Notes under the pieces: model-generated
What the model saw: only the letters and a program-made list of their open reading frames with translations
What the model was told of the DNA's origin: nothing
Databases searched by the model: none
Made by a program: the position numbers and the translations under genes
From: an uncultured delta proteobacterium
Lineage (GTDB): Bacteria; Desulfobacterota; Desulfomonilia; UBA1062
Length of the DNA: 64,000 nt
Assembly: GCA_963752595.1 (NCBI GenBank)
Contig: CAVVYZ010000030.1
Location: 96,001-160,000, forward strand
Direction of reading: 5' to 3'
Part shown: piece by piece, positions 1 through 64,000 of the stretch
Layout of the letters: each line of letters begins with the position of its first letter
Position numbering within the stretch: position 1 is the first letter of the stretch

Positions 1-1589
1 TCCACGATCCGGTGGTCCAGGAACGGGTCCCTGCCTTCGAGGCCGTTGAACATGGTGGCCCGGTCCACCTTGGTGAGGATGTCTTCCGGGAGGTAATATT
101 TCATGTCCCAGAGCATCATGGACATCCATGAAGGGGGAGGGATGTATCCAGGGGCGGCCTGGGGTCATGGTAGGCCCCGTGAGACGGCTCGACTTCCCGG
201 GGCAGCCAGTATCCCACGGCATAGGGGTAGGCACTCGATGCGGATCCCTTCCCAGTTCGAGAGAACGGCCTGGAGCTTCCTCATCCGGTCCCTGATGGCG
301 GGGAGTCTTAGTTTCGGGAGATGCCTGCGAAAGCGGAAGCAATCCTGTCACTCCCCAACGGCTCATCATACCTGCCGGCCGTCCTGGGACAGAGCAGTGG
401 GGAGGAGAGAGAGGAACCTGTCGAGCCTGTTCATGACCCAGTACCGGTGATAGCCGCAGAACAGCTCGTCACCGCCGTCGGCAGACAGGCTCACCTTCAC
501 GTGCTTCGCGGTCATCCGGGATACGATAGTCGTGGGGATGCCGGAGATGTCGCCGAAGGGTTCGTCATAGATCTCGGGCCACAGGGGTAGGATCTCCTTG
601 CGTGGTCCGGGGTGACGATCTCCAAGGTGTGCTCGGTGCCGAGATGCTCGGCTACAGCCTGGCCCAGCGGGACTCGTCGTAGTTCTTCTCGTTGAATCCG
701 ATGGTGAAGGTCTTGACCCGGGTGTCGGTATGCCTGGCGAGGATCGCGGTCACCAGAGACGAGTCGATGCCGCCCGAGAGGAAGACGCCCACGGGTACAT
801 CCGCGATGAGCCGTTTCGTGAAGGCATCGATGAGGATCTCCTCGAGCCTGTCCGTAATGCGTCTTCATTACCGTTAGGCAGGTTCGCCCCGGGAGAATTC
901 CGAGGCATCCCAGTACCGGCGGTGTTCGATGTCGAGTCGCCTCGATTCACCCTGATCCAGCAGCCGGGTTCGAGCTTGGAGACTTTAAGGTAGATGGATC
1001 TCTGGCCAGCGATGTAGCCGTAGTGGAAGAACTCGCCCAGAGGCATCTCTGTCGATCTGCAGCTCGATGCCGGGCATGCATGGATGGCCTTGAGCTCGGA
1101 GGCAAAGGCGAAGATGCCGCGGTCGCGGATAGAAGTACAGCGGCTTGATCCCCATGCGGTCGCGGAACAGGAAGAGCACTTTATCGCGTGCGTCCCAGAC
1201 CGCAAAGGCAAACATGCCAATGAAGCGCTCCACGCAGGACGGCCCCCAGGCCGACGAAGGCGTTGAGCACCACCTCGGTATCCGAGGTCCCACGGAATAC
1301 GATATCCCTTTGTCTGCGAGCTCTTCCCTGATCTCCCGATAGTTGTAGACCTCGCCGTTATAGGAGATGGTAGAACGCTGTCCTCCTGGTGGACATGGGC
1401 TGGCTGGCCCGTCGGGGTGAGGTCGATGATGGAGAGCCTGCGATGACCGAAGGCGATACCCGCCGACCTATCTATGAATATACCGGCATCGTCGGGCCCC
1501 CCTCGGATCATGGTGTCCCGGCAGATACTGCAGCTCCCTTCAAGATCGACCGAAGGGCTTTTATTCCAGATGCCTACGATTCTGCACAT
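1..1589 (-). CDS. asnB: Asparagine synthase-like (glutamine-hydrolysing) amidotransferase; multiple frameshifts; runs off the left edge
   Basis: Pieces in several frames: N-terminal [58 protein letters not shown]; at 1-100 [26 protein letters not shown] on the minus strand. Confidence 0.85.
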
Positions 1590-2794
1590 ACGGGTTGTTG
1601 CCTTTGATGAATTGATTTGATGAAATCAATGAGCTTAATCATCTTGGCCCGATAATCCATATATTCAAGGGCATAATCACGCATCATCCGAGGTATATCG
1701 TTTCCAAATTTGAAGGACAGGCCCCGGGTGAACCGGATAACCTCATACATGTCAATCGCGCTGTCATCAGCGGGAGCTGTGAAGATAAAAGGCAGATCGG
1801 AGGAGATATCTTCATCCGCATAGGAAATCATGAAGGGTATTCCTCTGGCCATATACTCCCGAACTTTCAGGGTGGAGCCGGATGATAATTTTTTTCGATG
1901 TATCCCAAGGGTCCCTATTGCAATATCAGAGAGATCAAATTCCCGGTCGAGTTCTTCTCCTGTCAGGTAACCACGGGGAATGACCTGATTTTCTACGGAA
2001 AGTGATTTCATGAACTCCCGGAAAGAATCTGTGAGGTTGCCGGCGATATGCAGTTCGATCTTCACATCTCCACGGTATCTCGCTATGCCTTTGAGCACAC
2101 GGTCGATCCCCTGCCAGTCAGCAGTATGCGATCCTACATAGAGGAGCCTTAAGGATTCCTGATTGGTTGTATTGAATCTTTTCAGGGGATATTGTTCCAC
2201 ATCTATGCTGTTCGTCAGGGTCAATGATGGGACTGTTCTCTCGATCAGACCGAGTTCATACTTTGTTATCTCAGATGTTACCCCGATAACCCCATTTACA
2301 TTGAGTAGGACCTTTCTACCATTATTCATTATCAGGGGAGCAAGGATCCGGCCTGCTTTTGTCATGCGGAGCTCATCGTTTTCTTTCGCCTGATGTTCGG
2401 TTATCAGGACCAGCTTCGGATTGATCTTTTTCGGATTAAAGATCCCTGGTACATACGTAATGTTATAACGCCATATGATTACATCCGGCTGAAAAGATCG
2501 AATATCTCTATACGCCTCTGAAAATACGGGGCCAATCCGAAACAGGGAACAGAACAAAGGGATGGAAGAGAAGATACGATAGGGGGCAGAGGAGACTTCT
2601 TTCAGGTGATAATACTTACCGGAATCCATTGATTCGGGCTTCTTCTTCCGGGAAGCAACGATGCAGCAGCCATTGAATTTCAAGCCATTGTCTTTCCCGA
2701 TTTCCCCCAGAAAATTGCAGAATTCCCGCTCTTTCCTGAATACACCGGGAGAGAGATCAGGATTGTTAAATGAAAGATACATTACCCGTATCAT
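1574..2794 (-). CDS. Glycosyltransferase, GT4-like
   Basis: WQGIDR, GTLGIHRK..STLKVREYMARGIPF motifs. Start placed at MIRVMY (2794), overlapping the upstream stop. Confidence 0.85.
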   Translation of the reverse strand: MIRVMYLSFNNPDLSPGVFRKEREFCNFLGEIGKDNGLKFNGCCIVASRKKKPESMDSGKYYHLKEVSSAPYRIFSSIPLFCSLFRIGPVFSEAYRDIRSFQPDVIIWRYNITYVPGIFNPKKINPKLVLITEHQAKENDELRMTKAGRILAPLIMNNGRKVLLNVNGVIGVTSEITKYELGLIERTVPSLTLTNSIDVEQYPLKRFNTTNQESLRLLYVGSHTADWQGIDRVLKGIARYRGDVKIELHIAGNLTDSFREFMKSLSVENQVIPRGYLTGEELDREFDLSDIAIGTLGIHRKKLSSGSTLKVREYMARGIPFMISYADEDISSDLPFIFTAPADDSAIDMYEVIRFTRGLSFKFGNDIPRMMRDYALEYMDYRAKMIKLIDFIKSIHQRQQPVCAES

Positions 2795-4809
2795 ACACTT
2801 ATATGAAAAGCCTCTATCCATTTACCAAAGCAGATCATCCTCCACACGAGAAAACTGAAAGGCCTTTTGCCGTCGATCATTTCATCCAGGATCCCGAGGA
2901 CGGCGTGAGACAGTATCCCCTGTGAACGATCCACAGCGCTCCTGAGCTCGTTCCGGAACAGCTGTGGATTATAGTTCTTTAACCAGAGCTGTTCAGGAGT
3001 AGCAAAACCGATCTTGTCTCTTCGGAGACGGACTTTCTCGGGCAGGATCCCGCGCATTGCCTCGCGAAGCACCCGTTTTGTAATTCCATCTTTCAGTTTG
3101 TATTCCTCGGGGAGACCGAGCACAAATTCCACGAGGCGATAATCAAGAAATGGTATACGGGCTTCGATCGAATTAGCCATAGAATTTCGATCTTCCCAGT
3201 GGAGCAGCATGGGAAGACTGGTCGCTCTGAGTTGCAGGAGGGAGAGCTCGAGTACAGAGCTCGGTTTCCTCTGCTCTAGTGAAAATGGATTCTCCGCCTC
3301 TGCGCCCATGAGATCTCGACTGAGCCATGGAGGGTCAAGGTCAGAAGTATGGAATATCTTTGCTACCATCTTACGCTGCGCAACGGGGAGGAGGAGGCTG
3401 GCCATATCCCTGGCAGAGTGGAGTATCGTGTATCCGTGAAGCCTTCGAGTAGCCCTGAGATCACACAATAAACGGATGAAACGCAGCTGCTTCATCAGAG
3501 ATGCCTGTCGCATGGCAAAGTAGGTATGATACCCAGCGAGATGCTCATCGGCTCCTTGTCCGTCAAGCATGACCTTTATCCCATGTTGCGATGCCAAGGC
3601 GAAAACATTCCATTGGGCATATATGCTTGCAGATCCGAAAGGTTCATCCTGATGCCACAGGATATCGGGCAGGGAAGGAAACAGGTTGTCCAATGATGGG
3701 TATACCGAAAATGACTTCAGGCCGGTTGCATTTACGACTTCGTCGATAAATTCTTTTTCGTCATACTGCTTCTCATTGGTGCATGCAGAGAACGATTTCT
3801 GGAGTAAAGGCTTCGATTGGGTCAGCAGTAAGCGGTTCATCATGCATACGATGGAAGATGAGTCCAGCCCGCCCGACAGGCAGGATCCCACCGGTACGTC
3901 GGATCTGAGACGCAGCCCCAAGGCGTCGGAAAAGATATTTCGGAATTCTGCTGCTGCTTCATCCAAGGTCCCTTCAAAGGCCCGGGGTTCAAGCACGTAC
4001 CAGGGTGCAGACTCGATCGGCTCGTGAAGAACAAGACAGGCATTGTTATGGGAGAATGTATTGAGATGGATCCTGAGGACATGTCCAGGCCTCAACTGGA
4101 AAACGCCTTTGAATGAAGTCTCTCCGGAGTGGTCTATGAGCCCCCATATGAGATAGTCATAGGCACGCTGGCCGTTCAAGCGGGGGCTCCATCCCGGCAG
4201 CACGGTAAACTGCTTGATTTCGGAAGCGAATGCAACAAGCCCCGAGGGTGATACCCAGTAGTAAAGGGGCTTTACCCCAAAGCGGTCACGGACTAGGGAG
4301 ATGGATTGGGTCAGTGTATCGTAGATGGCAAAGGAAAACATGCCGTTGAACCGGTTCAAACATGATTCTCCCCAGTACTCCCAGGCAGCAAGGATAACCT
4401 CTGTGTCGCTCTGGGAAATGAAGGTATATCCAAGCTCCTTGAGCTCTTCCCGTAATTCGAGGTAATTGTATACTTCACCATTATACACTATCCAATAACG
4501 GTTGTTTCTTGAGCACATGGGCTGGTGCCCGGTTACTGCCAGATCAATGATGGATAGACGGCGATGAGCCAAGCCGAGTGTTGCGAGCTCACCTGCCGGC
4601 AGCATATCTTTCGGGGCATAGGCAGTGGCTGACTGAAAACAAGCTGGAGAGGTATCTCTGCCTCCGAGTATGAGTGGATCCTGATCCAATCCTTTGAAAA
4701 GAACATAGCCTTCGTCGTCGGGCCCTCGATGGCGGACGAGGGTATTCATAAGCCGTAAGCTTTCGGCTCTGATAGGTTTCATGCTGAAAAATCCTGATAT
4801 TCCGCACAT
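2791..4809 (-). CDS. asnB: AsnB-family amidotransferase (WbpS-like polysaccharide amidation type)
   Basis: Intact ORF: [52 protein letters not shown]. Confidence 0.93.
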   Translation of the reverse strand: MCGISGFFSMKPIRAESLRLMNTLVRHRGPDDEGYVLFKGLDQDPLILGGRDTSPACFQSATAYAPKDMLPAGELATLGLAHRRLSIIDLAVTGHQPMCSRNNRYWIVYNGEVYNYLELREELKELGYTFISQSDTEVILAAWEYWGESCLNRFNGMFSFAIYDTLTQSISLVRDRFGVKPLYYWVSPSGLVAFASEIKQFTVLPGWSPRLNGQRAYDYLIWGLIDHSGETSFKGVFQLRPGHVLRIHLNTFSHNNACLVLHEPIESAPWYVLEPRAFEGTLDEAAAEFRNIFSDALGLRLRSDVPVGSCLSGGLDSSSIVCMMNRLLLTQSKPLLQKSFSACTNEKQYDEKEFIDEVVNATGLKSFSVYPSLDNLFPSLPDILWHQDEPFGSASIYAQWNVFALASQHGIKVMLDGQGADEHLAGYHTYFAMRQASLMKQLRFIRLLCDLRATRRLHGYTILHSARDMASLLLPVAQRKMVAKIFHTSDLDPPWLSRDLMGAEAENPFSLEQRKPSSVLELSLLQLRATSLPMLLHWEDRNSMANSIEARIPFLDYRLVEFVLGLPEEYKLKDGITKRVLREAMRGILPEKVRLRRDKIGFATPEQLWLKNYNPQLFRNELRSAVDRSQGILSHAVLGILDEMIDGKRPFSFLVWRMICFGKWIEAFHISV

Positions 4810-4814
4810 GATAG

Positions 4815-5948
4815 TCAATCCTTCAGCAACAGGTTCACGTTTTCTATAAGCACCTTTTCAGAGGCTTCAAAGCACAATTCCTCCGATGCCTTGTGGGAGT
4901 TCTGCTTGAATCTGTCAACCTGTTCCCGGGTAAGGCGGTTCAGTTCAGCCGCAAGCATCTCTGGAGAAAAATCATCTGCCACAATACCAAGATCGTACCT
5001 CCGGACATACCGGGCCATCTCAGGCGAAGGGCCTATGGCCAGGGCAAGCCTTGCCTGAACGAATTCGAAAAATTTATTTGGAAGGGCAAGGGAAGAGTTG
5101 AGATTCACCGGGGGCAGTATATACAAGCCGATATCGTAAGAATTCAGTTTCATGGGAATTTCGTTTATTGCCACCGGATGAATGAATCGTATTCTCGGGA
5201 GCCGAGATGCCTTTTTCTTGAGATACTCGAGGTAGCCGGAACCATCATCCATGAGCATCAGGTCCAGGGTGAAGCGGTCACTCAGGTGACATATCATGTC
5301 TATCATAAGCTCGAGCTTCCGGGATGGGTTGGCTGTCCCGTGATGGATGAGAGAAAACCGCTCTTTGCAGGGTATGGGCTGAAGGTTCTGATAGTATGGG
5401 GCATTCATGATGACAAAAGGCTTAGAGATGCCGAACTGCCGGGAATATTTTTCGGCTATACCTTCGCAGACGGTCATCATGGCATTCACCTTTGGAAGGT
5501 GTTCCTGACACAGGAATGAAGTGGTATGCCTTTTGGCGAAGAAGCGCCAGGACCATTTTTCTTCAAACTCGGATGGGGAATATTCATGCGAATCAAGAAG
5601 CACTTTTCCCCCGTCAGCTATGCGTAGCGCCAGAGGTAGGGATTCAACATCGTTGGCAATGATGAGGTTGAAACGTTTCCCCTTAAGCTTCTGGATAGCT
5701 TCCCTGACATCCGGAAGGCCCCAGTAATATCTCTGGAACTGCCTGGTCTTGAGCAGCCATGCACCGAGAACCTTGTCCATGAGTTTCCGGCGCCGGGGAG
5801 CAAGGGGAATAAATCGAATCTCCTTCAGGCTCTCTCCGGCTCTTCCTTCTACCGTGAGCACGTGTTTGCCGGAAAGGGCAGAGATCTGCCGTCTCACGCG
5901 CGGATCGGTCTCTATGTTCGAAAATGAGATGATGAGGATCTCAGCCAT
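4815..5948 (-). CDS. Glycosyltransferase, GT-B fold
   Basis: DPRVRRQ N-terminus, DSHEY, LPNKFFEFVQA..IGPSPEMA. Paralog of 6461-7696. Confidence 0.85.
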   Translation of the reverse strand: MAEILIISFSNIETDPRVRRQISALSGKHVLTVEGRAGESLKEIRFIPLAPRRRKLMDKVLGAWLLKTRQFQRYYWGLPDVREAIQKLKGKRFNLIIANDVESLPLALRIADGGKVLLDSHEYSPSEFEEKWSWRFFAKRHTTSFLCQEHLPKVNAMMTVCEGIAEKYSRQFGISKPFVIMNAPYYQNLQPIPCKERFSLIHHGTANPSRKLELMIDMICHLSDRFTLDLMLMDDGSGYLEYLKKKASRLPRIRFIHPVAINEIPMKLNSYDIGLYILPPVNLNSSLALPNKFFEFVQARLALAIGPSPEMARYVRRYDLGIVADDFSPEMLAAELNRLTREQVDRFKQNSHKASEELCFEASEKVLIENVNLLLKD

Positions 5949-5958
5949 CTGGTAAAAC

Positions 5959-6287
5959 TAGACCTTTGCATAATCAGGCGAGAAGGGTTTGTGCGGGGTT
6001 GATTGATATTTTATCATCAATTTTTCAATAAAAAGATTTCAATTTCCAGCATGGATCTCCTTCAAAAACCGCTGTGTCCGAGAAGATCCCAGTGCCTTGC
6101 TTAATTCAAGATCCAAGAAACTCATGTTCCCATCATACTCCTTTAATCCCATTTCATTCCCCCTTGGATTACAAGATGAAGAAAGACTACCATATTTACT
6201 CAATATTATCATTGCATTAAATGCCATCATCGCTTGTAATAGGCTCTATGTCTCGCCCCGGAATTGCCTGAATTGTGCAAAGGTCTC
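5959..6287 (-). mobile_element. Internally deleted (MITE-like) derivative of the local IS5-family element
   Basis: Both ends carry the IR (AGACCTTTGCATAAT at 5960; TTGTGCAAAGGTCTC ending 6287). It holds the first ~35 transposase codons (MGLKEYDGNMSFLDLELSK..) joined directly to sequence homologous to the IS right end. Confidence 0.88.
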
Positions 6288-6460
6288 GGGCGATATGTCG
6301 TTTACATCTAGTCCCTGAAAGATAAAGACAGCCTGGCACAGCAGTGACAGGAAAAAGATGGAGCAGATAAAGGTCGTCTTTTTATTGAATTGTATATGGA
6401 CTTTCATGCTGGCGAAATCACTAATTTCTCGAATCCAGGACTATAGGAAGAATCCTAGGG

Positions 6461-7696
6461 CTATCTGCTCAATACATGCTCATAAATTTGGACAAGCTTC
6501 TTCATTTCGGTACGGGCATTTATCCCGATGGCTGCCTTACCTGCAGCCATCCTCATGGCAGCCCACTCTTCCTTGGTGGTTCGATTGAGCAAGGAGGCCA
6601 TATGTGAAGGGCTAAAAGAGGGGCACACGACACCGAAACCATAGTTTTCCACAAGGCCTGCCATCGAGGGAGAGGGCCCGATACATACGGGAAGGCCGGC
6701 GCAGATGAAATCAAAGAATTTGTTCGGCAATGCAACCAAATTATTATAGTTCGTGGGTGGGAGCATGTAGAATCCGACATCGAATCTCGATATGGTCTGC
6801 GTGATAAGCTCCGGGGGAACAGGATCATGGAAGAATACGCGCTCCGGAGCCACTGCTTCTGCTGTTCGTTTCAGCTTTTCCACGTATTCGTTATGGATGA
6901 ACATGAAGTGGAGACTGTACCGTTCATCACATTGCGCGATGGTTTTAATCATTAATTCCGGGTGCCTCAATCTGCTGGCCCCTCCGTGGTGTATCAATCT
7001 GACAGAAGAACTTTCCGTTTTGTGATGTAGCCCTGGAATGTTCTCCGGCGCATTCATGATTACCGTCGGATAGAAGCCGAATTCATCCCGGTATCTCTCT
7101 GCGATGGGAGAGGCGACAGTGATTGAAGCATCGGCCCATGGTGAATACTTTTTCAGTATGTATGTGATGAACCGTTTTTTTATCCACCACAGAGGAAGCT
7201 CTTCATACTCGAGAGGTGCATATTCATGCAAGTCCATCACCAGGGCGGAATGATTCTTCCGGGCAGCCTGTGCGGCAATGGGAAGGGCATCCCAATCATT
7301 GCCGTGATAGGCATCGTAACGGTTTGCAGAGGCATGCCTCCATGCTTCTTCATACTGCGGCTGCTTCCAGTACCAGGCTTCACTGGCGAGAGGGAGGACA
7401 ATGCCTGATAGTGACAGGAGCTTATTCCTAGCTTGTTGTAATTTATTGGCAACTCGTGCGAAGAATCGGATACCTCTAAAGGTACGGGCTTTTAAAGCTG
7501 TAGTGAGGGAGGGTATCTGATCCTGCCGGTCGAGCCGGATCCAGCTTATCCCTGGTGAATCCTCATAGGCGGGGTGTGGTGGTCCATAGCCAATGATGGT
7601 GATATCATAGAAGGGGGAGAGGTATTTGATCTGCCGCAGTACTCGGGCATCGCTGGATATGGGTGAGAAAGAAAGGATGCAGATTGATTTTCTCAT
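6461..7696 (-). CDS. Glycosyltransferase, GT-B fold
   Basis: DARVLRQ, DLHEY, LPNKFFDFICAG..IGPSPSMA. Confidence 0.85.
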   Translation of the reverse strand: MRKSICILSFSPISSDARVLRQIKYLSPFYDITIIGYGPPHPAYEDSPGISWIRLDRQDQIPSLTTALKARTFRGIRFFARVANKLQQARNKLLSLSGIVLPLASEAWYWKQPQYEEAWRHASANRYDAYHGNDWDALPIAAQAARKNHSALVMDLHEYAPLEYEELPLWWIKKRFITYILKKYSPWADASITVASPIAERYRDEFGFYPTVIMNAPENIPGLHHKTESSSVRLIHHGGASRLRHPELMIKTIAQCDERYSLHFMFIHNEYVEKLKRTAEAVAPERVFFHDPVPPELITQTISRFDVGFYMLPPTNYNNLVALPNKFFDFICAGLPVCIGPSPSMAGLVENYGFGVVCPSFSPSHMASLLNRTTKEEWAAMRMAAGKAAIGINARTEMKKLVQIYEHVLSR

Positions 7697-9669
7697 GCCG
7701 GACCTATGTCAAAGGCCTTCATCCACAATGAAAGATTGGCCCATCGCCATGGAGTGAAGTCGCTCTGACCCGAGGTGCGAAGCTTCAAGAGATGAGCTTT
7801 CGCCTGTATCGGATCAATGAATTTTTTGAGCTTCGGGTTATCAAGGGCATTTTCAATTAGTGGGGAGAGCACGGTCTTTTGCCAGAGATCTTCAGGGGTG
7901 GAAAACCCTAACTTCGTTATCCGCTTCCTGATTTTATCCGGCAGCACCCCATCCATGGCCTGACGGAAGACGTATTTAGAGTACCCGTCCTTCATCTTGA
8001 AGCTTGAAGGCAGGCTGAACAGGAATTCCACGATCCGGTAATCGAGAAACGGCACCCGCCCTTCTACCGAGAATGCCATTGAGTTCCTGTCTTCATACTT
8101 GAGGAGGGCCTGTAGGTTGTTCTTGAACGTGAGCTGGTACAGGTAATTGTTGAGATGTTCATGCTCTCCGAACATAAGCATATGCTTATTTGCAGCAAAA
8201 AAGCTCTGTTCCTCGTACATACCGTATGCATCCGGATTCAGCCACGCCTTGGTATCTCTACCTGACCGGAGCTTCTTGATAGCCCGGTGCAATCTTGGTG
8301 ACTTTTTCAAGGAACCTGTGAGTTTATACAATACCAGAGGCAGGATGATCTCCAGGACAGGAGCATCAAATCTCCGGGATTCGTGCAGTAGCAGAAGAAG
8401 GTTTTTTTTCAGAAAGAGCTCTTTCAGATAGATATTTGTCGAATACGGGATGTACCCTGCAAGCAGCTCATCCGCCCCCTGGCCGTCGAGCATCACTTTA
8501 ACGCCGTTTTCACTGGCAAGTTTAAAAACCGACCACTGAGCATATATGCTCGTAGATCCGAAGGGTTCTTCCTGGTGCCATACAATTTTCTCAAGCTCAC
8601 TGATAAGGCCGTCGGAAGTTGGATAAGTGAAGTGTGCGTTCACGTTTGTTGTATGAATCGCCGCCTCCATATACTCCAGTTCGTTGGCTTCTTTTTCATC
8701 GAAGTGTGAACTGAAGGTATGCTGAATGTCATGGCGGCATTGTTCTTCGAGCAACGTATGGATAAGACACACTATGGATGAGCTGTCCAATCCCCCAGAG
8801 AGGCAGCTGCCCACCGGGACATCGCTGCGAAGCCTGAGGCTCACGCTGTCTTTCAGGAGTGAGTGGAACTCTTCGGAAGATTCGGAGAGGGTAATTTTTT
8901 CATTAATGGAAAATCGAGGGTCATAGTATAGTGACGCCGTCAGTTTGGGATACTTGAGATCGAAAATGAGGTTATGGCCCGGCAGGAGGCTCCTGACTCC
9001 CTGGAAAAAGGTCTCCTCAGTATGTTCCAGGGCTTGGAAGGATAAGTATTCATAGGCAATCTGCTCATTCATCTTGCGAGGTATGAAGGGAAAAAGGAGC
9101 AATTGCTTGATCTCCGATGCGAAGGCAAAATGCTCTCCATCAAAGAAATAATGGAAGGGCTTAATCCCAAACCTGTCGCGAGAGCAGAAAATCCTCTGGG
9201 CTTTGAGATCGGCAATGCCAAAGGACCACATCCCGTTGAATCTCTCCACGCACCTTTCTCCCCAATGTTGATATGCGTGCAGGATCACTTCCGTATCGGT
9301 CTGGGTTGTGAAAGAGTGTCCGGAGGCTTCAAGCTCCCGGCGCAGCTCGATGTAGTTATAAACTTCGCCATTGTAGGTTATCCAGTAAAGAGAATCCTGA
9401 TTGCACATGGGCTGAAGTCCTGCGGCTGAGAGATCCAGTATTGCCAGACGGCGGTGTGCCAGGGCAAGGTTCGTTCGCCTGGAGGGAAGGGGATTTCCCG
9501 AAAGGGAGGGAAGCCGGGAGACGTCTTTGTCTTTCGAGGAATAATCGTGGAAGAGCACAAATCCAGCCCCGTCCGGACCGCGATAACTGACTATATCGTT
9601 GGCAGCCTGCAGAGCAGACAGATAGGGTTGTATACCTGATGGACTATATAATCCTAATATGCCGCACAT
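7693..9669 (-). CDS. asnB: AsnB-family amidotransferase (WbpS-like)
   Basis: MCGILG, RGPDG, HRRLAILDL, LSGGLDSS, DGQGADE, EDRNSMAFSVEGRVPFLD. Confidence 0.93.
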   Translation of the reverse strand: MCGILGLYSPSGIQPYLSALQAANDIVSYRGPDGAGFVLFHDYSSKDKDVSRLPSLSGNPLPSRRTNLALAHRRLAILDLSAAGLQPMCNQDSLYWITYNGEVYNYIELRRELEASGHSFTTQTDTEVILHAYQHWGERCVERFNGMWSFGIADLKAQRIFCSRDRFGIKPFHYFFDGEHFAFASEIKQLLLFPFIPRKMNEQIAYEYLSFQALEHTEETFFQGVRSLLPGHNLIFDLKYPKLTASLYYDPRFSINEKITLSESSEEFHSLLKDSVSLRLRSDVPVGSCLSGGLDSSSIVCLIHTLLEEQCRHDIQHTFSSHFDEKEANELEYMEAAIHTTNVNAHFTYPTSDGLISELEKIVWHQEEPFGSTSIYAQWSVFKLASENGVKVMLDGQGADELLAGYIPYSTNIYLKELFLKKNLLLLLHESRRFDAPVLEIILPLVLYKLTGSLKKSPRLHRAIKKLRSGRDTKAWLNPDAYGMYEEQSFFAANKHMLMFGEHEHLNNYLYQLTFKNNLQALLKYEDRNSMAFSVEGRVPFLDYRIVEFLFSLPSSFKMKDGYSKYVFRQAMDGVLPDKIRKRITKLGFSTPEDLWQKTVLSPLIENALDNPKLKKFIDPIQAKAHLLKLRTSGQSDFTPWRWANLSLWMKAFDIGPA

Positions 9670-9722
9670 GTATTTATCTCATGGTAAGAAGATTTTTCCC
9701 GGAAGAGAAGTGAATCGAAAGG

Positions 9723-11006
<1,284 letters not shown>

Positions 11007-11008
11007 GA

Positions 11009-11854
11009 TCAGATGACGTCGGCGAAATGCCGTTCAACCTGCTTGAAGTAGGTCAGGCCAAGTATGAAAAACCCCAAACTGACGACTACAGATATCAGAA
11101 CCATGTCCGTAGGGAAGGCCGTGCTGCCCAGCAAGGCGGAGCGGAAGCCTTCGATCACGCCGGTCATGGGATTGAGCGCGTAGATCATGCGGTATCGTTC
11201 CGGGATCATGGAGGCGGGGTACACGATGGGGGTGGCGAACATCCAGAACTGTACCAGGAAGGGGATCGTGTATCGTATATCGCGGTATTTTGCGTTGAGT
11301 GCGGCGAGCAGCATCCCTACGCCGCCGGCCGTGAGCATCATGAGGATAACGAGCCCGGGCAGCAAAAGCACCAGTAGGGTGGGAAAGATATTGTAGTACA
11401 GCATCATCCCGAGCAGTACGATGAACGCCAGGGCAAAATCCAGAAGACCCGCCATGACTGAGGTGAACGGTATGATGACGCGGGGGAAATATACTTTGGA
11501 GATCAGGCTTCCGGAGCCCACTATGCTGTTCGATGAGGTGCTGATCGCCCCGGAGAAATAGGTCCAGGCGATCATGGCCGTGTAATTGAAGATAGGGTAC
11601 GGAATGCCGTCGGAAGGGATCTTGACGAGTTTCCCGAAAAAGAGGGTGAATACGACCATCAAGAAGAACGGCTGTATGATCGCCCATAAGCCGCCGAGCA
11701 CGGTCTGCTTGTATTTCACCTTGATATCCCTGATGACGAGGAATGCAAAGAGATCCCTGTACTGGCTCAACTCTCTGAAGTCCAGGAGCTGAATGCCCGT
11801 TTTTTTCCGGATATGGATGAAATGCTTTCCGGAATCAGAAGTATGCTCGTTCAT
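11009..11854 (-). CDS. wzm: Polysaccharide ABC transporter permease
   Basis: RDIKVKYKQTVLG..WAIIQP, LISKVYFPR, TPIVYP, NPMTGVIEGFR; hydrophobic; adjacent to wzt. Confidence 0.95.
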   Translation of the reverse strand: MNEHTSDSGKHFIHIRKKTGIQLLDFRELSQYRDLFAFLVIRDIKVKYKQTVLGGLWAIIQPFFLMVVFTLFFGKLVKIPSDGIPYPIFNYTAMIAWTYFSGAISTSSNSIVGSGSLISKVYFPRVIIPFTSVMAGLLDFALAFIVLLGMMLYYNIFPTLLVLLLPGLVILMMLTAGGVGMLLAALNAKYRDIRYTIPFLVQFWMFATPIVYPASMIPERYRMIYALNPMTGVIEGFRSALLGSTAFPTDMVLISVVVSLGFFILGLTYFKQVERHFADVI

Positions 11855-11992
11855 GGACAGTATAATCCTTTTTCACAAAGCTCCGCATGCCCGGGTGAAA
11901 CCTGGACGATTGATGTGTATACTCCTCATGAATTAATCATCATTCGATCGACACAGTACTCATCGAATTTGCAGAATGTGAGCTTTAATCCA

Positions 11993-13123
11993 TCATTCGA
12001 TCGTTTTTTCCGTGAGCTGAATATAGCTGGTAATGAATTGGTTGGCAATCGAACTCCAACATATCGCGCTTTTCATATCCGATCTCTTTTTATCCAGAAT
12101 CTCCTGCGGAATGCTGCCTGACAGGGCAGCCAGGATTTTATCTGCAAGATCCCTCTCGTCACCTGATTTGAACAGGTATCCGTCCCGGCCGTGATTTATC
12201 AAGGATCTATTGGCGCTGATATCCGTCACTACGGGAATCAATCCTGAGGCTATTGCCTCGAGCAGGGCGATTGAAGTACCATCGGCTGTGGCAGTTGATA
12301 CAAACGCCGATGCACTCTCCATGAGCCCCGGTACAGCATTGTGGGGGACTGTTCCCATGAAAAGTACGTGGTCTGCTATTCCAAGACCTTCAGCCGATTC
12401 CTTGAGTGCAAGCTCAAGGGATCCTGTCCCTGCGATGATGCATTTTGCACATTGATTCTTTTCCAATACATAGGGCATTGCGCGGATAAGGGTTTGCGCA
12501 TCGTAGACCTTTTCCAGGCTCCTTGTGAAAAGGATAGTACGGCCATCGTGATTCGGCCTGATCCTGAAGAATGAGTCGTTTACCCCTGATGAGTACAGTT
12601 CCGCTTTCTTTAACAAAGGCCTTTCTTTCATTGCTTCGGAGACGATGGTTACTTTGTCCGCCAGCGTCACGGCAAGATCGAAAAGAAACCGAACCAGCCC
12701 CTTCTCGCTCACACGCATATCCATGCCCCGTGCAGTATTAATGACCGGGACCCTGGTCAGGATCCCGGCAAGAGAGGCAATCAGTCCAGTGGGTACGATC
12801 CAGTTGCCGTGGATAACATCGGGCTTTTCTTTCAGGCAGAGATATACCGCCTTGAAAAGTCCTGAAATCATATAGATGCACATTGAGAGAACAGGGATGG
12901 AATCGAGCTGATTGAGGGGAGTATCCCCGTTCGGGAATCGGAAACGATAGACCCGGATGCCCTGTTCTTCTTCGAACAGGGGGCTTTGTTTAAAAATGCG
13001 CGGTGTGAGTACGAGGACCTCAAGGCCCTGATTTACTAGTTCTCTGCAGAGCCTGCGAATGAATATCCCGCGGCTTGATCCCTCATAATCGGGATAGGAT
13101 GTCGTGATCATGAGGACCTTCAT
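11993..13123 (-). CDS. Glycosyltransferase family 4
   Basis: MKVLMITTSYP N-terminus after an AGGAG RBS; DGTSIALLEAIASG motif. Confidence 0.88.
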   Translation of the reverse strand: MKVLMITTSYPDYEGSSRGIFIRRLCRELVNQGLEVLVLTPRIFKQSPLFEEEQGIRVYRFRFPNGDTPLNQLDSIPVLSMCIYMISGLFKAVYLCLKEKPDVIHGNWIVPTGLIASLAGILTRVPVINTARGMDMRVSEKGLVRFLFDLAVTLADKVTIVSEAMKERPLLKKAELYSSGVNDSFFRIRPNHDGRTILFTRSLEKVYDAQTLIRAMPYVLEKNQCAKCIIAGTGSLELALKESAEGLGIADHVLFMGTVPHNAVPGLMESASAFVSTATADGTSIALLEAIASGLIPVVTDISANRSLINHGRDGYLFKSGDERDLADKILAALSGSIPQEILDKKRSDMKSAICWSSIANQFITSYIQLTEKTIE

Positions 13124-13519
13124 GTAAAAAACTCCTATACCACACATCTCCATGCTCGTAATCAACTCATTGCTGATCGACATAACGGCCTGGTATCTTT
13201 ACGCTCGACCATACCGTGAGTACATGGAAAATGATCAATAGAAAAGCTACTGCTTAAGTAAAGAGAAAGGCGCTTCCAGTATAAAGGACAGAGGTGAGGG
13301 AGAGCCTAAAAGAAGTAATGTTGTAATACAAACATACTAATCTCTTGACAAAAAAGATTGAGATATAATATTCTGTTTTAGATGTAATTTTTGTGTCATT
13401 ATTTGGGAGGTTTCGTCAGGGGATTTATATGCTCGTTTTCTTCAGGCAGGTACGAGCCGCTGCATAATCATCAGTATTTAAGGGTAGAATCTAAACTTGT
13501 TTGGGGTGGATATACTGCG

Positions 13520-14710
13520 ATGAATGTACTTCTCGAAGGAATCAGGATACTCGATTTCAGCTATCTCCTGCCCGGCCCGTTTGCAACCATGATGCTCTCC
13601 GATCTCGGCGCCGAGGTTCTTCGGGTGGAATCACCCAGCAGGATAGATATGGCACGTCTGGCACCCCCCTTTGTTGATAAAGATCAGCAGGTTTCCTGCA
13701 TGCATGCCACGCTGAACAGGAACAAGAAATCAATCGCCCTTGACTTAAAATCCTCCCGGAGCATCGACATCATCCAGGGGCTCATCAAGGACAAGGGGTA
13801 TGACGTCATCGTCGAGCAGTTCCGTCCAGGTGCCATGGCTCGTCTCGGGCTGTCTTATGAGTGTCTTGCCCGGCTCTGTCCGGGACTCATCTACTGCTCC
13901 ATTACCGGCTACGGTCAGACCGGGCCCTTAAGGGACAGGGCAGGCCATGATATCAACTATCTCTCCCTTTCGGGCATCATGAGTTATTCCGGCAGGGAAC
14001 GCACCGGTCCGTGCCAGATGGGAATCCAGGTGGCCGATGTCGGTTCCGGATCGAATAACGCAGTCATAGGGATCCTTGCGGCAATTATCCACCGGATGAA
14101 GACCGGCGAGGGGCAGTATATCGATATATCCATGACTGACGGGATGTTTCCCCACCATGTGGTCAGCGGCATCAGGACGCTCGTCGGCGATGCGGACCCG
14201 GGGCTGGAGACGGAGCTGCTCAACGGTGCATCCCTCTATGGGTTTTACGAGACCTCCGATGGTCAGTACCTCTCGTTCGGGGGGCTGGAGCCGCAATTCC
14301 TCACGGCTTTTCTCAAAGCGCTCGGGCTCGAAGGGTATATCGATCGCCTCATGGAGCCGGAGATTACCAGTGAGATCAAAGTTCAGGCGGCTGAAAAGAT
14401 ACGTTCCCGGACGAGGGAGCATTGGATAGAGGTTTTTAGCACTGCCGATGCCTGTGTGGAGCCCGTGCTCACGGTGTCGGAATCTGTTTCAAGCGGCCAT
14501 GCCGCTGCTCGTGGGCTCGTTGTCGAAGTACCAGGCCCGGATGGATTGCCAATCAGGCAGATCGGCCTTCCCATACACTTCTCAGGATATGCACCTCAGT
14601 ACCAGTGGGCCGGCCCTTCATTGGGGCAGCACACAACCGAGATTCTCCAATCTCTTGGAATAGCAGACCAGGAGATCGGGGATATGAAATCCAAAGGAAT
14701 TATCGGCTGA
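13520..14710 (+). CDS. Class III CoA-transferase (CaiB/BaiF; alpha-methylacyl-CoA racemase-like)
   Basis: LEGIRILDFSYLLPGPF, LNRNKKSIALDLK, EQFRPG, AGHDINYLSLSG, GEGQYIDISM, PSLGQHT. Confidence 0.92.
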   Translation: MNVLLEGIRILDFSYLLPGPFATMMLSDLGAEVLRVESPSRIDMARLAPPFVDKDQQVSCMHATLNRNKKSIALDLKSSRSIDIIQGLIKDKGYDVIVEQFRPGAMARLGLSYECLARLCPGLIYCSITGYGQTGPLRDRAGHDINYLSLSGIMSYSGRERTGPCQMGIQVADVGSGSNNAVIGILAAIIHRMKTGEGQYIDISMTDGMFPHHVVSGIRTLVGDADPGLETELLNGASLYGFYETSDGQYLSFGGLEPQFLTAFLKALGLEGYIDRLMEPEITSEIKVQAAEKIRSRTREHWIEVFSTADACVEPVLTVSESVSSGHAAARGLVVEVPGPDGLPIRQIGLPIHFSGYAPQYQWAGPSLGQHTTEILQSLGIADQEIGDMKSKGIIG

Positions 14711-14741
14711 TGAAAAAGCATATGAAAGGGGGAAGTAAGTT

Positions 14742-16199
14742 ATGGTTGGTATTACATCTTACGGAGGGTACATACCGCGCTATCGTTTAAGCCGCATGAC
14801 GATCATCCAGAATATGGCGTGGTATTTCCCGGTAATCATGGCAGTAGCCGGAGGGGAAAAGGCGGTTGCGAACTGGGATGAGGACAGTCTGAGCATGGCG
14901 GTTGCTGCGGCCTGTGACTGCATGGCCGCAAAGGACAGAAAGTCTCTTGGCGGGGTGTTCTTTGCCTCTACCACCATGCCGTTTGCAGACCGGCTCAATG
15001 CGGGGATCATCGCTGCAGCCCTGAATGCCCCGGAAGGCGGTGTCACGAATGCGGATTTCGGTTCATGCCTGAAGTCAGGCACCACGGCGGCGATCTCAGC
15101 CTTGGAGGCTGTTGAATCCGGGCAAAGGAACAATGTGCTTGTGGCTGCATCCGACTTGAGAAAGTCGAAGATGGCGACCATGGCTCGAGATGTTCACCGG
15201 AGACGGTGCAGCGGCAGTGCTCTTCGGAAGAGACAATGTCATTGCCGAGTTCAAGGGCAGCTATTCGATGAGTTATGATTTCATCGATCATTATAAGGGA
15301 TTCGGCAAGGATTATGACTATCTTTGGGAAGAGAGATGGGTAAGGGATGAAGGGTACGGGAAAATCATACCCCAGGCCATACAAGGCTTTCTGAAAAAAT
15401 ATGGGGCCTCGATTGCGGATTTCGATAAGGTCATCTACCCTTGCTATTTCACCGGCACGCACCGCGAGATAGCCAAGAGACTCGGCATCGATCCTTCAAG
15501 GGTGCAGGACAATCTGCATACGTCTGCGGGGATACCGGAACAGCCCATCCTCTTATCATGCTCTCTGCCGCGCTCGAAGAGGCGAAACCGGGTGATAAAC
15601 TCCTTCTGGCAGGCTTCGGACAGGGATGCGATGTGTTGGGCTTCGAAGCAACAGACAGAATCAAGGGGTTCAAGCCTGCCCGTGGAGTAGCAGGCTCTCT
15701 CGCTGCCAAAGTGGACCTGGTCAGTTACCAGAAGTATGCCAAATTCAAAGACCTCATTGCCGCCGATCTCGGGATCAGGGGCGAGGCGAACCCGAATACG
15801 TCTCTCACCGCTTTATGGCGCAAGCACAAGATGATCTTAGGCTTCGTTGGGGCGAAGTGCATGAAGTGCGGGACACCTCAATTTCCCCCGCAGCCCATGT
15901 GCGTAAACCCTGAATGCAACGAGGTAGGCCGGTTCGAAGATTATGAGTTCGCCGATAAAACTGGCAATATCCAGATGTTCACCGGCGACCTGCTCTCGCC
16001 TTCGGTCGACCCCCCGGCTGTGTACGGCCTCGTAGAATTCGACGGAGGCGGGAAGGCGTTCCTCGACTTCACCGACTGCGATCTGAACCAGGTCAAGGTG
16101 GGAATGCCCATCACGATGTCTTTCAGGAGAAGGGTCCAGGACCGGGTGCGTGGCTTCACCGGATATTTCTGGAAGGCCGTCCCGCAGGTCGCAGGGTAA
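14742..16199 (+). CDS. HMG-CoA synthase/KASIII-like domain fused to a DUF35 Zn-ribbon/OB-fold domain; two frameshifts (~15180, ~15520)
   Basis: GITSYGGYIPRYRL, DEDSLSMAV, GDGAAA, GDTGTAH, then CMKCGTPQFPPQPMC...C and the OB-fold end YFWKA, assembled from ORFs 14742, 15190 and 15441. Confidence 0.85.
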
Positions 16200-16210
16200 G
16201 GGGGTGCGAG

Positions 16211-17424
16211 ATGGCGAGCGGAATAAGAGATAAGGTTGCAATCATCGGGATGGGATGCACGAAATTCGGTGAGCGATGGAATGACGGTCCGGAAGAACTG
16301 ATGGTTGAAGCATTCCAGGAATGCATCCAGGATGCCGGGATCGAGAAGAAAGAGATCCAGGCTGCATGGCTGGGCACTTGTTTTGATGAGATCATGGTGG
16401 GAAAGAGCGCCCTGTCGGCTGTCCATGTCGCTCTGAGGCTTCCCAATATCGCGGTCACCAGGGTGGAGAATTTCTGCGCCAGCGGAACCGAGGCTTTCAG
16501 GGGCGCGGTCTATGCCGTGGCGTCGGGCGCCTGTGACTTTGCCCTGGCCATGGGGGTGGAGAAGCTCAAGGATATCGGCTACGGCGGCCTGCCCGAGTTC
16601 AGCTCTGCCATGGGTACGACGAATTCGCTGTGGTTCCCGAACCTGACCGCACCCGGCGGGTTTGCCATGCTGGCCACCGGCTATGCGGCGAAATACGGCA
16701 TCGATATCATGGATGTCAAGAGGGCCATGGCCCATGTATCGGTCAAGAGCCATGCAAACGGGCGCCAAGAATCCCAAGGCGCATCTGAGAAAGCCGGTGA
16801 CCGAAGAGCAGGTCCTGAATGTCGCCCATGATCGCCTTCCCCCTGGGGCTTTTCGACTGCTGCGGGGTAAGCGACGGTTCCGCCTGCGCCATCGTCACCA
16901 CCCCGGAGATCGCGAAAACGCTTGGGAAAAAGGACATCGTCTCGGTGAAGGCCCTCCAGCTTGCCCTGAGCAACGGGACGGAGATGGCCTACGACTGGGA
17001 CGGGGCCCATTTCATCACCACGACCAAGGCGAGCAAGGCGGCATACGAGGAGGCGGGCATCAAGAACCCGCGGGAGGAGATCAGCATGATGGAGGTGCAC
17101 GACTGCTTCTCCATCACCGAGCTGGTGACCATGGAAGACCTCCACATCTCGGAGAGGGGCAAGGCGCCCAAGGATATCATGGACGGGTTCTACGACCTGG
17201 ACGGGAAGGTCCCCTGCCAGGTGGACGGCGGGCTGAAGTGCTTCGGCCACCCCATCGGCGCCTCCGGCCTGCGGATGCTCTACGAGATGTACCTCCAGCT
17301 TCTCGGGCAGGGCCGGCGAAAGGCAGCTCAAGGACCCGAGATTCGGCCTGACCCACAACCTGGGCGGGTTCCCGATGATGAACGTCTGCAGCATCGCCAT
17401 CGTCGGGAAGATATCGAGGCATAA
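16211..17424 (+). CDS. Thiolase, SCP-x/non-canonical type; frameshifted
   Basis: VAIIGMGCTKFGE, VENFCASG, NPKAHLRK, DCCGVSDG, EVHDCFSI, GHPIGASG and HNLGG, spread over three frames. Confidence 0.9.
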
Positions 17425-17442
17425 TTGAAAAGAGGAGGTGTC

Positions 17443-17895
17443 ATGGCTGATATTCGAAGGTCGGCAAGGAGTATCGCTCCGATAGCCTGGGAGGTTGAAC
17501 GAGGCAAGATCCGGGAAATGGCAAGGGCGATCGGCGACCCGAACCCGATTTACCTCGACAGGGAGGCGGCGATAAAAGAAGGATACAGGGATACCCCGGC
17601 GCCTCCGACCTTCCTCACCGTCCCCATGATGTGGTGCGCGTCCATGCCCGTAATGATCAATGACCTCAAGATCAATTTCTTCATGGTCCTCCACGGGGAA
17701 GAGGAATACGAATATTACCGGGAGATCTATCCCGGCGACATCGATCACCGGCATCCCGAAGGTCGTCAACATCGAGGAGAAGACGAGCAAGTCGGGCAGC
17801 GAAAATGGACATGGTCACCCTCGAGATCCTCTATAAAAACCAGAACAGGGAAAAGGTCGCAAAAGCCAGGACGCTTGCTGGTCGAGAGGAAATAG
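17443..17895 (+). CDS. MaoC-like (FAS1 dehydratase N-terminal type) hydratase subunit; internal frameshifts
   Basis: VERGKIREMARAIGDPNPIY, APPTF, VLHGEEEYEY; AGGAGG RBS. Confidence 0.85.
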   Translation: MADIRRSARSIAPIAWEVERGKIREMARAIGDPNPIYLDREAAIKEGYRDTPAPPTFLTVPMMWCASMPVMINDLKINFFMVLHGEEEYEYYREIYPGDIDHRHPEGRQHRGEDEQVGQRKWTWSPSRSSIKTRTGKRSQKPGRLLVERK

Positions 17896-17906
17896 GAGGC
17901 TCGACA

Positions 17907-18383
17907 ATGGTCGGAGAGCAAGAGTATATATTATCGAAGACTGTTCAGATCACGTGGCGATCAGATGCCTGACGCTCTGTAAAGGGTCCGGTCCTGAAGC
18001 TCCAGCATGTCATGTATGCAGGCGCATCAGGCGATTTCAATCCGCTGCACACGGATGATGATTTTGCGCGGGCGGTGGGCATGAAAGACGGCGTGATCAC
18101 CCACGGCATGCTCGTCATGGGGTTCGTGGGCCAGGCCATCACGAGCTGGGTGCCGAAGAAGATGCCTGAAGGTTTCGGCGTGCGATTTGCCGGGATGACC
18201 AGGCCGGGGAATACCATCACCATAACCGGCACGGTGATGGAAAAGAAGCAGGAAGCGGGGGAGAACCTCGTTACCTGCGAGGTCAGTTGCCGGGATGAGA
18301 CAGGTGATGTAAAGATAACGGGAAGCTTTTCCGCGGCACTGCCGTCGAAGAGGGCTGATCGAACGAATGCGAGGAGGGAATGA
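17907..18383 (+). CDS. MaoC-family (R)-enoyl-CoA hydratase catalytic subunit; 5' end garbled
   Basis: Hydratase-2 motif YAGASGDFNPLHTD, ITHGML; GGAGG RBS before ATG 17907. Confidence 0.85.
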
Positions 18384-18386
18384 AGT

Positions 18387-19298
18387 ATGGCAAAGATCGA
18401 TTTTACCGGGAGAGTTGCGATCGTTACCGGCGCAGGAGCCGGGCTTGGGAGGCAGTATGCCCTCGAGCTGGCGAAACGCGGGCGCGAAGGTGGTGGTGAA
18501 CGACCTGGGCGGGACCCGGGACGGCGTCGGGCTCGAGCGATGCTGCGGCGAACAAGGTGGTGGACGAGATCAAGGCCCTGGGCGGCCAGGCAGTCCCGAA
18601 CTATGACAACGTGGCGACGGTCCAGGGCGGGGAGAACATCGTGAAGACAGCCGTCGATGCCTTCGGCAAGGTGGATATCCTCATCAACAATGCCGGAATC
18701 CTCAGGGACAAGACCTTCACCAAGATGGAGGAGGAGAACTGGGATGCGGTCATGAACGTGCACCTCAGGGGCGCCTACTGCGTCACGCAAGCCGGCCTTC
18801 ACCAATATGCGGGAGAACGGCTACGGCAGGATCATCATGACCACCTCGGGCGCGGGGCTGTTCGGGAACTTCGGGCAGAGCAACTATGCGTCGGCCAAGA
18901 TGGGGCTCATCGGGCTCACCAATGTGCTCAAGCTCGAGGGGGCAAAGTACAACATCAAGACCAACGTGATCGTCCCCGTAGCCGCCTCCCGGCTCACCGA
19001 GGATGTGCTTCCGCCGCAGTTCTTCGAGAAGATGAAGCCCGATTTCATCACTCCTGCGGTGCTCTACATGTGCTCGGAGGAGTGCAAGGATTCGGGCATG
19101 ATCATCAATGCGACCCTGGGATATTACAGCCGGACGGCCATCGTCACCGGGCCCGGCGCAATCCTCTCCGACGGCAAGCAAGATCCCGAGCCCGAAGAGG
19201 TCATGGAGAACTGGGACAAGATCAAGAGCCTGGAGAACCCGAAATATTTCGATCAGCTCCCCGAGATGTTCGGCGTCCTGGGGCCGCTGCTTTCGTAA
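18387..19298 (+). CDS. SDR 3-hydroxyacyl-CoA dehydrogenase (peroxisomal MFE-2 dehydrogenase-like); frameshifted
   Basis: [38 protein letters not shown], in three consecutive ORF pieces. Confidence 0.9.
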
Positions 19299-19451
19299 CC
19301 GGTGTGAGGGGATAAGTGGGGCTCTTTTAAGCGTTTTATATTTTTATATAAAGAGCATGGAGTGGTATTCCCGTGGAGACAGAGAATCCAGGTACACGCC
19401 TTGATTTGTGGATTCCTGTCTTCATGGGATTGACACTTTACCCGTCTGTTT

Positions 19452-20095
19452 CTAAACGCGCCCTTTAGATGAGACCTCCGGCACGACAATAAAGCGGACC
19501 ATATACTTCTCGGGCAGAAACAGGACGGCATGATCCCGACTCCACGGCGCCAACCGTGATTATATACCGCTTGTTCCTGTCGAGAGAAATATCCTTATCA
19601 GCTTGGACAGGAATTTTTACCGGAGGTTGAATGCTGATATCCAGGATGGAGGGTCTGTGGGAGTGGCCTCTGAACAGGATCGTGAATGGAACGCTTTCAT
19701 CCCCGAGGAGCGAAGGGAGGAACTCGGAAAGAGGCCTCTTCGTAGCAGCGGGATAGTTGTATGGGGCCGAATGCGTGAAGCACACCGACCCGAACTTCAG
19801 GGTGTAGGGCAATTCGCTGAACAGGGAGACCACCTCAGGAGGAGCATATTCTTTGCTTGCAGTCCCGATATCGTGCAGGATTGTGCATTCGTTATTTCCC
19901 CTTACCGCCTTGATATGTATTTTTATGCAAGATATCAAATGCTTGAGAGATGATATGAGGGCTCAGGGAATCGCACATATCCCCGAGGTGTATGAGGTTC
20001 TCCGCCCCAAGAGCCCTCAATAACTTGATTGCGCTTTTGAGGAGACCGTTCTTCCCGTGACTGTCAGACATGATGCCTATGGGCGTGGTGAGCAT
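19452..20095 (-). CDS. Metallophosphoesterase (calcineurin-like, YfcE-type); frameshifted
   Basis: SDSHG, HLGD, VRGNNE, FTHS, GHSH motifs over ORFs 19892-20152 and 19465-19938. The 3' end is approximate. Confidence 0.8.
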
Positions 20096-20188
20096 AGCCG
20101 ATTCCATATCCCAGGGATAATGGATTTGCCGGATCTTTTCAATCATCTTCAAAGGAAGATATATGCATCGAAGAATGCACCATATTGA

Positions 20189-20217
20189 TTGACAGATAGG
20201 ATAAGAGCTGTTATTTT
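20189..20217 (+). promoter_or_regulatory. Putative sigma70 promoter with extended -10
   Basis: TTGACA, 17 bp, TATTTT with a preceding TG; ~50 bp upstream of the AGGAGG-ATG at 20265. Confidence 0.5.
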
Positions 20218-20264
20218 AAAGTTTAAAGTAAAGCTTTAAAACATCCTTCTCCAGGAGGTCTGCA

Positions 20265-21766
20265 ATGGCCGAATATGATGTGGTGGTAATCGGAGCGGGA
20301 AACGGCGGGCTTACCGGCGCGCTTACCCTGGCAAAGGCAGGACGGAAGGTGTTGCTCCTCGAACGGCACAATGTCCCCGGCGGGTGCGCCACGAGCTTTG
20401 TGCGCGGCAGGTTCGAGTTCGAGGTGGCTCTCCACCAGCTGAGCGGCATGGGATCTGACGAAAGGCCGGGCCCCCTGAGGTCGGTTCTTGGCGAGCTGGG
20501 CGTTATGGACAAGCTTGAGTTCGTGGAGATGGAGAACCTCTACCGGGTAGTCTGGCCTGGATACGTTCGACATCACCCTCGAAGGCCGAGCGGGGAGCGA
20601 TCATCGAAGACCCTCCAGGAGCGCTTTCCCAAGGAGAAGGAGGCAATCCCGAAGTTCTTCGACCTTGTCTACGGCTTCAGCATGGAGATGGTCCAGGGGC
20701 TCTTCTTCCGCGATCCCGCGATATCCAAGGAAAAATATCCCCTGTTACTTCAAATATGCCTTCACACCCACCCAGAAGGTCCTCGACGAGTTTTTTGACG
20801 ATCCCTCTTCTGAAGGCCGTGCTCAGCATCTACTGGTCATATGTCGGAGTACCGCCCAGGTGGATGCCCTTCGGCGATTTTGCCATCATGCTCTTCGCCT
20901 ACATCGAGTTCAAGCCCTACCACCTCAAAGGAGGGTCCCAGGCCCTCTCCAATGCCCTGCTCGACGAGTTCCTCTCGAGCGGCGGCGAGGCAAGGTTCAA
21001 CTGCGGGGCGCAGAAGATCGATATCACGAACGGCCGGATAACCGGCGTAACCACCGAGCACGGGGACACGGTATCAACTCGCTACGTGCTCTCCAATGCC
21101 AGCGTCTCGGAGACCTACCTCAACCTCATGGACCCCGACCAGATGCCCCGGGATGCCCTGGAGGCATACCGGAGCTCCACCATCGGCCCATCCGCGTTCA
21201 CCATCTACATGGGATTCGACTGCGAGCCCGGCGAGATGGGCATACAAGAAACAACGAATTTCATCACTACCACGACGGACATGGACAAGGCCTTCTCCCA
21301 GTGGAAGACCACTGGAACAGCAGGAGGTGGGGGCTGCTCACCTGCTACGATGTCTCGGATCCCGAGCTTCTCACCCACAGGGAGCATCCCAGGCGGCATT
21401 CGTGGCGCTGCAGTACGCCGATCCCTGGTACCTCGTCCCTCCTCATCAGTACTACGACACCAAGTACCGGTACGCAGACGGCATGCTCAAGCTCGCAGAG
21501 AGAGTGTTCCCCGGCATCAGGGGTCATATCGAGGAGATGGAGGTGGCGACACCCATGACCCACTTACGCTATCTCGGGCATCCCGGAGGCGCCATCTACG
21601 GCTTTGATCAGTTTGCCAAGGATACCTCCTACTTCATGACCAACACTTCGCCTGTCCAAGGGCTTTACTTTGCAGGGGCATGGGCAGGCTCGGGGGCTTC
21701 CAGCCGACACTTACCTCGGGAAGATCTTCGGCGCGTGCGATCCTGAAATCCATGGCAAAGGGTTAA
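20265..21766 (+). CDS. Phytoene desaturase/retinol saturase-like FAD-dependent oxidoreductase; several frameshifts
   Basis: VVVIGAGNGG, LLERHNVPGGCATSFVRGRFEFEV, KGGSQALS, ATPMT..RY..HPGGAIYG, GLYFAGAW. Confidence 0.85.
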
Positions 21767-21780
21767 AGAGGAGGACCGGT

Positions 21781-22975
21781 ATGAGTTTAAAAGATGTTCT
21801 GAAAGATATCGAAGGGTACCAGGAGATCAGGGAAGAAATCAATATCCTGAAAAAATACGGCACGGATTATTCCACCCAAAGGGGTCAGGCCAGGAAGGTC
21901 CTGGATCTGCTTCATCCCGGAAAACTAAAATTGCGAGTTTCAGAGGTCATTAGTGAAACTAAGAGCACAAAGACCTTCAGGATGATTTCAGCTGACGGAT
22001 ACCTGCCACCTTTCCAGGCCGGGCAATATATTAACCTCGTCATTGAAACAGGAGGAATTGTCACCAGCAGGGATTACAGCATTTCCTCAGCTCCGGGGCA
22101 GACAGCCTTTTATGATATCACGGTGCGGCAGCTTGGTGACGGTTTCGTATCAGATTATCTCCTGAACGATGTAAAGGTGGGAGACGAATTCGAGAGCAGC
22201 TCTCCTGCCGGGAATTTTTATCACAACCCCCTCATCCACGGGAACGATCTGGTATTTCTTGCCGGAGGGAGCGGGATTACCCCGTTCATGAGCATGATCC
22301 GCGAGGCTTCCGGCAGAGGTCTTGATCGTCGTATTCACCTGATTTATGGCAGCCGGACCCCTGATGATGTGATCTTTGAACAGGAAATCGAGGACCTTTC
22401 CCGGAAACACCCGAATTTCAATTGGACACTCGTCATCTCGAATCCTCCGGAGGGATACACCGGCCGCACCGGTTTTATCACGGCTGATCTCATGAAAGAG
22501 ACCCTTGGAGGGGATTTATCGGGCAAGACATTTTTTGTTTGCGGCCCTGAGGCGATGTATACCTTCTGTGAGAAAGAGCTTTATCGTCTGGACATTCCCA
22601 GGAAAAATATCCGCACCGAGATGTACGGGCCGCCGAAGGACGTTGCCGGACAGCCTGGATGGCCTGCCGGCACCGGCCGTGACGAAATGGTCACTGTTTC
22701 CATAAAGAACGGAAAGTCAATCCAGGTGCGCACTACAGAACCCCTGATGAATTCACTAGAGCGAAACGGCATTGTCATCCCTGCCTTATGCAGGTCGGGT
22801 GAATGCAGCCTCTGCAGGACAAAACTCCTGAAAGGAAAGGTTTTTCAGCCCGAAGGGGTCAAGACTTAGGGCATCGGACCGAAGGTTCGGCTATATCCAC
22901 CCATGTATGGCTTTTCCCTTGAGCGATCTTGAAATCCTGCTGCCTAGTGGTGGATTCTCGAATTCATTTGGTTAA
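21781..22975 (+). CDS. FAD/NAD-binding ferredoxin reductase with C-terminal 2Fe-2S domain; frameshift near 22865
   Basis: FQAGQY, RDYSISS, AGGSGITP, FVCGP, CRSGECSLC. The last Cys (YIHPCMAFP) lies in the shifted frame ending TAA 22975. Confidence 0.88.
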
Positions 22976-23332
22976 AAATGGCTGAAAATGCAATCTTGCA
23001 TATTGATTTATTACGAAATTTACAAATCGTATCTCCCTGAAAATTAGCTTCATTCATAGGTATTTTCTACATATAGTACATGAGCTGGAAAAGGGCTTAT
23101 CTGAGTGTTCTGCAAGCTTGACCAGCACCTAGGTATGTTATATGTGTTTTGCTGTCCTTATTTAATGATTAGCGTATCTTACAATTGGTCATTCCATGGA
23201 GATGGTTAATACACCGGGAATGGCGGAGCTTTGCTGTTAAAAGGGCTTATAATGATCTTGCATAAACGTGGTGAGGCTTTATTATCTCTTTCCAATTAAA
23301 TATCAACAAACAACATCACTTCTGGAGGGGAA

Positions 23333-24493
23333 ATGGCTGTACAGTTCATTGACTTACATACTCAGCAAACAAGGATTTATGATAAGATTCTGGAGAATAT
23401 CAAAAATGTCTTTTCTCATGGGCAATATATTATGGGTCCTGAAATCAAAATGCTGGAGAATCGATTGGGAGATTATGTCGGAGCGAAATATGCGGTTTCC
23501 TGCTCATCAGGAACCGATGCACTCCTGATGGCCCTTATGGCATATGGAGTTGGTCCCGGGGATGCCGTTTTCACCACCCCGTTTACTTTCGTAGCGACGG
23601 CCGAGGTAATTTCCTTGCTCGGTGCTACCCCGGTATTCGTCGACATCGATCCGGATACGTTCAATATCTCCCCTGCTCAAATCGATAAAGCTGTCACAGC
23701 ATTGGAGAACAAGGATCCGGGTATACATCCTCTACCAAAAGGATATGAGCAATTAAGGCCAAGAGGAGTCATTCCGGTGGATCTCTTCGGCCAGCCTGCA
23801 GATTATGAAAAGATCAATGCGATCGGCTCTGCTAGAAAACTCTTTGTCCTTGAGGATGCAGCGCAATCCTTTGGCGGAGAATATAAGGGGAAAAAGGCAT
23901 GCTCCCTCGCAGACATGGCAGCCACATCATTCTTTCCGGCAAAACCCCTTGGCTGCTATGGAGACGGCGGAATGGTGTTCACCGATAATGACGACTTGTA
24001 TGAACAGCTTACTTCTATCAGGGTACATGGAAAAGGCACTGACAAGTACGATAACATCAGGATCGGCATCAACGGCAGATGCGATACCCTCCAAGCAGCG
24101 ATTCTCCTGTCTAAATTCGAGATATTCCCTGAAGAGATCGATCTCAGGCAGAAGGTTGCCAAGCGCTATAGCGATTCGTTGAAGGATAGCCCAAACATCG
24201 AAACACCCCATATACAGAATGGCTTTCTTAGTGCCTGGGCGCAGTATTCGATCACCAGCAAAAAGAAAGAAGATATCTTAACTGCCCTCAAGAAGGCAGG
24301 CATTCCCACTGCTGTTTACTATCCCAAACCTCTCCATCTCCAGGGAGCGTACAGCTATCTGGGTCACAAGCCGGGTGATTTCCCTGTTTCAGAGGAAATA
24401 GCCGGTAAAATCTTCTCTCTGCCCATGCATCCGTATCTCACGGAGCAAGAGCAGAAGCAGATAACGGACGCAATCTTAAGTGCAGTAAGATAA
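23333..24493 (+). CDS. DegT/DnrJ/EryC1/StrS aminotransferase (WbpE-like)
   Basis: FIDL..Q, SSGTDAL, EDAAQSFG, SFFPAKPLGCYGDGG, SLPMHPYL. Confidence 0.93.
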   Translation: MAVQFIDLHTQQTRIYDKILENIKNVFSHGQYIMGPEIKMLENRLGDYVGAKYAVSCSSGTDALLMALMAYGVGPGDAVFTTPFTFVATAEVISLLGATPVFVDIDPDTFNISPAQIDKAVTALENKDPGIHPLPKGYEQLRPRGVIPVDLFGQPADYEKINAIGSARKLFVLEDAAQSFGGEYKGKKACSLADMAATSFFPAKPLGCYGDGGMVFTDNDDLYEQLTSIRVHGKGTDKYDNIRIGINGRCDTLQAAILLSKFEIFPEEIDLRQKVAKRYSDSLKDSPNIETPHIQNGFLSAWAQYSITSKKKEDILTALKKAGIPTAVYYPKPLHLQGAYSYLGHKPGDFPVSEEIAGKIFSLPMHPYLTEQEQKQITDAILSAVR

Positions 24494-24500
24494 CTCATGA

Positions 24501-26087
24501 ATGGAGGAGGTTGTTTTGGAGAACAGTAAAGCTTTAATAGCAGTTGTTGGTGCCGGATACTGGGGGAAAAATCTCGTAAGGAACTATGCCGAATTGGGAG
24601 TGTTGGGCGCTGTCTGTGACAGCAATCAGCAAACGCTTAATTCTTTCAATAAAGCATATCCCGAGATTAAATGCTTCACGAATTTCCAGGAACTTCTTTC
24701 CAATCAAAATATTAAGGCAGTCTCAATCGCAGCCCCGGCCGAAATGCATTTTTCATTAGCGCGAGAGGCCCTTCTCTCTGGAAAGGATGTGTTTGTTGAA
24801 AAGCCGTTGGCATTGAGCCTCTCTGATGCCCATGAACTGAAAGAGATCGCTGAAAAGAATAACAGAGTCCTTATGGTGGGACATCTTCTTCAATATCATT
24901 CGGCTTTTATCAAGCTGAAAGAGATCATACACAATGGAGATCTGGGTAGGATTCATTATATCTATTCAAACCGCCTCAGTTTTGGAAAGATCAGGAGGGA
25001 GGAGGATATCCTCTGGAGCTTTGCCCCTCACGACATTTCCATGATTCTCTCATTGGCTCAGGAGGAACCGGAGTATGTTATGGCAACCGGTGGAAACTAC
25101 CTCCACAAGAAGATCGCAGATGTTACCACAACCCATCTGGAGTTTCCCAGTGGATTGAAGGCACATGTCTTTGTTTCCTGGCTGCATCCTTTTAAAGAGC
25201 AGATGCTCGTTGTAGTAGGAGACAAGAATATGGCGGTATTCAGGGACACTGCATCCTGGGGAGAAAAGCTACTTCTCTACCCGCACAATATTTCATGGCA
25301 TGATGGAATCCCCGAGCCGGAAAAAGGTGATGCCAAAAGCGTGGAGGTCGAAAAGAGCGAGCCGCTTAAAGCTGAATGCGCACATTTCATCGAGTGTATT
25401 ACTTCAAGGAAGAAGCCTGTTACCGACGCTCAGGAAGGAATTGAAGTGCTTAGAATTCTCAAAGCGAGCCAGGATTCTCTCCTCAACAATGGAAAGAAAA
25501 TATCTCTGAAGGAAATGCTCAAGAAGAAGGACACTTTTTTTGCCCATGAGACGTGTTGCATCGATGATGGGGTTGCCATCGGAACAGGGACAAAAGTTTG
25601 GCATTTCAGCCACATACTCAAAGGATCCAGCATAGGGAAAAACTGCAGTATAGGGCAGAACGTGGTGATCGGTCCTGATGCAAAGATCGCAAACGGTTGC
25701 AAGATCCAGAATAATGTTTCTGTATACAAAGGTGTTACCCTAGAAGATAATGTTTTTTGCGGCCCTTCAATGGTCTTTACCAATGTGTTTAATCCTCGGG
25801 CACACATCCCGCGCATGGATGAGATGCGGACTACATTGGTAAAGACAGGCGCCACCATCGGAGCGAATGCCACCATCGTTTGCGGCTATACCATCGGGGC
25901 CTATGCATTTATTGGAGCGGGGGCAGTCATAACCCGGGGCGCTCCCGATTATGCCCTCATGGTGGGCAACCCTGCCAAACAGATCGGGTGGATGTGTGAA
26001 TGCGGAAACAGGCTCGATGATGGTTTCAACTGTTCGTATTGCGGAAAAAGGTATGAGCAATCGCAGGAAGGATTATCGCCGGTTTAA
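24501..26087 (+). CDS. Gfo/Idh/MocA dehydrogenase (WbpB-like) fused to a hexapeptide N-acetyltransferase (WbpD-like)
   Basis: GAGYWG, VEKP, PHD in the N-terminal part; [42 protein letters not shown] in the C-terminal part. Confidence 0.92.
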
Positions 26088-26218
26088 GCCATTGGGCAAA
26101 TTTTCTATGAGCCTGAACGCTGCAATGCAATCAAGGAGACCCACGATTACATCAGGAGGGAGCTACCGGAGCGTAGCGGTAAATGCTTTTGGGGGTAATT
26201 ACGCAAAGGGCTTAGGAG

Positions 26219-27043
26219 GTGGATGTGGAAAAGAATAATCCAAACGAATGCTGTCAAGCTGACGAGATCGATCTGTATGACCTGTGGCTTGTATTGAAAA
26301 AAAGGAGGATCACGATCCTCCTCATAGCCTTGATATCCTTAAGTGCCGCCTTCGCATACGCAGTACTGGCGCCGAAGGTCTACCGGATCACCAATACCGT
26401 TGTCATTAACCAGATACAGGAGAAGGATGAGGTGGAGCTCATCAACCCGGAAGAGATCATTGCTGTCTTGGCTGATCTCGATACGCTCCTGAAACACCAG
26501 AAGGAAAAGGCGGCGCATCTACTGAACATGCAGGGTAAGGACCTGAATGGAATCAGGAATATCAAGGCCTCTAGGGGCAAGAACTTGAATGTAGTACGGG
26601 TAGATATAGAAACACTCGACAGCAGAGCAGGCATTGCTCTCATGGAAGCATTGCCGGGTTATCTACAGTGGATCCCCAATATAGCGGTCAAACTGGACAT
26701 GCAGAAGGTGCTCATGGAAAAGAACAGGGATGATCTGAAGGCCATCATAGACGATCCAATGAGAGACCTGAAACTATCCCCTAATACGGTCGTATACGTG
26801 CCCTCCATTGACCTGTACACACTACGTGAGAAGTATAATCGTTTGAACATGATGATGGAGAAGATGGAAAAAGGCCAGATAGTTTTTCTTGTCTGGAAGA
26901 ATGAGCCGTCTGAGAAGCAATACAAGCCGAAGAGGGTGATGAGTGTCCTGTTAGGTCTGGTTTTGGGAAGCTTTCTCGGATTCTTTGTCGCTATTTTCCT
27001 TGAATGGTCGGGTAATGCCCGACGAGTAAGAGGGTTTAAGTAA
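26219..27043 (+). CDS. wzz: Chain-length determinant
   Basis: DEIDLYDLW N-terminal motif, two terminal TM helices, Pro-rich KPKR and a Gly-rich C-terminal TM. Confidence 0.85.
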   Translation: MDVEKNNPNECCQADEIDLYDLWLVLKKRRITILLIALISLSAAFAYAVLAPKVYRITNTVVINQIQEKDEVELINPEEIIAVLADLDTLLKHQKEKAAHLLNMQGKDLNGIRNIKASRGKNLNVVRVDIETLDSRAGIALMEALPGYLQWIPNIAVKLDMQKVLMEKNRDDLKAIIDDPMRDLKLSPNTVVYVPSIDLYTLREKYNRLNMMMEKMEKGQIVFLVWKNEPSEKQYKPKRVMSVLLGLVLGSFLGFFVAIFLEWSGNARRVRGFK

Positions 27044-27219
27044 ATGCACTTCAGAACGGTTTTCCATTTCTGATTAAGGGGACTTGCCATGGAAGATTCA
27101 ATATTAAAATATGTTAAATGATTTTCTGGAATTATGAAAAGATCTAGTTTTATCTCACGATATTAAGAATAATCGTAGCAATAAAATGTAACCAAAATAA
27201 TAGCTAAAAATTCACAACA

Positions 27220-28548
27220 ATGTTGAAAAACTTTTTACAAGCTGGATTTGGCGGTTTTTTTAGCCAAGTAATTGTTTTTTTATCGCTACCATTTATTACA
27301 AGACTTTATACACCAGCCACCTATGCAACGTGGGCAATCGTTATGGCAACGGCAGGTATTTTAGGCGCGGTCGCCTGTTTTCGCTATGAGTTAGCGATTG
27401 TTACCTCGAATGATGAAAATGATGCCAGTTCAATTTTCTGGGGATGTATTATATCATCCCTGTTAGTCGGCATAATAATTTTCGGCAGCTATTTTATCTT
27501 TGCGCATCAGAGTTATTTCAATATAGGCAGAATTAAATTCAATCTTCTCCATCATTTTATTTTTATATCTTTAATGGCGGCATTAATGGGCATTGGCGCC
27601 ACTTTGCAGTATTGGAACACACGCCATAAATCGTTCTTTCACAACTCCATTGCGCTCGTCGCGTCATCCTGCATCACAGTTATCATTCAGCTATTATGGG
27701 CATTTAAAATTTCACCCTCACCTTATGGTCTTTTACTTGGCAGCATTGGTGGGTTGTTAACAGCGATAATATTTCAGTTGTCCGCGATATTTTTAACTAA
27801 AACAATCCCCGCATTGAACCTGACAATCATAAGACGCATCTTTGTGTGTTTGAAACAGCAACGGCGGTTTCTTCAATATTCGACGCCTTATGCGCTGTTT
27901 GGTGTTATCAGGGATAGGGCAACCATTCTCGTGATGGAGATGTTCTTACCGATGCAGGCCGTTGGTTTATATGCACTTGCCTATCGGGTGATGAATTTTC
28001 CTGTGACTCTTGTAAGTAATGCTTTAAGACCGGTTTTTTTCCAGGCCTGTTCATCACAAGGTGTTAAGGCAATAGAATCTCAATTGAATAAAATTATGAA
28101 ATGGCTAGTCGTTCTTGCGATGCCTTGTATGGTTTTCTATTTTTATTTTGCTAACGATCTATTCACGTTATTTTTTGGTCCACAGTGGCAAGGGGCAGGG
28201 CATATCGGCAAATTTTTGATCTTTCCGGTTGTGACATTTTTATTGGTAAACTGGATGGATCGCATTATGGACGTGCTGGGAGAGCAAAAGCTGACCTTAC
28301 TACTGGAAATAACATTTTCGACACTTTCTATATTTGGGCTATGGTTAGGTTTTTTCTTGCAATTGGGCTTAACTGGCGCTTTATTAATTCAATGCAGTGT
28401 CCTCGTGTTATATAATATTGTTTACTTGATGATCGCCTATGGAAAAGCTAACTATAATAGAATTAAGCTCTTTAAACTAATGCCTTCGGCTCTTGTAATA
28501 TCGGGAATAACAGTTTTTACTTTGGAAATTTTAAAGATGATTTTTTAA
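27220..28548 (+). CDS. wzx: O-antigen flippase
   Basis: PFITRLYTP, RYELAI, VGLYALAYR, FGPQW; polytopic membrane protein. Confidence 0.88.
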   Translation: MLKNFLQAGFGGFFSQVIVFLSLPFITRLYTPATYATWAIVMATAGILGAVACFRYELAIVTSNDENDASSIFWGCIISSLLVGIIIFGSYFIFAHQSYFNIGRIKFNLLHHFIFISLMAALMGIGATLQYWNTRHKSFFHNSIALVASSCITVIIQLLWAFKISPSPYGLLLGSIGGLLTAIIFQLSAIFLTKTIPALNLTIIRRIFVCLKQQRRFLQYSTPYALFGVIRDRATILVMEMFLPMQAVGLYALAYRVMNFPVTLVSNALRPVFFQACSSQGVKAIESQLNKIMKWLVVLAMPCMVFYFYFANDLFTLFFGPQWQGAGHIGKFLIFPVVTFLLVNWMDRIMDVLGEQKLTLLLEITFSTLSIFGLWLGFFLQLGLTGALLIQCSVLVLYNIVYLMIAYGKANYNRIKLFKLMPSALVISGITVFTLEILKMIF

Positions 28549-28572
28549 GTATTCGATTTAACGAATAACCAA

Positions 28573-29877
28573 ATGTCACGCAAAAGAATATCTGAAATTG
28601 CGGTAAGTTTTGTTGTCGCTCTCGTTATATATGGGTCATTTTATTATATTTATAAAATTTCGATATCCCCTGCACAGTTATATCAGAACTTCAATTTCAG
28701 GGAATTAACATGTGAGGTACATGCGATTGCCATCGGTTTTTTTTTATTACCCCTTTTATGGCTTCCGATTAAGCCTAAAAGACCATCTGATATGACCATC
28801 TGGCTTTTGTATATGTTTTCATATGCGCCAACGACCTTTATGTGCTTTCATATTATGAAAAATCCTTTTCCAGACGCGATATATTTACTAGCAACCTTGC
28901 TCATAGCACTTATTATTGTTGACCTTTTCAGACGTCACCACATCAAATTAATCATTCATTCAGATGTTTCAATTAAATTGCCATTGGATAAAATTATTAT
29001 TATGTTGTTGGTTCTTCTATGTGCATATGTTATCTATCTGATAAGATTTAATTTTAATCTTGATTTCGAAAATATTTATGTCAGACGGCTTGCCGTTCAA
29101 GAATCTTCTACAATACTTTCTGGATATATTCTTGCCTTTGGCAGATCAGTAATTATGATTTTTTCTGTTTATATGGCATTTGTTAAAAAATCAAAAATTG
29201 CATTTCTTGCATTGATTATTTTATCAGTAGGCATATTTTCATATGATGGAACGAAAGCTTCTTTGATTGTTCCCATGTTTTTGGTTTTGATCTATTTTCT
29301 GACTATTTATAAGAAAAGCAATGTTATGTTGAATATTATTTTGCTAAGCTTAATTTTATTATCAATTATTGAATTTGTCCGCCTTGATTCTAATATAATC
29401 AGTTCCTTCTTTACTCGAAGGATATTCGCAGTTCCCGGATTTCTAAATACAGCATTCTGGGAATATTATTCTGCTCATGACAAAGTAATGATGGCTGATT
29501 CTATAGGCAGATTTTTTGTTGATTCTTCGAATGTGATGGCTTCTACATTTGTAATCGGATATGAATATCTTAACAATTCGGAAACCAACGCAAATACAGG
29601 TACCTGGATGGGTGGTTATGCGCATTTCGGATTGATTGGTGTGATTTTGATGTCTATGTTGGCTGGCTTTATCATCGGTTTGGTTGATAATTTAACCAAA
29701 GTAAAATTTGCTATTCTTGGTTATCTGGTTTGTACCTATATTGGAATTCTGTGGTCGGAACAAATGCTCCATACTTCCATGTTGACAGGTGGCATTTTTT
29801 ACATCTTGATATTTTTGTTTATATATTGCAATCCAAACATAATAAACAGCAAAATAAATTATTGCAGCGGCAATTAA
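28573..29877 (+). CDS. wzy: Putative O-antigen polymerase; last codons contributed by an inserted element
   Basis: About 11 hydrophobic segments, AT-rich, located after wzz-wzx; RRIFAVP and N.NTG..MGGYAHFG..G periplasmic-loop pattern. Confidence 0.65.
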   Translation: MSRKRISEIAVSFVVALVIYGSFYYIYKISISPAQLYQNFNFRELTCEVHAIAIGFFLLPLLWLPIKPKRPSDMTIWLLYMFSYAPTTFMCFHIMKNPFPDAIYLLATLLIALIIVDLFRRHHIKLIIHSDVSIKLPLDKIIIMLLVLLCAYVIYLIRFNFNLDFENIYVRRLAVQESSTILSGYILAFGRSVIMIFSVYMAFVKKSKIAFLALIILSVGIFSYDGTKASLIVPMFLVLIYFLTIYKKSNVMLNIILLSLILLSIIEFVRLDSNIISSFFTRRIFAVPGFLNTAFWEYYSAHDKVMMADSIGRFFVDSSNVMASTFVIGYEYLNNSETNANTGTWMGGYAHFGLIGVILMSMLAGFIIGLVDNLTKVKFAILGYLVCTYIGILWSEQMLHTSMLTGGIFYILIFLFIYCNPNIINSKINYCSGN

Positions 29878-30162
29878 AGAAATGAACATAAGCCTGGGCA
29901 AGAATCGTTTAGGATTCAGATGAATAATTGCCGCTACTATAATTGCGTTCAATATGAAGCGGTCATACTTTGCGGGGTTAAGGCAGCCTGCACATGCAAC
30001 GGCTTTCTAGGGACAGGTGTGTCCGGAGCATGGAAATACTACCGGATATGAGAGAATTGGGGATGATTTTGGCTGGGAATTGAGACCTTTTTCTTGAGAA
30101 ACTGATGAAAAAATACCAATCACCCCCAGATAAACGCTTCTTGCCGGATTGCGCAAAGGTCT
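29860..30162 (+). repeat. ~300 bp direct repeat of 38433-38735 (78-bp micro-MITE plus IS5 3' end and right IR)
   Basis: Near-identical by eye from TATTGCAGCGGCAATT to CGCAAAGGTCT; one G/A difference seen near the IR. Confidence 0.95.
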
Positions 30163-30328
30163 TACATTGGCATAATTTAAACGACATCGCTATCAATGTA
30201 TTTGCGAAAAAGAAGCCGCGGACTTTGTTTGTTCAAACCTCTCAATATATTTGGAATAATAACGAAAGATATTATGTTACATGGTACTAGCCTAAACCAA
30301 TAAAAATAATTATAAGGTAAAATAAAAA

Positions 30329-31489
30329 ATGACATTTCAGAAAACATTAAAAGATGATTATCAGATTTGTACACGTTGTGTGATGGATACAACAGACACT
30401 GGAATCACCTTTGGTTCAGATGGTGTGTGCAACCACTGCCGTGAATTTGATGAGGTAACAAGCAAATGGTGGTTTCCAAATGAAGAAGGCGCAAAGCGTC
30501 TATCTGTCATTATTGACCGGATTCGTGCGGCCGGGAAAAATCAGACATATGATTGCATCATCGGGTTAAGCGGCGGGATTGACAGTTCCTATCTTGCGCT
30601 AAAAGTCTATGAATGGGGTTTGAGGCCATTGGTAGTACACGTTGACGCGGGATGGAACAGCGAACTAGCTGTGGCCAATATCGAGAAGGTCATCAAATAT
30701 TGTGGCTATCATCTGCACACGCATGTAGTGGACTGGGGGGAAATGCGCGATTTACAGCTAGCCTATATGCGTGCCGGTGTCGCCAATCAAGATGTCCCAC
30801 AGGATCACGTATTCTTTGCCAGCATGTATCATTTTGCAATCCAACACCGGATTAAATATATATTAACTGGAGGAAATATTGCAACAGAATGTATCGCCCC
30901 AAAATCATGGCATGGTAGCGCAATGGATGCTATTAACCTAAAAGCTATTCATCGAAAGTATGGAGAGAGGGCTTTGAAAACTTATAACACTATAAGTTTC
31001 TTCCAATGCTATATCAGGTATCCCTTTATAAAAAAGATGCGGACTGTGCGTCCACTTAACTATATGCCTTACAATAAAGAGGCCGCAATTGATGAAATGC
31101 AGCGCTTAGTTGGATGGCGCTCTTATGGTCGCAAGCATGGCGAATCCATATTTACTAAACTTTTCCAGAACTACTATCTGCCGGCTAATTTTGGGTATGA
31201 TAAGCGTCGTCCCCATTTGTCCAGCCTCATAGTTACAGGTCAATTGACGCGTGAAGAGGCGCTGCGCAAATTGGAGGAACCACTTTATGATCCCTTGGAG
31301 CTTGAACGTGATATCGAATACTTATGCAAAAAATTACAGATAACCAGGAATCAATTTAAAGAGTTCATAAATGCGCCTTCACATCATTATACAGACTTTC
31401 CAAACTGGGACAGACGCTATCAAACACTCAAAGGCATCCAATCATTAGTTGCTCGTTTGTTGGGTCGCGAGATAAGGGTTTATTCTTGA
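30329..31489 (+). CDS. N-acetyl sugar amidotransferase (WbpG/WbuX family)
   Basis: CTRCVMD..CNHC, PP-loop [30 protein letters not shown]. Confidence 0.93.
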   Translation: MTFQKTLKDDYQICTRCVMDTTDTGITFGSDGVCNHCREFDEVTSKWWFPNEEGAKRLSVIIDRIRAAGKNQTYDCIIGLSGGIDSSYLALKVYEWGLRPLVVHVDAGWNSELAVANIEKVIKYCGYHLHTHVVDWGEMRDLQLAYMRAGVANQDVPQDHVFFASMYHFAIQHRIKYILTGGNIATECIAPKSWHGSAMDAINLKAIHRKYGERALKTYNTISFFQCYIRYPFIKKMRTVRPLNYMPYNKEAAIDEMQRLVGWRSYGRKHGESIFTKLFQNYYLPANFGYDKRRPHLSSLIVTGQLTREEALRKLEEPLYDPLELERDIEYLCKKLQITRNQFKEFINAPSHHYTDFPNWDRRYQTLKGIQSLVARLLGREIRVYS

Positions 31490-31596
31490 ATTAATGAAAA
31501 GCAGGGTATTATTAAATATACACTAGATCAACTTAACAATGTTTCGATCCTAAAAAATATTGGTTCTATGACCTATTTATTTGCGATGATAATAAG

Positions 31597-32223
31597 ATGA
31601 TCTCAATACTAAATTACGGAATGGGCAATCTTGCTTCCGTCCATAATATGTTTAAAAAAGTGGGAGTACCCAGCAGGGAGATCATGACCGCAGATGCAAT
31701 TAATACTGCACAGGCACTGGTTATTCCTGGTGTTGGCAAGTTTGATCATGCCATGCGTCAGATCACGTCCATGGGGCTGCGGGAAGCTCTAGATCAAGCA
31801 GCACTTGTTCGAAAAATTCCTATACTTGGTATTTGCTTGGGTATGCAGCTTATGACACGCAGCAGTGAGGAAGGACTGTTACCAGGGTTGGGATGGATCA
31901 AAGCTGACACCAGACTGATTGATGGCACTAACCAGAATCTGCGCGTACCACACATGGGCTGGAACTTAGTGAAGATTGAAAAATCCAGTCCCTATTTTGA
32001 GGATTATTTTACGGAGCATCGTTTTTATTTTGTGCATTCCTACGCAGTGCAGTGTGATGATCTTGCCGATATTCTAACGACCACAGAATATGCGAGTAAA
32101 TTTGTCTCCTCGTTTTATGTTGATAATTTTGTCGGTGTCCAGTTTCACCCGGAAAAGAGCCATAAGTTCGGCGCGCATTTTCTTTATCGATTTGCCATGG
32201 CACATGGTTTGGGTGCTTCATGA
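31597..32223 (+). CDS. hisH: Glutamine amidotransferase subunit, HisH paralog of LPS clusters (HisH2/WbuY-like)
   Basis: YGMGNL, PGVG, GICLGMQ, PHMGWN, YFVHSY, QFHPEKS. Confidence 0.92.
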   Translation: MISILNYGMGNLASVHNMFKKVGVPSREIMTADAINTAQALVIPGVGKFDHAMRQITSMGLREALDQAALVRKIPILGICLGMQLMTRSSEEGLLPGLGWIKADTRLIDGTNQNLRVPHMGWNLVKIEKSSPYFEDYFTEHRFYFVHSYAVQCDDLADILTTTEYASKFVSSFYVDNFVGVQFHPEKSHKFGAHFLYRFAMAHGLGAS

Positions 32224-32341
32224 TGCCATAAATTATGAGAGAGGTTGTTCTATCCATACTAAATAAGTGCATGCAAAAAATGACACAGTGCGCAATATAT
32301 GCCCATTTATTAGTAACCTTTTTAAAGGCTAGGATTAGAGT

Positions 32342-33112
32342 ATGTTGCTGAAAAATCGTGTCATTCCTTGTCTTTTACTTAGTAACGGCGGCTTGATTAA
32401 AACACGCAAATTTGCCAGCCCTAAGTATATAGGTGATCCTATCAATGCCATCCGCATCTTTAACGAGAAAGAAGTGGATGAGTTAATGGTGTTGGACATC
32501 ACTGCCAGCAGGGAGCAGCGCGAGCCCGATTATGACTTCATAGCGCAGTTTGCAGGCGAATGTTTTATGCCTTTAGCCTATGGGGGTGGCATTAGAACTA
32601 TAGAACAGGCGAGGCAGGTGTTTGCTCTTGGTGTGGAAAAGATATGTCTGCAGACGGCCGCTTTGGAAGATGTTTCGCTAATCAGCTGTTTGGCAGATCA
32701 GTTTGGCCAACAGAGCGTGATGGTGTCCGTTGATGTCAAGAAGGATTTGTTGGGTCGCCATAAACTATACTCCGCTGCAACTGGAAAAACATTGCCGGGT
32801 GATTGGGTCACTTATATGATGCAAGCTGTGCAATTCGGTGCAGGTGAAGTTTTGCTGAATGCTGTTGATCGTGATGGCATAATGCAAGGCATGGACTTGG
32901 TGATGATCAGAAGGGCTGCGGAATTGATTGCCGTGCCGTTAATAGCTGTTGGTGGTGTTGGCAGTTTGGCTGATATCAGGGCCGCTGTTGATGCAGGAGC
33001 AAGTGCTGTAGCAGCAGGTGCCTTTTTCGTATTTCATGGCCCCCACCGGGCCGTGCTTATTACATATCCAAGCTATAATGAGCTTAAAGATACTTTGATA
33101 CCTGTTTTGTGA
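32342..33112 (+). CDS. hisF: Cyclase-like subunit, HisF paralog of LPS clusters (HisF2/WbuZ/AglZ-like)
   Basis: RVIPCLL, YIGDPINAIRIFNEKEVDEL, ECFMPLAYGGG, HRAVLITY. Confidence 0.92.
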   Translation: MLLKNRVIPCLLLSNGGLIKTRKFASPKYIGDPINAIRIFNEKEVDELMVLDITASREQREPDYDFIAQFAGECFMPLAYGGGIRTIEQARQVFALGVEKICLQTAALEDVSLISCLADQFGQQSVMVSVDVKKDLLGRHKLYSAATGKTLPGDWVTYMMQAVQFGAGEVLLNAVDRDGIMQGMDLVMIRRAAELIAVPLIAVGGVGSLADIRAAVDAGASAVAAGAFFVFHGPHRAVLITYPSYNELKDTLIPVL

Positions 33113-33222
33113 TGTGACATTCATGACCGCAACACCAGCAAGAAAATAGCCCTTGAGCCTTAGACCTGGTTTATTTCAGTCAATACTTTTTATAAAAATA
33201 TTTTAAACAGTAAGGGAAATTG

Positions 33223-34094
33223 GGGTGTGTTTGCAAAGCTCATAACCAGAGGAATATAGCACCGATGACCCACATGGAGCGATAACTGTCTGCTCGTTTA
33301 TCATATCTTGTTGCTATGGAGCGGAATTGTTTGAGCCTGTTGATGAGCCGTTCGATCCGGTTTCTCATCCGATAGGCTGCACGGTCGAATGGGCCACCCC
33401 GTTTATTATTGCTCTTCCTCGGGATCGTTACATGGATGCCATGTTTCTTAAGATACTCTCTGATCCACTGGGCGCTATATCCCTTGTCTCCGACGATGCG
33501 TTCGGGGCGATTTCTTGGTCTCCCTCCATGGAGCCGATTGATCGACCCATGTTCCATAAGGTCAAGGAAAGCTGTGGTGTCATGAGCTTCGCCGGGAGTA
33601 AGGGCAACCGTTATCGGTTTGCCTTCCCCTTCCGCCCGGAGGTGGACCTTGGTCGAGAACCCACCTCGACTACGGCCAAGAGCCTCTTCTCTCTGCCCCC
33701 TTTTTTTGCACCCGCTGCATTCTGGTGTGCTCTTACAACCGTGGTATCAACGAAATGGACCTCCCAATCCACATTTCCTTCCGAATCCGAGTCGGCCTGC
33801 AGCTCAGAGAGTATCCGGTCCCATACCCCGGCATCTCTCCACCTGCGAAAACGACTGTGTATGGTCGACCATGACCCGTATCTCTCCGGGATATCCCGCC
33901 AGGGCGCCCCGGTCTTTACCTTCCAGAGGATCCCGTTGATGATCTTACGATGGTCTTCCGCGGGCCGTCCTGTTTCTGGTTTCCGGGCCGGGAGATATCC
34001 TTTGAGCTTTTCCCATTGCTTCTCTGTGAGTTCATGCCTTCTGTTCATTCCTATTTTGATGCTGTGGCTTAGTATTAAGTTTGCACACACACCG
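33223..34094 (-). mobile_element. IS5-family (IS427 group-like) insertion sequence
   Basis: IRs GGTGTGTTTGCAAA (33224) and TTTGCACACACACC (ending 34093); two-ORF transposase inside. Ends are accurate to about 2 bp. Confidence 0.88.
33240..34048 (-). CDS. IS5/IS427-type transposase (OrfA+OrfB) joined by a -1 frameshift at A7G
   Basis: OrfA LTEKQW..TGAPWRDIPERYG..VDTTVVRAHQ. The -1 frame reads ALGRSRGGFSTKVH..GDKGY..YRMRNRIER..LKQFRSIATRYDK without further interruption. Confidence 0.9.
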
Positions 34095-34170
34095 TAGTTG
34101 AATGTGGACACTTATTTGTCTAAAAATATCTTATAAATCTGAATTATTGGATCAAGGGATGTAAATATAA

Positions 34171-34907
34171 GTGAAGTTAAATTCAACATCTGGGATACTC
34201 TATGTTCGCGCAAGTCTTAGTCCATTTTCTGAACATATTAAGAGCGCAGGTGGCGTTATCGAGTTTTTCACCAATCTTTTTTGTTTGATGAAATTATCGT
34301 ACCGCATTTTTTTAGAGCGCGGCCATTTTGGCAGCCAGCATCACACTTGCCTAAGGTAACTAATTCCGGCTCATTAGGTAAAATGGTGGCTAATCATGAG
34401 CAAGCTTTTGTCAGTAGACACCCCTCACATAGTTTTGCAGGCATCGGCCCACGCGTGACTAATGTTCTTGAAATGCATGACTACAATTCATCGTGTTTTT
34501 TCCCGATATCAGAACTTGCTGCACGATACGATTTTTCTATGTTGTTGCTAGCATGTGTTAAAGAAAGTCCCGGATTCTCAACGGTTCATGCTGTTCAATA
34601 TGAACTTGGCCTTTCTCAAAAACATCTTATCAGGCATTTACTTAGATGGGACATAGATCTGGGTGATAGGACTAGAAGTATTAAGGCGCATGAGTCACCC
34701 GGTTGTAGCCAGTCATTTGATAAGTTCTACCCTTTTTATGAAAATGATGGAAATCTTATTCGCGGAGAATTGTTCGGCAAGTCTTATATTTTCATTAAAT
34801 CGGCTAGGCAGGCAATGAAATCAGAGAGGGAAATTTTAAGAACCAATCCCCGTTTTGTAGATTGCGGTAGCCTGATCTGCTCTACGTGTAGATTTCGTCT
34901 TTACTAA
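34171..34907 (+). CDS. AAC(3)/Antibiotic_NAT-family acyltransferase; one frameshift at a T6 run (34277-34282)
   Basis: YVRASL N-terminus in the first frame; IIVPHF, SRHPSHSFAGIG, LLL, STVH, GCS..F, C-terminal C....C..CR in the second. Confidence 0.72.
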
Positions 34908-34914
34908 GGATATC

Positions 34915-36060
34915 ATGTATATCTTTTCATCCGAAATTAAAGTGCCTTGTGGGTGTTGCCTAGGGGGATACGGTGATTGTACTATCGATAATATAAATAA
35001 GGGAGGTTCTTTGCATGCAAATGGTCTCGGGTTCAAAGAGTCAGCAAATCCAAGATTTATTGAGGTTTGTTCGATAGATGCGTTGTATCCGGGTGATTTG
35101 GTAATGCGACAAGCTAACCCGATGATTCAGCGAATTTTCGCTGCGTCACATACGCACTTTGCGCCAATGCTTGATGCTACAAAACCAAGTTTAGGTCGGC
35201 ACTCACCAGATATGGTTGCATCGTTTGAGCATGCAATCGAAGGTGCAACAAGAGAGAGAATTGAACCAAATCAATGTCTAATTTTCAGAGGGGAGGTCAA
35301 GTTACCAATCTATCGTCGTTTTGATTACCCCAAATCATTTGTTAACAATGTGTTGACACGACATGCTGGTCTGTTTCCAAATGAAGCCCATGAAGTTGAT
35401 AGAGGTATCTATATCTTTCTTTTTCTGAATGGTTCGACTAATTTATTTGTGATCACTTACCATGCGTGTCATCCCGTAACTAGGCACGATATAAAAGCCG
35501 TGTCAGCAGATTATGTAGATGCAATCCGACACGGTATATTTGAACGTTTTGGAACATCGCATTGCTTGTTTTTCTTAGGATGTGCAGGGGATATCCGGCC
35601 CAACTTTGCAAAAAAAAGAGTGATGTGGTTTCCGAAAAACCGGTTTAATTGGCGATTTAAGTATCCACCATCAGAGATGGATCAGGATGAAGCAGATCAG
35701 CAATATCTGAATGCTGTCTATACTGCGAGCCCAATAGCCTCATTTTCAGTGAATGGTTCCGATTTTATTTACAAACTCCGAAATCTTAATGTGCATGGTG
35801 TTGGTAACATATCTGTTCCCGAAGTTCACATAGGGAAATACGTGATATTTTCTTTCTTTCCATTTGAAATGTCGCATCGTTTTCACCTGGCAACGCGCTT
35901 GAATAAGGCGATGCCTTTGAAATTCATAGTTTCCTGTTCAAATCATACGTTGGGCTATCTACCTTATCCAAATCAGCTTTCTTCTGGCGGTTATGAAGTT
36001 GATGGTTCACGGAGAGATATGGGGCTTAAAAACCGGCTGCTCTTAAAGGAGACCTTTTGA
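34915..36060 (+). CDS. Neutral/alkaline ceramidase-like amidohydrolase
   Basis: LGGYG, SIDAL, ASHTHFAP, YHACHP, SADY, GCAGDIRP, GYLP...GGYE motifs. Confidence 0.65.
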   Translation: MYIFSSEIKVPCGCCLGGYGDCTIDNINKGGSLHANGLGFKESANPRFIEVCSIDALYPGDLVMRQANPMIQRIFAASHTHFAPMLDATKPSLGRHSPDMVASFEHAIEGATRERIEPNQCLIFRGEVKLPIYRRFDYPKSFVNNVLTRHAGLFPNEAHEVDRGIYIFLFLNGSTNLFVITYHACHPVTRHDIKAVSADYVDAIRHGIFERFGTSHCLFFLGCAGDIRPNFAKKRVMWFPKNRFNWRFKYPPSEMDQDEADQQYLNAVYTASPIASFSVNGSDFIYKLRNLNVHGVGNISVPEVHIGKYVIFSFFPFEMSHRFHLATRLNKAMPLKFIVSCSNHTLGYLPYPNQLSSGGYEVDGSRRDMGLKNRLLLKETF

Positions 36061-37160
36061 TAAAAACAAGGATTGCCCATCTAACTACGACACATGCAAG
36101 AGATGAAGTTCGTATTTTTCACAAAGAATGTACAAGCATTGCCAAAGATGGATACGACGTGCACCTTATTGTTGCTGATGGGAAAGGGTTTGATCAAGCA
36201 AATGACGTTAAAAGACATGGTGTGGGCCGTACCTGCGGCCGTTTTCAACGGGTCTTCATTCAACCCTGGAAGATATATTTGATGGCACGACGGCTTCATG
36301 CATCGATATATCATTTGCACGAACCCGAGTTATTATTCATTGCCCCACTGTTAAAGCGAACGGGCGCACATGTTGTGTATGACAGTCACGAAGATGTGCC
36401 ACGTGCAGTAATGGGGCGCGAATGGGTTCCACCATTACTTAGGCGATTGGTATCGTTTGCTTTTGAGTCATTTGAAGACTGCATTGTCAGCCAGATATCA
36501 GCTGTTATTGCAGCCACGCCACATATTGCATCGCGTTTTTCAAAGATAAATTCAAGAACCATTACTGTGAATAATTTTCCACTTCTTAGTGAGATGGTTG
36601 AACCGCTAAAGTCATGTAGGGATGCGGAAACGTTCTGCTATATTGGTGGTATGAGTCGGACCCGTGGGGTGATCGAGATGATACATGCATTGGATCTTGC
36701 TAATGCACGGTTGATATTGGCTGGTCCATTTGAGAATGCGAACACAGAGCTTTCTGCAAGGGAATTGGCCGGTTGGTCGAAAGTGGACTTTCGTGGCGTT
36801 GTGAGCCGCAAAGAGGTTTATCAAATTATGGCTCAATCGTGCGCAGGGTTGATTTTATTTTATCCTGAGCCTAATCATGTCAAAGCTCAACCCAACAAAA
36901 TGTTCGAATACATGTCTGCAGGTCTTCCCGTAATCGCGTCTAATTTCCCCCTTTGGTGTGAGATCATCGAAAGCAATAACTGCGGCCTTTGTGTAGATCC
37001 GCTTGATCCTAAGGACATTGCTGCTGCGATTGATCGCCTTGTAATGAATCCTGATCTTGCGCGGCGCATGGGTGAGAATGGACGCCAAGCAGTTTTGAAT
37101 AAATATAACTGGTCTATCGAAGAAAAAAAGTTGAGCTCCTTTTATGATGCATTACTTTGA
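36057..37160 (+). CDS. Glycosyltransferase family 4 (WbpH-like)
   Basis: RIFHKEC, HEPELL, YDSHED, PNKMFEYMSAGLPVIASNF, YNW..E. Confidence 0.92.
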   Translation: MIKTRIAHLTTTHARDEVRIFHKECTSIAKDGYDVHLIVADGKGFDQANDVKRHGVGRTCGRFQRVFIQPWKIYLMARRLHASIYHLHEPELLFIAPLLKRTGAHVVYDSHEDVPRAVMGREWVPPLLRRLVSFAFESFEDCIVSQISAVIAATPHIASRFSKINSRTITVNNFPLLSEMVEPLKSCRDAETFCYIGGMSRTRGVIEMIHALDLANARLILAGPFENANTELSARELAGWSKVDFRGVVSRKEVYQIMAQSCAGLILFYPEPNHVKAQPNKMFEYMSAGLPVIASNFPLWCEIIESNNCGLCVDPLDPKDIAAAIDRLVMNPDLARRMGENGRQAVLNKYNWSIEEKKLSSFYDALL

Positions 37161-37373
37161 TCTTCTAAAAATGAAGTAATTGAAGGTATAATTACTGGCT
37201 CAATAAAAAACATTGCAATCTCAGCCACGCGTACTACGCACGCCATGGAACTGATGTAATCCTGGATATTCGCATCATAACGATACAGCATTGATAACTA
37301 AGAAAAAGGCCCAACAATAATCCATCCGGAAGAAAGGAAGGGACAGAGAAAGAAGCCGGAGGATGATTACTCT

Positions 37374-38736
37374 GAGGCCTTTGCACAAATCCGGCAGTTC
37401 CGGGGCGAGACGCAGAGCCGATTATCAGCGATAATGGCATTTAATGCAATGATAATATTGATCAATTATGGTACATTCTTTCCATCTTGTGAATCAAGGG
37501 GAGGGATGGAATGGGATTCAAGGAGTACGAGAGGAACATGAGTTTTCTGGATCTTGAATTGAGCAAGACATTGGGGTCTTCGAGGACGCAGCGGTTTTTG
37601 AAGGAGATCCACGATCATATCAGGTGGGAGCCGTTGGAACGTATCCTGAAGGGAGTCTACCCGGTGGGGAAGTCGGCAGTGGGCAACAGTGCCTATCCTC
37701 CGGTGATGCTTTTAAAGGCGTTAATGCTGCAGAAGTGGTTTGGGATCAGGAGTGATCCTGAACTGGAGAACCAGATCAACGATCGGATATCATTCAAGGT
37801 ATTCATCGGGCTGCCTTTTGGGAACCCATCTCCAGATCACAGTGTGATTTGTCGGTTTCGTGAGCGGGTTGGCAGTGGATGCGAGGCTGGTGAGATCGGC
37901 ATCGAGCCCTTTAAGCAAGGACAAGCTTGAGAAGGTGCGTGAAGATCGGGAGCAGAAGGAACAAGAGGGGATAGGCAAGCCGATAAAGTTCAGCCGGGAT
38001 CTGGAATCTGACTGGACAGTGAAGAATGATAATCCGGTCTATGGGATGAAGGAGCATACGTCTATTGATGTAAAGAGCGGGCTGGTATTATCGATGGTGC
38101 TCTCGCGAGCATCCGAGCATGACACGAACTATTTACAGTATGTGGTAATCAAGGGGATTCATACAAAGAAGCTGCCGCCGAAGGTGTGGATAAGGGGTAT
38201 CATGGGCAAGTAAACCGTGAGTTCTTGCATATCAATGGGATAGCAGACGGGATCATGCGCAAGGATGAGAGGAATGCAAAGCTGACAGAGCTTGAGGTAG
38301 AGCGAAACAAGATGATCGCGAAGGTTCGCTATAAGATCGAGCAGTATTTTGGGGTCACAGCCCTACACCAGGGAGCCTCCCGAGCCCGGTTCACCACTCT
38401 TGCCCGGGAGGGATGGGACAGAATCTGCCAGGTATTGCAGCGGCAATTAAAGAAATGAACATAAGCCTGGGCAAGAATCGTTTAGGATTCAGATGAATAA
38501 TTGCCGCTACTATAATTGCGTTCAATATGAAGCGGTCATACTTTGCGGGGTTAAGGCAGCCTGCACATGCAACGGCTTTCTAGGGACAGGTGTGTCCGGA
38601 GCATGGAAATACTACCGGATATGAGAGAATTGGGGATGATTTTGGCTGGGAATTGAGACCTTTTTCTTGAGAAACTGATGAAAAAATACCAATCACCCCC
38701 AGATAAACGCTTCTTGCCGGATTACGCAAAGGTCTC
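37374..38736 (+). mobile_element. IS5-family element, degenerate (internal ~80 bp deletion, small deletion, MITE insertion)
   Basis: IRs GAGGCCTTTGCACAA / TTACGCAAAGGTCTC. Transposase pieces from 37511: LQKWFG..SDPELE, PDHS..RFR, VDA, GMKEH, DKGY, RYKIEQYF. Confidence 0.92.
38435..38512. mobile_element. 78-bp micro-MITE with TA target duplication; second copy at 29862-29939
   Basis: IRs TTGCAGCGGCAATTA / TAATTGCCGCTACTA, flanked by TA on both sides. It interrupts the transposase codons Q-V-I-A-F, which are uninterrupted in the copy near 51200. Confidence 0.82.
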
Positions 38737-38747
38737 GGGGTATCTTT

Positions 38748-39386
38748 ATGTTTAAAATAGGTAGAGTTTTAGTTTTGGCACCGCATACGGATGATGGGGA
38801 ATTCGGTTGTGGGGGCACGATAGCAAAGTTGATTGATGAAGGTAAAGAGGTTTATTATGTTGCTTTCTCTGATTGCGAGAAATCGCTGGACCCCGGCATG
38901 GCACCGGATACGCTCGTTAAAGAATTAATGAGTGCCACAAAGGAATTAGGTATTCCGGAAGGGAATGTTCTTGTCAAAAAATATGAGGTCAGATGCTTCG
39001 GCAGAGATAGGCAGGATATATTAGAAGACATGGTATATTTTAACAAGCATATGAATCCTGACATAGTGTTCCTTCCATCACCTAAGGATCTGCATCAGGA
39101 TCACAACACAATTGCAATGGAAGGGCTGCGGGCATTCAAACTGACTTCAACTATCCTCGGTTACGAGGTGCCATGGAACAACCTTTCCTTTAACACGACA
39201 AGCTTTGTGACGCTGAGCGAAGATAATATAAATAGAAAAATTGATGCATTAAAATGCTACGAATCACAAACCAACCGTTTTTATTCATCTGGGCAATTCA
39301 TAAGATCATTAGCCATAACACGAGGAACACAAATCGGTACACAATATGCGGAGACTTTTGATGTACTCAGGTGGATCATTAGATAA
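38748..39386 (+). CDS. PIG-L/LmbE family N-deacetylase
   Basis: LAPHTDDGEFGCGG and HQDH metal motifs; K..AL..YESQ. Confidence 0.92.
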   Translation: MFKIGRVLVLAPHTDDGEFGCGGTIAKLIDEGKEVYYVAFSDCEKSLDPGMAPDTLVKELMSATKELGIPEGNVLVKKYEVRCFGRDRQDILEDMVYFNKHMNPDIVFLPSPKDLHQDHNTIAMEGLRAFKLTSTILGYEVPWNNLSFNTTSFVTLSEDNINRKIDALKCYESQTNRFYSSGQFIRSLAITRGTQIGTQYAETFDVLRWIIR

Positions 39387-39433
39387 AATATGACAACGCC
39401 AACACAGTATACAACGTACATTGAGGATATGAC

Positions 39434-40768
39434 ATGGCGAGTATATTAGACAAAATTGAACTGCTAAGTTATCAAGAGCACTATGAAAAAGTTGATAAAT
39501 ATTTACTGATCAATCAACTAAAATATGTAATGGAAAACAGCCTATTCTATTATGATAAATTCAAGAGTTCCCGCGTTAACACAATTCCGTCAATAGATGC
39601 GTTTTTAGATTTACCATTTACAGATAAGCGTGAAATTCTTGATGAGCAAGCATCATATCCCCCCTTTGGCAGACTGGCGATTGGCAATGATGTACGTTCG
39701 TTAAGAAGGGTTCATGTGACTTCTGGTTCAACTGGGAAACCGGTATATATCATTTTAACGGAGAATGATTTAGCGGCAACAGTTGAAGCTGGAGGAAGAG
39801 CTTTTAGGTGTGCTGGATTAACGCCTGATGATACAGTGATTCACTGTCTGAACTATTGCTTGTGGGCTGGTGGTGTTACAGACCACCTCAATCTGGAAGC
39901 GACAGGCGCAACGGTAATCCCTTTTGGCGTCGGAAATACGGTAAACCTCATACGAACCATTCGTGATTTGCATCCGACGGCAATATCCTGCACACCATCA
40001 TATTTATCGCGTCTTGAGTATGTATTAGAAAAAGAGTTCAACGTGCAACCGCCGGAACTTGGCCTTAAGAAAGCCCTCCTTGGCGGTGAGGGTGGCGTTC
40101 AAGATACCAAGGTGCGATCAAGAATTGAGACAACATGGAATTTGCGAGCGATTGATGCTAACTATGGCATGGCAGATGTGCTTAGTATCTTTGGATCAGA
40201 ATGTGAAACAAGAGAAGGTATGCATTTTCATGGGCAGGGTATTCTTTATCTTGAACTAATTGAACCGGAGACAATGAAAGTACTCTCTTTAGAAGATGGA
40301 CAGGTGGGTGAAATGGTTTTGACAACTTTAAAAAGAGAAGCACAGCCTCTTGTCCGCTATCGAACTGGTGATGTGGTGAGAATTGTCTCAACAAAACAAT
40401 GTAAATGTGGGAGGTCATCATTTAGATTTGTCGTTATTGGAAGAACTGATGAGATGATTGTGGTGCGGGGTATAAATGTTTTTCCATCCGTGATAACAAA
40501 TATTTTATCAGAACGCCCCGATTGGTTCACTGGTGAATATGAATTTGTGTTGGACAATCCGCCTCCAATTGAAAGACCTCTTTTAAGAATTGAACTTAAG
40601 GCTACAAACATCAATGCGGCGGATAGAACTATTGAATCATTCATTCAAAGAAAATGTAGAGAGAACTATAATTTTACGCCCCGCATCCAATTATTAACTA
40701 TAGGCACCTTACCGAGGACGGAAGGTAAGTCCAAAAGGCTTAGAAGGGTTTATCAGGAAAAGGAATGA
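39434..40768 (+). CDS. Phenylacetate-CoA ligase (PaaK)-like adenylate-forming enzyme
   Basis: LPFTDK, TSGSTGKP, CTPSY, YGMAD, PLVRYRTGD, GRTDEM..RGINVFPS, GKSKR. Confidence 0.9.
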   Translation: MASILDKIELLSYQEHYEKVDKYLLINQLKYVMENSLFYYDKFKSSRVNTIPSIDAFLDLPFTDKREILDEQASYPPFGRLAIGNDVRSLRRVHVTSGSTGKPVYIILTENDLAATVEAGGRAFRCAGLTPDDTVIHCLNYCLWAGGVTDHLNLEATGATVIPFGVGNTVNLIRTIRDLHPTAISCTPSYLSRLEYVLEKEFNVQPPELGLKKALLGGEGGVQDTKVRSRIETTWNLRAIDANYGMADVLSIFGSECETREGMHFHGQGILYLELIEPETMKVLSLEDGQVGEMVLTTLKREAQPLVRYRTGDVVRIVSTKQCKCGRSSFRFVVIGRTDEMIVVRGINVFPSVITNILSERPDWFTGEYEFVLDNPPPIERPLLRIELKATNINAADRTIESFIQRKCRENYNFTPRIQLLTIGTLPRTEGKSKRLRRVYQEKE

Positions 40769-40900
40769 AGTAAAAAAAGAGACATCGCTACAACCAATAT
40801 TCAATGCCATTAGTAAGGTTTCTGACGCCATCGTGCCAATGGATCAAGTAAGTCTATGACATTATAAAACAGATAATCGTAATCAGGAAAAGAGGGATTT

Positions 40901-41791
40901 ATGCCTGTCACAAGTTCGGACGTAGCACATTTTTTAGAGAAAAAATTAAATGGGGCTTCCGTATCTATTGATAAACCTGCTGATTTGAATGAATGTGGCT
41001 CGTCAGATATTGTGTGGGTCAAAAAGTTTAGTCCTGAGCGTTTAAGCATCTTGGAATCGAGGCGGCCAGGTTTAGTTATATGTGATGAGACAACATCTCA
41101 GAATACACTTGTTTCAAACATTATATCTAATAACCCACGCTTGGATTTTATCAAGGTTATGAACCATTTCTTTTCACGCCCACCCAAAATAGGAATTCAT
41201 CCAACCGCAATTATTGAAGAAGGCGCTATATTAGGAAGCAACATAAGTATCGGTGCATACTGCTGTATCGGAAGCCAGGTGAAGATAGGTGATAATTGTG
41301 TGATACATTCTGGTGTTGCGATTGAAGGTAAAGTTCACTTGGGAAGACAATGCGTAATTAAATCAAATAGCGTGATAGGCGGTGAAGGCTTCGGTTTTGA
41401 ATATGATGAAGATGGGAATCCAATACATTTCCCGCATATTGGAAGAATAGAAATTGGAGATGATGTCTGGATTGGTGCATGTTCAACAGTTGAAATCGGT
41501 GCTCTCGGTGCAACAGTAATTCGTAATGGATGCAAGATTGATGATTTAGTCCAAGTTGGTCATAATGTCATCGTAGGCAAAAATACGCTTATAATGGCCA
41601 ATACGATAATTTGCGGCGGTGCGATTATTGGCGAAAAATGTTGGATTGCTCCTAATAGCGTTGTAAAAGAGAAAATCAGGATTGGCAATAGGGTGACTAT
41701 CGGCCTTGGTTCTGTAGTAATCAGAAATATTGAGGATGACATCATAGTCGCTGGTGTACCGGCAGCGCCACTTAAGCCTAAGAATAAGTGA
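40901..41791 (+). CDS. LpxD-like left-handed beta-helix acyltransferase (paralog 1)
   Basis: NPRLDF, IHPTAII, GGEGFGF, PHIGRIEIGDDVWIGA, KIDDLVQVGHN, AGVPA; no C-terminal helical domain. Confidence 0.88.
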   Translation: MPVTSSDVAHFLEKKLNGASVSIDKPADLNECGSSDIVWVKKFSPERLSILESRRPGLVICDETTSQNTLVSNIISNNPRLDFIKVMNHFFSRPPKIGIHPTAIIEEGAILGSNISIGAYCCIGSQVKIGDNCVIHSGVAIEGKVHLGRQCVIKSNSVIGGEGFGFEYDEDGNPIHFPHIGRIEIGDDVWIGACSTVEIGALGATVIRNGCKIDDLVQVGHNVIVGKNTLIMANTIICGGAIIGEKCWIAPNSVVKEKIRIGNRVTIGLGSVVIRNIEDDIIVAGVPAAPLKPKNK

Positions 41792-41835
41792 TAAATAAAC
41801 TTCCTTATTGATATTTTCGATAAAAGGAGAGGTAT

Positions 41836-42732
41836 ATGTATAGAATTAAAAGAATAGAGATTTGGGCATCTGAGATAGCGGAATACCTCAATAAGCCATT
41901 TGTGGGAAAGGATTTTATCATAAAAGATCTCCATTCCATTAAAACTAATAAATCTTTCATAAATCATTTAACTGCAAACGATGAGATTAAAGATGATATT
42001 TTAGTGATATCTAAGGCGCCATTTGATCAACTGAAATGTGGAGGATACATAATATCAGAAAACCCAGATCTTGATTTAGCCTACTTGCTACGAGAATTCT
42101 TCACGGTTTCGTCAATCAGTGAAGTACATGAAACTGCAATTATAGCTGAAAATGCGAAGATTGGTCGCAATGTCATGATAGGCGCAAACTCTGTCATCGG
42201 TGATGATGTTGTCATTGGCGACAATACAAAAATCTTGAATAATGTAGTTATAAATGGTCCCGCGGAGGTAGGCAAATTTTGTATAATTAAGGATGGTTCT
42301 ATTATTGGCAGCGAAGGGTGGGCATTTATTAATGATGAAGATGGTATACCTCTACATGTTCCGCAAGTGGGCCGCATCTTGATTAAGGATAGAGTTTGGA
42401 TTGGGTCAAATGCTACAATAGAACGAGCAATGATTGATGAGACGATAATAAGCGAGAATGTAAAAATTGATGACCTTGTACATGTTGGTGGAGGATCTAT
42501 TGTTGGGGAAAAAGCTCAATTGACCGCAGGCGTGGTGGTCGCCTACTATGTAAATATTGGCCTTTGTACAGTAATAGCACCCAATGTGGTCATTAGAGAG
42601 CATGTTAACATTGGTGATAATGTATTGGTTGGACAAGGGGCTGTTGTCATTTCTGATCTTGAAGGTGGTAATGTATATGTAGGTAATCCGGCACGTTTTC
42701 TTAAGAAGAATGTAATAATACATGGACGGTAA
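41836..42732 (+). CDS. LpxD-like left-handed beta-helix protein (paralog 2)
   Basis: NPDLDL, VHETAII, GSEGWAF, PQVGRI..VWIGSN, KIDDLVHVGGG, VGNPA. Confidence 0.85.
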   Translation: MYRIKRIEIWASEIAEYLNKPFVGKDFIIKDLHSIKTNKSFINHLTANDEIKDDILVISKAPFDQLKCGGYIISENPDLDLAYLLREFFTVSSISEVHETAIIAENAKIGRNVMIGANSVIGDDVVIGDNTKILNNVVINGPAEVGKFCIIKDGSIIGSEGWAFINDEDGIPLHVPQVGRILIKDRVWIGSNATIERAMIDETIISENVKIDDLVHVGGGSIVGEKAQLTAGVVVAYYVNIGLCTVIAPNVVIREHVNIGDNVLVGQGAVVISDLEGGNVYVGNPARFLKKNVIIHGR

Positions 42733-42734
42733 AT

Positions 42735-43820
42735 ATGGAAAAGGATATATTTAAAGAAAAGATAACGCCTTTCCTCCAGGAAAGGCTTGCTAACCTCGAA
42801 TCCTCTTATGGTAAAGAATCAGCCGCTTATAAAGGCCTTGCACTTCAATATGTAAGAAGTAACATGGAGAATATTGAAACAGAAGAATGTAATTTGAAAC
42901 ATTATGAAGCGGGCCTGGAAGCACAAGAGTTATCAGATGGTGTGCCTGGAATTGAAAGATTATACAAAAAAACCATAGTCGTTGAACCAACCCTCATTTG
43001 TCTTGCACATTGCCGGTATTGTTTGCGGAGTAATTATAAGAAACATACGCTTACAGAAAAACAACTTATTGAGATAGCAAAGTATTGTGGTAATGAAATG
43101 AATCGCATAAGTCTCAATGAAATGCTGATTACCGGTGGTGACCCCCTTATTGTACCGCAAAGGCTTGAGGTGCTTTTGAATGCCTTGATTGAATATGCCT
43201 CTAATATAAAAATTATCAGAATTGGTACGCGGGTGCCAGGTCACGACCCAAGAAGAATTGATGAAAGCATCGTTGCCCTTTTTAAAAATAAGCCCACATT
43301 ACGATTTGAACTTGCCACTCAGATTAATCATCCCATAGAATTTTTCCCGGAAGTTCAAGAAGCCTTTAAGAAGATCAGTGAGTTAGGGGTTAAAATATAT
43401 GCGCAAAATGTTCTATTAAAAGATGTGAACGATAATATCGATACGCTTAATGAACTATATAGCGAAATGAGAGGAAATAATATTGAGGCACACTACCTCT
43501 TTCATTGTATCCCCATGATTGGAATACATCACTTGAGAACCAGTATAGGAAAAGGATTGGACTTAATCAAAGAATTGGTCTGTTCTGGAAAAATCTCAGG
43601 CCGGGCTAAACCAATGTTTGCGGCTATGACAGACATTGGGAAGATTACATTCTATGAGGGAGTTATTCAAAAAAGAGAAAATGGACGTGTTCTTTTGCAA
43701 AGCAATTATCGTTATGTGGATAGATTGAAATGGAATCCATCATGGCAGCTACCCAAAACGGCAGAGATTGATGAAAATGGTTTATTACGGGTTTGGTATG
43801 TCGATGGCGAAGACTCATGA
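42735..43820 (+). CDS. KamA-family radical SAM/PLP 2,3-aminomutase-like protein
   Basis: PGIERLY, CLAHCRYCLR, LITGGDPL, RIGTRVP, QINHPIE, QNVLLKDVND, SG..P.F...GK. Confidence 0.9.
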   Translation: MEKDIFKEKITPFLQERLANLESSYGKESAAYKGLALQYVRSNMENIETEECNLKHYEAGLEAQELSDGVPGIERLYKKTIVVEPTLICLAHCRYCLRSNYKKHTLTEKQLIEIAKYCGNEMNRISLNEMLITGGDPLIVPQRLEVLLNALIEYASNIKIIRIGTRVPGHDPRRIDESIVALFKNKPTLRFELATQINHPIEFFPEVQEAFKKISELGVKIYAQNVLLKDVNDNIDTLNELYSEMRGNNIEAHYLFHCIPMIGIHHLRTSIGKGLDLIKELVCSGKISGRAKPMFAAMTDIGKITFYEGVIQKRENGRVLLQSNYRYVDRLKWNPSWQLPKTAEIDENGLLRVWYVDGEDS

Positions 43821-45118
43821 GAATTTGGTTGGTTTCTATAGGTGAACCAATACCAACAAGCTCTGACAGTAATTCTCGATTGCTTCGAACAGGATATTTT
43901 GCTAATTTACTGTCACAATATGGCCATGATGTAATCTGGTGGTCTTCTGCATTTGATCACTTCAGAAAAAAGCAGCTTTGCACTACGGATAACGATTTTA
44001 TTATTAATCAGAATCTTACTATAAAGCTTTTGTGTGGCTCAGGATACAAAAGTCATGTGTCGCTTAAGCGGGCCTGGGATCACTGGATAATCTCTAGGAA
44101 GTTTTCTTCGGCCATTAGGAAGGAGATTATACTTCCGGATCTAATTTTAGCTGCATTACCTACGATAGATCTCTGCTATGAATCAGTTGTGTTCGGGAAT
44201 CAACATGGCATACCAGTAGTTCTTGATATGCGAGACATGTGGCCAGATATTTTTGTTGATCTCGCTCCTGATTTCTTAAGACCATTAACACGACGCCTTT
44301 TAAGTTATCAGTTTCGGAAAGCTGGATACGCATGCGAAAAAGCCACGGCTATTGTTGGGATAACGGATGAATTTGTTGTATGGGGTTTAAAACGGGGACA
44401 ACGTAGCTGGCAAGAATTCGACAAATCATTCCCCTTTGGATATTCGATTCAGGCCACAACAAGAGAATCAGAGGACAAAGCATATATTGAACTCAGTCGT
44501 CGAGGAATTCGTTTCGATGACAACAACTTATATGCTCTTTATATTGGATCGCTCAGTCGCAATGCAAAGTTAGGTGATATCATATCTGCAAGCAGAATTC
44601 TTTATGAGCAAAACTCGAAATGGCAGTTTATTGTATGTGGCGATGGTGATTGTGTTGATCTAATAATAAATCATGCTAGCAAATATCCAAATGTAAAATA
44701 CGGGGGTTGGGTAGATAAAAATTTGATTCATGGTCTAATGCGACGATGTCATGTTGGGTTAAATCAACTTCCTGATCGATACGATTTTCTTGCCACCATC
44801 AACAACAAAGCCATTGAGTATATGAGCGCGGGACTCCCTATTATTTCAAGTCCGGATCGGGGTGTTCTATGTGAGCTTCTCAAGATGCATGAGTGCGGGA
44901 TAAGTTATTCTTCTGGTGATGCTGCTGCTCTAGCTGCGACGCTTTCACGATTTTATGATGACCGGGATATGCTAAGGAAAATGTCACAGAACGCCATGCT
45001 GCTCTTCCAAAAACGGTTTCCCGCAGAAAAGGTTTATACAGAGATGATGGAGCATTTGGTGATGATAGCGGAAAATACAAAACAGAATCAATCTTTTAGA
45101 ACAAGACACCAATTTTGA
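43817..45118 (+). CDS. Glycosyltransferase family 4
   Basis: MRIWLVSIGEPIP, DMRDMWPD, NKAIEYMSAGLPII. Confidence 0.9.
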   Translation: MRIWLVSIGEPIPTSSDSNSRLLRTGYFANLLSQYGHDVIWWSSAFDHFRKKQLCTTDNDFIINQNLTIKLLCGSGYKSHVSLKRAWDHWIISRKFSSAIRKEIILPDLILAALPTIDLCYESVVFGNQHGIPVVLDMRDMWPDIFVDLAPDFLRPLTRRLLSYQFRKAGYACEKATAIVGITDEFVVWGLKRGQRSWQEFDKSFPFGYSIQATTRESEDKAYIELSRRGIRFDDNNLYALYIGSLSRNAKLGDIISASRILYEQNSKWQFIVCGDGDCVDLIINHASKYPNVKYGGWVDKNLIHGLMRRCHVGLNQLPDRYDFLATINNKAIEYMSAGLPIISSPDRGVLCELLKMHECGISYSSGDAAALAATLSRFYDDRDMLRKMSQNAMLLFQKRFPAEKVYTEMMEHLVMIAENTKQNQSFRTRHQF

Positions 45119-45145
45119 GCATAACATATTTTCGGGAAATAAACT

Positions 45146-46072
45146 ATGAACAGACAGGACGACATTATGATTGACAAGAAAATACAGCAGAAAATTGAGT
45201 ATAGGCCCTCTCTGGCTGGGCGCCTGGCAAGGATTTTCATACCATTGCTTCAAGCAATACTTCCGCCAAAGGCATACAGAGTGATCTATGATGGACTCTA
45301 TAAGGGCTACAAACAGATTCTCAGAGCGAGCTATGTAGTAAGGGTACTCGAAGCAAGACTCTTTGGTGATCGGGAGCAGCAGTTAAAGACATCACTCACA
45401 CGACAGTTACTCCCCTACAGCATGGGAGGATGGAAGGCGCTCGAGAATGCATTCGAAGTTACTGCGTTTGTCGAACAAAAAAAAATCGAGGGAGCCTTGG
45501 TTGAGTGCGGTGTAGCTGAGGGGGGTACTGCTGCGATGATGGCTCTGACAAATCTGGAACTTGGAGCGAATACGCGACAAAAGTGGTTTTTCGACTCCTA
45601 TGAAGGCCTACCTGAGCCAACTGCTGAAGACTACGAAGGCGGTAAAGCGGGCCATTTTATTCGTCCACTTCAAAAAGGGGCATGTCTAGGGACCATTGAG
45701 CAAGTCAGTGATTTGATGTTCGATAAATTACACTTGCCCAAGAATGAGGTTCATCTGGTGAAGGGCTGGTTCCAAGACACGGTGCCCGTTCATCGTGAGA
45801 AAATAGGGCCAATTGCTGTGCTGCGTCTGGATGGTGACTGGTACGAGTCCACCAAGATACCACTGGAATATTTCTTTGATCAGATTAGTGTTGGCGGCTT
45901 TGTAATCATTGATGATTATGCAACTTGCTTCGGTTCTCATAAGGCGGTGGATGAGTTTCGAGCAGATCGCAATATTACTACCCCATTGCGCCCTGACGGG
46001 CGGGGAGGTGCTTGGTTTGAAAAGCCGACCTCAGACAACAGATTCAAGAAGAACGAGGCAAGCTTCGGGTAA
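45146..46072 (+). CDS. TylF/MycF/NovP-family sugar O-methyltransferase
   Basis: GALVECGV..GG, FDSYEGLP, VKGWFQDT, LRLDGDWYEST, GGFVIIDDY. Confidence 0.92.
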   Translation: MNRQDDIMIDKKIQQKIEYRPSLAGRLARIFIPLLQAILPPKAYRVIYDGLYKGYKQILRASYVVRVLEARLFGDREQQLKTSLTRQLLPYSMGGWKALENAFEVTAFVEQKKIEGALVECGVAEGGTAAMMALTNLELGANTRQKWFFDSYEGLPEPTAEDYEGGKAGHFIRPLQKGACLGTIEQVSDLMFDKLHLPKNEVHLVKGWFQDTVPVHREKIGPIAVLRLDGDWYESTKIPLEYFFDQISVGGFVIIDDYATCFGSHKAVDEFRADRNITTPLRPDGRGGAWFEKPTSDNRFKKNEASFG

Positions 46073-46090
46073 TGTACCCAGAGAGAGTAA

Positions 46091-46777
46091 ATGAATAAAA
46101 CCGGATTAATAGAAGCTCAGACTACTTGTACAGGAGGACAGATAAAATCCGTCATCCATCCCGCTTGGGCGCTGGTTCTAAAGCGGTCGTTCGATATGGT
46201 GTTTTCCTCGTTTGTACTCCTTTTGATATGGCCGTTGATTGGGGCAGTGGCTATTGGCATTAAGTTGTCCAGCCCTGGGCCGGTCTTTTACAGAGGCGTA
46301 AGGACAGGCTTACACGGGAAACCTTTCCGAATCATCAAATTCAGAACCATGATAGAAGGTGCCGAATCTCTGGGTGGGCCTACTACAGGCACTAACGATC
46401 GGAGAGTAACCCGTATTGGCTCCTTCCTCCGTCGAACCAAGATCGATGAACTACCCCAGTTCCTGAATGTCTTGTTGGGGGATATGAGCCTAGTTGGACC
46501 TCGCCCAGAAGTGTTTGAATACACGGCAAATTACGAAGGTGAGGAAAAATGCATTCTTTGTATGCGCCCTGGTATAACTGATTACGCGTCAATAGAGTAC
46601 GCCGACCTTGATGATCGTGTGGGGAGTAGAGATCCAGACAGGTACTTTCGTGAACATATCCTACCCCACAAGAATGCATTACGGATCAAATATGTGAAGG
46701 AATGGTCCCTTGGCTCAGATTGCAATATTCTCTGGGTGACCTTTTGCCGGGTCGTGAAGAGGATTGCTGTTCAATGA
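46091..46777 (+). CDS. Small monotopic phosphoglycosyl transferase (bacterial sugar transferase, PglC-like)
   Basis: [43 protein letters not shown]. Confidence 0.92.
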
Positions 46778-47724
46778 GCATTTTGGAGACAATGCATCTG
46801 GGTAATACTGGTCCTTATGCCAGTCGTCTTGGTATGGGCTGTTGGGCAATAGGCGGTCATGGGTGGGGAAAGGTGAGGGAGGAGGAATCCATCCGGGCTG
46901 TAAAGTGTGCATTAGATAGTGGAGTCACATTTTTTGATACGGCAGATGTGTATGGGCTTGGGAAGTCAGAAACATTATTAGCAGATGTGCTGGGCTCATC
47001 CCGCACAAAAGTTGTGATTGCAAGCAAAGGGGGCGTCCGTTGGAACGATAGTGGGCATATATGGACAGATATCTCACCGACCTACCTGAGACTAGCTATA
47101 GAAAATAGCCTTAAAAGATTGAAACTGGATTGCATTCCCCTTTACTATATTCATAAATTTGATGATATAACCCCTGTACAAGAGAGTATTGCAGCCCTTG
47201 AGCGTATGCGTAAGGAAGGTAAGATCGGGTCTATCGGTGTTTCGAACGTCTCTTCCGATCAACTGTTACAGGCCTTGCAGGTTGCACCGGTAGCAGCGGT
47301 TCAGGTTCGGTTGAATATCTTTGATCGAGATGCGAGTAAGGATTTATTCGACATTTGTAAAAGGCAGGGCATTACACTTGTTGCTTGGGGCGCACTTGCG
47401 GATGGACTATTAACCGGTAAGTTCAAGGCCGATATGAAGTTCTCAGACGACGATCATCGGAGCAGGATGCCAGAATTTAAAGGGAAATTATTTCTGGGAT
47501 ATAACAGATGCATACAATCGCTTGAGCAGGTGGCTACCGAAAGGGGACGCCGGGTTGGCCAACTTGCACTTCGCTGGGTCTTGGATCTTGAGCCTTTTAC
47601 ATGTGCGCTTTTCGGCGCAAAAACGGATACTCAGGTAACTGAGAATTTGGGCGCGGATGGGTGGAGCTTAACAAAGGTAGATCTCACAGCTATCGATTCC
47701 ATTGTGGGTAAGTTTGGAAGATGA
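46774..47724 (+). CDS. Aldo/keto reductase
   Basis: LGMGCWAIGG, DTADVYG.G.SE, SLKRL..D.I.LYYIH, IGVSN, GLLTGK. Confidence 0.92.
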   Translation: MSILETMHLGNTGPYASRLGMGCWAIGGHGWGKVREEESIRAVKCALDSGVTFFDTADVYGLGKSETLLADVLGSSRTKVVIASKGGVRWNDSGHIWTDISPTYLRLAIENSLKRLKLDCIPLYYIHKFDDITPVQESIAALERMRKEGKIGSIGVSNVSSDQLLQALQVAPVAAVQVRLNIFDRDASKDLFDICKRQGITLVAWGALADGLLTGKFKADMKFSDDDHRSRMPEFKGKLFLGYNRCIQSLEQVATERGRRVGQLALRWVLDLEPFTCALFGAKTDTQVTENLGADGWSLTKVDLTAIDSIVGKFGR

Positions 47725-47725
47725 T

Positions 47726-48703
47726 ATGACTTTCTCAATCGATGCATTATATGATTTGTATAAGACCATGCTTCGCATACGCTTTTTCGAAGAGGGCCTG
47801 GTGGAACCCATCCTGAACAGAGAAATCCACACGCCCTGCCATCTTTACAGTGGTCAGGAGGCTGTAGCCGTTGGCCTCTGCAAAGCCCTTTCCCAGGATG
47901 ATTATATCTTCGGCAACCACCGTTCGCATGGCCATTTCCTGGCCAAAGGAGGTTCCTTGCAGGCCTTGGCGGCCGAGATCTACTGCCGGGAGACCGGCTG
48001 CTCCCGGGGCCGTGGTGGTTCTATGCACCTGATCGATCCCACAGTGGGCATGCTTGGTTCGGCGCCAATCGTGGCCGGGACCATCTCCCTGGCTGTAGGC
48101 GCGGCCCTTGCCTCTTTGATACGAAAGGACGGCCGCGTGTCCGTGAGCTTTTTCGGGGATGGAGCTACCGGGGAGGGTGTCCTGTATGAATCCATGAACT
48201 TCGCCGCGCTAAAAAAACTCCCGATCATATTCGCCTGTGAAAACAATCTATACGCTACCCACATGCACATCCGGGAGTGCCGCGTCAACCAGCCGATCCG
48301 CAAGATTGCCGAACCCTTCGGGATTGATAATCATGAAGTGGATGGGAATGATGTTCTGCAGATCTACGGTAAGGTACGACAGGCCGCAGAGGCCTGCCGG
48401 AAGGGAAATGGTCCGGTTTTCATGGAGTTCTTGACCTATCGCTATCGCGGCCACGTAGGGCCGGATGACAATATCCAAGGGCTCCATACGGATATCAGAC
48501 CCCAAGAAGAGTTAACCCAATGGTTTGAGAAAGACCCGATCCGGAGACTTGAGCGGCACCTCATGGAACACCATTTGATGGACGAGCAAGATCTGCTGCC
48601 TATCAAGGATGAAGCAGAAAAAGAGGTACGGGAAGCTAAGGCGTACGCAGAAAACAGTGCACGACCGAGACTTGAGGAGATGGCCAAATATGTCTTTGCA
48701 TAG
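47726..48703 (+). CDS. ThDP-dependent dehydrogenase E1 alpha-like subunit
   Basis: HLYSGQEA, HRSHGH, GRGGSMH, GDGA..EG..ENN ThDP motif, TYRYRGH. Confidence 0.93.
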   Translation: MTFSIDALYDLYKTMLRIRFFEEGLVEPILNREIHTPCHLYSGQEAVAVGLCKALSQDDYIFGNHRSHGHFLAKGGSLQALAAEIYCRETGCSRGRGGSMHLIDPTVGMLGSAPIVAGTISLAVGAALASLIRKDGRVSVSFFGDGATGEGVLYESMNFAALKKLPIIFACENNLYATHMHIRECRVNQPIRKIAEPFGIDNHEVDGNDVLQIYGKVRQAAEACRKGNGPVFMEFLTYRYRGHVGPDDNIQGLHTDIRPQEELTQWFEKDPIRRLERHLMEHHLMDEQDLLPIKDEAEKEVREAKAYAENSARPRLEEMAKYVFA

Positions 48704-49670
48704 AGAATTATCCTACAGTCTGGCGATCAACGAGGCGCTCCATCAAGTGATGTCGATGGACCCCTCAGTCTTCCTCATCGGGCAGGGTGTAAAAAGTCCC
48801 TGGTATGTAGGAAATACTGCCCGTGGTCTCATAGAAAGATTTGGAGAACGTCGGGTGATTGATACACCTGTATCCGAGAACGGCATCACCGGGGCAGCCG
48901 TTGGGGCGGCTATCGCTGGCATGAAACCGGTGGTGGTCCATCCCAGGATAGATTTCATGATGTATGCCATGGATCCAATCATTAACGAGGCGGCGAATTG
49001 GTTCTATATGAATGGCGGCCTGGCAAATGTTCCGGTCGTTTTCTGGGGCATCATCAACCGGCGGGGTGAACAAGCGGCCCAGCATTCACAGGCTCTTCAT
49101 GCTGTCTTTGCCCATGTTCCCGGGCTCAAAGTGGTCATGCCCGCCACTGCTTATGATGCCAAGGGACTGATGGTCGCTGCCATTCAGGATCCCAACCCCG
49201 TTGTTTTTATAGATGAACGATTGCTCTACCACCTTGAAGAGTCTGTTCCGCAAGAGATATATCGCGTAGAGATCGGTAAGGGTTGTATCCGCAGAGAAGG
49301 AAAAGACGTAACGGTTGTGGCAGTTTCACTGATGGTTCATGAGGCCATAAAGGCGGCTCATGAACTTGTCGACGATGATATTGATGTAGAAGTCATAGAT
49401 TTAAGGACCATCAAACCGCTTGATCGAAAAATAATAATGGATTCAGTCCATAAAACAGGACGGCTTGTTGTTGTTGATGTTGGCTGGCGATCATTTGGTG
49501 TTTCGGGGGAAATTGCTGCCTTGGTAGCTGAGACAGCCTTTGAGTCTTTGAAGGCACCAATTTTGCGAGTTGCTCTCCCCGACTGCCCGGCGCCGGCCAG
49601 CATGATGTTGGAAGATGAATACTACCCGACAGCAAGAGATATTGTTGAAGCGGTACGAAGACTCATGTAA
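48690..49670 (+). CDS. ThDP-dependent dehydrogenase E1 beta-like subunit
   Basis: DTPVSENG..G.A.GAA, AAQHSQ, PGLKVVMP, DLRTIKPLD, KTGRLVVVD. Confidence 0.93.
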   Translation: MSLHRELSYSLAINEALHQVMSMDPSVFLIGQGVKSPWYVGNTARGLIERFGERRVIDTPVSENGITGAAVGAAIAGMKPVVVHPRIDFMMYAMDPIINEAANWFYMNGGLANVPVVFWGIINRRGEQAAQHSQALHAVFAHVPGLKVVMPATAYDAKGLMVAAIQDPNPVVFIDERLLYHLEESVPQEIYRVEIGKGCIRREGKDVTVVAVSLMVHEAIKAAHELVDDDIDVEVIDLRTIKPLDRKIIMDSVHKTGRLVVVDVGWRSFGVSGEIAALVAETAFESLKAPILRVALPDCPAPASMMLEDEYYPTARDIVEAVRRLM

Positions 49671-49691
49671 GAATATGATATTATAAATTAT

Positions 49692-50056
49692 CACTACTGT
49701 CCGGTTAATCTGGAAACAAAAACAATTGGTTGGATTCAGTGATGGTTTCAGAAGTGTAGTCAAGGCGAGTAAGTGTTTGCAATAATGGTGATTTTTCAAA
49801 AAGAGTAAGGCTCAAGATTTGTAGAATTGTGTAGAGCTCGAAGTCGAGCTTCAGACGTTTCTTCATGATAGCAACGAGTACATAGACGGCAATAGCAATC
49901 CGGATTTGAGTCTTCACCGCATTTTCACGGGTTCCGAAGAAGGCCTTGATTCTTAGGTGCTGTTTGATCCACTTAAAGAAGAGTTCGACCTTCCAGCGAG
50001 CTTTGTAGATTTGGGCAATGATCAGTGCCGGGAGCGTGAAGTTGTTTGTAAGGAAG
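49692..50056 (-). mobile_element. IS4-family remnant (3' end of transposase plus terminal IR), truncated by the IS5 copy
   Basis: The minus strand reads FLTNNF..IYKARWKVELFFKWIKQHLRIKAFFGTRENAVKTQI (YREK motif); the end sequence CACTACTGTCCGGTTAA is IR-like. Confidence 0.85.
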
Positions 50057-51426
50057 GAGACCTTTGCACAATTCCGACAGATCTGGGGCGAGGTATAGAG
50101 CCGATCATCAGCGGTTATGGCATTTAAGGCAATGATAATATTGATTAAATATGGTATACTCTTTCCATCTTATGAATCAAGGGGAGGGATGGAATGGGAT
50201 TCAAGGAGTACGAGAGGAACATGAGTTTTTTGGATCTTGAATTGAGCAAGACACTGGGATCTTCGAGGACGTAGCGGTTCTTGAGTGAGATCCATGATCA
50301 TATCAGATGGGAGCCAGTGGAGAGGATACTGCTTGGGGTTTACCCGGTAGGGAAGTCTTCAGTGGGCAATGTAGCCTATCCCCCTTTAATGTTATTAAAG
50401 GTGTTGATGCTGCAGAAGTGGTTTGGGATCAGGAGTGATCCTGAACTGGAGAATCAGATCAATGATGGGATATCATTCAAGGTATTTATAGGTCTACCCT
50501 TTGGAGATCCGTCTCCTGATCACAGTGTGATTTCGCAATTTCGGGATCGGGTGGGCAGCAAGGCGATGGAGAAGATACACGCAGAGCTGTTGAGTCAGTT
50601 GCGGTCAAAGGGTTTTTTCGATCGATGCCGGTCTGGCGGTGGATGCGAGATTGGTACGTTCGGCATCGAGCCCATTGGGCAAGGACAAGATTGAGAAGGT
50701 GCGTGAAGAGCATGAGCACAAGGACAACAAAGGGGGGATAGGTAAGCCCGTGAAGTTCAGCCGGGACCTGGAATCTGACTGGACGGTGAAGAACGATGTG
50801 CCTCTTTATGGGATGAAGGAGCACGCGTCTATTGATGTAAAGAGTGGGCTGGTACTATCGACGGTACTCTCGCGAGCATCGGAGCATGACACGAACTATT
50901 TTCAGTTTGTGGTGATCAAGAGCATGCACACCAGGAAGATGCCGCCTGTGGTGTATGCGGACAAGGGCTATCATGGGCAGATGAACCGTGAATTCCTGCA
51001 TATCAATGATATGAAAGACGGGATCATGAGGAAGGATGAGAGGAACGCGAAGCTGACCGAGCTGGAGATAAAGCGCAACAAGATGATCTCGAAGGTGAGG
51101 TATAAGATTGAGCAGTATTTTGGTGTGACAGCACTCCACCAGGGAGCCTCGCGAGCTCGGTTCACTACCCTTGCGAAGGAGGGGTGGGACCGGATGTGTC
51201 AGGTTATTGCGTTCAACATGAAGAGGTCTTACTTAGCGGGGTTAAGGAAGCCGGCGCATGCAGCTGCATGCTAGGGACAGGTGTGTCCGGAGCATGAAAA
51301 TGCTGCCGGATATAAGGGGCTTGCGGATGATTTGGCAGGGAATTGAGCTCTTCTTCTTGAGAATTTGATGAAAAATTACCAATCAGTCCCAGAAAAAAGC
51401 TTCTTTCTCGATTACGCAAATGTCTA
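50057..51426 (+). mobile_element. IS5-family element, full length but inactivated (nonsense codon plus frameshift)
   Basis: IRs GAGACCTTTGCACAAT / ATTACGCAAATGTCTA. Transposase 50194-51274 has TAG at 50272 (CAG in the 37.5 kb copy) and a frameshift in a T run near 50615. Confidence 0.92.
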
Positions 51427-51441
51427 AATCTTTGGAAAAGA

Positions 51442-52332
51442 TTATGGCCGCTTCTTGTCCGGCCAGGAATACCAGCTGTCAAAAAGCACATACCCTGCGG
51501 TGATTCCCTGGGATATTGCTCTTTTCAACATCATAAGGGCAAGCTCAAGCTTGGTATACATCGAGGCTTCCCTGCTCATCTGACCACTGATGCTCCGGGC
51601 ATCGCCGATACGTTCTTCAGGACTCTTTGGATGACGTTTCTTTCCGTATTTATAGGAAAAGTCCAAAGCATACATCCCCTTGCCTGTGAAGAGGCCGAGC
51701 ACGACAACAGTATAACCAAGCACCGAGCGGTTCACGGTATGATCATGCAAGAAAGATACGTTCTCAATATCTCTGCCCCTCTTGGAGAGTATGCTATCGT
51801 CAAGTATGAAGCATCTCTCCTCTATAGGTGCCTCGTCGAACTTCAGAACCCTCCGGATCTCCTTCATGATATAGTACAGAAACGATCGCCAGCGGTATCC
51901 CCTGGCCTTGAACCGATAAAAGGTGTCCTTCCTGCTGCTTGTGTACTGCTCAAGGTGATTGCGGCAGAAGCTCCGAACAGTACGTATTTTCAGCAATGGC
52001 AGAAGTACCAGCACGAACAGGATCTGTGCTGCATGATACCCATCCTTCTTGATAATCTTCGCCTTGTTCATCTGCGTCCTGAATCCAAGCCGACTCAGTC
52101 CTTCGTCAATCTTGGTCTCAAATATCCGCCCCTCTTTATCCAAGTATTCCTCGATTTCTCCTTTGAACGCTTTGCCCGGTGTGATATACATGATCAGGGA
52201 CTCCTTTGCGGTGTATTGTTTGTCTTATCAACAACTTATATACCACAAAAGCGAGTCCCTTTCACCATTTTCCTTGCTGTTTTATTGACTTTTCTCACCC
52301 CATCCCTTCAAATAAGGGTGCGAAACTTGAGT
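51442..52332 (-). mobile_element. Truncated IS4-superfamily (DDE) element: 5' half of the transposase (start 52191) plus left end
   Basis: SRKDTFYRF, ILDDS..KRG..IE.VS..HDH, YVLFDSWY. The ORF stops shortly after the second Asp; IR-like ACTCAAGTTTCGCAC on the minus strand at ~52332. Confidence 0.8.
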
Positions 52333-52629
52333 TATGTATTCGTGAAACCGTAAGGATTGAGCAAGGGGTGGACAAGAGACAGGATTTTGATATCCCTGGC
52401 AGAAAAAGGAATATTCTGCGGCACAGAGAATATCCTGAAGTACATTTGGTAAAATATTTTTATAATTCTGAATGGAGAATGTGCGAGGGCGATAAGAAAC
52501 GGTTGAAAGTCACAAAACAATTTGGCGAGGCCTCCATGCATGATGGTTCAGGTTCATCTTACGCTTGAGGAACCGGATATGCATTTCATTGTGGAACGGA
52601 TGGCTGGTGTATTGAGAAATGGTGTGTAA
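52333..52629 (+). pseudogene. Eroded 3' remnant of a DegT-family sugar 4-aminotransferase
   Basis: Frame-broken translation YVFVKP*GLSKGWTRDRIL...KKRLKVTKQFGEASM/MMVQVHLTLEEPDM...GV* resembles the C-terminus (YVFVRPE..GW.RDRI...RL.VA.ELGETS.M..VHPTL) that I recall for such enzymes. Confidence 0.65.
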
Positions 52630-52645
52630 TCTTGCCATTCTTAAC

Positions 52646-52673
52646 TTGAACTATTTGATAATTCGGGTATAAT
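52646..52673 (+). promoter_or_regulatory. Putative sigma70 promoter
   Basis: TTGAAC, 16 bp, TATAAT; 65 bp upstream of ATG 52738. Confidence 0.5.
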
Positions 52674-52737
52674 AGATAATTATCTCAAAAAGATATTGAT
52701 TTGTTCATGTGATTATACGTCAGAGGCTGGTTAGATA

Positions 52738-54681
52738 ATGCAGGTTTTTTTCAAAAAGAATTTCTGGATTATTTTTCTGCTGGATCTGCTCCTGCTGTCA
52801 GTATGCTACTACCTCGCATATTGGCTGAGATTCGACGGGGCCTTGACTCCGGCTGTCAGGAAAATGATCTTGTCGACCATTCTCCCCTTGTTAGGGATAA
52901 AAATTACCTGTTTCATTTTTTTTGACCTGTACAATGGCATGTGGAGATATGTCGGCATAAAAGATCTCATCAATGTCATCAAGGCTTCGGTTTCCGGGTC
53001 TTTGTTATTTGTGGTCTACCTTGCAACATTATATCACTTTTCGGGAATCTCCCGGGGCGCCTTGCTTGCAGATGCAGTATTGACCATAGTCTTCATCGGC
53101 GGGGTGAGGCTGTTGATCCGACTCTATTATCAGCGCGACCAGGGTTTTTTTGATGAAATAATCTTCTGGCGCAAGGCTCAAAAAGAAACTACGAAAGTCC
53201 TTATTATCGGAACAGGGTATCTTGCAGTAAGCCTGTTGCGGGAGATCCGTGATGAGAAAAAACTCAGTTACCGGGTGATGGGTTTTGTGGACGCGGGTTC
53301 AAAGAATAAAGGGATGAAAATACATGGAATCCCAATTCTTGGCGCTCTGGGAAATATTCCCCAACTGGTAGGATATTACGGTATCGAGAATATACTTATT
53401 GCCGATGCCGGGTTAAAACCCCAAGAGATTGCAGACATAATTCAATCCTGCGATGGCTTGGGGGTTCACTTCAAGGTCATTCAGTCGCTTTCCGAGATGA
53501 TCGCGAATAATGTCGCTGACAATCTCAGGGATATCAAAGTGGAGGACCTTCTTGAAAGAGAGCAGATCTCTCTCGATATGCAGCTCGTCAGGGCCGAGAT
53601 AGAAAACCAGACTGTCCTGATAACCGGCGCCGGTGGGTCGATTGGTTCCGAACTTGCCAGACAGATCCATGCGTTCAATCCCAAACGGCTTATTCTCCTA
53701 GATAATGCTGAGACGCCATTGTACCAGATAGACATTGAGCTTCAATCAAAAGCAGGTGAAACAGAAATTATCCCCTGCATAGGTGATGTACGGAGCAGGC
53801 GTGGGTTGGACCGCATATTCCATAAATATAAGCCGCAATTCGTGTATCATGCGGCTGCTTATAAACATGTGCCCATGATGGAGTTATCTCCTCTCGATGC
53901 AGTGAACAACAATATTATCGGGACATTCAAGCTGGCAAGTGTGGCCTGCAAGCATCATGTCAACAAATTCGTTCTGATATCAACAGACAAGGCGGTGCGG
54001 CCCACATCCGTTATGGGCACAACCAAGAGAATTGCGGAAATGGTCGTGCAGTCTCTGAATGGAAACGGAACCCGGTTTTTGGTGGTACGTTTCGGGAATG
54101 TCTTGGGAAGCAACGGCAGTGTTGTGCCTCTGTTCCAGAGACAGATAGCTTCCGGAGGGCCGGTAACGGTTACCCATCCCGAGGTCACCCGCTATTTTAT
54201 GACCATTCCCGAGGCAGTCATGCTGGTGCTGCAGGCCGGTTCCATCGGTAAGGGCGGGGAATTATTCCTGCTCGACATGGGTGAGCCGGTGAAAATACTC
54301 GATCTGGCCAGGAATATGATACGCCTGGCAGGGCTCGCTCCTGATCGGGACATCAAGATAGAATTCATTGGAATGCGCCCAGGTGAGAAGTTGTATGAAG
54401 AGTTGCTCATAGACGGTGAAGGAGTACTTGACACTGCATATGAAAAGATCAAGGTCTGCAACAATGCAAATGGATTCGATGAAACGACAATCTTTGAAGC
54501 TATTGAGCACTTTAATCTATTACTGAAAGACTCCCGGGATAATGAGTCTGTTATCAAGGTCTTGGAAAATCTTGTACCGGCTTTTCAATTAGACACTCGT
54601 CTTCAAAAGACGGAAGCAACGAAAAAATATACTATTACAGAGAAGGATAAGAAAATTAATCTCGAGGGTACGATACATTGA
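52738..54681 (+). CDS. Membrane-bound UDP-GlcNAc 4,6-dehydratase (PglF/WbpM/CapD family)
   Basis: Four N-terminal TMs, EDLLER, TGAGGSIGSEL, HAAAYKHVP, ISTDKAV, RFGNVLGSNGSV, RPGEKLYEEL. Confidence 0.95.
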   Translation: MQVFFKKNFWIIFLLDLLLLSVCYYLAYWLRFDGALTPAVRKMILSTILPLLGIKITCFIFFDLYNGMWRYVGIKDLINVIKASVSGSLLFVVYLATLYHFSGISRGALLADAVLTIVFIGGVRLLIRLYYQRDQGFFDEIIFWRKAQKETTKVLIIGTGYLAVSLLREIRDEKKLSYRVMGFVDAGSKNKGMKIHGIPILGALGNIPQLVGYYGIENILIADAGLKPQEIADIIQSCDGLGVHFKVIQSLSEMIANNVADNLRDIKVEDLLEREQISLDMQLVRAEIENQTVLITGAGGSIGSELARQIHAFNPKRLILLDNAETPLYQIDIELQSKAGETEIIPCIGDVRSRRGLDRIFHKYKPQFVYHAAAYKHVPMMELSPLDAVNNNIIGTFKLASVACKHHVNKFVLISTDKAVRPTSVMGTTKRIAEMVVQSLNGNGTRFLVVRFGNVLGSNGSVVPLFQRQIASGGPVTVTHPEVTRYFMTIPEAVMLVLQAGSIGKGGELFLLDMGEPVKILDLARNMIRLAGLAPDRDIKIEFIGMRPGEKLYEELLIDGEGVLDTAYEKIKVCNNANGFDETTIFEAIEHFNLLLKDSRDNESVIKVLENLVPAFQLDTRLQKTEATKKYTITEKDKKINLEGTIH

Positions 54682-54918
54682 AGAGGTCTTTGTTATCATT
54701 GTCATAATGAACACCTCCCGATATTCATAACCTGAAATAGTTCCAGTGAAACCTTTGTGTAGTTCCAACTTTGGCAAATCTCGATTATGAGCATACCTCC
54801 GGTGATGAATGTGTATCATGTCAGAGAGTTGTCTTCAAGGAAAGATCAAACTGTGAAACATAAATCCTGAAAGGATGAACGTTTTGCCGGCATGGTCGGC
54901 AAGCACGAGAACGAAGGT

Positions 54919-56202
54919 ATGAATACAAATGGAGCATTATATGTTGTAGGGATAAAGTCATATATTCTCCCCATTCTTTTGATAGGTGCTATTTTATCTG
55001 AAATAAACATTACTCTTCTTGAAGGGAATATCTCAGTTAAGTTTAGTATAGGCGATATTATCATCTTTGTTACAGTTCTCGGCTATGTGTATTATTCATG
55101 GGACAACCTAAAAAAAATTGCTACCAGAAACATATCCCTCATTATCATAAGTTTGATATTTATTCTGGTCTCGTTATGTACCAGCTGCATTCATAATGAT
55201 TACTGGCTTATTTCACTTAAGTTCTGCATAAAAATCTGCATACTTTTCTTCTTGCTTACTTTAATCTATCAGGATTCGCTTATATCTCGGGGTACATTAA
55301 CGGCACTATTCTTGATTATGATATTTATTAATGTGGTTGGGGTATTAGAATATTTTTATTATGATAAGATGGAAAATATTTTATTACTTTTTAAATCTAA
55401 GGATAGTCTGGCTACATATAAGTATTCGTTTGTAAGTTCAATTTTCCCGAGTACTAACACGTTCGCTGTCTTCAATGCTGTATTTATCGTCACTTCGTTG
55501 TACATCACATCGCATTACACTTTTTTAGTAAATCGATATTTATGCTGCCTTAGTCTCCTACTCTGCATAGTAGGTCTTTTCCTGTCTTCAAGCAGGAACG
55601 CATTATTGACCCTTATCGTTGGAGTATTAGCCCTGGTAGTTTCATTGGTAAAAGGGAAGAAAAATCTCCTGGTAGCGTTTGCAATACTATTGTTTTCTCT
55701 CGTCATAATATTTTCCGGTCTATACATCCAGAAACCCCTTGCAAATAGATTTGCAGATTTAGTTTCCATTCCATCAATGATGTTTGATGGAAATACCCTC
55801 GGGATAGGAGTAGTACTGCAGGCTAGATTGGATATTTGGAGAAGAGGAGTGGATTTATTTATAGAAAAGCCGATTTTCGGGATTGGTGCAAGCCAGTTTA
55901 TAATGAGAAATGAGTTTGACGGTGGTGATACCATACATCTGCATAATATATTTGCCGAAATACTCGTGAATCATGGCATTGTCGGATTTGCACTCTTCAT
56001 GGCTCTCATCGGAGCTTGGTTTAAGAATGCAATTAGGGGTTGGCAAGTGTCATTAATTATTACTCTTTTTGTTTCTCACCTGTTTGATTGTTTTGTTTTT
56101 TACAACATAATATGGCTCATATTCACACCATGGATAATTGCTCTAACAACCAGAAATAACGCAGAAATGTTTATTATGAACAATTTTAACTACTTAAAAT
56201 AA
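54919..56202 (+). CDS. O-antigen ligase/Wzy_C-family membrane protein
   Basis: Polytopic; LSSSRNA, R..IW..G...F..KPIFGIG, HLHNIF.EIL...GIVG. Confidence 0.82.
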   Translation: MNTNGALYVVGIKSYILPILLIGAILSEINITLLEGNISVKFSIGDIIIFVTVLGYVYYSWDNLKKIATRNISLIIISLIFILVSLCTSCIHNDYWLISLKFCIKICILFFLLTLIYQDSLISRGTLTALFLIMIFINVVGVLEYFYYDKMENILLLFKSKDSLATYKYSFVSSIFPSTNTFAVFNAVFIVTSLYITSHYTFLVNRYLCCLSLLLCIVGLFLSSSRNALLTLIVGVLALVVSLVKGKKNLLVAFAILLFSLVIIFSGLYIQKPLANRFADLVSIPSMMFDGNTLGIGVVLQARLDIWRRGVDLFIEKPIFGIGASQFIMRNEFDGGDTIHLHNIFAEILVNHGIVGFALFMALIGAWFKNAIRGWQVSLIITLFVSHLFDCFVFYNIIWLIFTPWIIALTTRNNAEMFIMNNFNYLK

Positions 56203-56246
56203 CAAGTTGTAATCACAAGAGTTGGTCTTAGCGAGCATGTAGTATT

Positions 56247-57497
56247 GTGGATACCATAAAAAAGAATATTTTCTATCAAGCCCTTGCCCAAGTAGGAGGC
56301 AAGGGCTTGATGTTTTTTGTTTATATGCTACTTGCAAGGATTCTCGGTCCTGCACTCTATGGCATCTTTGGTTATACCCTTTCCTCCATCCAGATCATTA
56401 GTGGAGTCTTCTTTGATCTCGGTCTTTTATTGATTGTTACGAAAGAGTTATCTGGCGGCAATGATTCGATATATATACCAGCATTATGGCTGAAAGTGGG
56501 GGGTTCTATACTGGGGAGTATACTTTTTTTCCTATTGATCCCAGTTCTCCACTTCCCTCTTGTCTTAACCATATCACTTGTGACCTGGGCTATTTTTAAT
56601 TCGTTCACAGACTTCTACTTTTGCGTATTCCGTGCAAAAAGCAAGATGTACGGTGAAGCGATTACAATGATAAGCCAGAGGCTTTTCCTGCTGGGTATGC
56701 TCTACCTCATTTACGCTGGATCTATATATCATTTTCAATCCTTAGAGCTCTATGCAAGCGGAGCAGCATTCTGTTGCTCTGCCTTGTTCGGGCTTATAGT
56801 GGCCTTCTTGCTAGTAAGACGGATGTTCCCTTCTTTCCTGTATCACAAAGAGAAGAGAATGGTGGTCCGTGAAGTGAAAGCCCTTGCAAAAAAGGCATTG
56901 CCCCTTGTAGGGGTGAGCTTTTTTGGTTTTATTTATTACAAAATTGATATCGTTCTCCTGGGGCTTCTTTCCACTAACGAACAAGTGGGATTTTACAATG
57001 CATCATACAGGATCATCGAGGCATCATTATTGATACCAATGATTGTAACCAATACCCTGTATCCCAGGCTTGCGCTCTCATGGGTTAATAATTTTGAAAG
57101 ATTCAGCAGGACATTTAAGAAGGCTGTCGCTGCCTTATTATTGGTGTCGTTGTTAGTGGCGATGAGCATTGTCACCTTGTCCACTCCGATTGTAGTTACC
57201 TTGTTCGGCAGGGAGTTTCAGCCATCAGCCGAGATACTCTGCTTGCTGGCAGGCACCGTCGTTATGGTGTATCCAGGTTATTTAATGACTCAATCTCTGG
57301 TTATATTGGGTAAGCAGAAGGGGTATTTGTTCGTTACGATAAGTGCTGCAGTTATTAATATTGTGCTAAACTGTTTTTTTATTCCGCTATGGCAGGCAAA
57401 AGGGGCGGCAGCAGCTACAATCATCACTGAGGCGTCGGTAACGTGTATAGCTGCTTTTATCATAATCCGGCATATTAAAATCAGGAGACAGGGTTGA
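56247..57497 (+). CDS. wzx: Second flippase (Wzx/RfbX family)
   Basis: LARILGP..YG, FDLGL, IYYKIDIVLLG, VGFYNASYR, LFG.EF, GAAAAT..TE. Confidence 0.9.
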   Translation: MDTIKKNIFYQALAQVGGKGLMFFVYMLLARILGPALYGIFGYTLSSIQIISGVFFDLGLLLIVTKELSGGNDSIYIPALWLKVGGSILGSILFFLLIPVLHFPLVLTISLVTWAIFNSFTDFYFCVFRAKSKMYGEAITMISQRLFLLGMLYLIYAGSIYHFQSLELYASGAAFCCSALFGLIVAFLLVRRMFPSFLYHKEKRMVVREVKALAKKALPLVGVSFFGFIYYKIDIVLLGLLSTNEQVGFYNASYRIIEASLLIPMIVTNTLYPRLALSWVNNFERFSRTFKKAVAALLLVSLLVAMSIVTLSTPIVVTLFGREFQPSAEILCLLAGTVVMVYPGYLMTQSLVILGKQKGYLFVTISAAVINIVLNCFFIPLWQAKGAAAATIITEASVTCIAAFIIIRHIKIRRQG

Positions 57498-58615
57498 GAA
57501 TCGGTATCGATGCACGGGTTATGTCTTTGAAAGCAGGCGGCATCGGAAGATATACGCTGGAAATGGCTAAGTCCATGGCTGCCCAGACAAAGGCAAATGA
57601 TCATGAATTTATCCTGTATCCCGGGAAAGATACCGATATTCTTGAACTGCCGGATAATTGGAAATACTCGAAGAGAAAACTTACTTCCCGGGGCATCCTG
57701 CGTTCCCTGTTCTATTCCTACATAGCCGGGAAAGACCGGTTGGATGCATTTTACTCTGCAGATTATCTGGGGCCTGTATTACCCATGCCATGCAAAACAG
57801 TGATCACCATACATGACCTTATTCCCATTGTTTATCCCAGTATTACACGATTCCAGCACAGGCTTGTCGGGAACTATCTTTTGCCCCATGCCATGAGGAA
57901 TGCTTCGGCAATTATATCCGTATCAACGGCAACGAAAAAAGATATCCTGAAGTATACTAGTGTCCCTGAGAATAAGATAAAAGTAATTTATGAGGGCAAG
58001 AACGCATCCTTCTATCCAAGAGCTCAGGACGACAGGGCTACCCGTGAAGTTCGTTCTTACTATGGAATAGGAAGGGATCAGTATTTCTTATCTCTTGGCG
58101 TATCGGACTCCAAAAAGAATATAAAAAAAATCATAAAAGCCTTTTCAGAAGCTATCAAGAGATTAGAAAGCAGATGCATACTTGTGTTAGCAGGGAGCAC
58201 CGGACAGAACAATTCAACACTGGAGCACCTGATTAATGAATTGCACATACAGGATAAAATCCTGTTTACCGGTTTCGTACAGGATGAGCACCTTCCGCTT
58301 CTGATGAGCGGCGCGCGGGCCTTCTGCTTTCCTTCACTTTACGAAGGTTTCGGCCTGCCTGTGCTGGAGGCTATGGCCTGCGGTTGCCCGGTCATAACCT
58401 CAAATATTTCATCTCTGCCTGAAGTCGCCGGTAATGCGGCCCTGCTTGTCGACCCCGCCAACGTGGAACAGCTTTCACAAGCCATGGAAAGGCTTCTTAA
58501 GGATGATGAACTGTATAATGATTTGAGAGCCAGGGGTATTTCCCAGTCAGAGAGATTCTCGTGGGAACATGCCGCAGCAGAACTACTCGAGTTGCTGGTA
58601 TCGACAAATCGATGA
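57494..58615 (+). CDS. Glycosyltransferase family 4 (mannosyltransferase-like)
   Basis: [36 protein letters not shown]. Confidence 0.93.
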   Translation: MRIGIDARVMSLKAGGIGRYTLEMAKSMAAQTKANDHEFILYPGKDTDILELPDNWKYSKRKLTSRGILRSLFYSYIAGKDRLDAFYSADYLGPVLPMPCKTVITIHDLIPIVYPSITRFQHRLVGNYLLPHAMRNASAIISVSTATKKDILKYTSVPENKIKVIYEGKNASFYPRAQDDRATREVRSYYGIGRDQYFLSLGVSDSKKNIKKIIKAFSEAIKRLESRCILVLAGSTGQNNSTLEHLINELHIQDKILFTGFVQDEHLPLLMSGARAFCFPSLYEGFGLPVLEAMACGCPVITSNISSLPEVAGNAALLVDPANVEQLSQAMERLLKDDELYNDLRARGISQSERFSWEHAAAELLELLVSTNR

Positions 58616-59739
58616 AGAAGATATCTTTGGTCATTGACTCCAGGGTCATAAAGAGCTCCGGCATTGGAGTATATCTTCAGGAATTATTACCGTATATCTT
58701 GAGAACCGGCAATTTTCATGTATCCCTTTTAGGGAGGAAACAGGCAGTCGAAGAGACTTTCCGGGGAAACGAATTAAATGAAGCCAAGATCATTGAATGC
58801 AGCGCCGGCATATACTCTTTGCGTGAGCAGGCTGAGATCCCCTTGAAAGTGCCGCCATGCGATATATTCTGGTCCCCCCACTACAATATTCCCATACTTC
58901 CTATCAGGGCAAAGCATCGCGTAGTCACCATCCACGATGTTTATCACCTTGCCTATATACATACATTGAATCTTGTTGAGAAGCTGTACGCCAGAATGGT
59001 CCTCCCTCTCGCTGCTGTCCTTTCTGAAAGAGTAGTTACAGTTTCATCCTTTTCAAAAAGTGAGATAGTGAAATACACCGGCATCAAGCCGAAAAAGATA
59101 GAGGTAATTCATAATGGTGTGGATTATCTCAAGTTTCAGGATACAAAGGATAATAATGTTCTGAATCTATCGGGCAGTTACCTGCTTTATGTCGGCAATG
59201 TCAAACCGCATAAGAATATCATAGGGCTCATCAGTGCCTTTGCCATGTTTCACAAATCCTTTCCGGACGTGAAGCTGGTAATCGTGGGTAAGAAAGACAA
59301 CTTCATTCATGGCATTCAGAACCTGGACGTATTCATAAAAAATCTGGAAATTGATGGGCATATTGTGTTTACCGGGTTCGTCGAGAGTGATGCTCTGTAT
59401 AGCCTTTATAAAAATGCATATGTGTTTGTGTTTCCCTCTCTCTATGAGGGGTTCGGCCTTCCTCCTATTGAAGCCATGGCATCGGGCGTCCCTGTGGTGG
59501 CTTCTCGATCTGCATCCATTCCTGAGGTGTGCGGTGATGCTGCAGTTTATGTAGACCCCCACAACCCCCAGGATATCGCTCAGGGAATTATTAAGGTTTT
59601 TCGTGATGATTCCCTCCGGAATGAGCTAATCGGAAAAGGCTATGCCCGGGCAAAGTGTTTTCCCTGGCAGGCATCTGCAGCGAAACATGTGAAGCTTTTT
59701 GAAGCAATAAATGGTAATGATAACTTCCTGAATGATTGA
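58612..59739 (+). CDS. Glycosyltransferase family 4 (mannosyltransferase-like)
   Basis: [39 protein letters not shown]. Confidence 0.93.
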
Positions 59740-59816
59740 TTGATCTTATATGCTTTGGACAGCATAAGTATCAGAAAACAATTAAAAAGATAATCCATAG
59801 GACTTTAAAGAATACC

Positions 59817-60938
59817 ATGAGAGTCGCTTTAATTCATGACTGGCTGACCGGTATGAGGGGAGGGGAGAAGTGTCTTGAATGCTTCTGCGAGATGTTTCCG
59901 GATGCTGACGTATACTCATTGCTCCATACAAGGGGGAAATGCTCAAAGACCATTGAGCGCATGAAGGTCATAACTTCCTTTGTTGATCGTATTCCCTATA
60001 AGGATCGCTATTACCGTCACATGCTTCCCTTGTTTCCCGTTGCCATCGAGCGTTTCATATTGAAAGATTATGATCTTATCTTAAGCTCCAGCCACTGTGT
60101 CGCAAAGGGCATTATCCCAGGTCCCGATGTTCTGCATATTTCATACGTGCATTCGCCCATGAGGTATGTCTGGGACATGTACGATGAGTATTTCGGAAAA
60201 GGCAGGGTACATCCAATTATCGGCAAGGCTATCTCATTCTTTGCCACATACCTGAGGGCGTGGGATGTGGTTTCCTCTGCAAGGGTCGATCATTTCGTAG
60301 CAAATTCCAATCATGTTGCGCGCCGGATTGAGAAGTACTACCGGCGAGAGGCCTCGGTGATAAATCCTCCGGTTGATCTCGACAGGTTCAGGATATCAGA
60401 AAAGACTGAAGATTATTATTTGATAGTTGCTGCCTTTGTTTCGTACAAAAGGATCGACCTGGCGATAGAGGCGTTCAATGAGTTGGGCTTGCGGTTGAAG
60501 ATAGTGGGGACAGGTCCGGACGAAGCGATGCTCAAGAAGCTGGCAGGCCCTACGATCGAGTTCCTCGGCTGGACAGATGATGATGCATTGGCGGATCTGT
60601 ATTCACGGTGCAGGGCCTTCATTTTTCCGGGCGAGGAAGACTTCGGCATCACCCCGCTGGAAGCAATGGCATCCGGAAGGCCGGTCATCGCATACGCAAA
60701 AGGCGGTGCCCTGGAAACGGTAAGGGGTACTGAATGTGACAGCCCGACAGGACTTTTTTTCAAAGAGCAATCCAAGGCTGCTCTGGTTGCCGCTATCGAG
60801 CAATTCGAAAATAACCTGGCATTATACAGCCCTGATGCCATTCGTAAGCACGCTTCCCATTGGAAGCGGGACAGATTCAAAGATGAAATGGCCCGAACCA
60901 TCGAGGAGCTTTTCATGAGTCAGAACAACAAGAGCTGA
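59817..60938 (+). CDS. Glycosyltransferase family 4 (WbaZ-like)
   Basis: ALIHDWLTGMRGGEK, SSSHCVAKG, HSPMRY.WD, EEDFGITPLEAMASG. Confidence 0.93.
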   Translation: MRVALIHDWLTGMRGGEKCLECFCEMFPDADVYSLLHTRGKCSKTIERMKVITSFVDRIPYKDRYYRHMLPLFPVAIERFILKDYDLILSSSHCVAKGIIPGPDVLHISYVHSPMRYVWDMYDEYFGKGRVHPIIGKAISFFATYLRAWDVVSSARVDHFVANSNHVARRIEKYYRREASVINPPVDLDRFRISEKTEDYYLIVAAFVSYKRIDLAIEAFNELGLRLKIVGTGPDEAMLKKLAGPTIEFLGWTDDDALADLYSRCRAFIFPGEEDFGITPLEAMASGRPVIAYAKGGALETVRGTECDSPTGLFFKEQSKAALVAAIEQFENNLALYSPDAIRKHASHWKRDRFKDEMARTIEELFMSQNNKS

Positions 60939-60964
60939 AGAGCGAAGTCAGCGAATCCAAGAAT

Positions 60965-62395
60965 ATGATAAAACTCGGGTATAAGTTCCTGAAACAGGTC
61001 TTTTGTTCCCTCGCCTTGTGCTGTTCAGATATCTTTGCCTTGGCAGTGAGCTTCTGGCTTGGGTACTATTTCAGGACATGGTTTTTTGTAGATGTGATCC
61101 CCATATTCCCGCCCATACAGCATCCAGTAGAAGTGTATTTAGGCATGTGGCCTCTTTTTTTGCTCTTGATCCTGATGTTTGCATATGGAGATCTCTACCC
61201 GTCTATAGGGATGAGCTTTTGGGAAGAATCAAAAAAAATTCTTAAAAGTACTATGGTTGCTTTTGCTGCTGTAGTTATTATGACCTTTATAACCAAGACC
61301 TCGGTGAATTTCTCAAGGACTGTGGTGGTTATGGCATTTTTAATTTCCATTTTGATGCTGCCTGCAATGCGAAAATCCATGCGGTCTTTTCTCAGGATGT
61401 TGGGATTATGGGAGAAGGCTATTGTGCTCATAGGGACGGAAGCGGCCGCGAGAGAAGTGCTGTGCAATCTGAAAAAGCATCCTGACTGGGGTTACATCAC
61501 GGCAGGAGTAGTTCTTCAAAAAGGAGAGACCGCGCCGGAGGGGATGAAACTTATAGGATATGTCGAGAATATGAGAGCCCTTTCCTTCAAGGTTGATGAA
61601 GTCATTGTGGCAATGCCCGATGTTTCCAGAAAGAAGCTGGTAAGTATCGTTGAAGGTGCCTCAAGGTTTGCACCTGTCGTAAAGGTTGTTGCCGATCTCC
61701 ATGGGTTGGCGTCCGTGGGGGTGAGGACCCATGATCTTGACGGGATGCTCCTCCTTGAGATGGAAGACAGGCTTGCTTTAAGGAAGAACAGGGTAATGAA
61801 ACGTGTGTTTGACCTTATATGTTCCGTTTTTTGCTTGATTGTCCTATCGCCGCTTTTTGCCCTGCTGGCACTCCTTGTGAAGCTTGATTCCCGGGGGCCT
61901 GTTTTTTTCGGGCATGCTCGTGTGGGAAAGGACGGAAAGGAGTTCATTTGCTACAAATTCAGAACCATGGTCCCAAATGCTCAGCAGGTCCTCGAAGATC
62001 TCCTGAAGAATGATCTGGAAGCAAGATCGCAATGGCAAAAGGATTATAAACTTAAAGATGATCCAAGAATTACGCGAGTTGGAAACATCTTGAGGAAGAC
62101 AAGTCTTGATGAGCTCCCACAGATCTGGAATGTCCTCAAGGGAGAAATGAGCTTAATAGGTCCAAGGCCTATCGTAACTGATGAGATAGAAAGGTACGGC
62201 CAGAAGTTGAAGTATTTTATTAAGGTAACTCCCGGCATTACCGGACTTTGGCAGGTTTCCGGAAGAAATGATATAGATTATGATGAGAGGGTGCTCCTTG
62301 ACGAGTATTATGCTAAGAACTGGTCTCTTTGGTTGGATATTGAGATCTTATTGCGAACGATTGGCGCGGTTTTAAAGAAAAACGGGGCATATTGA
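60965..62395 (+). CDS. wbaP: Undecaprenyl-phosphate hexose-1-phosphate transferase
   Basis: N-terminal TMs; KRVFD, YKFRTMV, KLKDDPRIT..G..LRKTSLDELPQ, PGITGLWQVSGRN, GAY. Confidence 0.93.
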   Translation: MIKLGYKFLKQVFCSLALCCSDIFALAVSFWLGYYFRTWFFVDVIPIFPPIQHPVEVYLGMWPLFLLLILMFAYGDLYPSIGMSFWEESKKILKSTMVAFAAVVIMTFITKTSVNFSRTVVVMAFLISILMLPAMRKSMRSFLRMLGLWEKAIVLIGTEAAAREVLCNLKKHPDWGYITAGVVLQKGETAPEGMKLIGYVENMRALSFKVDEVIVAMPDVSRKKLVSIVEGASRFAPVVKVVADLHGLASVGVRTHDLDGMLLLEMEDRLALRKNRVMKRVFDLICSVFCLIVLSPLFALLALLVKLDSRGPVFFGHARVGKDGKEFICYKFRTMVPNAQQVLEDLLKNDLEARSQWQKDYKLKDDPRITRVGNILRKTSLDELPQIWNVLKGEMSLIGPRPIVTDEIERYGQKLKYFIKVTPGITGLWQVSGRNDIDYDERVLLDEYYAKNWSLWLDIEILLRTIGAVLKKNGAY

Positions 62396-62407
62396 GCCTA
62401 TTTCCAT

Positions 62408-63793
62408 ATGAAGACAAATATGTTAGTACCGGAAATGACATTGAGAATTCAGAAAGTAGATTCAATTTCTCCGAATGTGATGATGTGGATAGTATCCGCA
62501 GTTGCAGTGCTTTCGCTCCTTCCAATATGGTTAAATTATGACATTATTTCTCCAGATGGGGCTTTTCAGTATATACCGACAGCTCGGTTCTTCCTTGAAG
62601 GCAACTTTCTCGCGGGGCTCTCACAACCACAACCCCTTTTCCCCCTGCTGATCGCAGGTGTTTCATGGATGACTGGATTCAATCCTGAGCTTGCAGGCAG
62701 GATGCTTTCAGCAGGTGCATTCATACTTGCTGCCCTGGGAATGTTTAAGCTCAGTGAGCTCATATTCCACGACAAGTGGATAGCACTGATTGCTGTGCTC
62801 TTTCTTATAACTAACCGTGAACTTGTGGAAAACTCAGTGGATTGTCTGAAGGAATCTCTGCTTGTAGGTTGCATTCTCTGGGGAAACTATTTTGTTCTAA
62901 AAGGGATCCAAGCTCCTGGTCGTGTTAGAATTGCCCTGCTCTTGGGTGGGCTCCTTTTCCTGCTTGGGATGTTCATGCGAAGCACGACCCTCTTTTTTGT
63001 AGAGGCGTGGCTGATCTTATGGGCATTCAATAAAAAAGGCAGCAGGGTGATGCGGATGATTCTGCTGGTAATCCCGGCAGTGCTGTTTGTCTTTCTATGG
63101 TTTATCAATCCGGAGTTGCCGTTCTATAAAAAGAGTTATAATCTTGGCCTTATATTTAATGGTCCCCACACAATATACAGCGTCCTGCAGGCGGCAGGAG
63201 GAACTGTAGTTGATTTTTTCAGCACAGGGAATCCGTTCATCGTAGTAATAGGATGCATCGGTCTCTTTTTCCGGGAGAAGGATCTGTACAGCATCCATCT
63301 ATGCCTGGCCATGGCGATTTTCCTGGCAATCCTATCTGCATGGGAATTTGTCTCAGGAAGATATCTTCTGGTTCTGATTGCTTGGATATGTCCTCTTGCT
63401 GCATACACTACCATGATGATGGCCCGCTCTATGAACAGGACGGGAAAGATCGCCGCTTTTCTGGTGGTGATTACCGCATGCATCTTCTGGATGGACAAAG
63501 CCTTAGAGGGGCCGGATACCAATAAGATTGCAAGAAAGGATGCGGGGTTTTATATACTGGAGCACGCCGGACCCGATCAGAAAGTAATTACAAATCGGGA
63601 CCGGCTTGCTTTCTACGCCAAAGGGGAGTATGTCCCTCTTGAAGAAGCTACCGATGCAAAAAAATCCTCAAATATACTTGCCATAGATATTGAAAAAGCA
63701 GATGGTAAGGCTGAAAATGCAGAAGTGAAAGCTCTCGGGAAAAAACCGGCACGGGTTTTTGGTACGATTTATGTATACCTTCCCGGATCTTGA
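62408..63793 (+). CDS. GT-C fold membrane glycosyltransferase (ArnT/PMT-like)
   Basis: SPDG..Y after TM1, PLFPLL, KE motif, RYLL; about 11 TMs plus a soluble C-terminal tail. Confidence 0.7.
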   Translation: MKTNMLVPEMTLRIQKVDSISPNVMMWIVSAVAVLSLLPIWLNYDIISPDGAFQYIPTARFFLEGNFLAGLSQPQPLFPLLIAGVSWMTGFNPELAGRMLSAGAFILAALGMFKLSELIFHDKWIALIAVLFLITNRELVENSVDCLKESLLVGCILWGNYFVLKGIQAPGRVRIALLLGGLLFLLGMFMRSTTLFFVEAWLILWAFNKKGSRVMRMILLVIPAVLFVFLWFINPELPFYKKSYNLGLIFNGPHTIYSVLQAAGGTVVDFFSTGNPFIVVIGCIGLFFREKDLYSIHLCLAMAIFLAILSAWEFVSGRYLLVLIAWICPLAAYTTMMMARSMNRTGKIAAFLVVITACIFWMDKALEGPDTNKIARKDAGFYILEHAGPDQKVITNRDRLAFYAKGEYVPLEEATDAKKSSNILAIDIEKADGKAENAEVKALGKKPARVFGTIYVYLPGS

Positions 63794-63815
63794 CCAAATA
63801 TTCACCCGATGATAG

Positions 63816-64000
63816 ATGATTGAACCAGATGACTGCTCTTTGATGAAATTGGCCTTGGAAGAGGCTGAAATTGCTGCGTGTCAGGGTGAAGTGCCTGTGG
63901 GAGCCGTTCTCATTATCGGCGATCAGGTATATCGGGGACATAACCGGGTTATCAGTGATCATGATCCTACAGCACACGCCGAGATTGTAGCAATTCGCGA
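63816..64000 (+). CDS. tadA: tRNA adenosine(34) deaminase, 5' part (absent from the ORF track; runs off the window)
   Basis: MIEPDDCSLMKLALEEAEIAACQGEVPVGAVLII..HNRVISDHDPTAHAEIVAIR: EVPVGA and PTAHAE motifs. Confidence 0.9.
   Translation, partial: MIEPDDCSLMKLALEEAEIAACQGEVPVGAVLIIGDQVYRGHNRVISDHDPTAHAEIVAIR

Follow-up and report, generated by a model that had tools for sequence, protein, structure and literature searches.

A five-gene cassette in a polysaccharide locus of an uncultured delta proteobacterium probably exchanges the N-acetyl group of an amino sugar for a beta-aminoacyl group, using a KamA-like mutase, a PaaK-like ligase, a PIG-L deacetylase and a His-bearing LpxD-like protein. 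In this scheme the radical-SAM/PLP mutase would act on a neutral L-amino acid, shifting its amine from C2 to C3, and the beta-amino acid so made would be activated by the ligase, probably through formation of a CoA thioester. Once the deacetylase had exposed an amine on the sugar, the His-bearing LpxD-like protein would acylate it; the acceptor would most likely be a UDP-hexosamine, modified ahead of a GT4 glycosyltransferase step. We infer every one of these reactions from the observed genes, motifs, clade membership, co-occurrence and swapped partner modules. A broader reading is possible but falls short of probable: a clade of radical-SAM aminomutases for neutral amino acids (Leu, Val or Ala type) may feed a portable beta-aminoacyl-sugar pathway that is plugged into O-antigens, nonulosonic acids and teichoic acids via four amide-forming modules, and one phage family may have captured this pathway to decorate its own DNA with an amino sugar bearing a beta-aminoacyl group.

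In the window, the whole 64,000-nucleotide stretch analyzed, the cassette comprises a PIG-L/LmbE-family de-N-acetylase (38748..39386, 212 aa), the PaaK-like adenylating ligase (39434..40768, 444 aa), two LpxD-like left-handed beta-helix proteins (copy 1, 40901..41791, 296 aa; copy 2, 41836..42732, 298 aa) and a KamA-like radical-SAM/PLP 2,3-aminomutase of a distinct clade (42735..43820, 361 aa). All five genes are real and intact. They are stop-free open reading frames on the + strand, separated in order by 47, 132, 44 and 2 nt, and this check bears out the earlier note, which had described five closely spaced, co-oriented, intact genes. Its claim that the mutase overlaps a GT4 start also holds: the likely start of the GT4 glycosyltransferase gene (43817..45118, + strand) is the ATG at 43817, in an ATGA overlap with the mutase stop, rather than the TTG at 43793. 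Its placement of the cassette in an O-antigen cluster agrees with the surrounding Wzy-type polysaccharide locus, which holds wbpE-like, wbpB-wbpD fusion, wzz, wzx, wbuX/hisH/hisF, GT4, initiating transferase, wbpM-like and O-antigen-ligase-like genes. A DegT-type aminotransferase and an oxidoreductase-acetyltransferase fusion (23333..26087, + strand), which we take to be WbpE-like and WbpB-WbpD-like, would supply a 2,3-diamino sugar and so a candidate acceptor. The GT4 is a candidate user of the acylated sugar nucleotide, and GT4-type partners 73-87% identical follow the mutase in three other loci (L004, L081, L082).

Directly 5' of the cassette lies a frameshifted insertion-sequence copy (37374..38735, + strand), and a second, related copy (50057..51425) has the same orientation. 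The two share 83-87% identity and bracket the cassette together with the GT4, TylF, sugar transferase, AKR and E1 alpha/beta genes. Since separate housekeeping LpxD, KamA and PaaK genes are found on other contigs of the genome, the cassette genes are extra paralogues, and a housekeeping role in lipid A synthesis or lysine fermentation was rejected on this ground. As noted earlier, no acyl carrier protein (ACP) gene is visible: a motif scan of short open reading frames between 23000 and 64000 of the window found none, and one typical ACP is located on another contig. A promoter scan gave 31 (22.6 +/- 5.4 by chance) and a terminator scan 5 (5.7 by chance), neither count being informative, and no RNA sequencing run holding this DNA was among the matches listed.

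Conserved synteny of all five genes had been proposed as a check on the cassette. Among 58 dereplicated loci of the mutase subfamily, fetched by peptide patterns that favor close relatives, the conserved unit consists of three genes (mutase, ligase and LpxD-like), present in 30 loci and in 0 of 15 canonical KamA loci. All five genes occur together in only nine, which are kin within one clade, and a fixed five-gene unit was rejected on these counts. The ligase is found in 35 of the 58 loci; 33 of these hold glycan genes, eight of them of the NeuB/NeuA type. In the remaining 23 no ligase is nearby, some being stand-alone genes in Dongiaceae and Planctomycetota without glycan context. Partner modules are also swapped. 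A GNAT, together with the ligase, takes the place of the LpxD-like gene in four Planctomycetota-type loci (L012, L013, L017, L134), A-domain, ACP and AAC(3)-like partners occur in L039, L048 and L051, and in L050 and L185 the mutase, located between pseG and pseI, carries a fused ATP-grasp domain. A-domains adjoining the mutase elsewhere share a hydrophobic pocket and a code that starts, unusually, with D-P, without a close match among solved enzymes. The cassette is mobile and occurs in many bacterial groups and a phage. Plasmid searches gave no match for the mutase or copy 1, and in a Bacteroidota sample copy 1 matched one of 401 genomes, that one being the centre itself. The synteny, the residue patterns described below and the four alternative coupling modules support the earlier proposal that a beta-amino acid may be produced, activated and joined by an amide bond to an amino sugar, with no ACP dedicated to the route; the ACP independence applies to the version in the window, whereas other loci use an A-domain and ACP.

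The ligase keeps the adenylation motifs (TSGSTG, YR(T)GD, GRxD and the terminal Lys), and its closest structures, PaaK among them, are CoA ligases with which it shares the ATP motifs. However, its best NCBIfam PaaK models give 232-238 bits, about one-third of, and far below, the cut-offs of 646-700. A subfamily signature (C138-x-N140, W144, D150 and a one-residue gap after YGxxD) further separates it from PaaK. D150 is present in all 56 ligase rows, including the window's ligase, while this position is Leu in the housekeeping paralogue and Ala in PaaK 2y27. The corresponding Ala147 of PaaK1 is presumably the pocket floor. By alignment, D150 is an acidic group at the floor of an otherwise aryl pocket, and the hydrophobic aryl pocket of PaaK is not matched. 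We infer that the ligase forms a CoA thioester.

Both LpxD-like proteins combine an N-terminal domain with a left-handed beta-helix. They are 38% identical to each other and score 208 (copy 1) and 167 bits (copy 2) with the LpxD model TIGR01853 (cut-off 242.5). In copy 1 the equivalents of E. coli D232, Q236 and the catalytic H239 (H221 in copy 1) are retained. Copy 2 has Gly at the catalytic His position, a shortened N-terminal domain and no C-terminal helix, so that the earlier description of the pair as twin acyltransferases is not established. Most likely copy 2, the type that usually adjoins the mutase, would dispense with the LpxD base and acylate another amine, one made by an aminotransferase, or would be a partner subunit. 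The C-terminal ACP-binding helix is missing in both copies, with 8 and 12 residues past GxPA compared to 36 in housekeeping LpxD; the tail is 3-26 residues long in 73 of 78 LpxD-like rows. The D232 position is Asp in 78/78 rows, and an added Asp at 233 is found in 77/78, compared to Asn in 4/4 true LpxD sequences. In LpxD itself, D232 contacts the acyl chain at its beta-hydroxyl, the C-terminal domain is the binding site for ACP, and loss of the catalytic His cuts kcat about 1000-fold (PMC6286764).

In 17 of the 30 loci with ligase and LpxD-like genes the only LpxD-like gene lacks the catalytic His, which makes the identity of the amide-forming enzyme uncertain. One alternative, which we consider unlikely, is that the beta-aminoacyl adenylate itself is the donor from which the ligase forms the amide, bypassing any CoA thioester, and that the role of the LpxD-like proteins is confined to binding or presenting the sugar nucleotide. 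Only 26 of 78 LpxD-like rows have His at the 239 position, five of the 35 ligase loci are without a cassette-type LpxD-like gene, and PaaK-like relatives in the PDB include 6siw and 6wuq, which we take to be non-CoA ligases by reaction. However, the GNAT gene in the four Planctomycetota-type loci points to an acyl-CoA donor, the LpxD-like proteins keep a GxPA CoA-type C-terminus, and the closest structures to the ligase are CoA ligases.

The deacetylase has intact metal motifs (H13-x-D15-D16 and H116-x-D118-H119) and matches PF02585 (E 2e-15, 57.9 bits, cut-off 28.2). It resembles BshB1 and diacetylchitobiose deacetylase, yet falls below the bacillithiol deacetylase cut-offs (BshB1, 67 vs 182.5 bits; BshB2, 33 vs 195 bits). 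This accessory gene is found in 10 of 58 loci, each time with a His-bearing LpxD-like gene; it accompanies the His-bearing copy in 10/13 loci and is found in 0/17 loci with only the His-less type. Cassette-free PIG-L orthologues lie beside WbqC in 3/3 loci. WbqC and AntD are, we assume, enzymes for N-aminoacyl or N-hydroxyacyl amino sugars. Of the two roles offered earlier, freeing the sugar amine or deprotecting an N-acetylated intermediate, these associations favor the first. To our knowledge, the substrates of PIG-L enzymes with solved structures are glycosides, not UDP-sugars, which counts against deacetylation of a UDP-sugar in our best explanation. Another order of events, as in mycothiol and bacillithiol synthesis, would transfer the N-acetyl sugar first, with deacetylation and acylation then taking place on the lipid-linked repeat unit (DNA in the phage). 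The BshB1-like character of the deacetylase and the GT4 genes flanking the cassette are consistent with this order. It is nevertheless improbable: copy 1 still has an N-terminal domain of the uridine-binding LpxD type, in which the corresponding site is aromatic, and the pseG-mutase-pseI loci put acylation among nucleotide-sugar steps.

The mutase keeps C89, C93 and C96 of the CxxxCxxC motif, R98 and K303. We take R98 to be the equivalent of the carboxylate-binding Arg134 of lysine 2,3-aminomutase and K303 that of the PLP-binding Lys337. The cluster motif and the Arg134 equivalent are found in 111 of 113 subfamily rows (two gaps) and the PLP lysine in 109 (four gaps). Asp293 and Asp330 of lysine 2,3-aminomutase bind the lysine side-chain amine. 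In the window these positions are I259 and M298; across the subfamily they are V/I and M/L, each in 109/113 rows, as opposed to D and D/E, each in 20/20 canonical rows. These hydrophobic residues at the side-chain-amine site suggest that the substrate is likely a neutral, uncharged amino acid. The enzyme is thus not a lysine aminomutase, and lysine was rejected as substrate. Glutamate 2,3-aminomutase has a basic residue (Lys) at position 293 and Asn at 330, a signature that the mutase lacks. Retention of Arg134 suggests a free amino acid, and the mutase would thus act before the ligase. A branched or hydrophobic substrate (Leu, Val, Ile, Met) is the leading candidate, though short of an even bet; alanine or another small residue and a polar uncharged residue are both lesser possibilities, a KamA-like enzyme that is not an aminomutase ranks lower still, and lysine is most improbable. 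In a second homologue set the residue at position 259 is Cys in 20/90 rows and Asp in 2/90, so specificity may vary.

The subfamily forms one clade (SH-aLRT 100; 100/100 in a further analysis). A predicted model (pLDDT 91.7) has 2a5h as its best fold match (E 8.5e-20, TM 0.63), and ESM Atlas matches are only unnamed radical-SAM clusters. A quite unlikely alternative is other PLP-radical chemistry, such as elimination or action on a tethered substrate, in which case the acyl group would not be a beta-amino acid. The mutase is only about 32% identical to canonical KamA, and it scores under all curated cut-offs: KamA family TIGR00238 (139 bits, cut-off 199), lysine 2,3-aminomutase TIGR03820 (130, 525), glutamate 2,3-aminomutase (127, 650), arginine 2,3-aminomutase and EpmB. 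The His230, Tyr287 and Gln291 positions are changed and the PLP loop is two residues shorter. Against this, the cluster cysteines, Arg134 and PLP lysine are kept, each of the two downstream enzymes has fixed acidic residues, and Streptomyces-type members lie beside ATP-grasp and A-domain amide ligases.

Comparison with known systems shows partial likeness. KamA (PDB 2A5H), glutamate and arginine 2,3-aminomutases and EpmB share the fold and key positions of the mutase, but occur in lysine fermentation or EF-P loci rather than glycan loci. LpxC and LpxD in lipid A synthesis follow a common logic, in which an amino sugar is deacetylated and then re-acylated by a left-handed beta-helix enzyme; the cassette differs in its PIG-L-type deacetylase, missing ACP-binding helix, ligase-supplied acyl group and His-less copy 2. 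Beta-amino acid starters of macrolactams (incednine IdnL4, VinN/VinM) likewise involve a radical-SAM aminomutase followed by an adenylating enzyme, and IdnL4 is assigned to glutamate in the excerpt of PMC11284099 consulted; according to the same excerpt, ACP delivers the product to a polyketide, whereas the window has a PaaK-type ligase and sugar acyltransferase. Actinobacterial members of the mutase clade adjoin A-domains similar to those of these starter pathways. O-antigen amino sugars also carry amide-linked non-acetyl substituents, namely N-acetylalanyl, N-acetylglycyl and 3-hydroxybutyryl; "beta-amino" and "aminobut" were not found in the accessible part of this review (PMC3210612). Unlike in the proposed cassette, these are alpha-amino or hydroxy acids without a dedicated aminomutase.

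Open-access main texts, the scope of our literature search, gave no description of the cassette and none joining any four of aminomutase, LpxD, phenylacetate-CoA ligase, glycosyltransferase and polysaccharide. Two papers matching aminomutase and O-antigen concern, in the parts available, glutamate-semialdehyde and phenylalanine aminomutases. The available parts of PMC13317340 and a virus-glycosyltransferase preprint hold no relevant passage, and "aminomutase" was absent among the phage literature matches listed. If correct, the pathway would supply a new class of glycan substituent, a beta-amino amide that is cationic and resists proteases, and its genes could be recognized from sequence in about a dozen bacterial phyla, going by record labels. 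The few radical-SAM aminomutases known so far would gain a further substrate class, and an aminomutase for neutral amino acids would serve beta-amino acid biocatalysis.

A phage relative carries a minimal set of deacetylase, His-bearing LpxD-like protein (with D-F instead of D-D), ligase and mutase beside a glycosyltransferase. It is very unlikely that the deacetylase and copy 1 form a separate module for another acyl group, with only ligase, copy 2 and mutase belonging together, since, despite a three-gene core lacking deacetylase and copy 1 in most loci, PIG-L orthologues without the cassette and the 132-nt gap before copy 1, in both the phage and locus L027 the deacetylase accompanies ligase, mutase and just one LpxD-like gene, which is His-bearing. 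With an identity of only 29%, the phage deacetylase indicates that this pairing arose more than once. Cultured phages gave only canonical-type KamA in the mutase search (25-29%), the cassette is not annotated in Vibrio phage GR11A, and no PF00303 match was detected in the phage record, which is 69% complete. The phage glycosyltransferase is 33% identical to gene 153 of Bacillus phage SP-15, with a fold closest to T4 AGT, a DNA alpha-glucosyltransferase. Gene 153 lies within the SP-15 thymine hypermodification cluster (genes 146-155, PMC5977210), a comparison concerning the phage relative and not the window; no aminomutase, ligase or deacetylase is annotated in the stretch of it examined. The phage version would be a four-enzyme minimal system needing only common host metabolites, which opens the pathway to direct testing; the DNA modification predicted from it would be chemically heavier than known phage glycosylations.

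The five genes of the cassette (PIG-L deacetylase, PaaK-like ligase, two LpxD-like proteins and KamA-like mutase) are intact and co-oriented on the forward strand of the window at 38748..43820, as the earlier note had claimed. ORF calling in the window gives intergenic gaps of 47, 132, 44 and 2 nt; between the mutase gene and the GT4 gene that follows, stop and start overlap in ATGA. The families first named agree with ours, but scores reach the curated cut-offs for the enzymes in question only with the deacetylase and a single broad LpxD model. Judging by sequence, every part appears to fail a defining test of its named family yet probably keeps that family's chemistry. Separate genes for LpxD, KamA and PaaK are also present in the source genome. 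Its one typical ACP is located on a different contig, and a motif scan of the polysaccharide cluster gave no ACP, in line with the first reading of the sequence. An ACP-independent route from a beta-amino acid through its CoA thioester to a sugar amide would probably, though with real reserve, proceed in the order mutase, ligase, deacetylase, His-bearing LpxD-like protein and GT4. We are considerably more confident that a beta-aminoacyl sugar is the product, an outcome shared by this order, by direct amide formation by the ligase and by acylation after glycosyl transfer.

Phenylacetate-CoA ligases are the nearest structures to the cassette ligase. C138, W144 and D150 are found in 56/56 ligase rows (the window's and 55 from the fetched loci, not dereplicated), while a housekeeping PaaK paralogue has M, F and L at these positions. 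The PaaK structure 2y27 carries Ala at position 150, which we take to be the floor of the aryl pocket, and the invariant Asp would thus fit an acyl substrate bearing an amine. A one-residue gap follows the YGxxD motif, presumably resembling beta-amino-acid A-domains.

A published study of LpxD (PMC6286764) assigns the role of base to H239, contact with the beta-hydroxyl of the acyl chain to D232 and Q236, and ACP binding to the C-terminal domain. Among 78 cassette-type rows, not dereplicated, Asp is found at position 232 in all 78 and at the next position in 77 (Asn in 4/4 true LpxD), and the C-terminal tail has 3-26 residues in 73 compared to 36 in the housekeeping LpxD. The short tail and the fixed Asp at 232/233 support a putative ACP-free donor with a beta-substituent. 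His239 is retained in only 26/78 rows, and a new loop His (His176) is present in 70/78. The description of the pair as twin acyltransferases would fit copy 1, which keeps the catalytic His (H221), but not readily copy 2, which has Gly there and a shortened N-terminal domain. In 17 of the 30 loci with ligase and LpxD-like genes the sole LpxD-like copy is His-less, so the candidate amide catalyst is ambiguous there; that the ligase itself forms the amide directly is a minor possibility.

The deacetylase has intact motifs and accompanies a His-bearing LpxD-like copy in 10/13 loci versus 0/17 loci with only His-less copies, mostly among kin, with L027 as a separate branch. Cassette-free orthologues were found in 2/400 genomes of the phylum and in genome record G401, within two genes of wbqC in 3/3, one of them beginning at a contig end. 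These PIG-L and WbqC pairs (L164:7919-9337, L165:3-1832 and L167:1495-3616; once as a GNAT-WbqC fusion) may represent a parallel deacetylate-and-reacylate module. Of the two roles offered at first for the deacetylase, its pairing with the His-bearing copy and with wbqC favours amine release before re-acylation and disfavours deprotection of the beta-amino acid. The acceptor in the window is likely a 2-amino or 2,3-diamino hexuronate supplied by upstream genes. Acylation of this amine could also follow glycosyl transfer by GT4, which we rate slightly below the direct ligase reaction; the favored order would place the His-bearing protein before GT4.

The mutase matches lysine 2,3-aminomutase 2A5H both in sequence (E 4e-28) and in the fold of its predicted model (pLDDT 91.7; E 8.5e-20). 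A Geomonas oryzisoli protein, QWV91953.1, shares 71% identity with the window's mutase. We fetched 160 mutase loci, 123 in a close group (at least 38% identity) and 37 canonical, and aligned rows matching at least 230 residues (113 close-group, 20 canonical). The close group forms a single clade (SH-aLRT 100; 100/100 in a second tree). Of the close-group rows, 111/113 retain the cysteines of the cluster and an equivalent of Arg134 (2 gaps), and 109/113 the PLP lysine (4 gaps). The cassette enzyme therefore resembles KamA as first claimed and would act like an aminomutase; other radical chemistry is improbable. The claim did not extend to the substrate-binding pair, however: in 109/113 close-group rows the Asp293 position is V/I (D in 20/20 canonical rows) and the Asp330 position M/L (D/E in 20/20). 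We take these aspartates to bind the side-chain amine in lysine aminomutase, and their hydrophobic replacements rule out a lysine or a glutamate aminomutase. An amino acid with a neutral side chain would be our best inference for the substrate. Position 259 in a second set of homologues (Cys in 20/90 rows, Asp in 2/90) argues against a uniform specificity. In Streptomyces axinellae the genes after the mutase encode an NRPS ending in a reductase and an additional leucyl-tRNA synthetase (L021:9980-18302), the latter perhaps conferring self-resistance to a leucine-like product; this context is a weak lead on the substrate.

For synteny, the 113 close-group loci were dereplicated at 95%, leaving 99, of which the 58 with flanks of at least 4.5 kb (upstream) and 1.5 kb (downstream) were kept; the peptide patterns used for fetching are biased toward close relatives. 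A ligase lies near the mutase in 35/58 loci, and ligase plus LpxD-like in 30/58 compared to 0/15 canonical control loci, under record labels spanning about a dozen phyla, although bins may carry wrong labels. Two LpxD-like genes were found in 12/58, the deacetylase in 10/58 and all five genes in 9/58; these nine sit within one 24-row clade (support 87) and hence are not independent. Conservation elsewhere is thus seen for the three-gene core but for the full set only among kin. Glycan genes occur in 33/35 ligase loci and NeuB/NeuA-type genes in 8/35. Two unrelated modules in one cassette are very improbable. Four neighbour families without Pfam or NCBIfam match also recur in cassette loci (L126:12133-13515, L008:11074-12177, L005:12455-13639, L115:6564-7694).

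The 23 loci without ligase comprise six glycan loci with different partners, several actinobacterial NRPS or ATP-grasp clusters, and stand-alone copies amid housekeeping genes, without glycan context, in Dongiaceae and kin (L032, L035, L036, L038, L040, L042) and in Planctomycetota-type loci (L025, L112, L113). In L012, L013, L017 and L134 a GNAT stands in for the LpxD-like gene, while an A-domain, an ACP-like ORF and an AAC(3)-like gene replace both ligase and LpxD-like gene in L039, L048 and L051. ATP-grasp-aminomutase fusions were found in L050:8708-11059, L185:6772-9093 and L049:8681-11056, in the first two between pseG and pseI, a site that usually holds an N-acetyltransferase; pseudaminic acid bearing a beta-aminoacyl group is the predicted product there. 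In the teichoic-acid locus L020, the mutase has a PIG-L protein on one side and an ATP-grasp gene on the other. Because one mutase clade pairs with four unrelated amide-forming chemistries, an amide-linked product appears probable, and we regard this as its strongest support. Three kinds of cluster in cultured actinobacteria combine the mutase with ATP-grasp, TauD, ATP-grasp and MFS (L029, L034, L037), with KAS III, ACP, A-domain and PKS (L028, L031, L055), or with LysRS-like, ATP-grasp and lantibiotic-dehydratase-like genes (L043); their products would disclose the beta-amino acid of the clade.

A phage relative was detected on the viral contig L168 (112 kb, 69% complete), from a large myophage that encodes capsid, sheath and portal proteins together with a family A polymerase fused to UDG. 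Its cassette (L168:4651-10439) encodes an HD nucleotidase, deacetylase (29%), His-bearing LpxD-like protein, ligase (39%; D150 retained), mutase (45%; with the signature of the clade) and glycosyltransferase. Since no aminotransferase is encoded there, the putative acylation target would be the C2 amine of an N-acetylhexosamine taken from the host. The glycosyltransferase of L168 (359 aa) shares 33% identity with the product of SP-15 gene 153, which is annotated as hypothetical, and T4 DNA alpha-glucosyltransferase is the best match of the L168 model (pLDDT 90; E 1.6e-12, TM 0.71). Gene 153 (L172:8998-10140; Listeria phage LIS04 counterpart, L173:8956-10116) is thus a candidate for glucosylating the DNA of SP-15. 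It falls inside a cluster proposed for thymine hypermodification (PMC5977210); UDG-fused polymerases are found in modified-thymine phages but in other phages too (PMC13697223). DNA hypermodification is the likely role of the L168 cassette. Another 21 mutase clusters share 73-79% identity with the L168 mutase; in 7/21 the longest contig is exactly as long as that of a glycosyltransferase homologue, and equal lengths alone suggest a shared contig.

KamA, PaaK, LpxC/LpxD logic, macrolactam starter pathways and aminoacylated O-antigen sugars are known relatives of single parts. No description of the combination was found in the literature searched (subscription journals and supplements outside its scope), in agreement with the earlier note, which knew of no characterised glycan pathway of this kind.

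The cassette lies in a Wzy-type polysaccharide cluster with GC below that of the genome. Frameshifted insertion-sequence copies in direct orientation, 83-87% identical (window 37374-38735 and 50057-51425), lie on either side of 38.7-50 kb and bracket a 12.7-kb block. Of 401 genomes sampled from the phylum, 4 carry the mutase (the window's genome being one of them), and it was not found in two same-genus genomes searched. This patchy presence indicates a sporadic, apparently mobile module. Additional transposase remnants lie at 33240-34111 and 51442-52191. At 34281-36060, an AAC(3)-like acyltransferase gene precedes one for a 381-aa protein without Pfam or NCBIfam match, possibly a second sugar-acylation module; the pair recurs in L082 at 76% and 66%. 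At 45146-49670 are a TylF methyltransferase, a sugar transferase, an aldo-keto reductase and an E1 alpha/beta pair, the last suggesting a branched-chain sugar; this block is kept alongside the cassette in L004 (71-87%). A Gfo/Idh/MocA oxidoreductase is fused to a hexapeptide acetyltransferase at 24501-26087 (WbpB-WbpD-like fusion). Frameshifts are absent from the cassette itself. Thiolase-like, short-chain dehydrogenase and oxidoreductase genes in the GC-rich stretch 14742-21607 look frame-split, which suggests sequencing frameshifts in these housekeeping genes.

Follow-up and report, generated by a model that had tools for sequence, protein, structure and literature searches.

A KamA-fold aminomutase-like family with replacements at the positions of LAM Asp293 and Asp330, and its possible role in surface-glycan acylation

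Introduction

A polysaccharide locus in the 64-kb window examined here (the whole stretch of DNA that was analysed, 64,000 nt) includes a gene for a protein, here named P0001, that resembles lysine 2,3-aminomutase (LAM). In LAM, Asp293 and Asp330 are reported to bind the side-chain amine of lysine. The initial annotation of the locus proposed that both had been replaced by hydrophobic residues and that the substrate was therefore a neutral or hydrophobic amino acid. The curated 2,3-aminomutase families compared in this study act on charged amino acids (lysine, glutamate and arginine), and if P0001 acted in nature on an uncharged aliphatic amino acid, it would extend the chemistry of the radical-SAM aminomutases. 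Here, we ask whether P0001 belongs to any of the known families, what its substrate might be and what its product might be used for.

Methods

A search of 5.8 billion proteins returned 781 matches to P0001 at E 1e-30, and the best 120 of these were 53–91% identical. The best 120 were pooled with 118 matches to a second query, 16 sequences from the top of a set of 150 representatives, almost all of them family members of full length, and the genome loci, of which 73 out of 80 were used and 7 outgroup loci excluded. The pooled set contained 323 distinct sequences, and residue counts are given over the sequences, up to 322, that cover each position. Comparators, taken from whole genomes, were 12 of the at least 54 proteins that scored above the glutamate-aminomutase cut-off, 9 proteins above the arginine cut-off, 3 above the KamA cut-off (including the copy in this genome) and EpmB of Escherichia coli.

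Gene context in the window

The reading frame of the P0001 gene (42735–43820, + strand) is intact and encodes 361 aa. It begins 2 nt past the stop codon of an upstream gene for an LpxD-like protein, which ends at 42732, and its own end is overlapped by the next ATG, at 43817. The aminomutase gene is the last in a run that encodes a PIG-L deacetylase, a PaaK-like ligase and two LpxD-like proteins (Table 1). The first of the LpxD-like proteins has a His at what we take to be the LpxD catalytic position. The run sits in a Wzx/Wzz polysaccharide locus together with aminotransferase, dehydrogenase-acetyltransferase and amidination genes. The initial annotation made no mention of the ligase/acyltransferase cassette, which would explain what the product is for.

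Table 1. Features of the P0001 locus and predicted functional residues (positions in the window)
Feature	Position	Strand	Evidence
Insertion-sequence copy left of block, broken transposase frames	37374–38642		Repeat comparison, ORFs
PIG-L family N-deacetylase	38748–39386	+	PF02585, E 1.9e-15
PaaK-like ATP-dependent ligase, Asp150 (39881–39883) and Asn243 in predicted acyl pocket	39434–40768	+	PaaK structures, E 1e-58 to 9e-50
LpxD-like acyltransferase 1, left-handed beta-helix	40901–41791	+	NF002060, 230 bits (cut-off 207)
LpxD-like protein 2, 38% identical to protein 1, without the His of protein 1	41836–42732	+	NF002060, 194 bits (below cut-off)
P0001, KamA-fold radical-SAM/PLP aminomutase-like protein, 361 aa	42735–43820	+	phmmer, AF2, Foldseek, VIA
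Glu84 (LAM Leu120), family-specific acidic residue, 5 before first cluster Cys, possible pocket residue	42984–42986	+	Alignment
CxxxCxxC cluster motif C89/C93/C96 and Arg98 (LAM Arg134)	42999–43028	+	Pooled alignment
Glu192 (LAM Trp226), family-specific, predicted contact with Arg290 of partner subunit	43308–43310	+	Alignment, dimer model
Ile259, at LAM Asp293	43509–43511	+	phmmer alignment to 2a5h
Arg290, predicted to reach PLP end of partner subunit	43602–43604	+	Alignment, dimer model
Met298, at LAM Asp330	43626–43628	+	phmmer alignment to 2a5h, comparator alignment
Asp300, hairpin turn residue	43632–43634	+	Between strands 294–299 and 302–305 in AF2 model
Lys303 (LAM Lys337), predicted PLP Schiff-base lysine	43641–43643	+	Alignment
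GT4 glycosyltransferase, start overlapping aminomutase stop	43817–45118	+	Same position in L001, L002, L005, L066
Insertion-sequence copy right of block	50057–51333		Repeat comparison

The insertion-sequence copies at 37374–38642 and 50057–51333 are direct repeats that are 83–87% identical. When 40 relatives of the source genome, 11 of them congeneric, were searched for P0001, no homologue with more than 35% identity was found. As close matches are missing from these relatives and the block is flanked by insertion-sequence copies, we conclude that it is accessory and probably mobile. Carriers of the family belong to many bacterial phyla and also include Nitrosopumilus, an archaeon; cultured carriers among the matches are Geomonas oryzisoli, Shewanella eurypsychrophilus, Streptomyces gobitricini and Dongia deserti. 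Characterised members of the family were also sought: plasmids yielded no match, and the ESM Atlas supplied automatic names only. A description of the subfamily, or of a beta-aminoacyl glycan cassette, was not found among the open-access titles and abstracts listed in the searches.

Fold and cofactor residues

When P0001 was used to query the PDB with phmmer, the only sequence relative was the Clostridium subterminale LAM (2a5h; E 3.7e-28). The AlphaFold (AF2) model, which was built on a 107-sequence alignment and has a pLDDT of 92, matched the same structure in Foldseek (E 1.3e-22), and comparison with VIA gave a Z of 31.5 and an rmsd of 3.1 over 296 aligned residues, with the next fold at Z 15.0. 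Over the structure, P0001 and 2a5h are 25% identical.

The cluster motif with its following Arg, and a candidate PLP Lys, had been picked out in the initial annotation, and the alignment bears them out. C89 (codon at 42999) was present in 322/322 pooled relatives, C93 in 321/322, C96 in 321/321 and R98 in 320/321. K303 was Lys in 320/321 and across every comparator class. R98, D136, R162, R166, Q224 and K303 are all near-invariant, and the corresponding LAM residues are Arg134, Asp172, Arg198, Arg202, Gln258 and Lys337. R98, as the equivalent of Arg134, is presumably the carboxylate-binding Arg. The PLP phosphate site of LAM is made up of Arg116, Arg198 and Tyr287/288. P0001 retains R162 and Y254 from this site, but has Thr80 for Arg116 and His253 for Tyr287, and hence its PLP site appears to have been remodelled.

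The homodimer model of P0001 scored 0.93 (best of 3 controls 0.00), with at least 97% of contacts agreeing between runs and pLDDT of at least 90; the mark that it passed was also reached by 20/30 solved pairs and 1/23 single chains. Its resemblance to the LAM structure may account for this pass. In the model, Arg290, which is Arg in 316/322 pooled relatives, touches the partner subunit at residues 162, 192 and 222. Position 192 is Glu or Asp in 322/322, and a contact between Arg290 and Glu192 would explain this residue. Arg290 may also stand in for the lost Arg116 at the PLP phosphate.

The initial annotation also described the protein as short and lacking the C-terminal Cys residues that bind zinc. 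This is true, the Cys residues of P0001 being at 52, 89, 93, 96, 118, 258 and 283 with no C-terminal zinc cluster, but it is not distinctive. The zinc Cys tail is also absent from E. coli EpmB, from the KamA of this genome and from 9/9 arginine-family tails, and among the comparator tails a Cys cluster was visible only in L084 and L093. Its absence was rejected as a special feature for this reason.

Substrate-site residues

Alignment of P0001 with 2a5h places Ile259 (codon at 43509) at the position of Asp293 and Met298 (codon at 43626) at that of Asp330, in agreement with the initial annotation. In the pooled relatives, position 259 is Val (190), Ile (124), Leu (4), Cys (2) or Ala (2) and position 298 is Met (300), Leu (18), Ile (2), Gln (1) or Val (1), and none of 322 has an acidic or basic residue (D/E/K/R) at either. 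The same two positions in the comparators are D/D in KamA (3/3), D/E in E. coli EpmB, K/N in the glutamate family (12/12) and D/T in the arginine family (9/9). Thus, the multi-class alignment puts no acidic residue at either position in P0001, and glutamate 2,3-aminomutase does differ from LAM at both, as the initial annotation had stated.

The loop before the PLP Lys is two residues shorter than that of LAM, and Asp300 was considered as a shifted Asp330. The same short loop was found in the 9 arginine-family proteins and in three relatives linked to efp and epmA (L074, L076 and L078). The Met298 column holds Thr in the arginine family (9/9) and Asp in the efp/epmA-linked relatives (3/3), and the latter have Arg or Gln in the Asp300 column. 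A sister lineage that has the short loop and keeps both Asp fixes the register, so Met298 rather than Asp300 occupies the Asp330 position, and Asp300 as a shifted Asp330 was ruled out. The residues at position 300 in the pooled relatives are Asp (290), Tyr (22), Glu (5), Ala (3) and Gln (1).

One new acidic residue could face the substrate. Position 84 is Glu in 194, Asp in 110 and Asn in 10 of 321 pooled relatives, with Glu/Asp in 304/321 overall, and the corresponding LAM position 120 is Leu or Met in KamA, EpmB, the arginine family and the efp-linked group and Asn in 11/12 of the glutamate family. Glu/Asp84, which lies near the predicted pocket, could bind an amine or a polar group, and among the results it weighs most heavily against a pocket that is hydrophobic throughout. 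Glu192, Glu129 and Glu251 were also considered as replacement counter-ions and were set aside, as the dimer model places all three at the subunit interface, on the PLP side. An N-terminal H-Y-E motif is likewise family-specific (His in 315/317) and falls in the lowest-confidence part of the model (residues 51–70, pLDDT 62–68).

The proposal of a neutral or hydrophobic substrate therefore survives in part. An uncharged substrate fits the loss of both Asp, the separate clade and the codes of the partner adenylation domains described below. The case for a hydrophobic one is weaker in view of Glu/Asp84, and it does not follow from Ile259 and Met298 alone, as both may simply fill the pocket of an enzyme with a small substrate.

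Relationship to known aminomutases

P0001 scored 138.7 bits with TIGR00238 and did not reach the curated cut-off of 199.2. It was also below the cut-offs of TIGR03820 (KamA/AblA; 130 versus 525.4), TIGR03821 (EpmB; 115.8 versus 369.3), TIGR04368 (glutamate 2,3-aminomutase; 127.3 versus 650) and TIGR04468 (arginine 2,3-aminomutase; 125.6 versus 600). In a fast maximum-likelihood tree, built from 96 rows after 5 fragmentary loci and 14 redundant comparators had been left out, the 70 family rows lay on one side of a branch with an SH-aLRT of 100. The glutamate, arginine, KamA and EpmB groups were separate from them, and L073 formed a long branch beside the clade. The nearest outside group in the tree was the efp/epmA-linked lineage, which comes from small-genome bacteria, retains both Asp and has efp and epmA neighbours that score above the NCBIfam cut-offs.

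LAM and P0001 share the fold, the CxxxCxxC motif and the predicted homodimer. Besides Asp293 to Ile and Asp330 to Met, the changes from LAM to P0001 are Tyr290 to Phe, Arg116 to Thr, Leu120 to Glu, Trp226 to Glu and Tyr287 to His, and P0001 further differs in its shorter loop before the Lys, its other N- and C-terminal motifs and the lack of zinc Cys. Glutamate 2,3-aminomutase also lacks both Asp, and has in common with P0001 Phe290, His291, in most cases Gln230, and a polar side chain at 120 (LAM numbering). However, it has Lys and Asn where the P0001 family has Ile (Val) and Met, and it forms a separate clade. Arginine 2,3-aminomutase (BlsG type) resembles P0001 in its short loop and in the loss of Asp330, but Asp293 is kept and the clade is again separate. 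The efp/epmA-linked lineage shares both the loop and a C-terminal extension with P0001. Unlike the P0001 family, which sits with ligases and acyltransferases, EpmB (D/E) and this lineage (D/D) keep two acidic residues and have efp beside the gene.

P0001 probably works like LAM, but by defining residues and by score it belongs to none of the lysine, glutamate, arginine or EpmB families. The conclusion that it is not a lysine, glutamate or arginine enzyme is well supported.

Activating partners of the family

The genes near the aminomutase were identified in the 73 family loci, many of which end at contig edges. A PaaK-like ligase was found within 3.5 kb in 35/73 and none nearby in the other 38, some of which end at contig edges. 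A long LpxD-like gene was near the aminomutase in 25/73, with two LpxD-like genes in 5, and a PIG-L homologue was present in 6/73. Nonulosonic-acid genes, identified partly by sequence resemblance and partly with Pfam, are frequent neighbours. In several Alphaproteobacteria the aminomutase copy stands alone.

Other loci have different partners. An adenylation domain, a carrier-protein-like ORF and an AAC(3)-type transferase accompany the gene in L022, L025, L036 and L047, and four Streptomyces loci have a PGM1-like ATP-grasp ligase with an MFS exporter. In 5 loci an ATP-grasp domain is fused to the aminomutase, and one protein, P0122, is a fusion of LpxD and aminomutase. Carboxylic-acid activators thus recur beside the family gene in four unrelated forms, and what the partners have in common is that they would activate a carboxylic acid product and turn it into an amide. 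The extended actinomycete clusters of the family gave no match to any nameable product.

The ligase in the window is not a typical PaaK. It scored 232 with TIGR02155, where the cut-off is 646, and it lacks the apolar aryl pocket of PaaK. Asp150 and Asn243 are present in 32/32 full-length cassette ligases, from which 5 shorter copies were left out. The Asp150 column, which we take to line the aryl pocket of PaaK, holds Ala, Ile or Phe in solved PaaKs and Leu in the PaaK encoded elsewhere in the source genome. A single Asp150 suits one amine.

The codes of the adenylation domains were read by eye at the positions that GrsA numbering presumably assigns. They are D-P-F-(F/L)-(V/I/L)-T-(V/F/M)-I-(I/V) in the four glycan loci L022, L025, L036 and L047 and D-(L/M)-I-(I/V)-(L/I)-G-V-V-T in L057 and L071, and no charged residue for the side chain is found in any of them. 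The aminomutases of the first four loci also carry Glu84. The best solved match to the adenylation core of L036 was 6akd (IdnL7), which is described as taking Gly, Ala and Ser (PMC11253843). According to the same source, adenylation domains that select beta-amino acids carry bulkier residues at positions 236 and 301, and their loop is one residue shorter (PMC11253843). Pro236 and Thr301 in the partner domains of L022, L025, L036 and L047 fit this pattern; the shorter loop was not clearly seen, with one gap relative to 8xjz and no gap relative to LgrA. Domains of the IdnL7/VinM type are, however, reported to activate an alpha-amino acid that caps a beta-aminoacyl carrier in macrolactam pathways (PMC11284099), and the partner domains therefore need not accept the product of the aminomutase.

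Proposed function and alternatives

We propose, with a probability of roughly 0.6, that P0001 is a radical-SAM/PLP 2,3-aminomutase that acts on a free uncharged L-amino acid, the beta product of which is ligated to an amino sugar of a surface glycan. By homology with LAM, the enzyme would act as a homodimer, the amino acid would form an external aldimine with PLP, and the 5'-deoxyadenosyl radical would abstract a hydrogen from C3 so that the amino group could move to that carbon. The remaining steps are suggested by gene context. The PaaK-like ligase would convert the beta-amino acid into an activated form that is probably a CoA thioester, and Asp150 would hold the amine. The PIG-L enzyme would free the sugar amine and the His-bearing LpxD-like subunit would make the amide. 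As the LpxD His is absent from many single-copy LpxD-like partners, and from the second LpxD-like protein in the window, the transfer step is uncertain and is the weakest part of the proposal. The proposal, if true, implies a type of beta-aminoacyl decoration on glycans of which the papers searched gave no example.

A shorter basic amino acid, such as ornithine or 2,4-diaminobutyrate, could be accommodated if Ile259 and Met298 shortened the pocket and Glu/Asp84 provided the counter-ion. None of the comparator classes has the acidic residue that nearly all of the family has at 84, Glu84 lies outside the predicted dimer interface, and in other radical-SAM enzymes (viperin, NosL) the substrate is contacted by residues equally far from the cluster motif; Asp150 of the ligase could also bind the distal amine. 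Nevertheless, position 84 can be Asn (10 sequences) or Ala, Met, Thr, Ile, Val or Gln, and L017 and L023 have the full cassette without an acidic residue there. The adenylation domains partnered with the four Glu84-carrying members have no acidic residue for the side chain, and the Asn at 84 in the glutamate family indicates that a polar residue need not mean a basic substrate. We consider a short basic substrate unlikely.

It is also quite unlikely that the substrate is tethered or sugar-linked (an aminoacyl-CoA, an aminoacyl carrier protein or a nucleotide sugar) and that P0001 acts after the ligase rather than on a free amino acid. The gene does sit with activating enzymes and is sometimes fused to one, and the H-Y-E motif could belong to a mobile lid, but Arg98, the equivalent of the carboxylate-binding Arg of LAM, is retained almost without exception, and the same enzyme serves unrelated activators as well as clusters that do not make glycans.

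A third alternative is that the same PLP-radical chemistry deaminates Ser or Thr, the shifted amine collapsing to give a 3-oxo acid, and that the cassette installs an oxo- or hydroxy-acyl group rather than a beta-aminoacyl one. We infer that Glu/Asp/Asn84 could hold a C3 hydroxyl, and the pocket does appear to be filled. In 6 of the glycan loci and 2 of the actinomycete loci, PhyH 2-oxoglutarate dioxygenases are encoded near the aminomutase, and bacterial amino sugars commonly carry 3-hydroxyacyl groups. Such acyl-CoAs can, however, be made by simpler routes, and the partners are of the amino-acid type (adenylation domains with an amine-binding Asp and ATP-grasp enzymes of the peptide-ligase type), making a deaminase very unlikely.

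That P0001 has remained a lysine 2,3-aminomutase, its pocket rebuilt around Glu84 and Asp300 and its beta-lysine used for glycan acylation, is highly improbable: the nearest outside group probably makes beta-lysine, as it adjoins efp/epmA, and many members are named 'lysine 2,3-aminomutase' by JGI (automatic labels), but that same group and all other lysine-type comparators are D/D or D/E, Asp300 has changed to Tyr, Ala or Gln in 26/321 relatives, and the source genome already encodes another, canonical KamA in which both Asp are present.

If P0001 does act on a free uncharged amino acid, the identity of that amino acid is a guess. The conversion of alanine to beta-alanine is the single best candidate, though a doubtful one, and is favoured because Ile259 and Met298 would fill the space of the lysine chain. 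The rest of the guess is shared among 2-aminobutyrate, Val/Leu/Ile/Met and substrates of the Gln or homoserine type. Stand-alone copies were considered as a replacement for panD in the supply of beta-alanine, but the distribution of panD did not discriminate: of 61 Dongia relatives, no panD was found in 9/9 carriers or in 47/52 non-carriers. In 5 carriers that were checked, panC was present and panD was not found, and the source genome (84% complete) also had none.

We take D331 and D339 of the Bacillus subtilis and Porphyromonas gingivalis LAMs to be the equivalents of Asp330. Replacement of this one active-site Asp is described as giving alanine 2,3-aminomutase activity (PMC9850924). The engineered alanine 2,3-aminomutases (Cargill, US7309597, as cited in PMC9850924) thus resemble P0001 in that an active-site Asp of LAM, located between PLP and SAM, has been replaced. 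They are laboratory mutants, whereas the loss in the P0001 family is natural, clade-wide and affects both Asp. If the substrate were alanine, P0001 would be a ready-made version of the activity that, by the account in PMC9850924, industry has engineered for the production of beta-alanine and 3-hydroxypropionate.

A broader reading is possible, and we put it forward tentatively: the whole clade might be a natural radical-SAM aminomutase for alanine or another small aliphatic amino acid, an activity not known to have been obtained other than by engineering. At least four unrelated activation systems would then have recruited it, supplying beta-aminoacyl groups to surface sugars in many bacterial phyla and one archaeon and to undescribed peptides and polyketides in actinomycetes. 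The macrolactam starter systems (IdnL4/IdnL1/IdnL7 and VinN/VinM), as described in PMC11284099, follow a similar logic of aminomutase, adenylation and acyl transfer, and the partner adenylation domains in L036 and L071 resemble IdnL7. In the window, by contrast, the predicted acceptor is an amino sugar of a surface glycan and the activator is PaaK-like.

Mobile elements and sugar genes around the aminomutase

The 38.7–49.7 kb block of the window is flanked on both sides by insertion-sequence copies that share 83–87% identity with one another and in which the transposase frames are broken.

Features flanking the aminomutase gene in the window
Position	Feature
23333–33112	DegT aminotransferase, Gfo/Idh dehydrogenase–hexapeptide acetyltransferase fusion, Wzz, Wzx and WbuX/HisH/HisF-type amidination genes
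33240–34111	Additional transposase ORF
34281–36060	AAC(3)-family N-acyltransferase (PF02522), then 381-aa ORF
37374–38642	Insertion-sequence copy
45146–49670	TylF-type methyltransferase, sugar transferase, aldo-keto reductase, thiamine-dependent E1 alpha/beta pair
50057–51333	Insertion-sequence copy
51442–52191	Additional transposase ORF

The genes from DegT to the amidination set likely constitute a diamino-uronic-acid pathway, which could supply the acceptor sugar. The 381-aa ORF that follows the AAC(3)-family gene had no matches in Pfam or NCBIfam. Downstream of the aminomutase gene, the run with the TylF-type methyltransferase looks like a branched-chain-sugar module. Similar runs were seen at two other loci that carry relatives of the aminomutase, L005 and L055, the latter without the methyltransferase.

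Aminomutase genes in other contexts

In Micromonospora sp. CP22 (L071/L121) and Saccharopolyspora kobensis (L057/L123–L124), a compact cluster consists of genes for a TetR regulator, an MFS transporter, the aminomutase, a KS-III, a small carrier-protein-like ORF and an adenylation domain resembling the macrolactam-pathway enzyme IdnL7. The cluster faces genes for a reducing PKS of one module and for a thioester reductase, and in neither actinomycete was it recognised as making a known product. Four Streptomyces loci (L021, L030, L032 and L059) contain a three-gene unit encoding the aminomutase, a PGM1-like peptide ligase and an MFS exporter, which is a candidate beta-amino-acid peptide pathway.

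Stand-alone aminomutase genes were found among conserved housekeeping genes in Dongia and its kin (L018, L027, L038 and L042), with no ligase gene in the neighbourhood, and are present in 9 of the 61 relatives searched. At L069 (9944–11037), the aminomutase gene is broken across two frames and the remainder of the cassette is complete. A copy also occurs in an archaeon, Nitrosopumilus (L043); nonulosonic-acid genes lie at that locus, as does an LpxD-like gene.

Related KamA-like lineages

The nearest group outside the aminomutase family is a KamA-like lineage (L074, L076 and L078) that is encoded close to efp and epmA and retains both Asp residues; it is probably an EpmB analogue found in small-genome bacteria. 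Four KamA-like proteins of approximately 820–850 aa (P0160, P0164, P0167 and P0170), each with two matched stretches, have other residues at the positions of Asp293 and Asp330 of lysine 2,3-aminomutase and make up a further branch.
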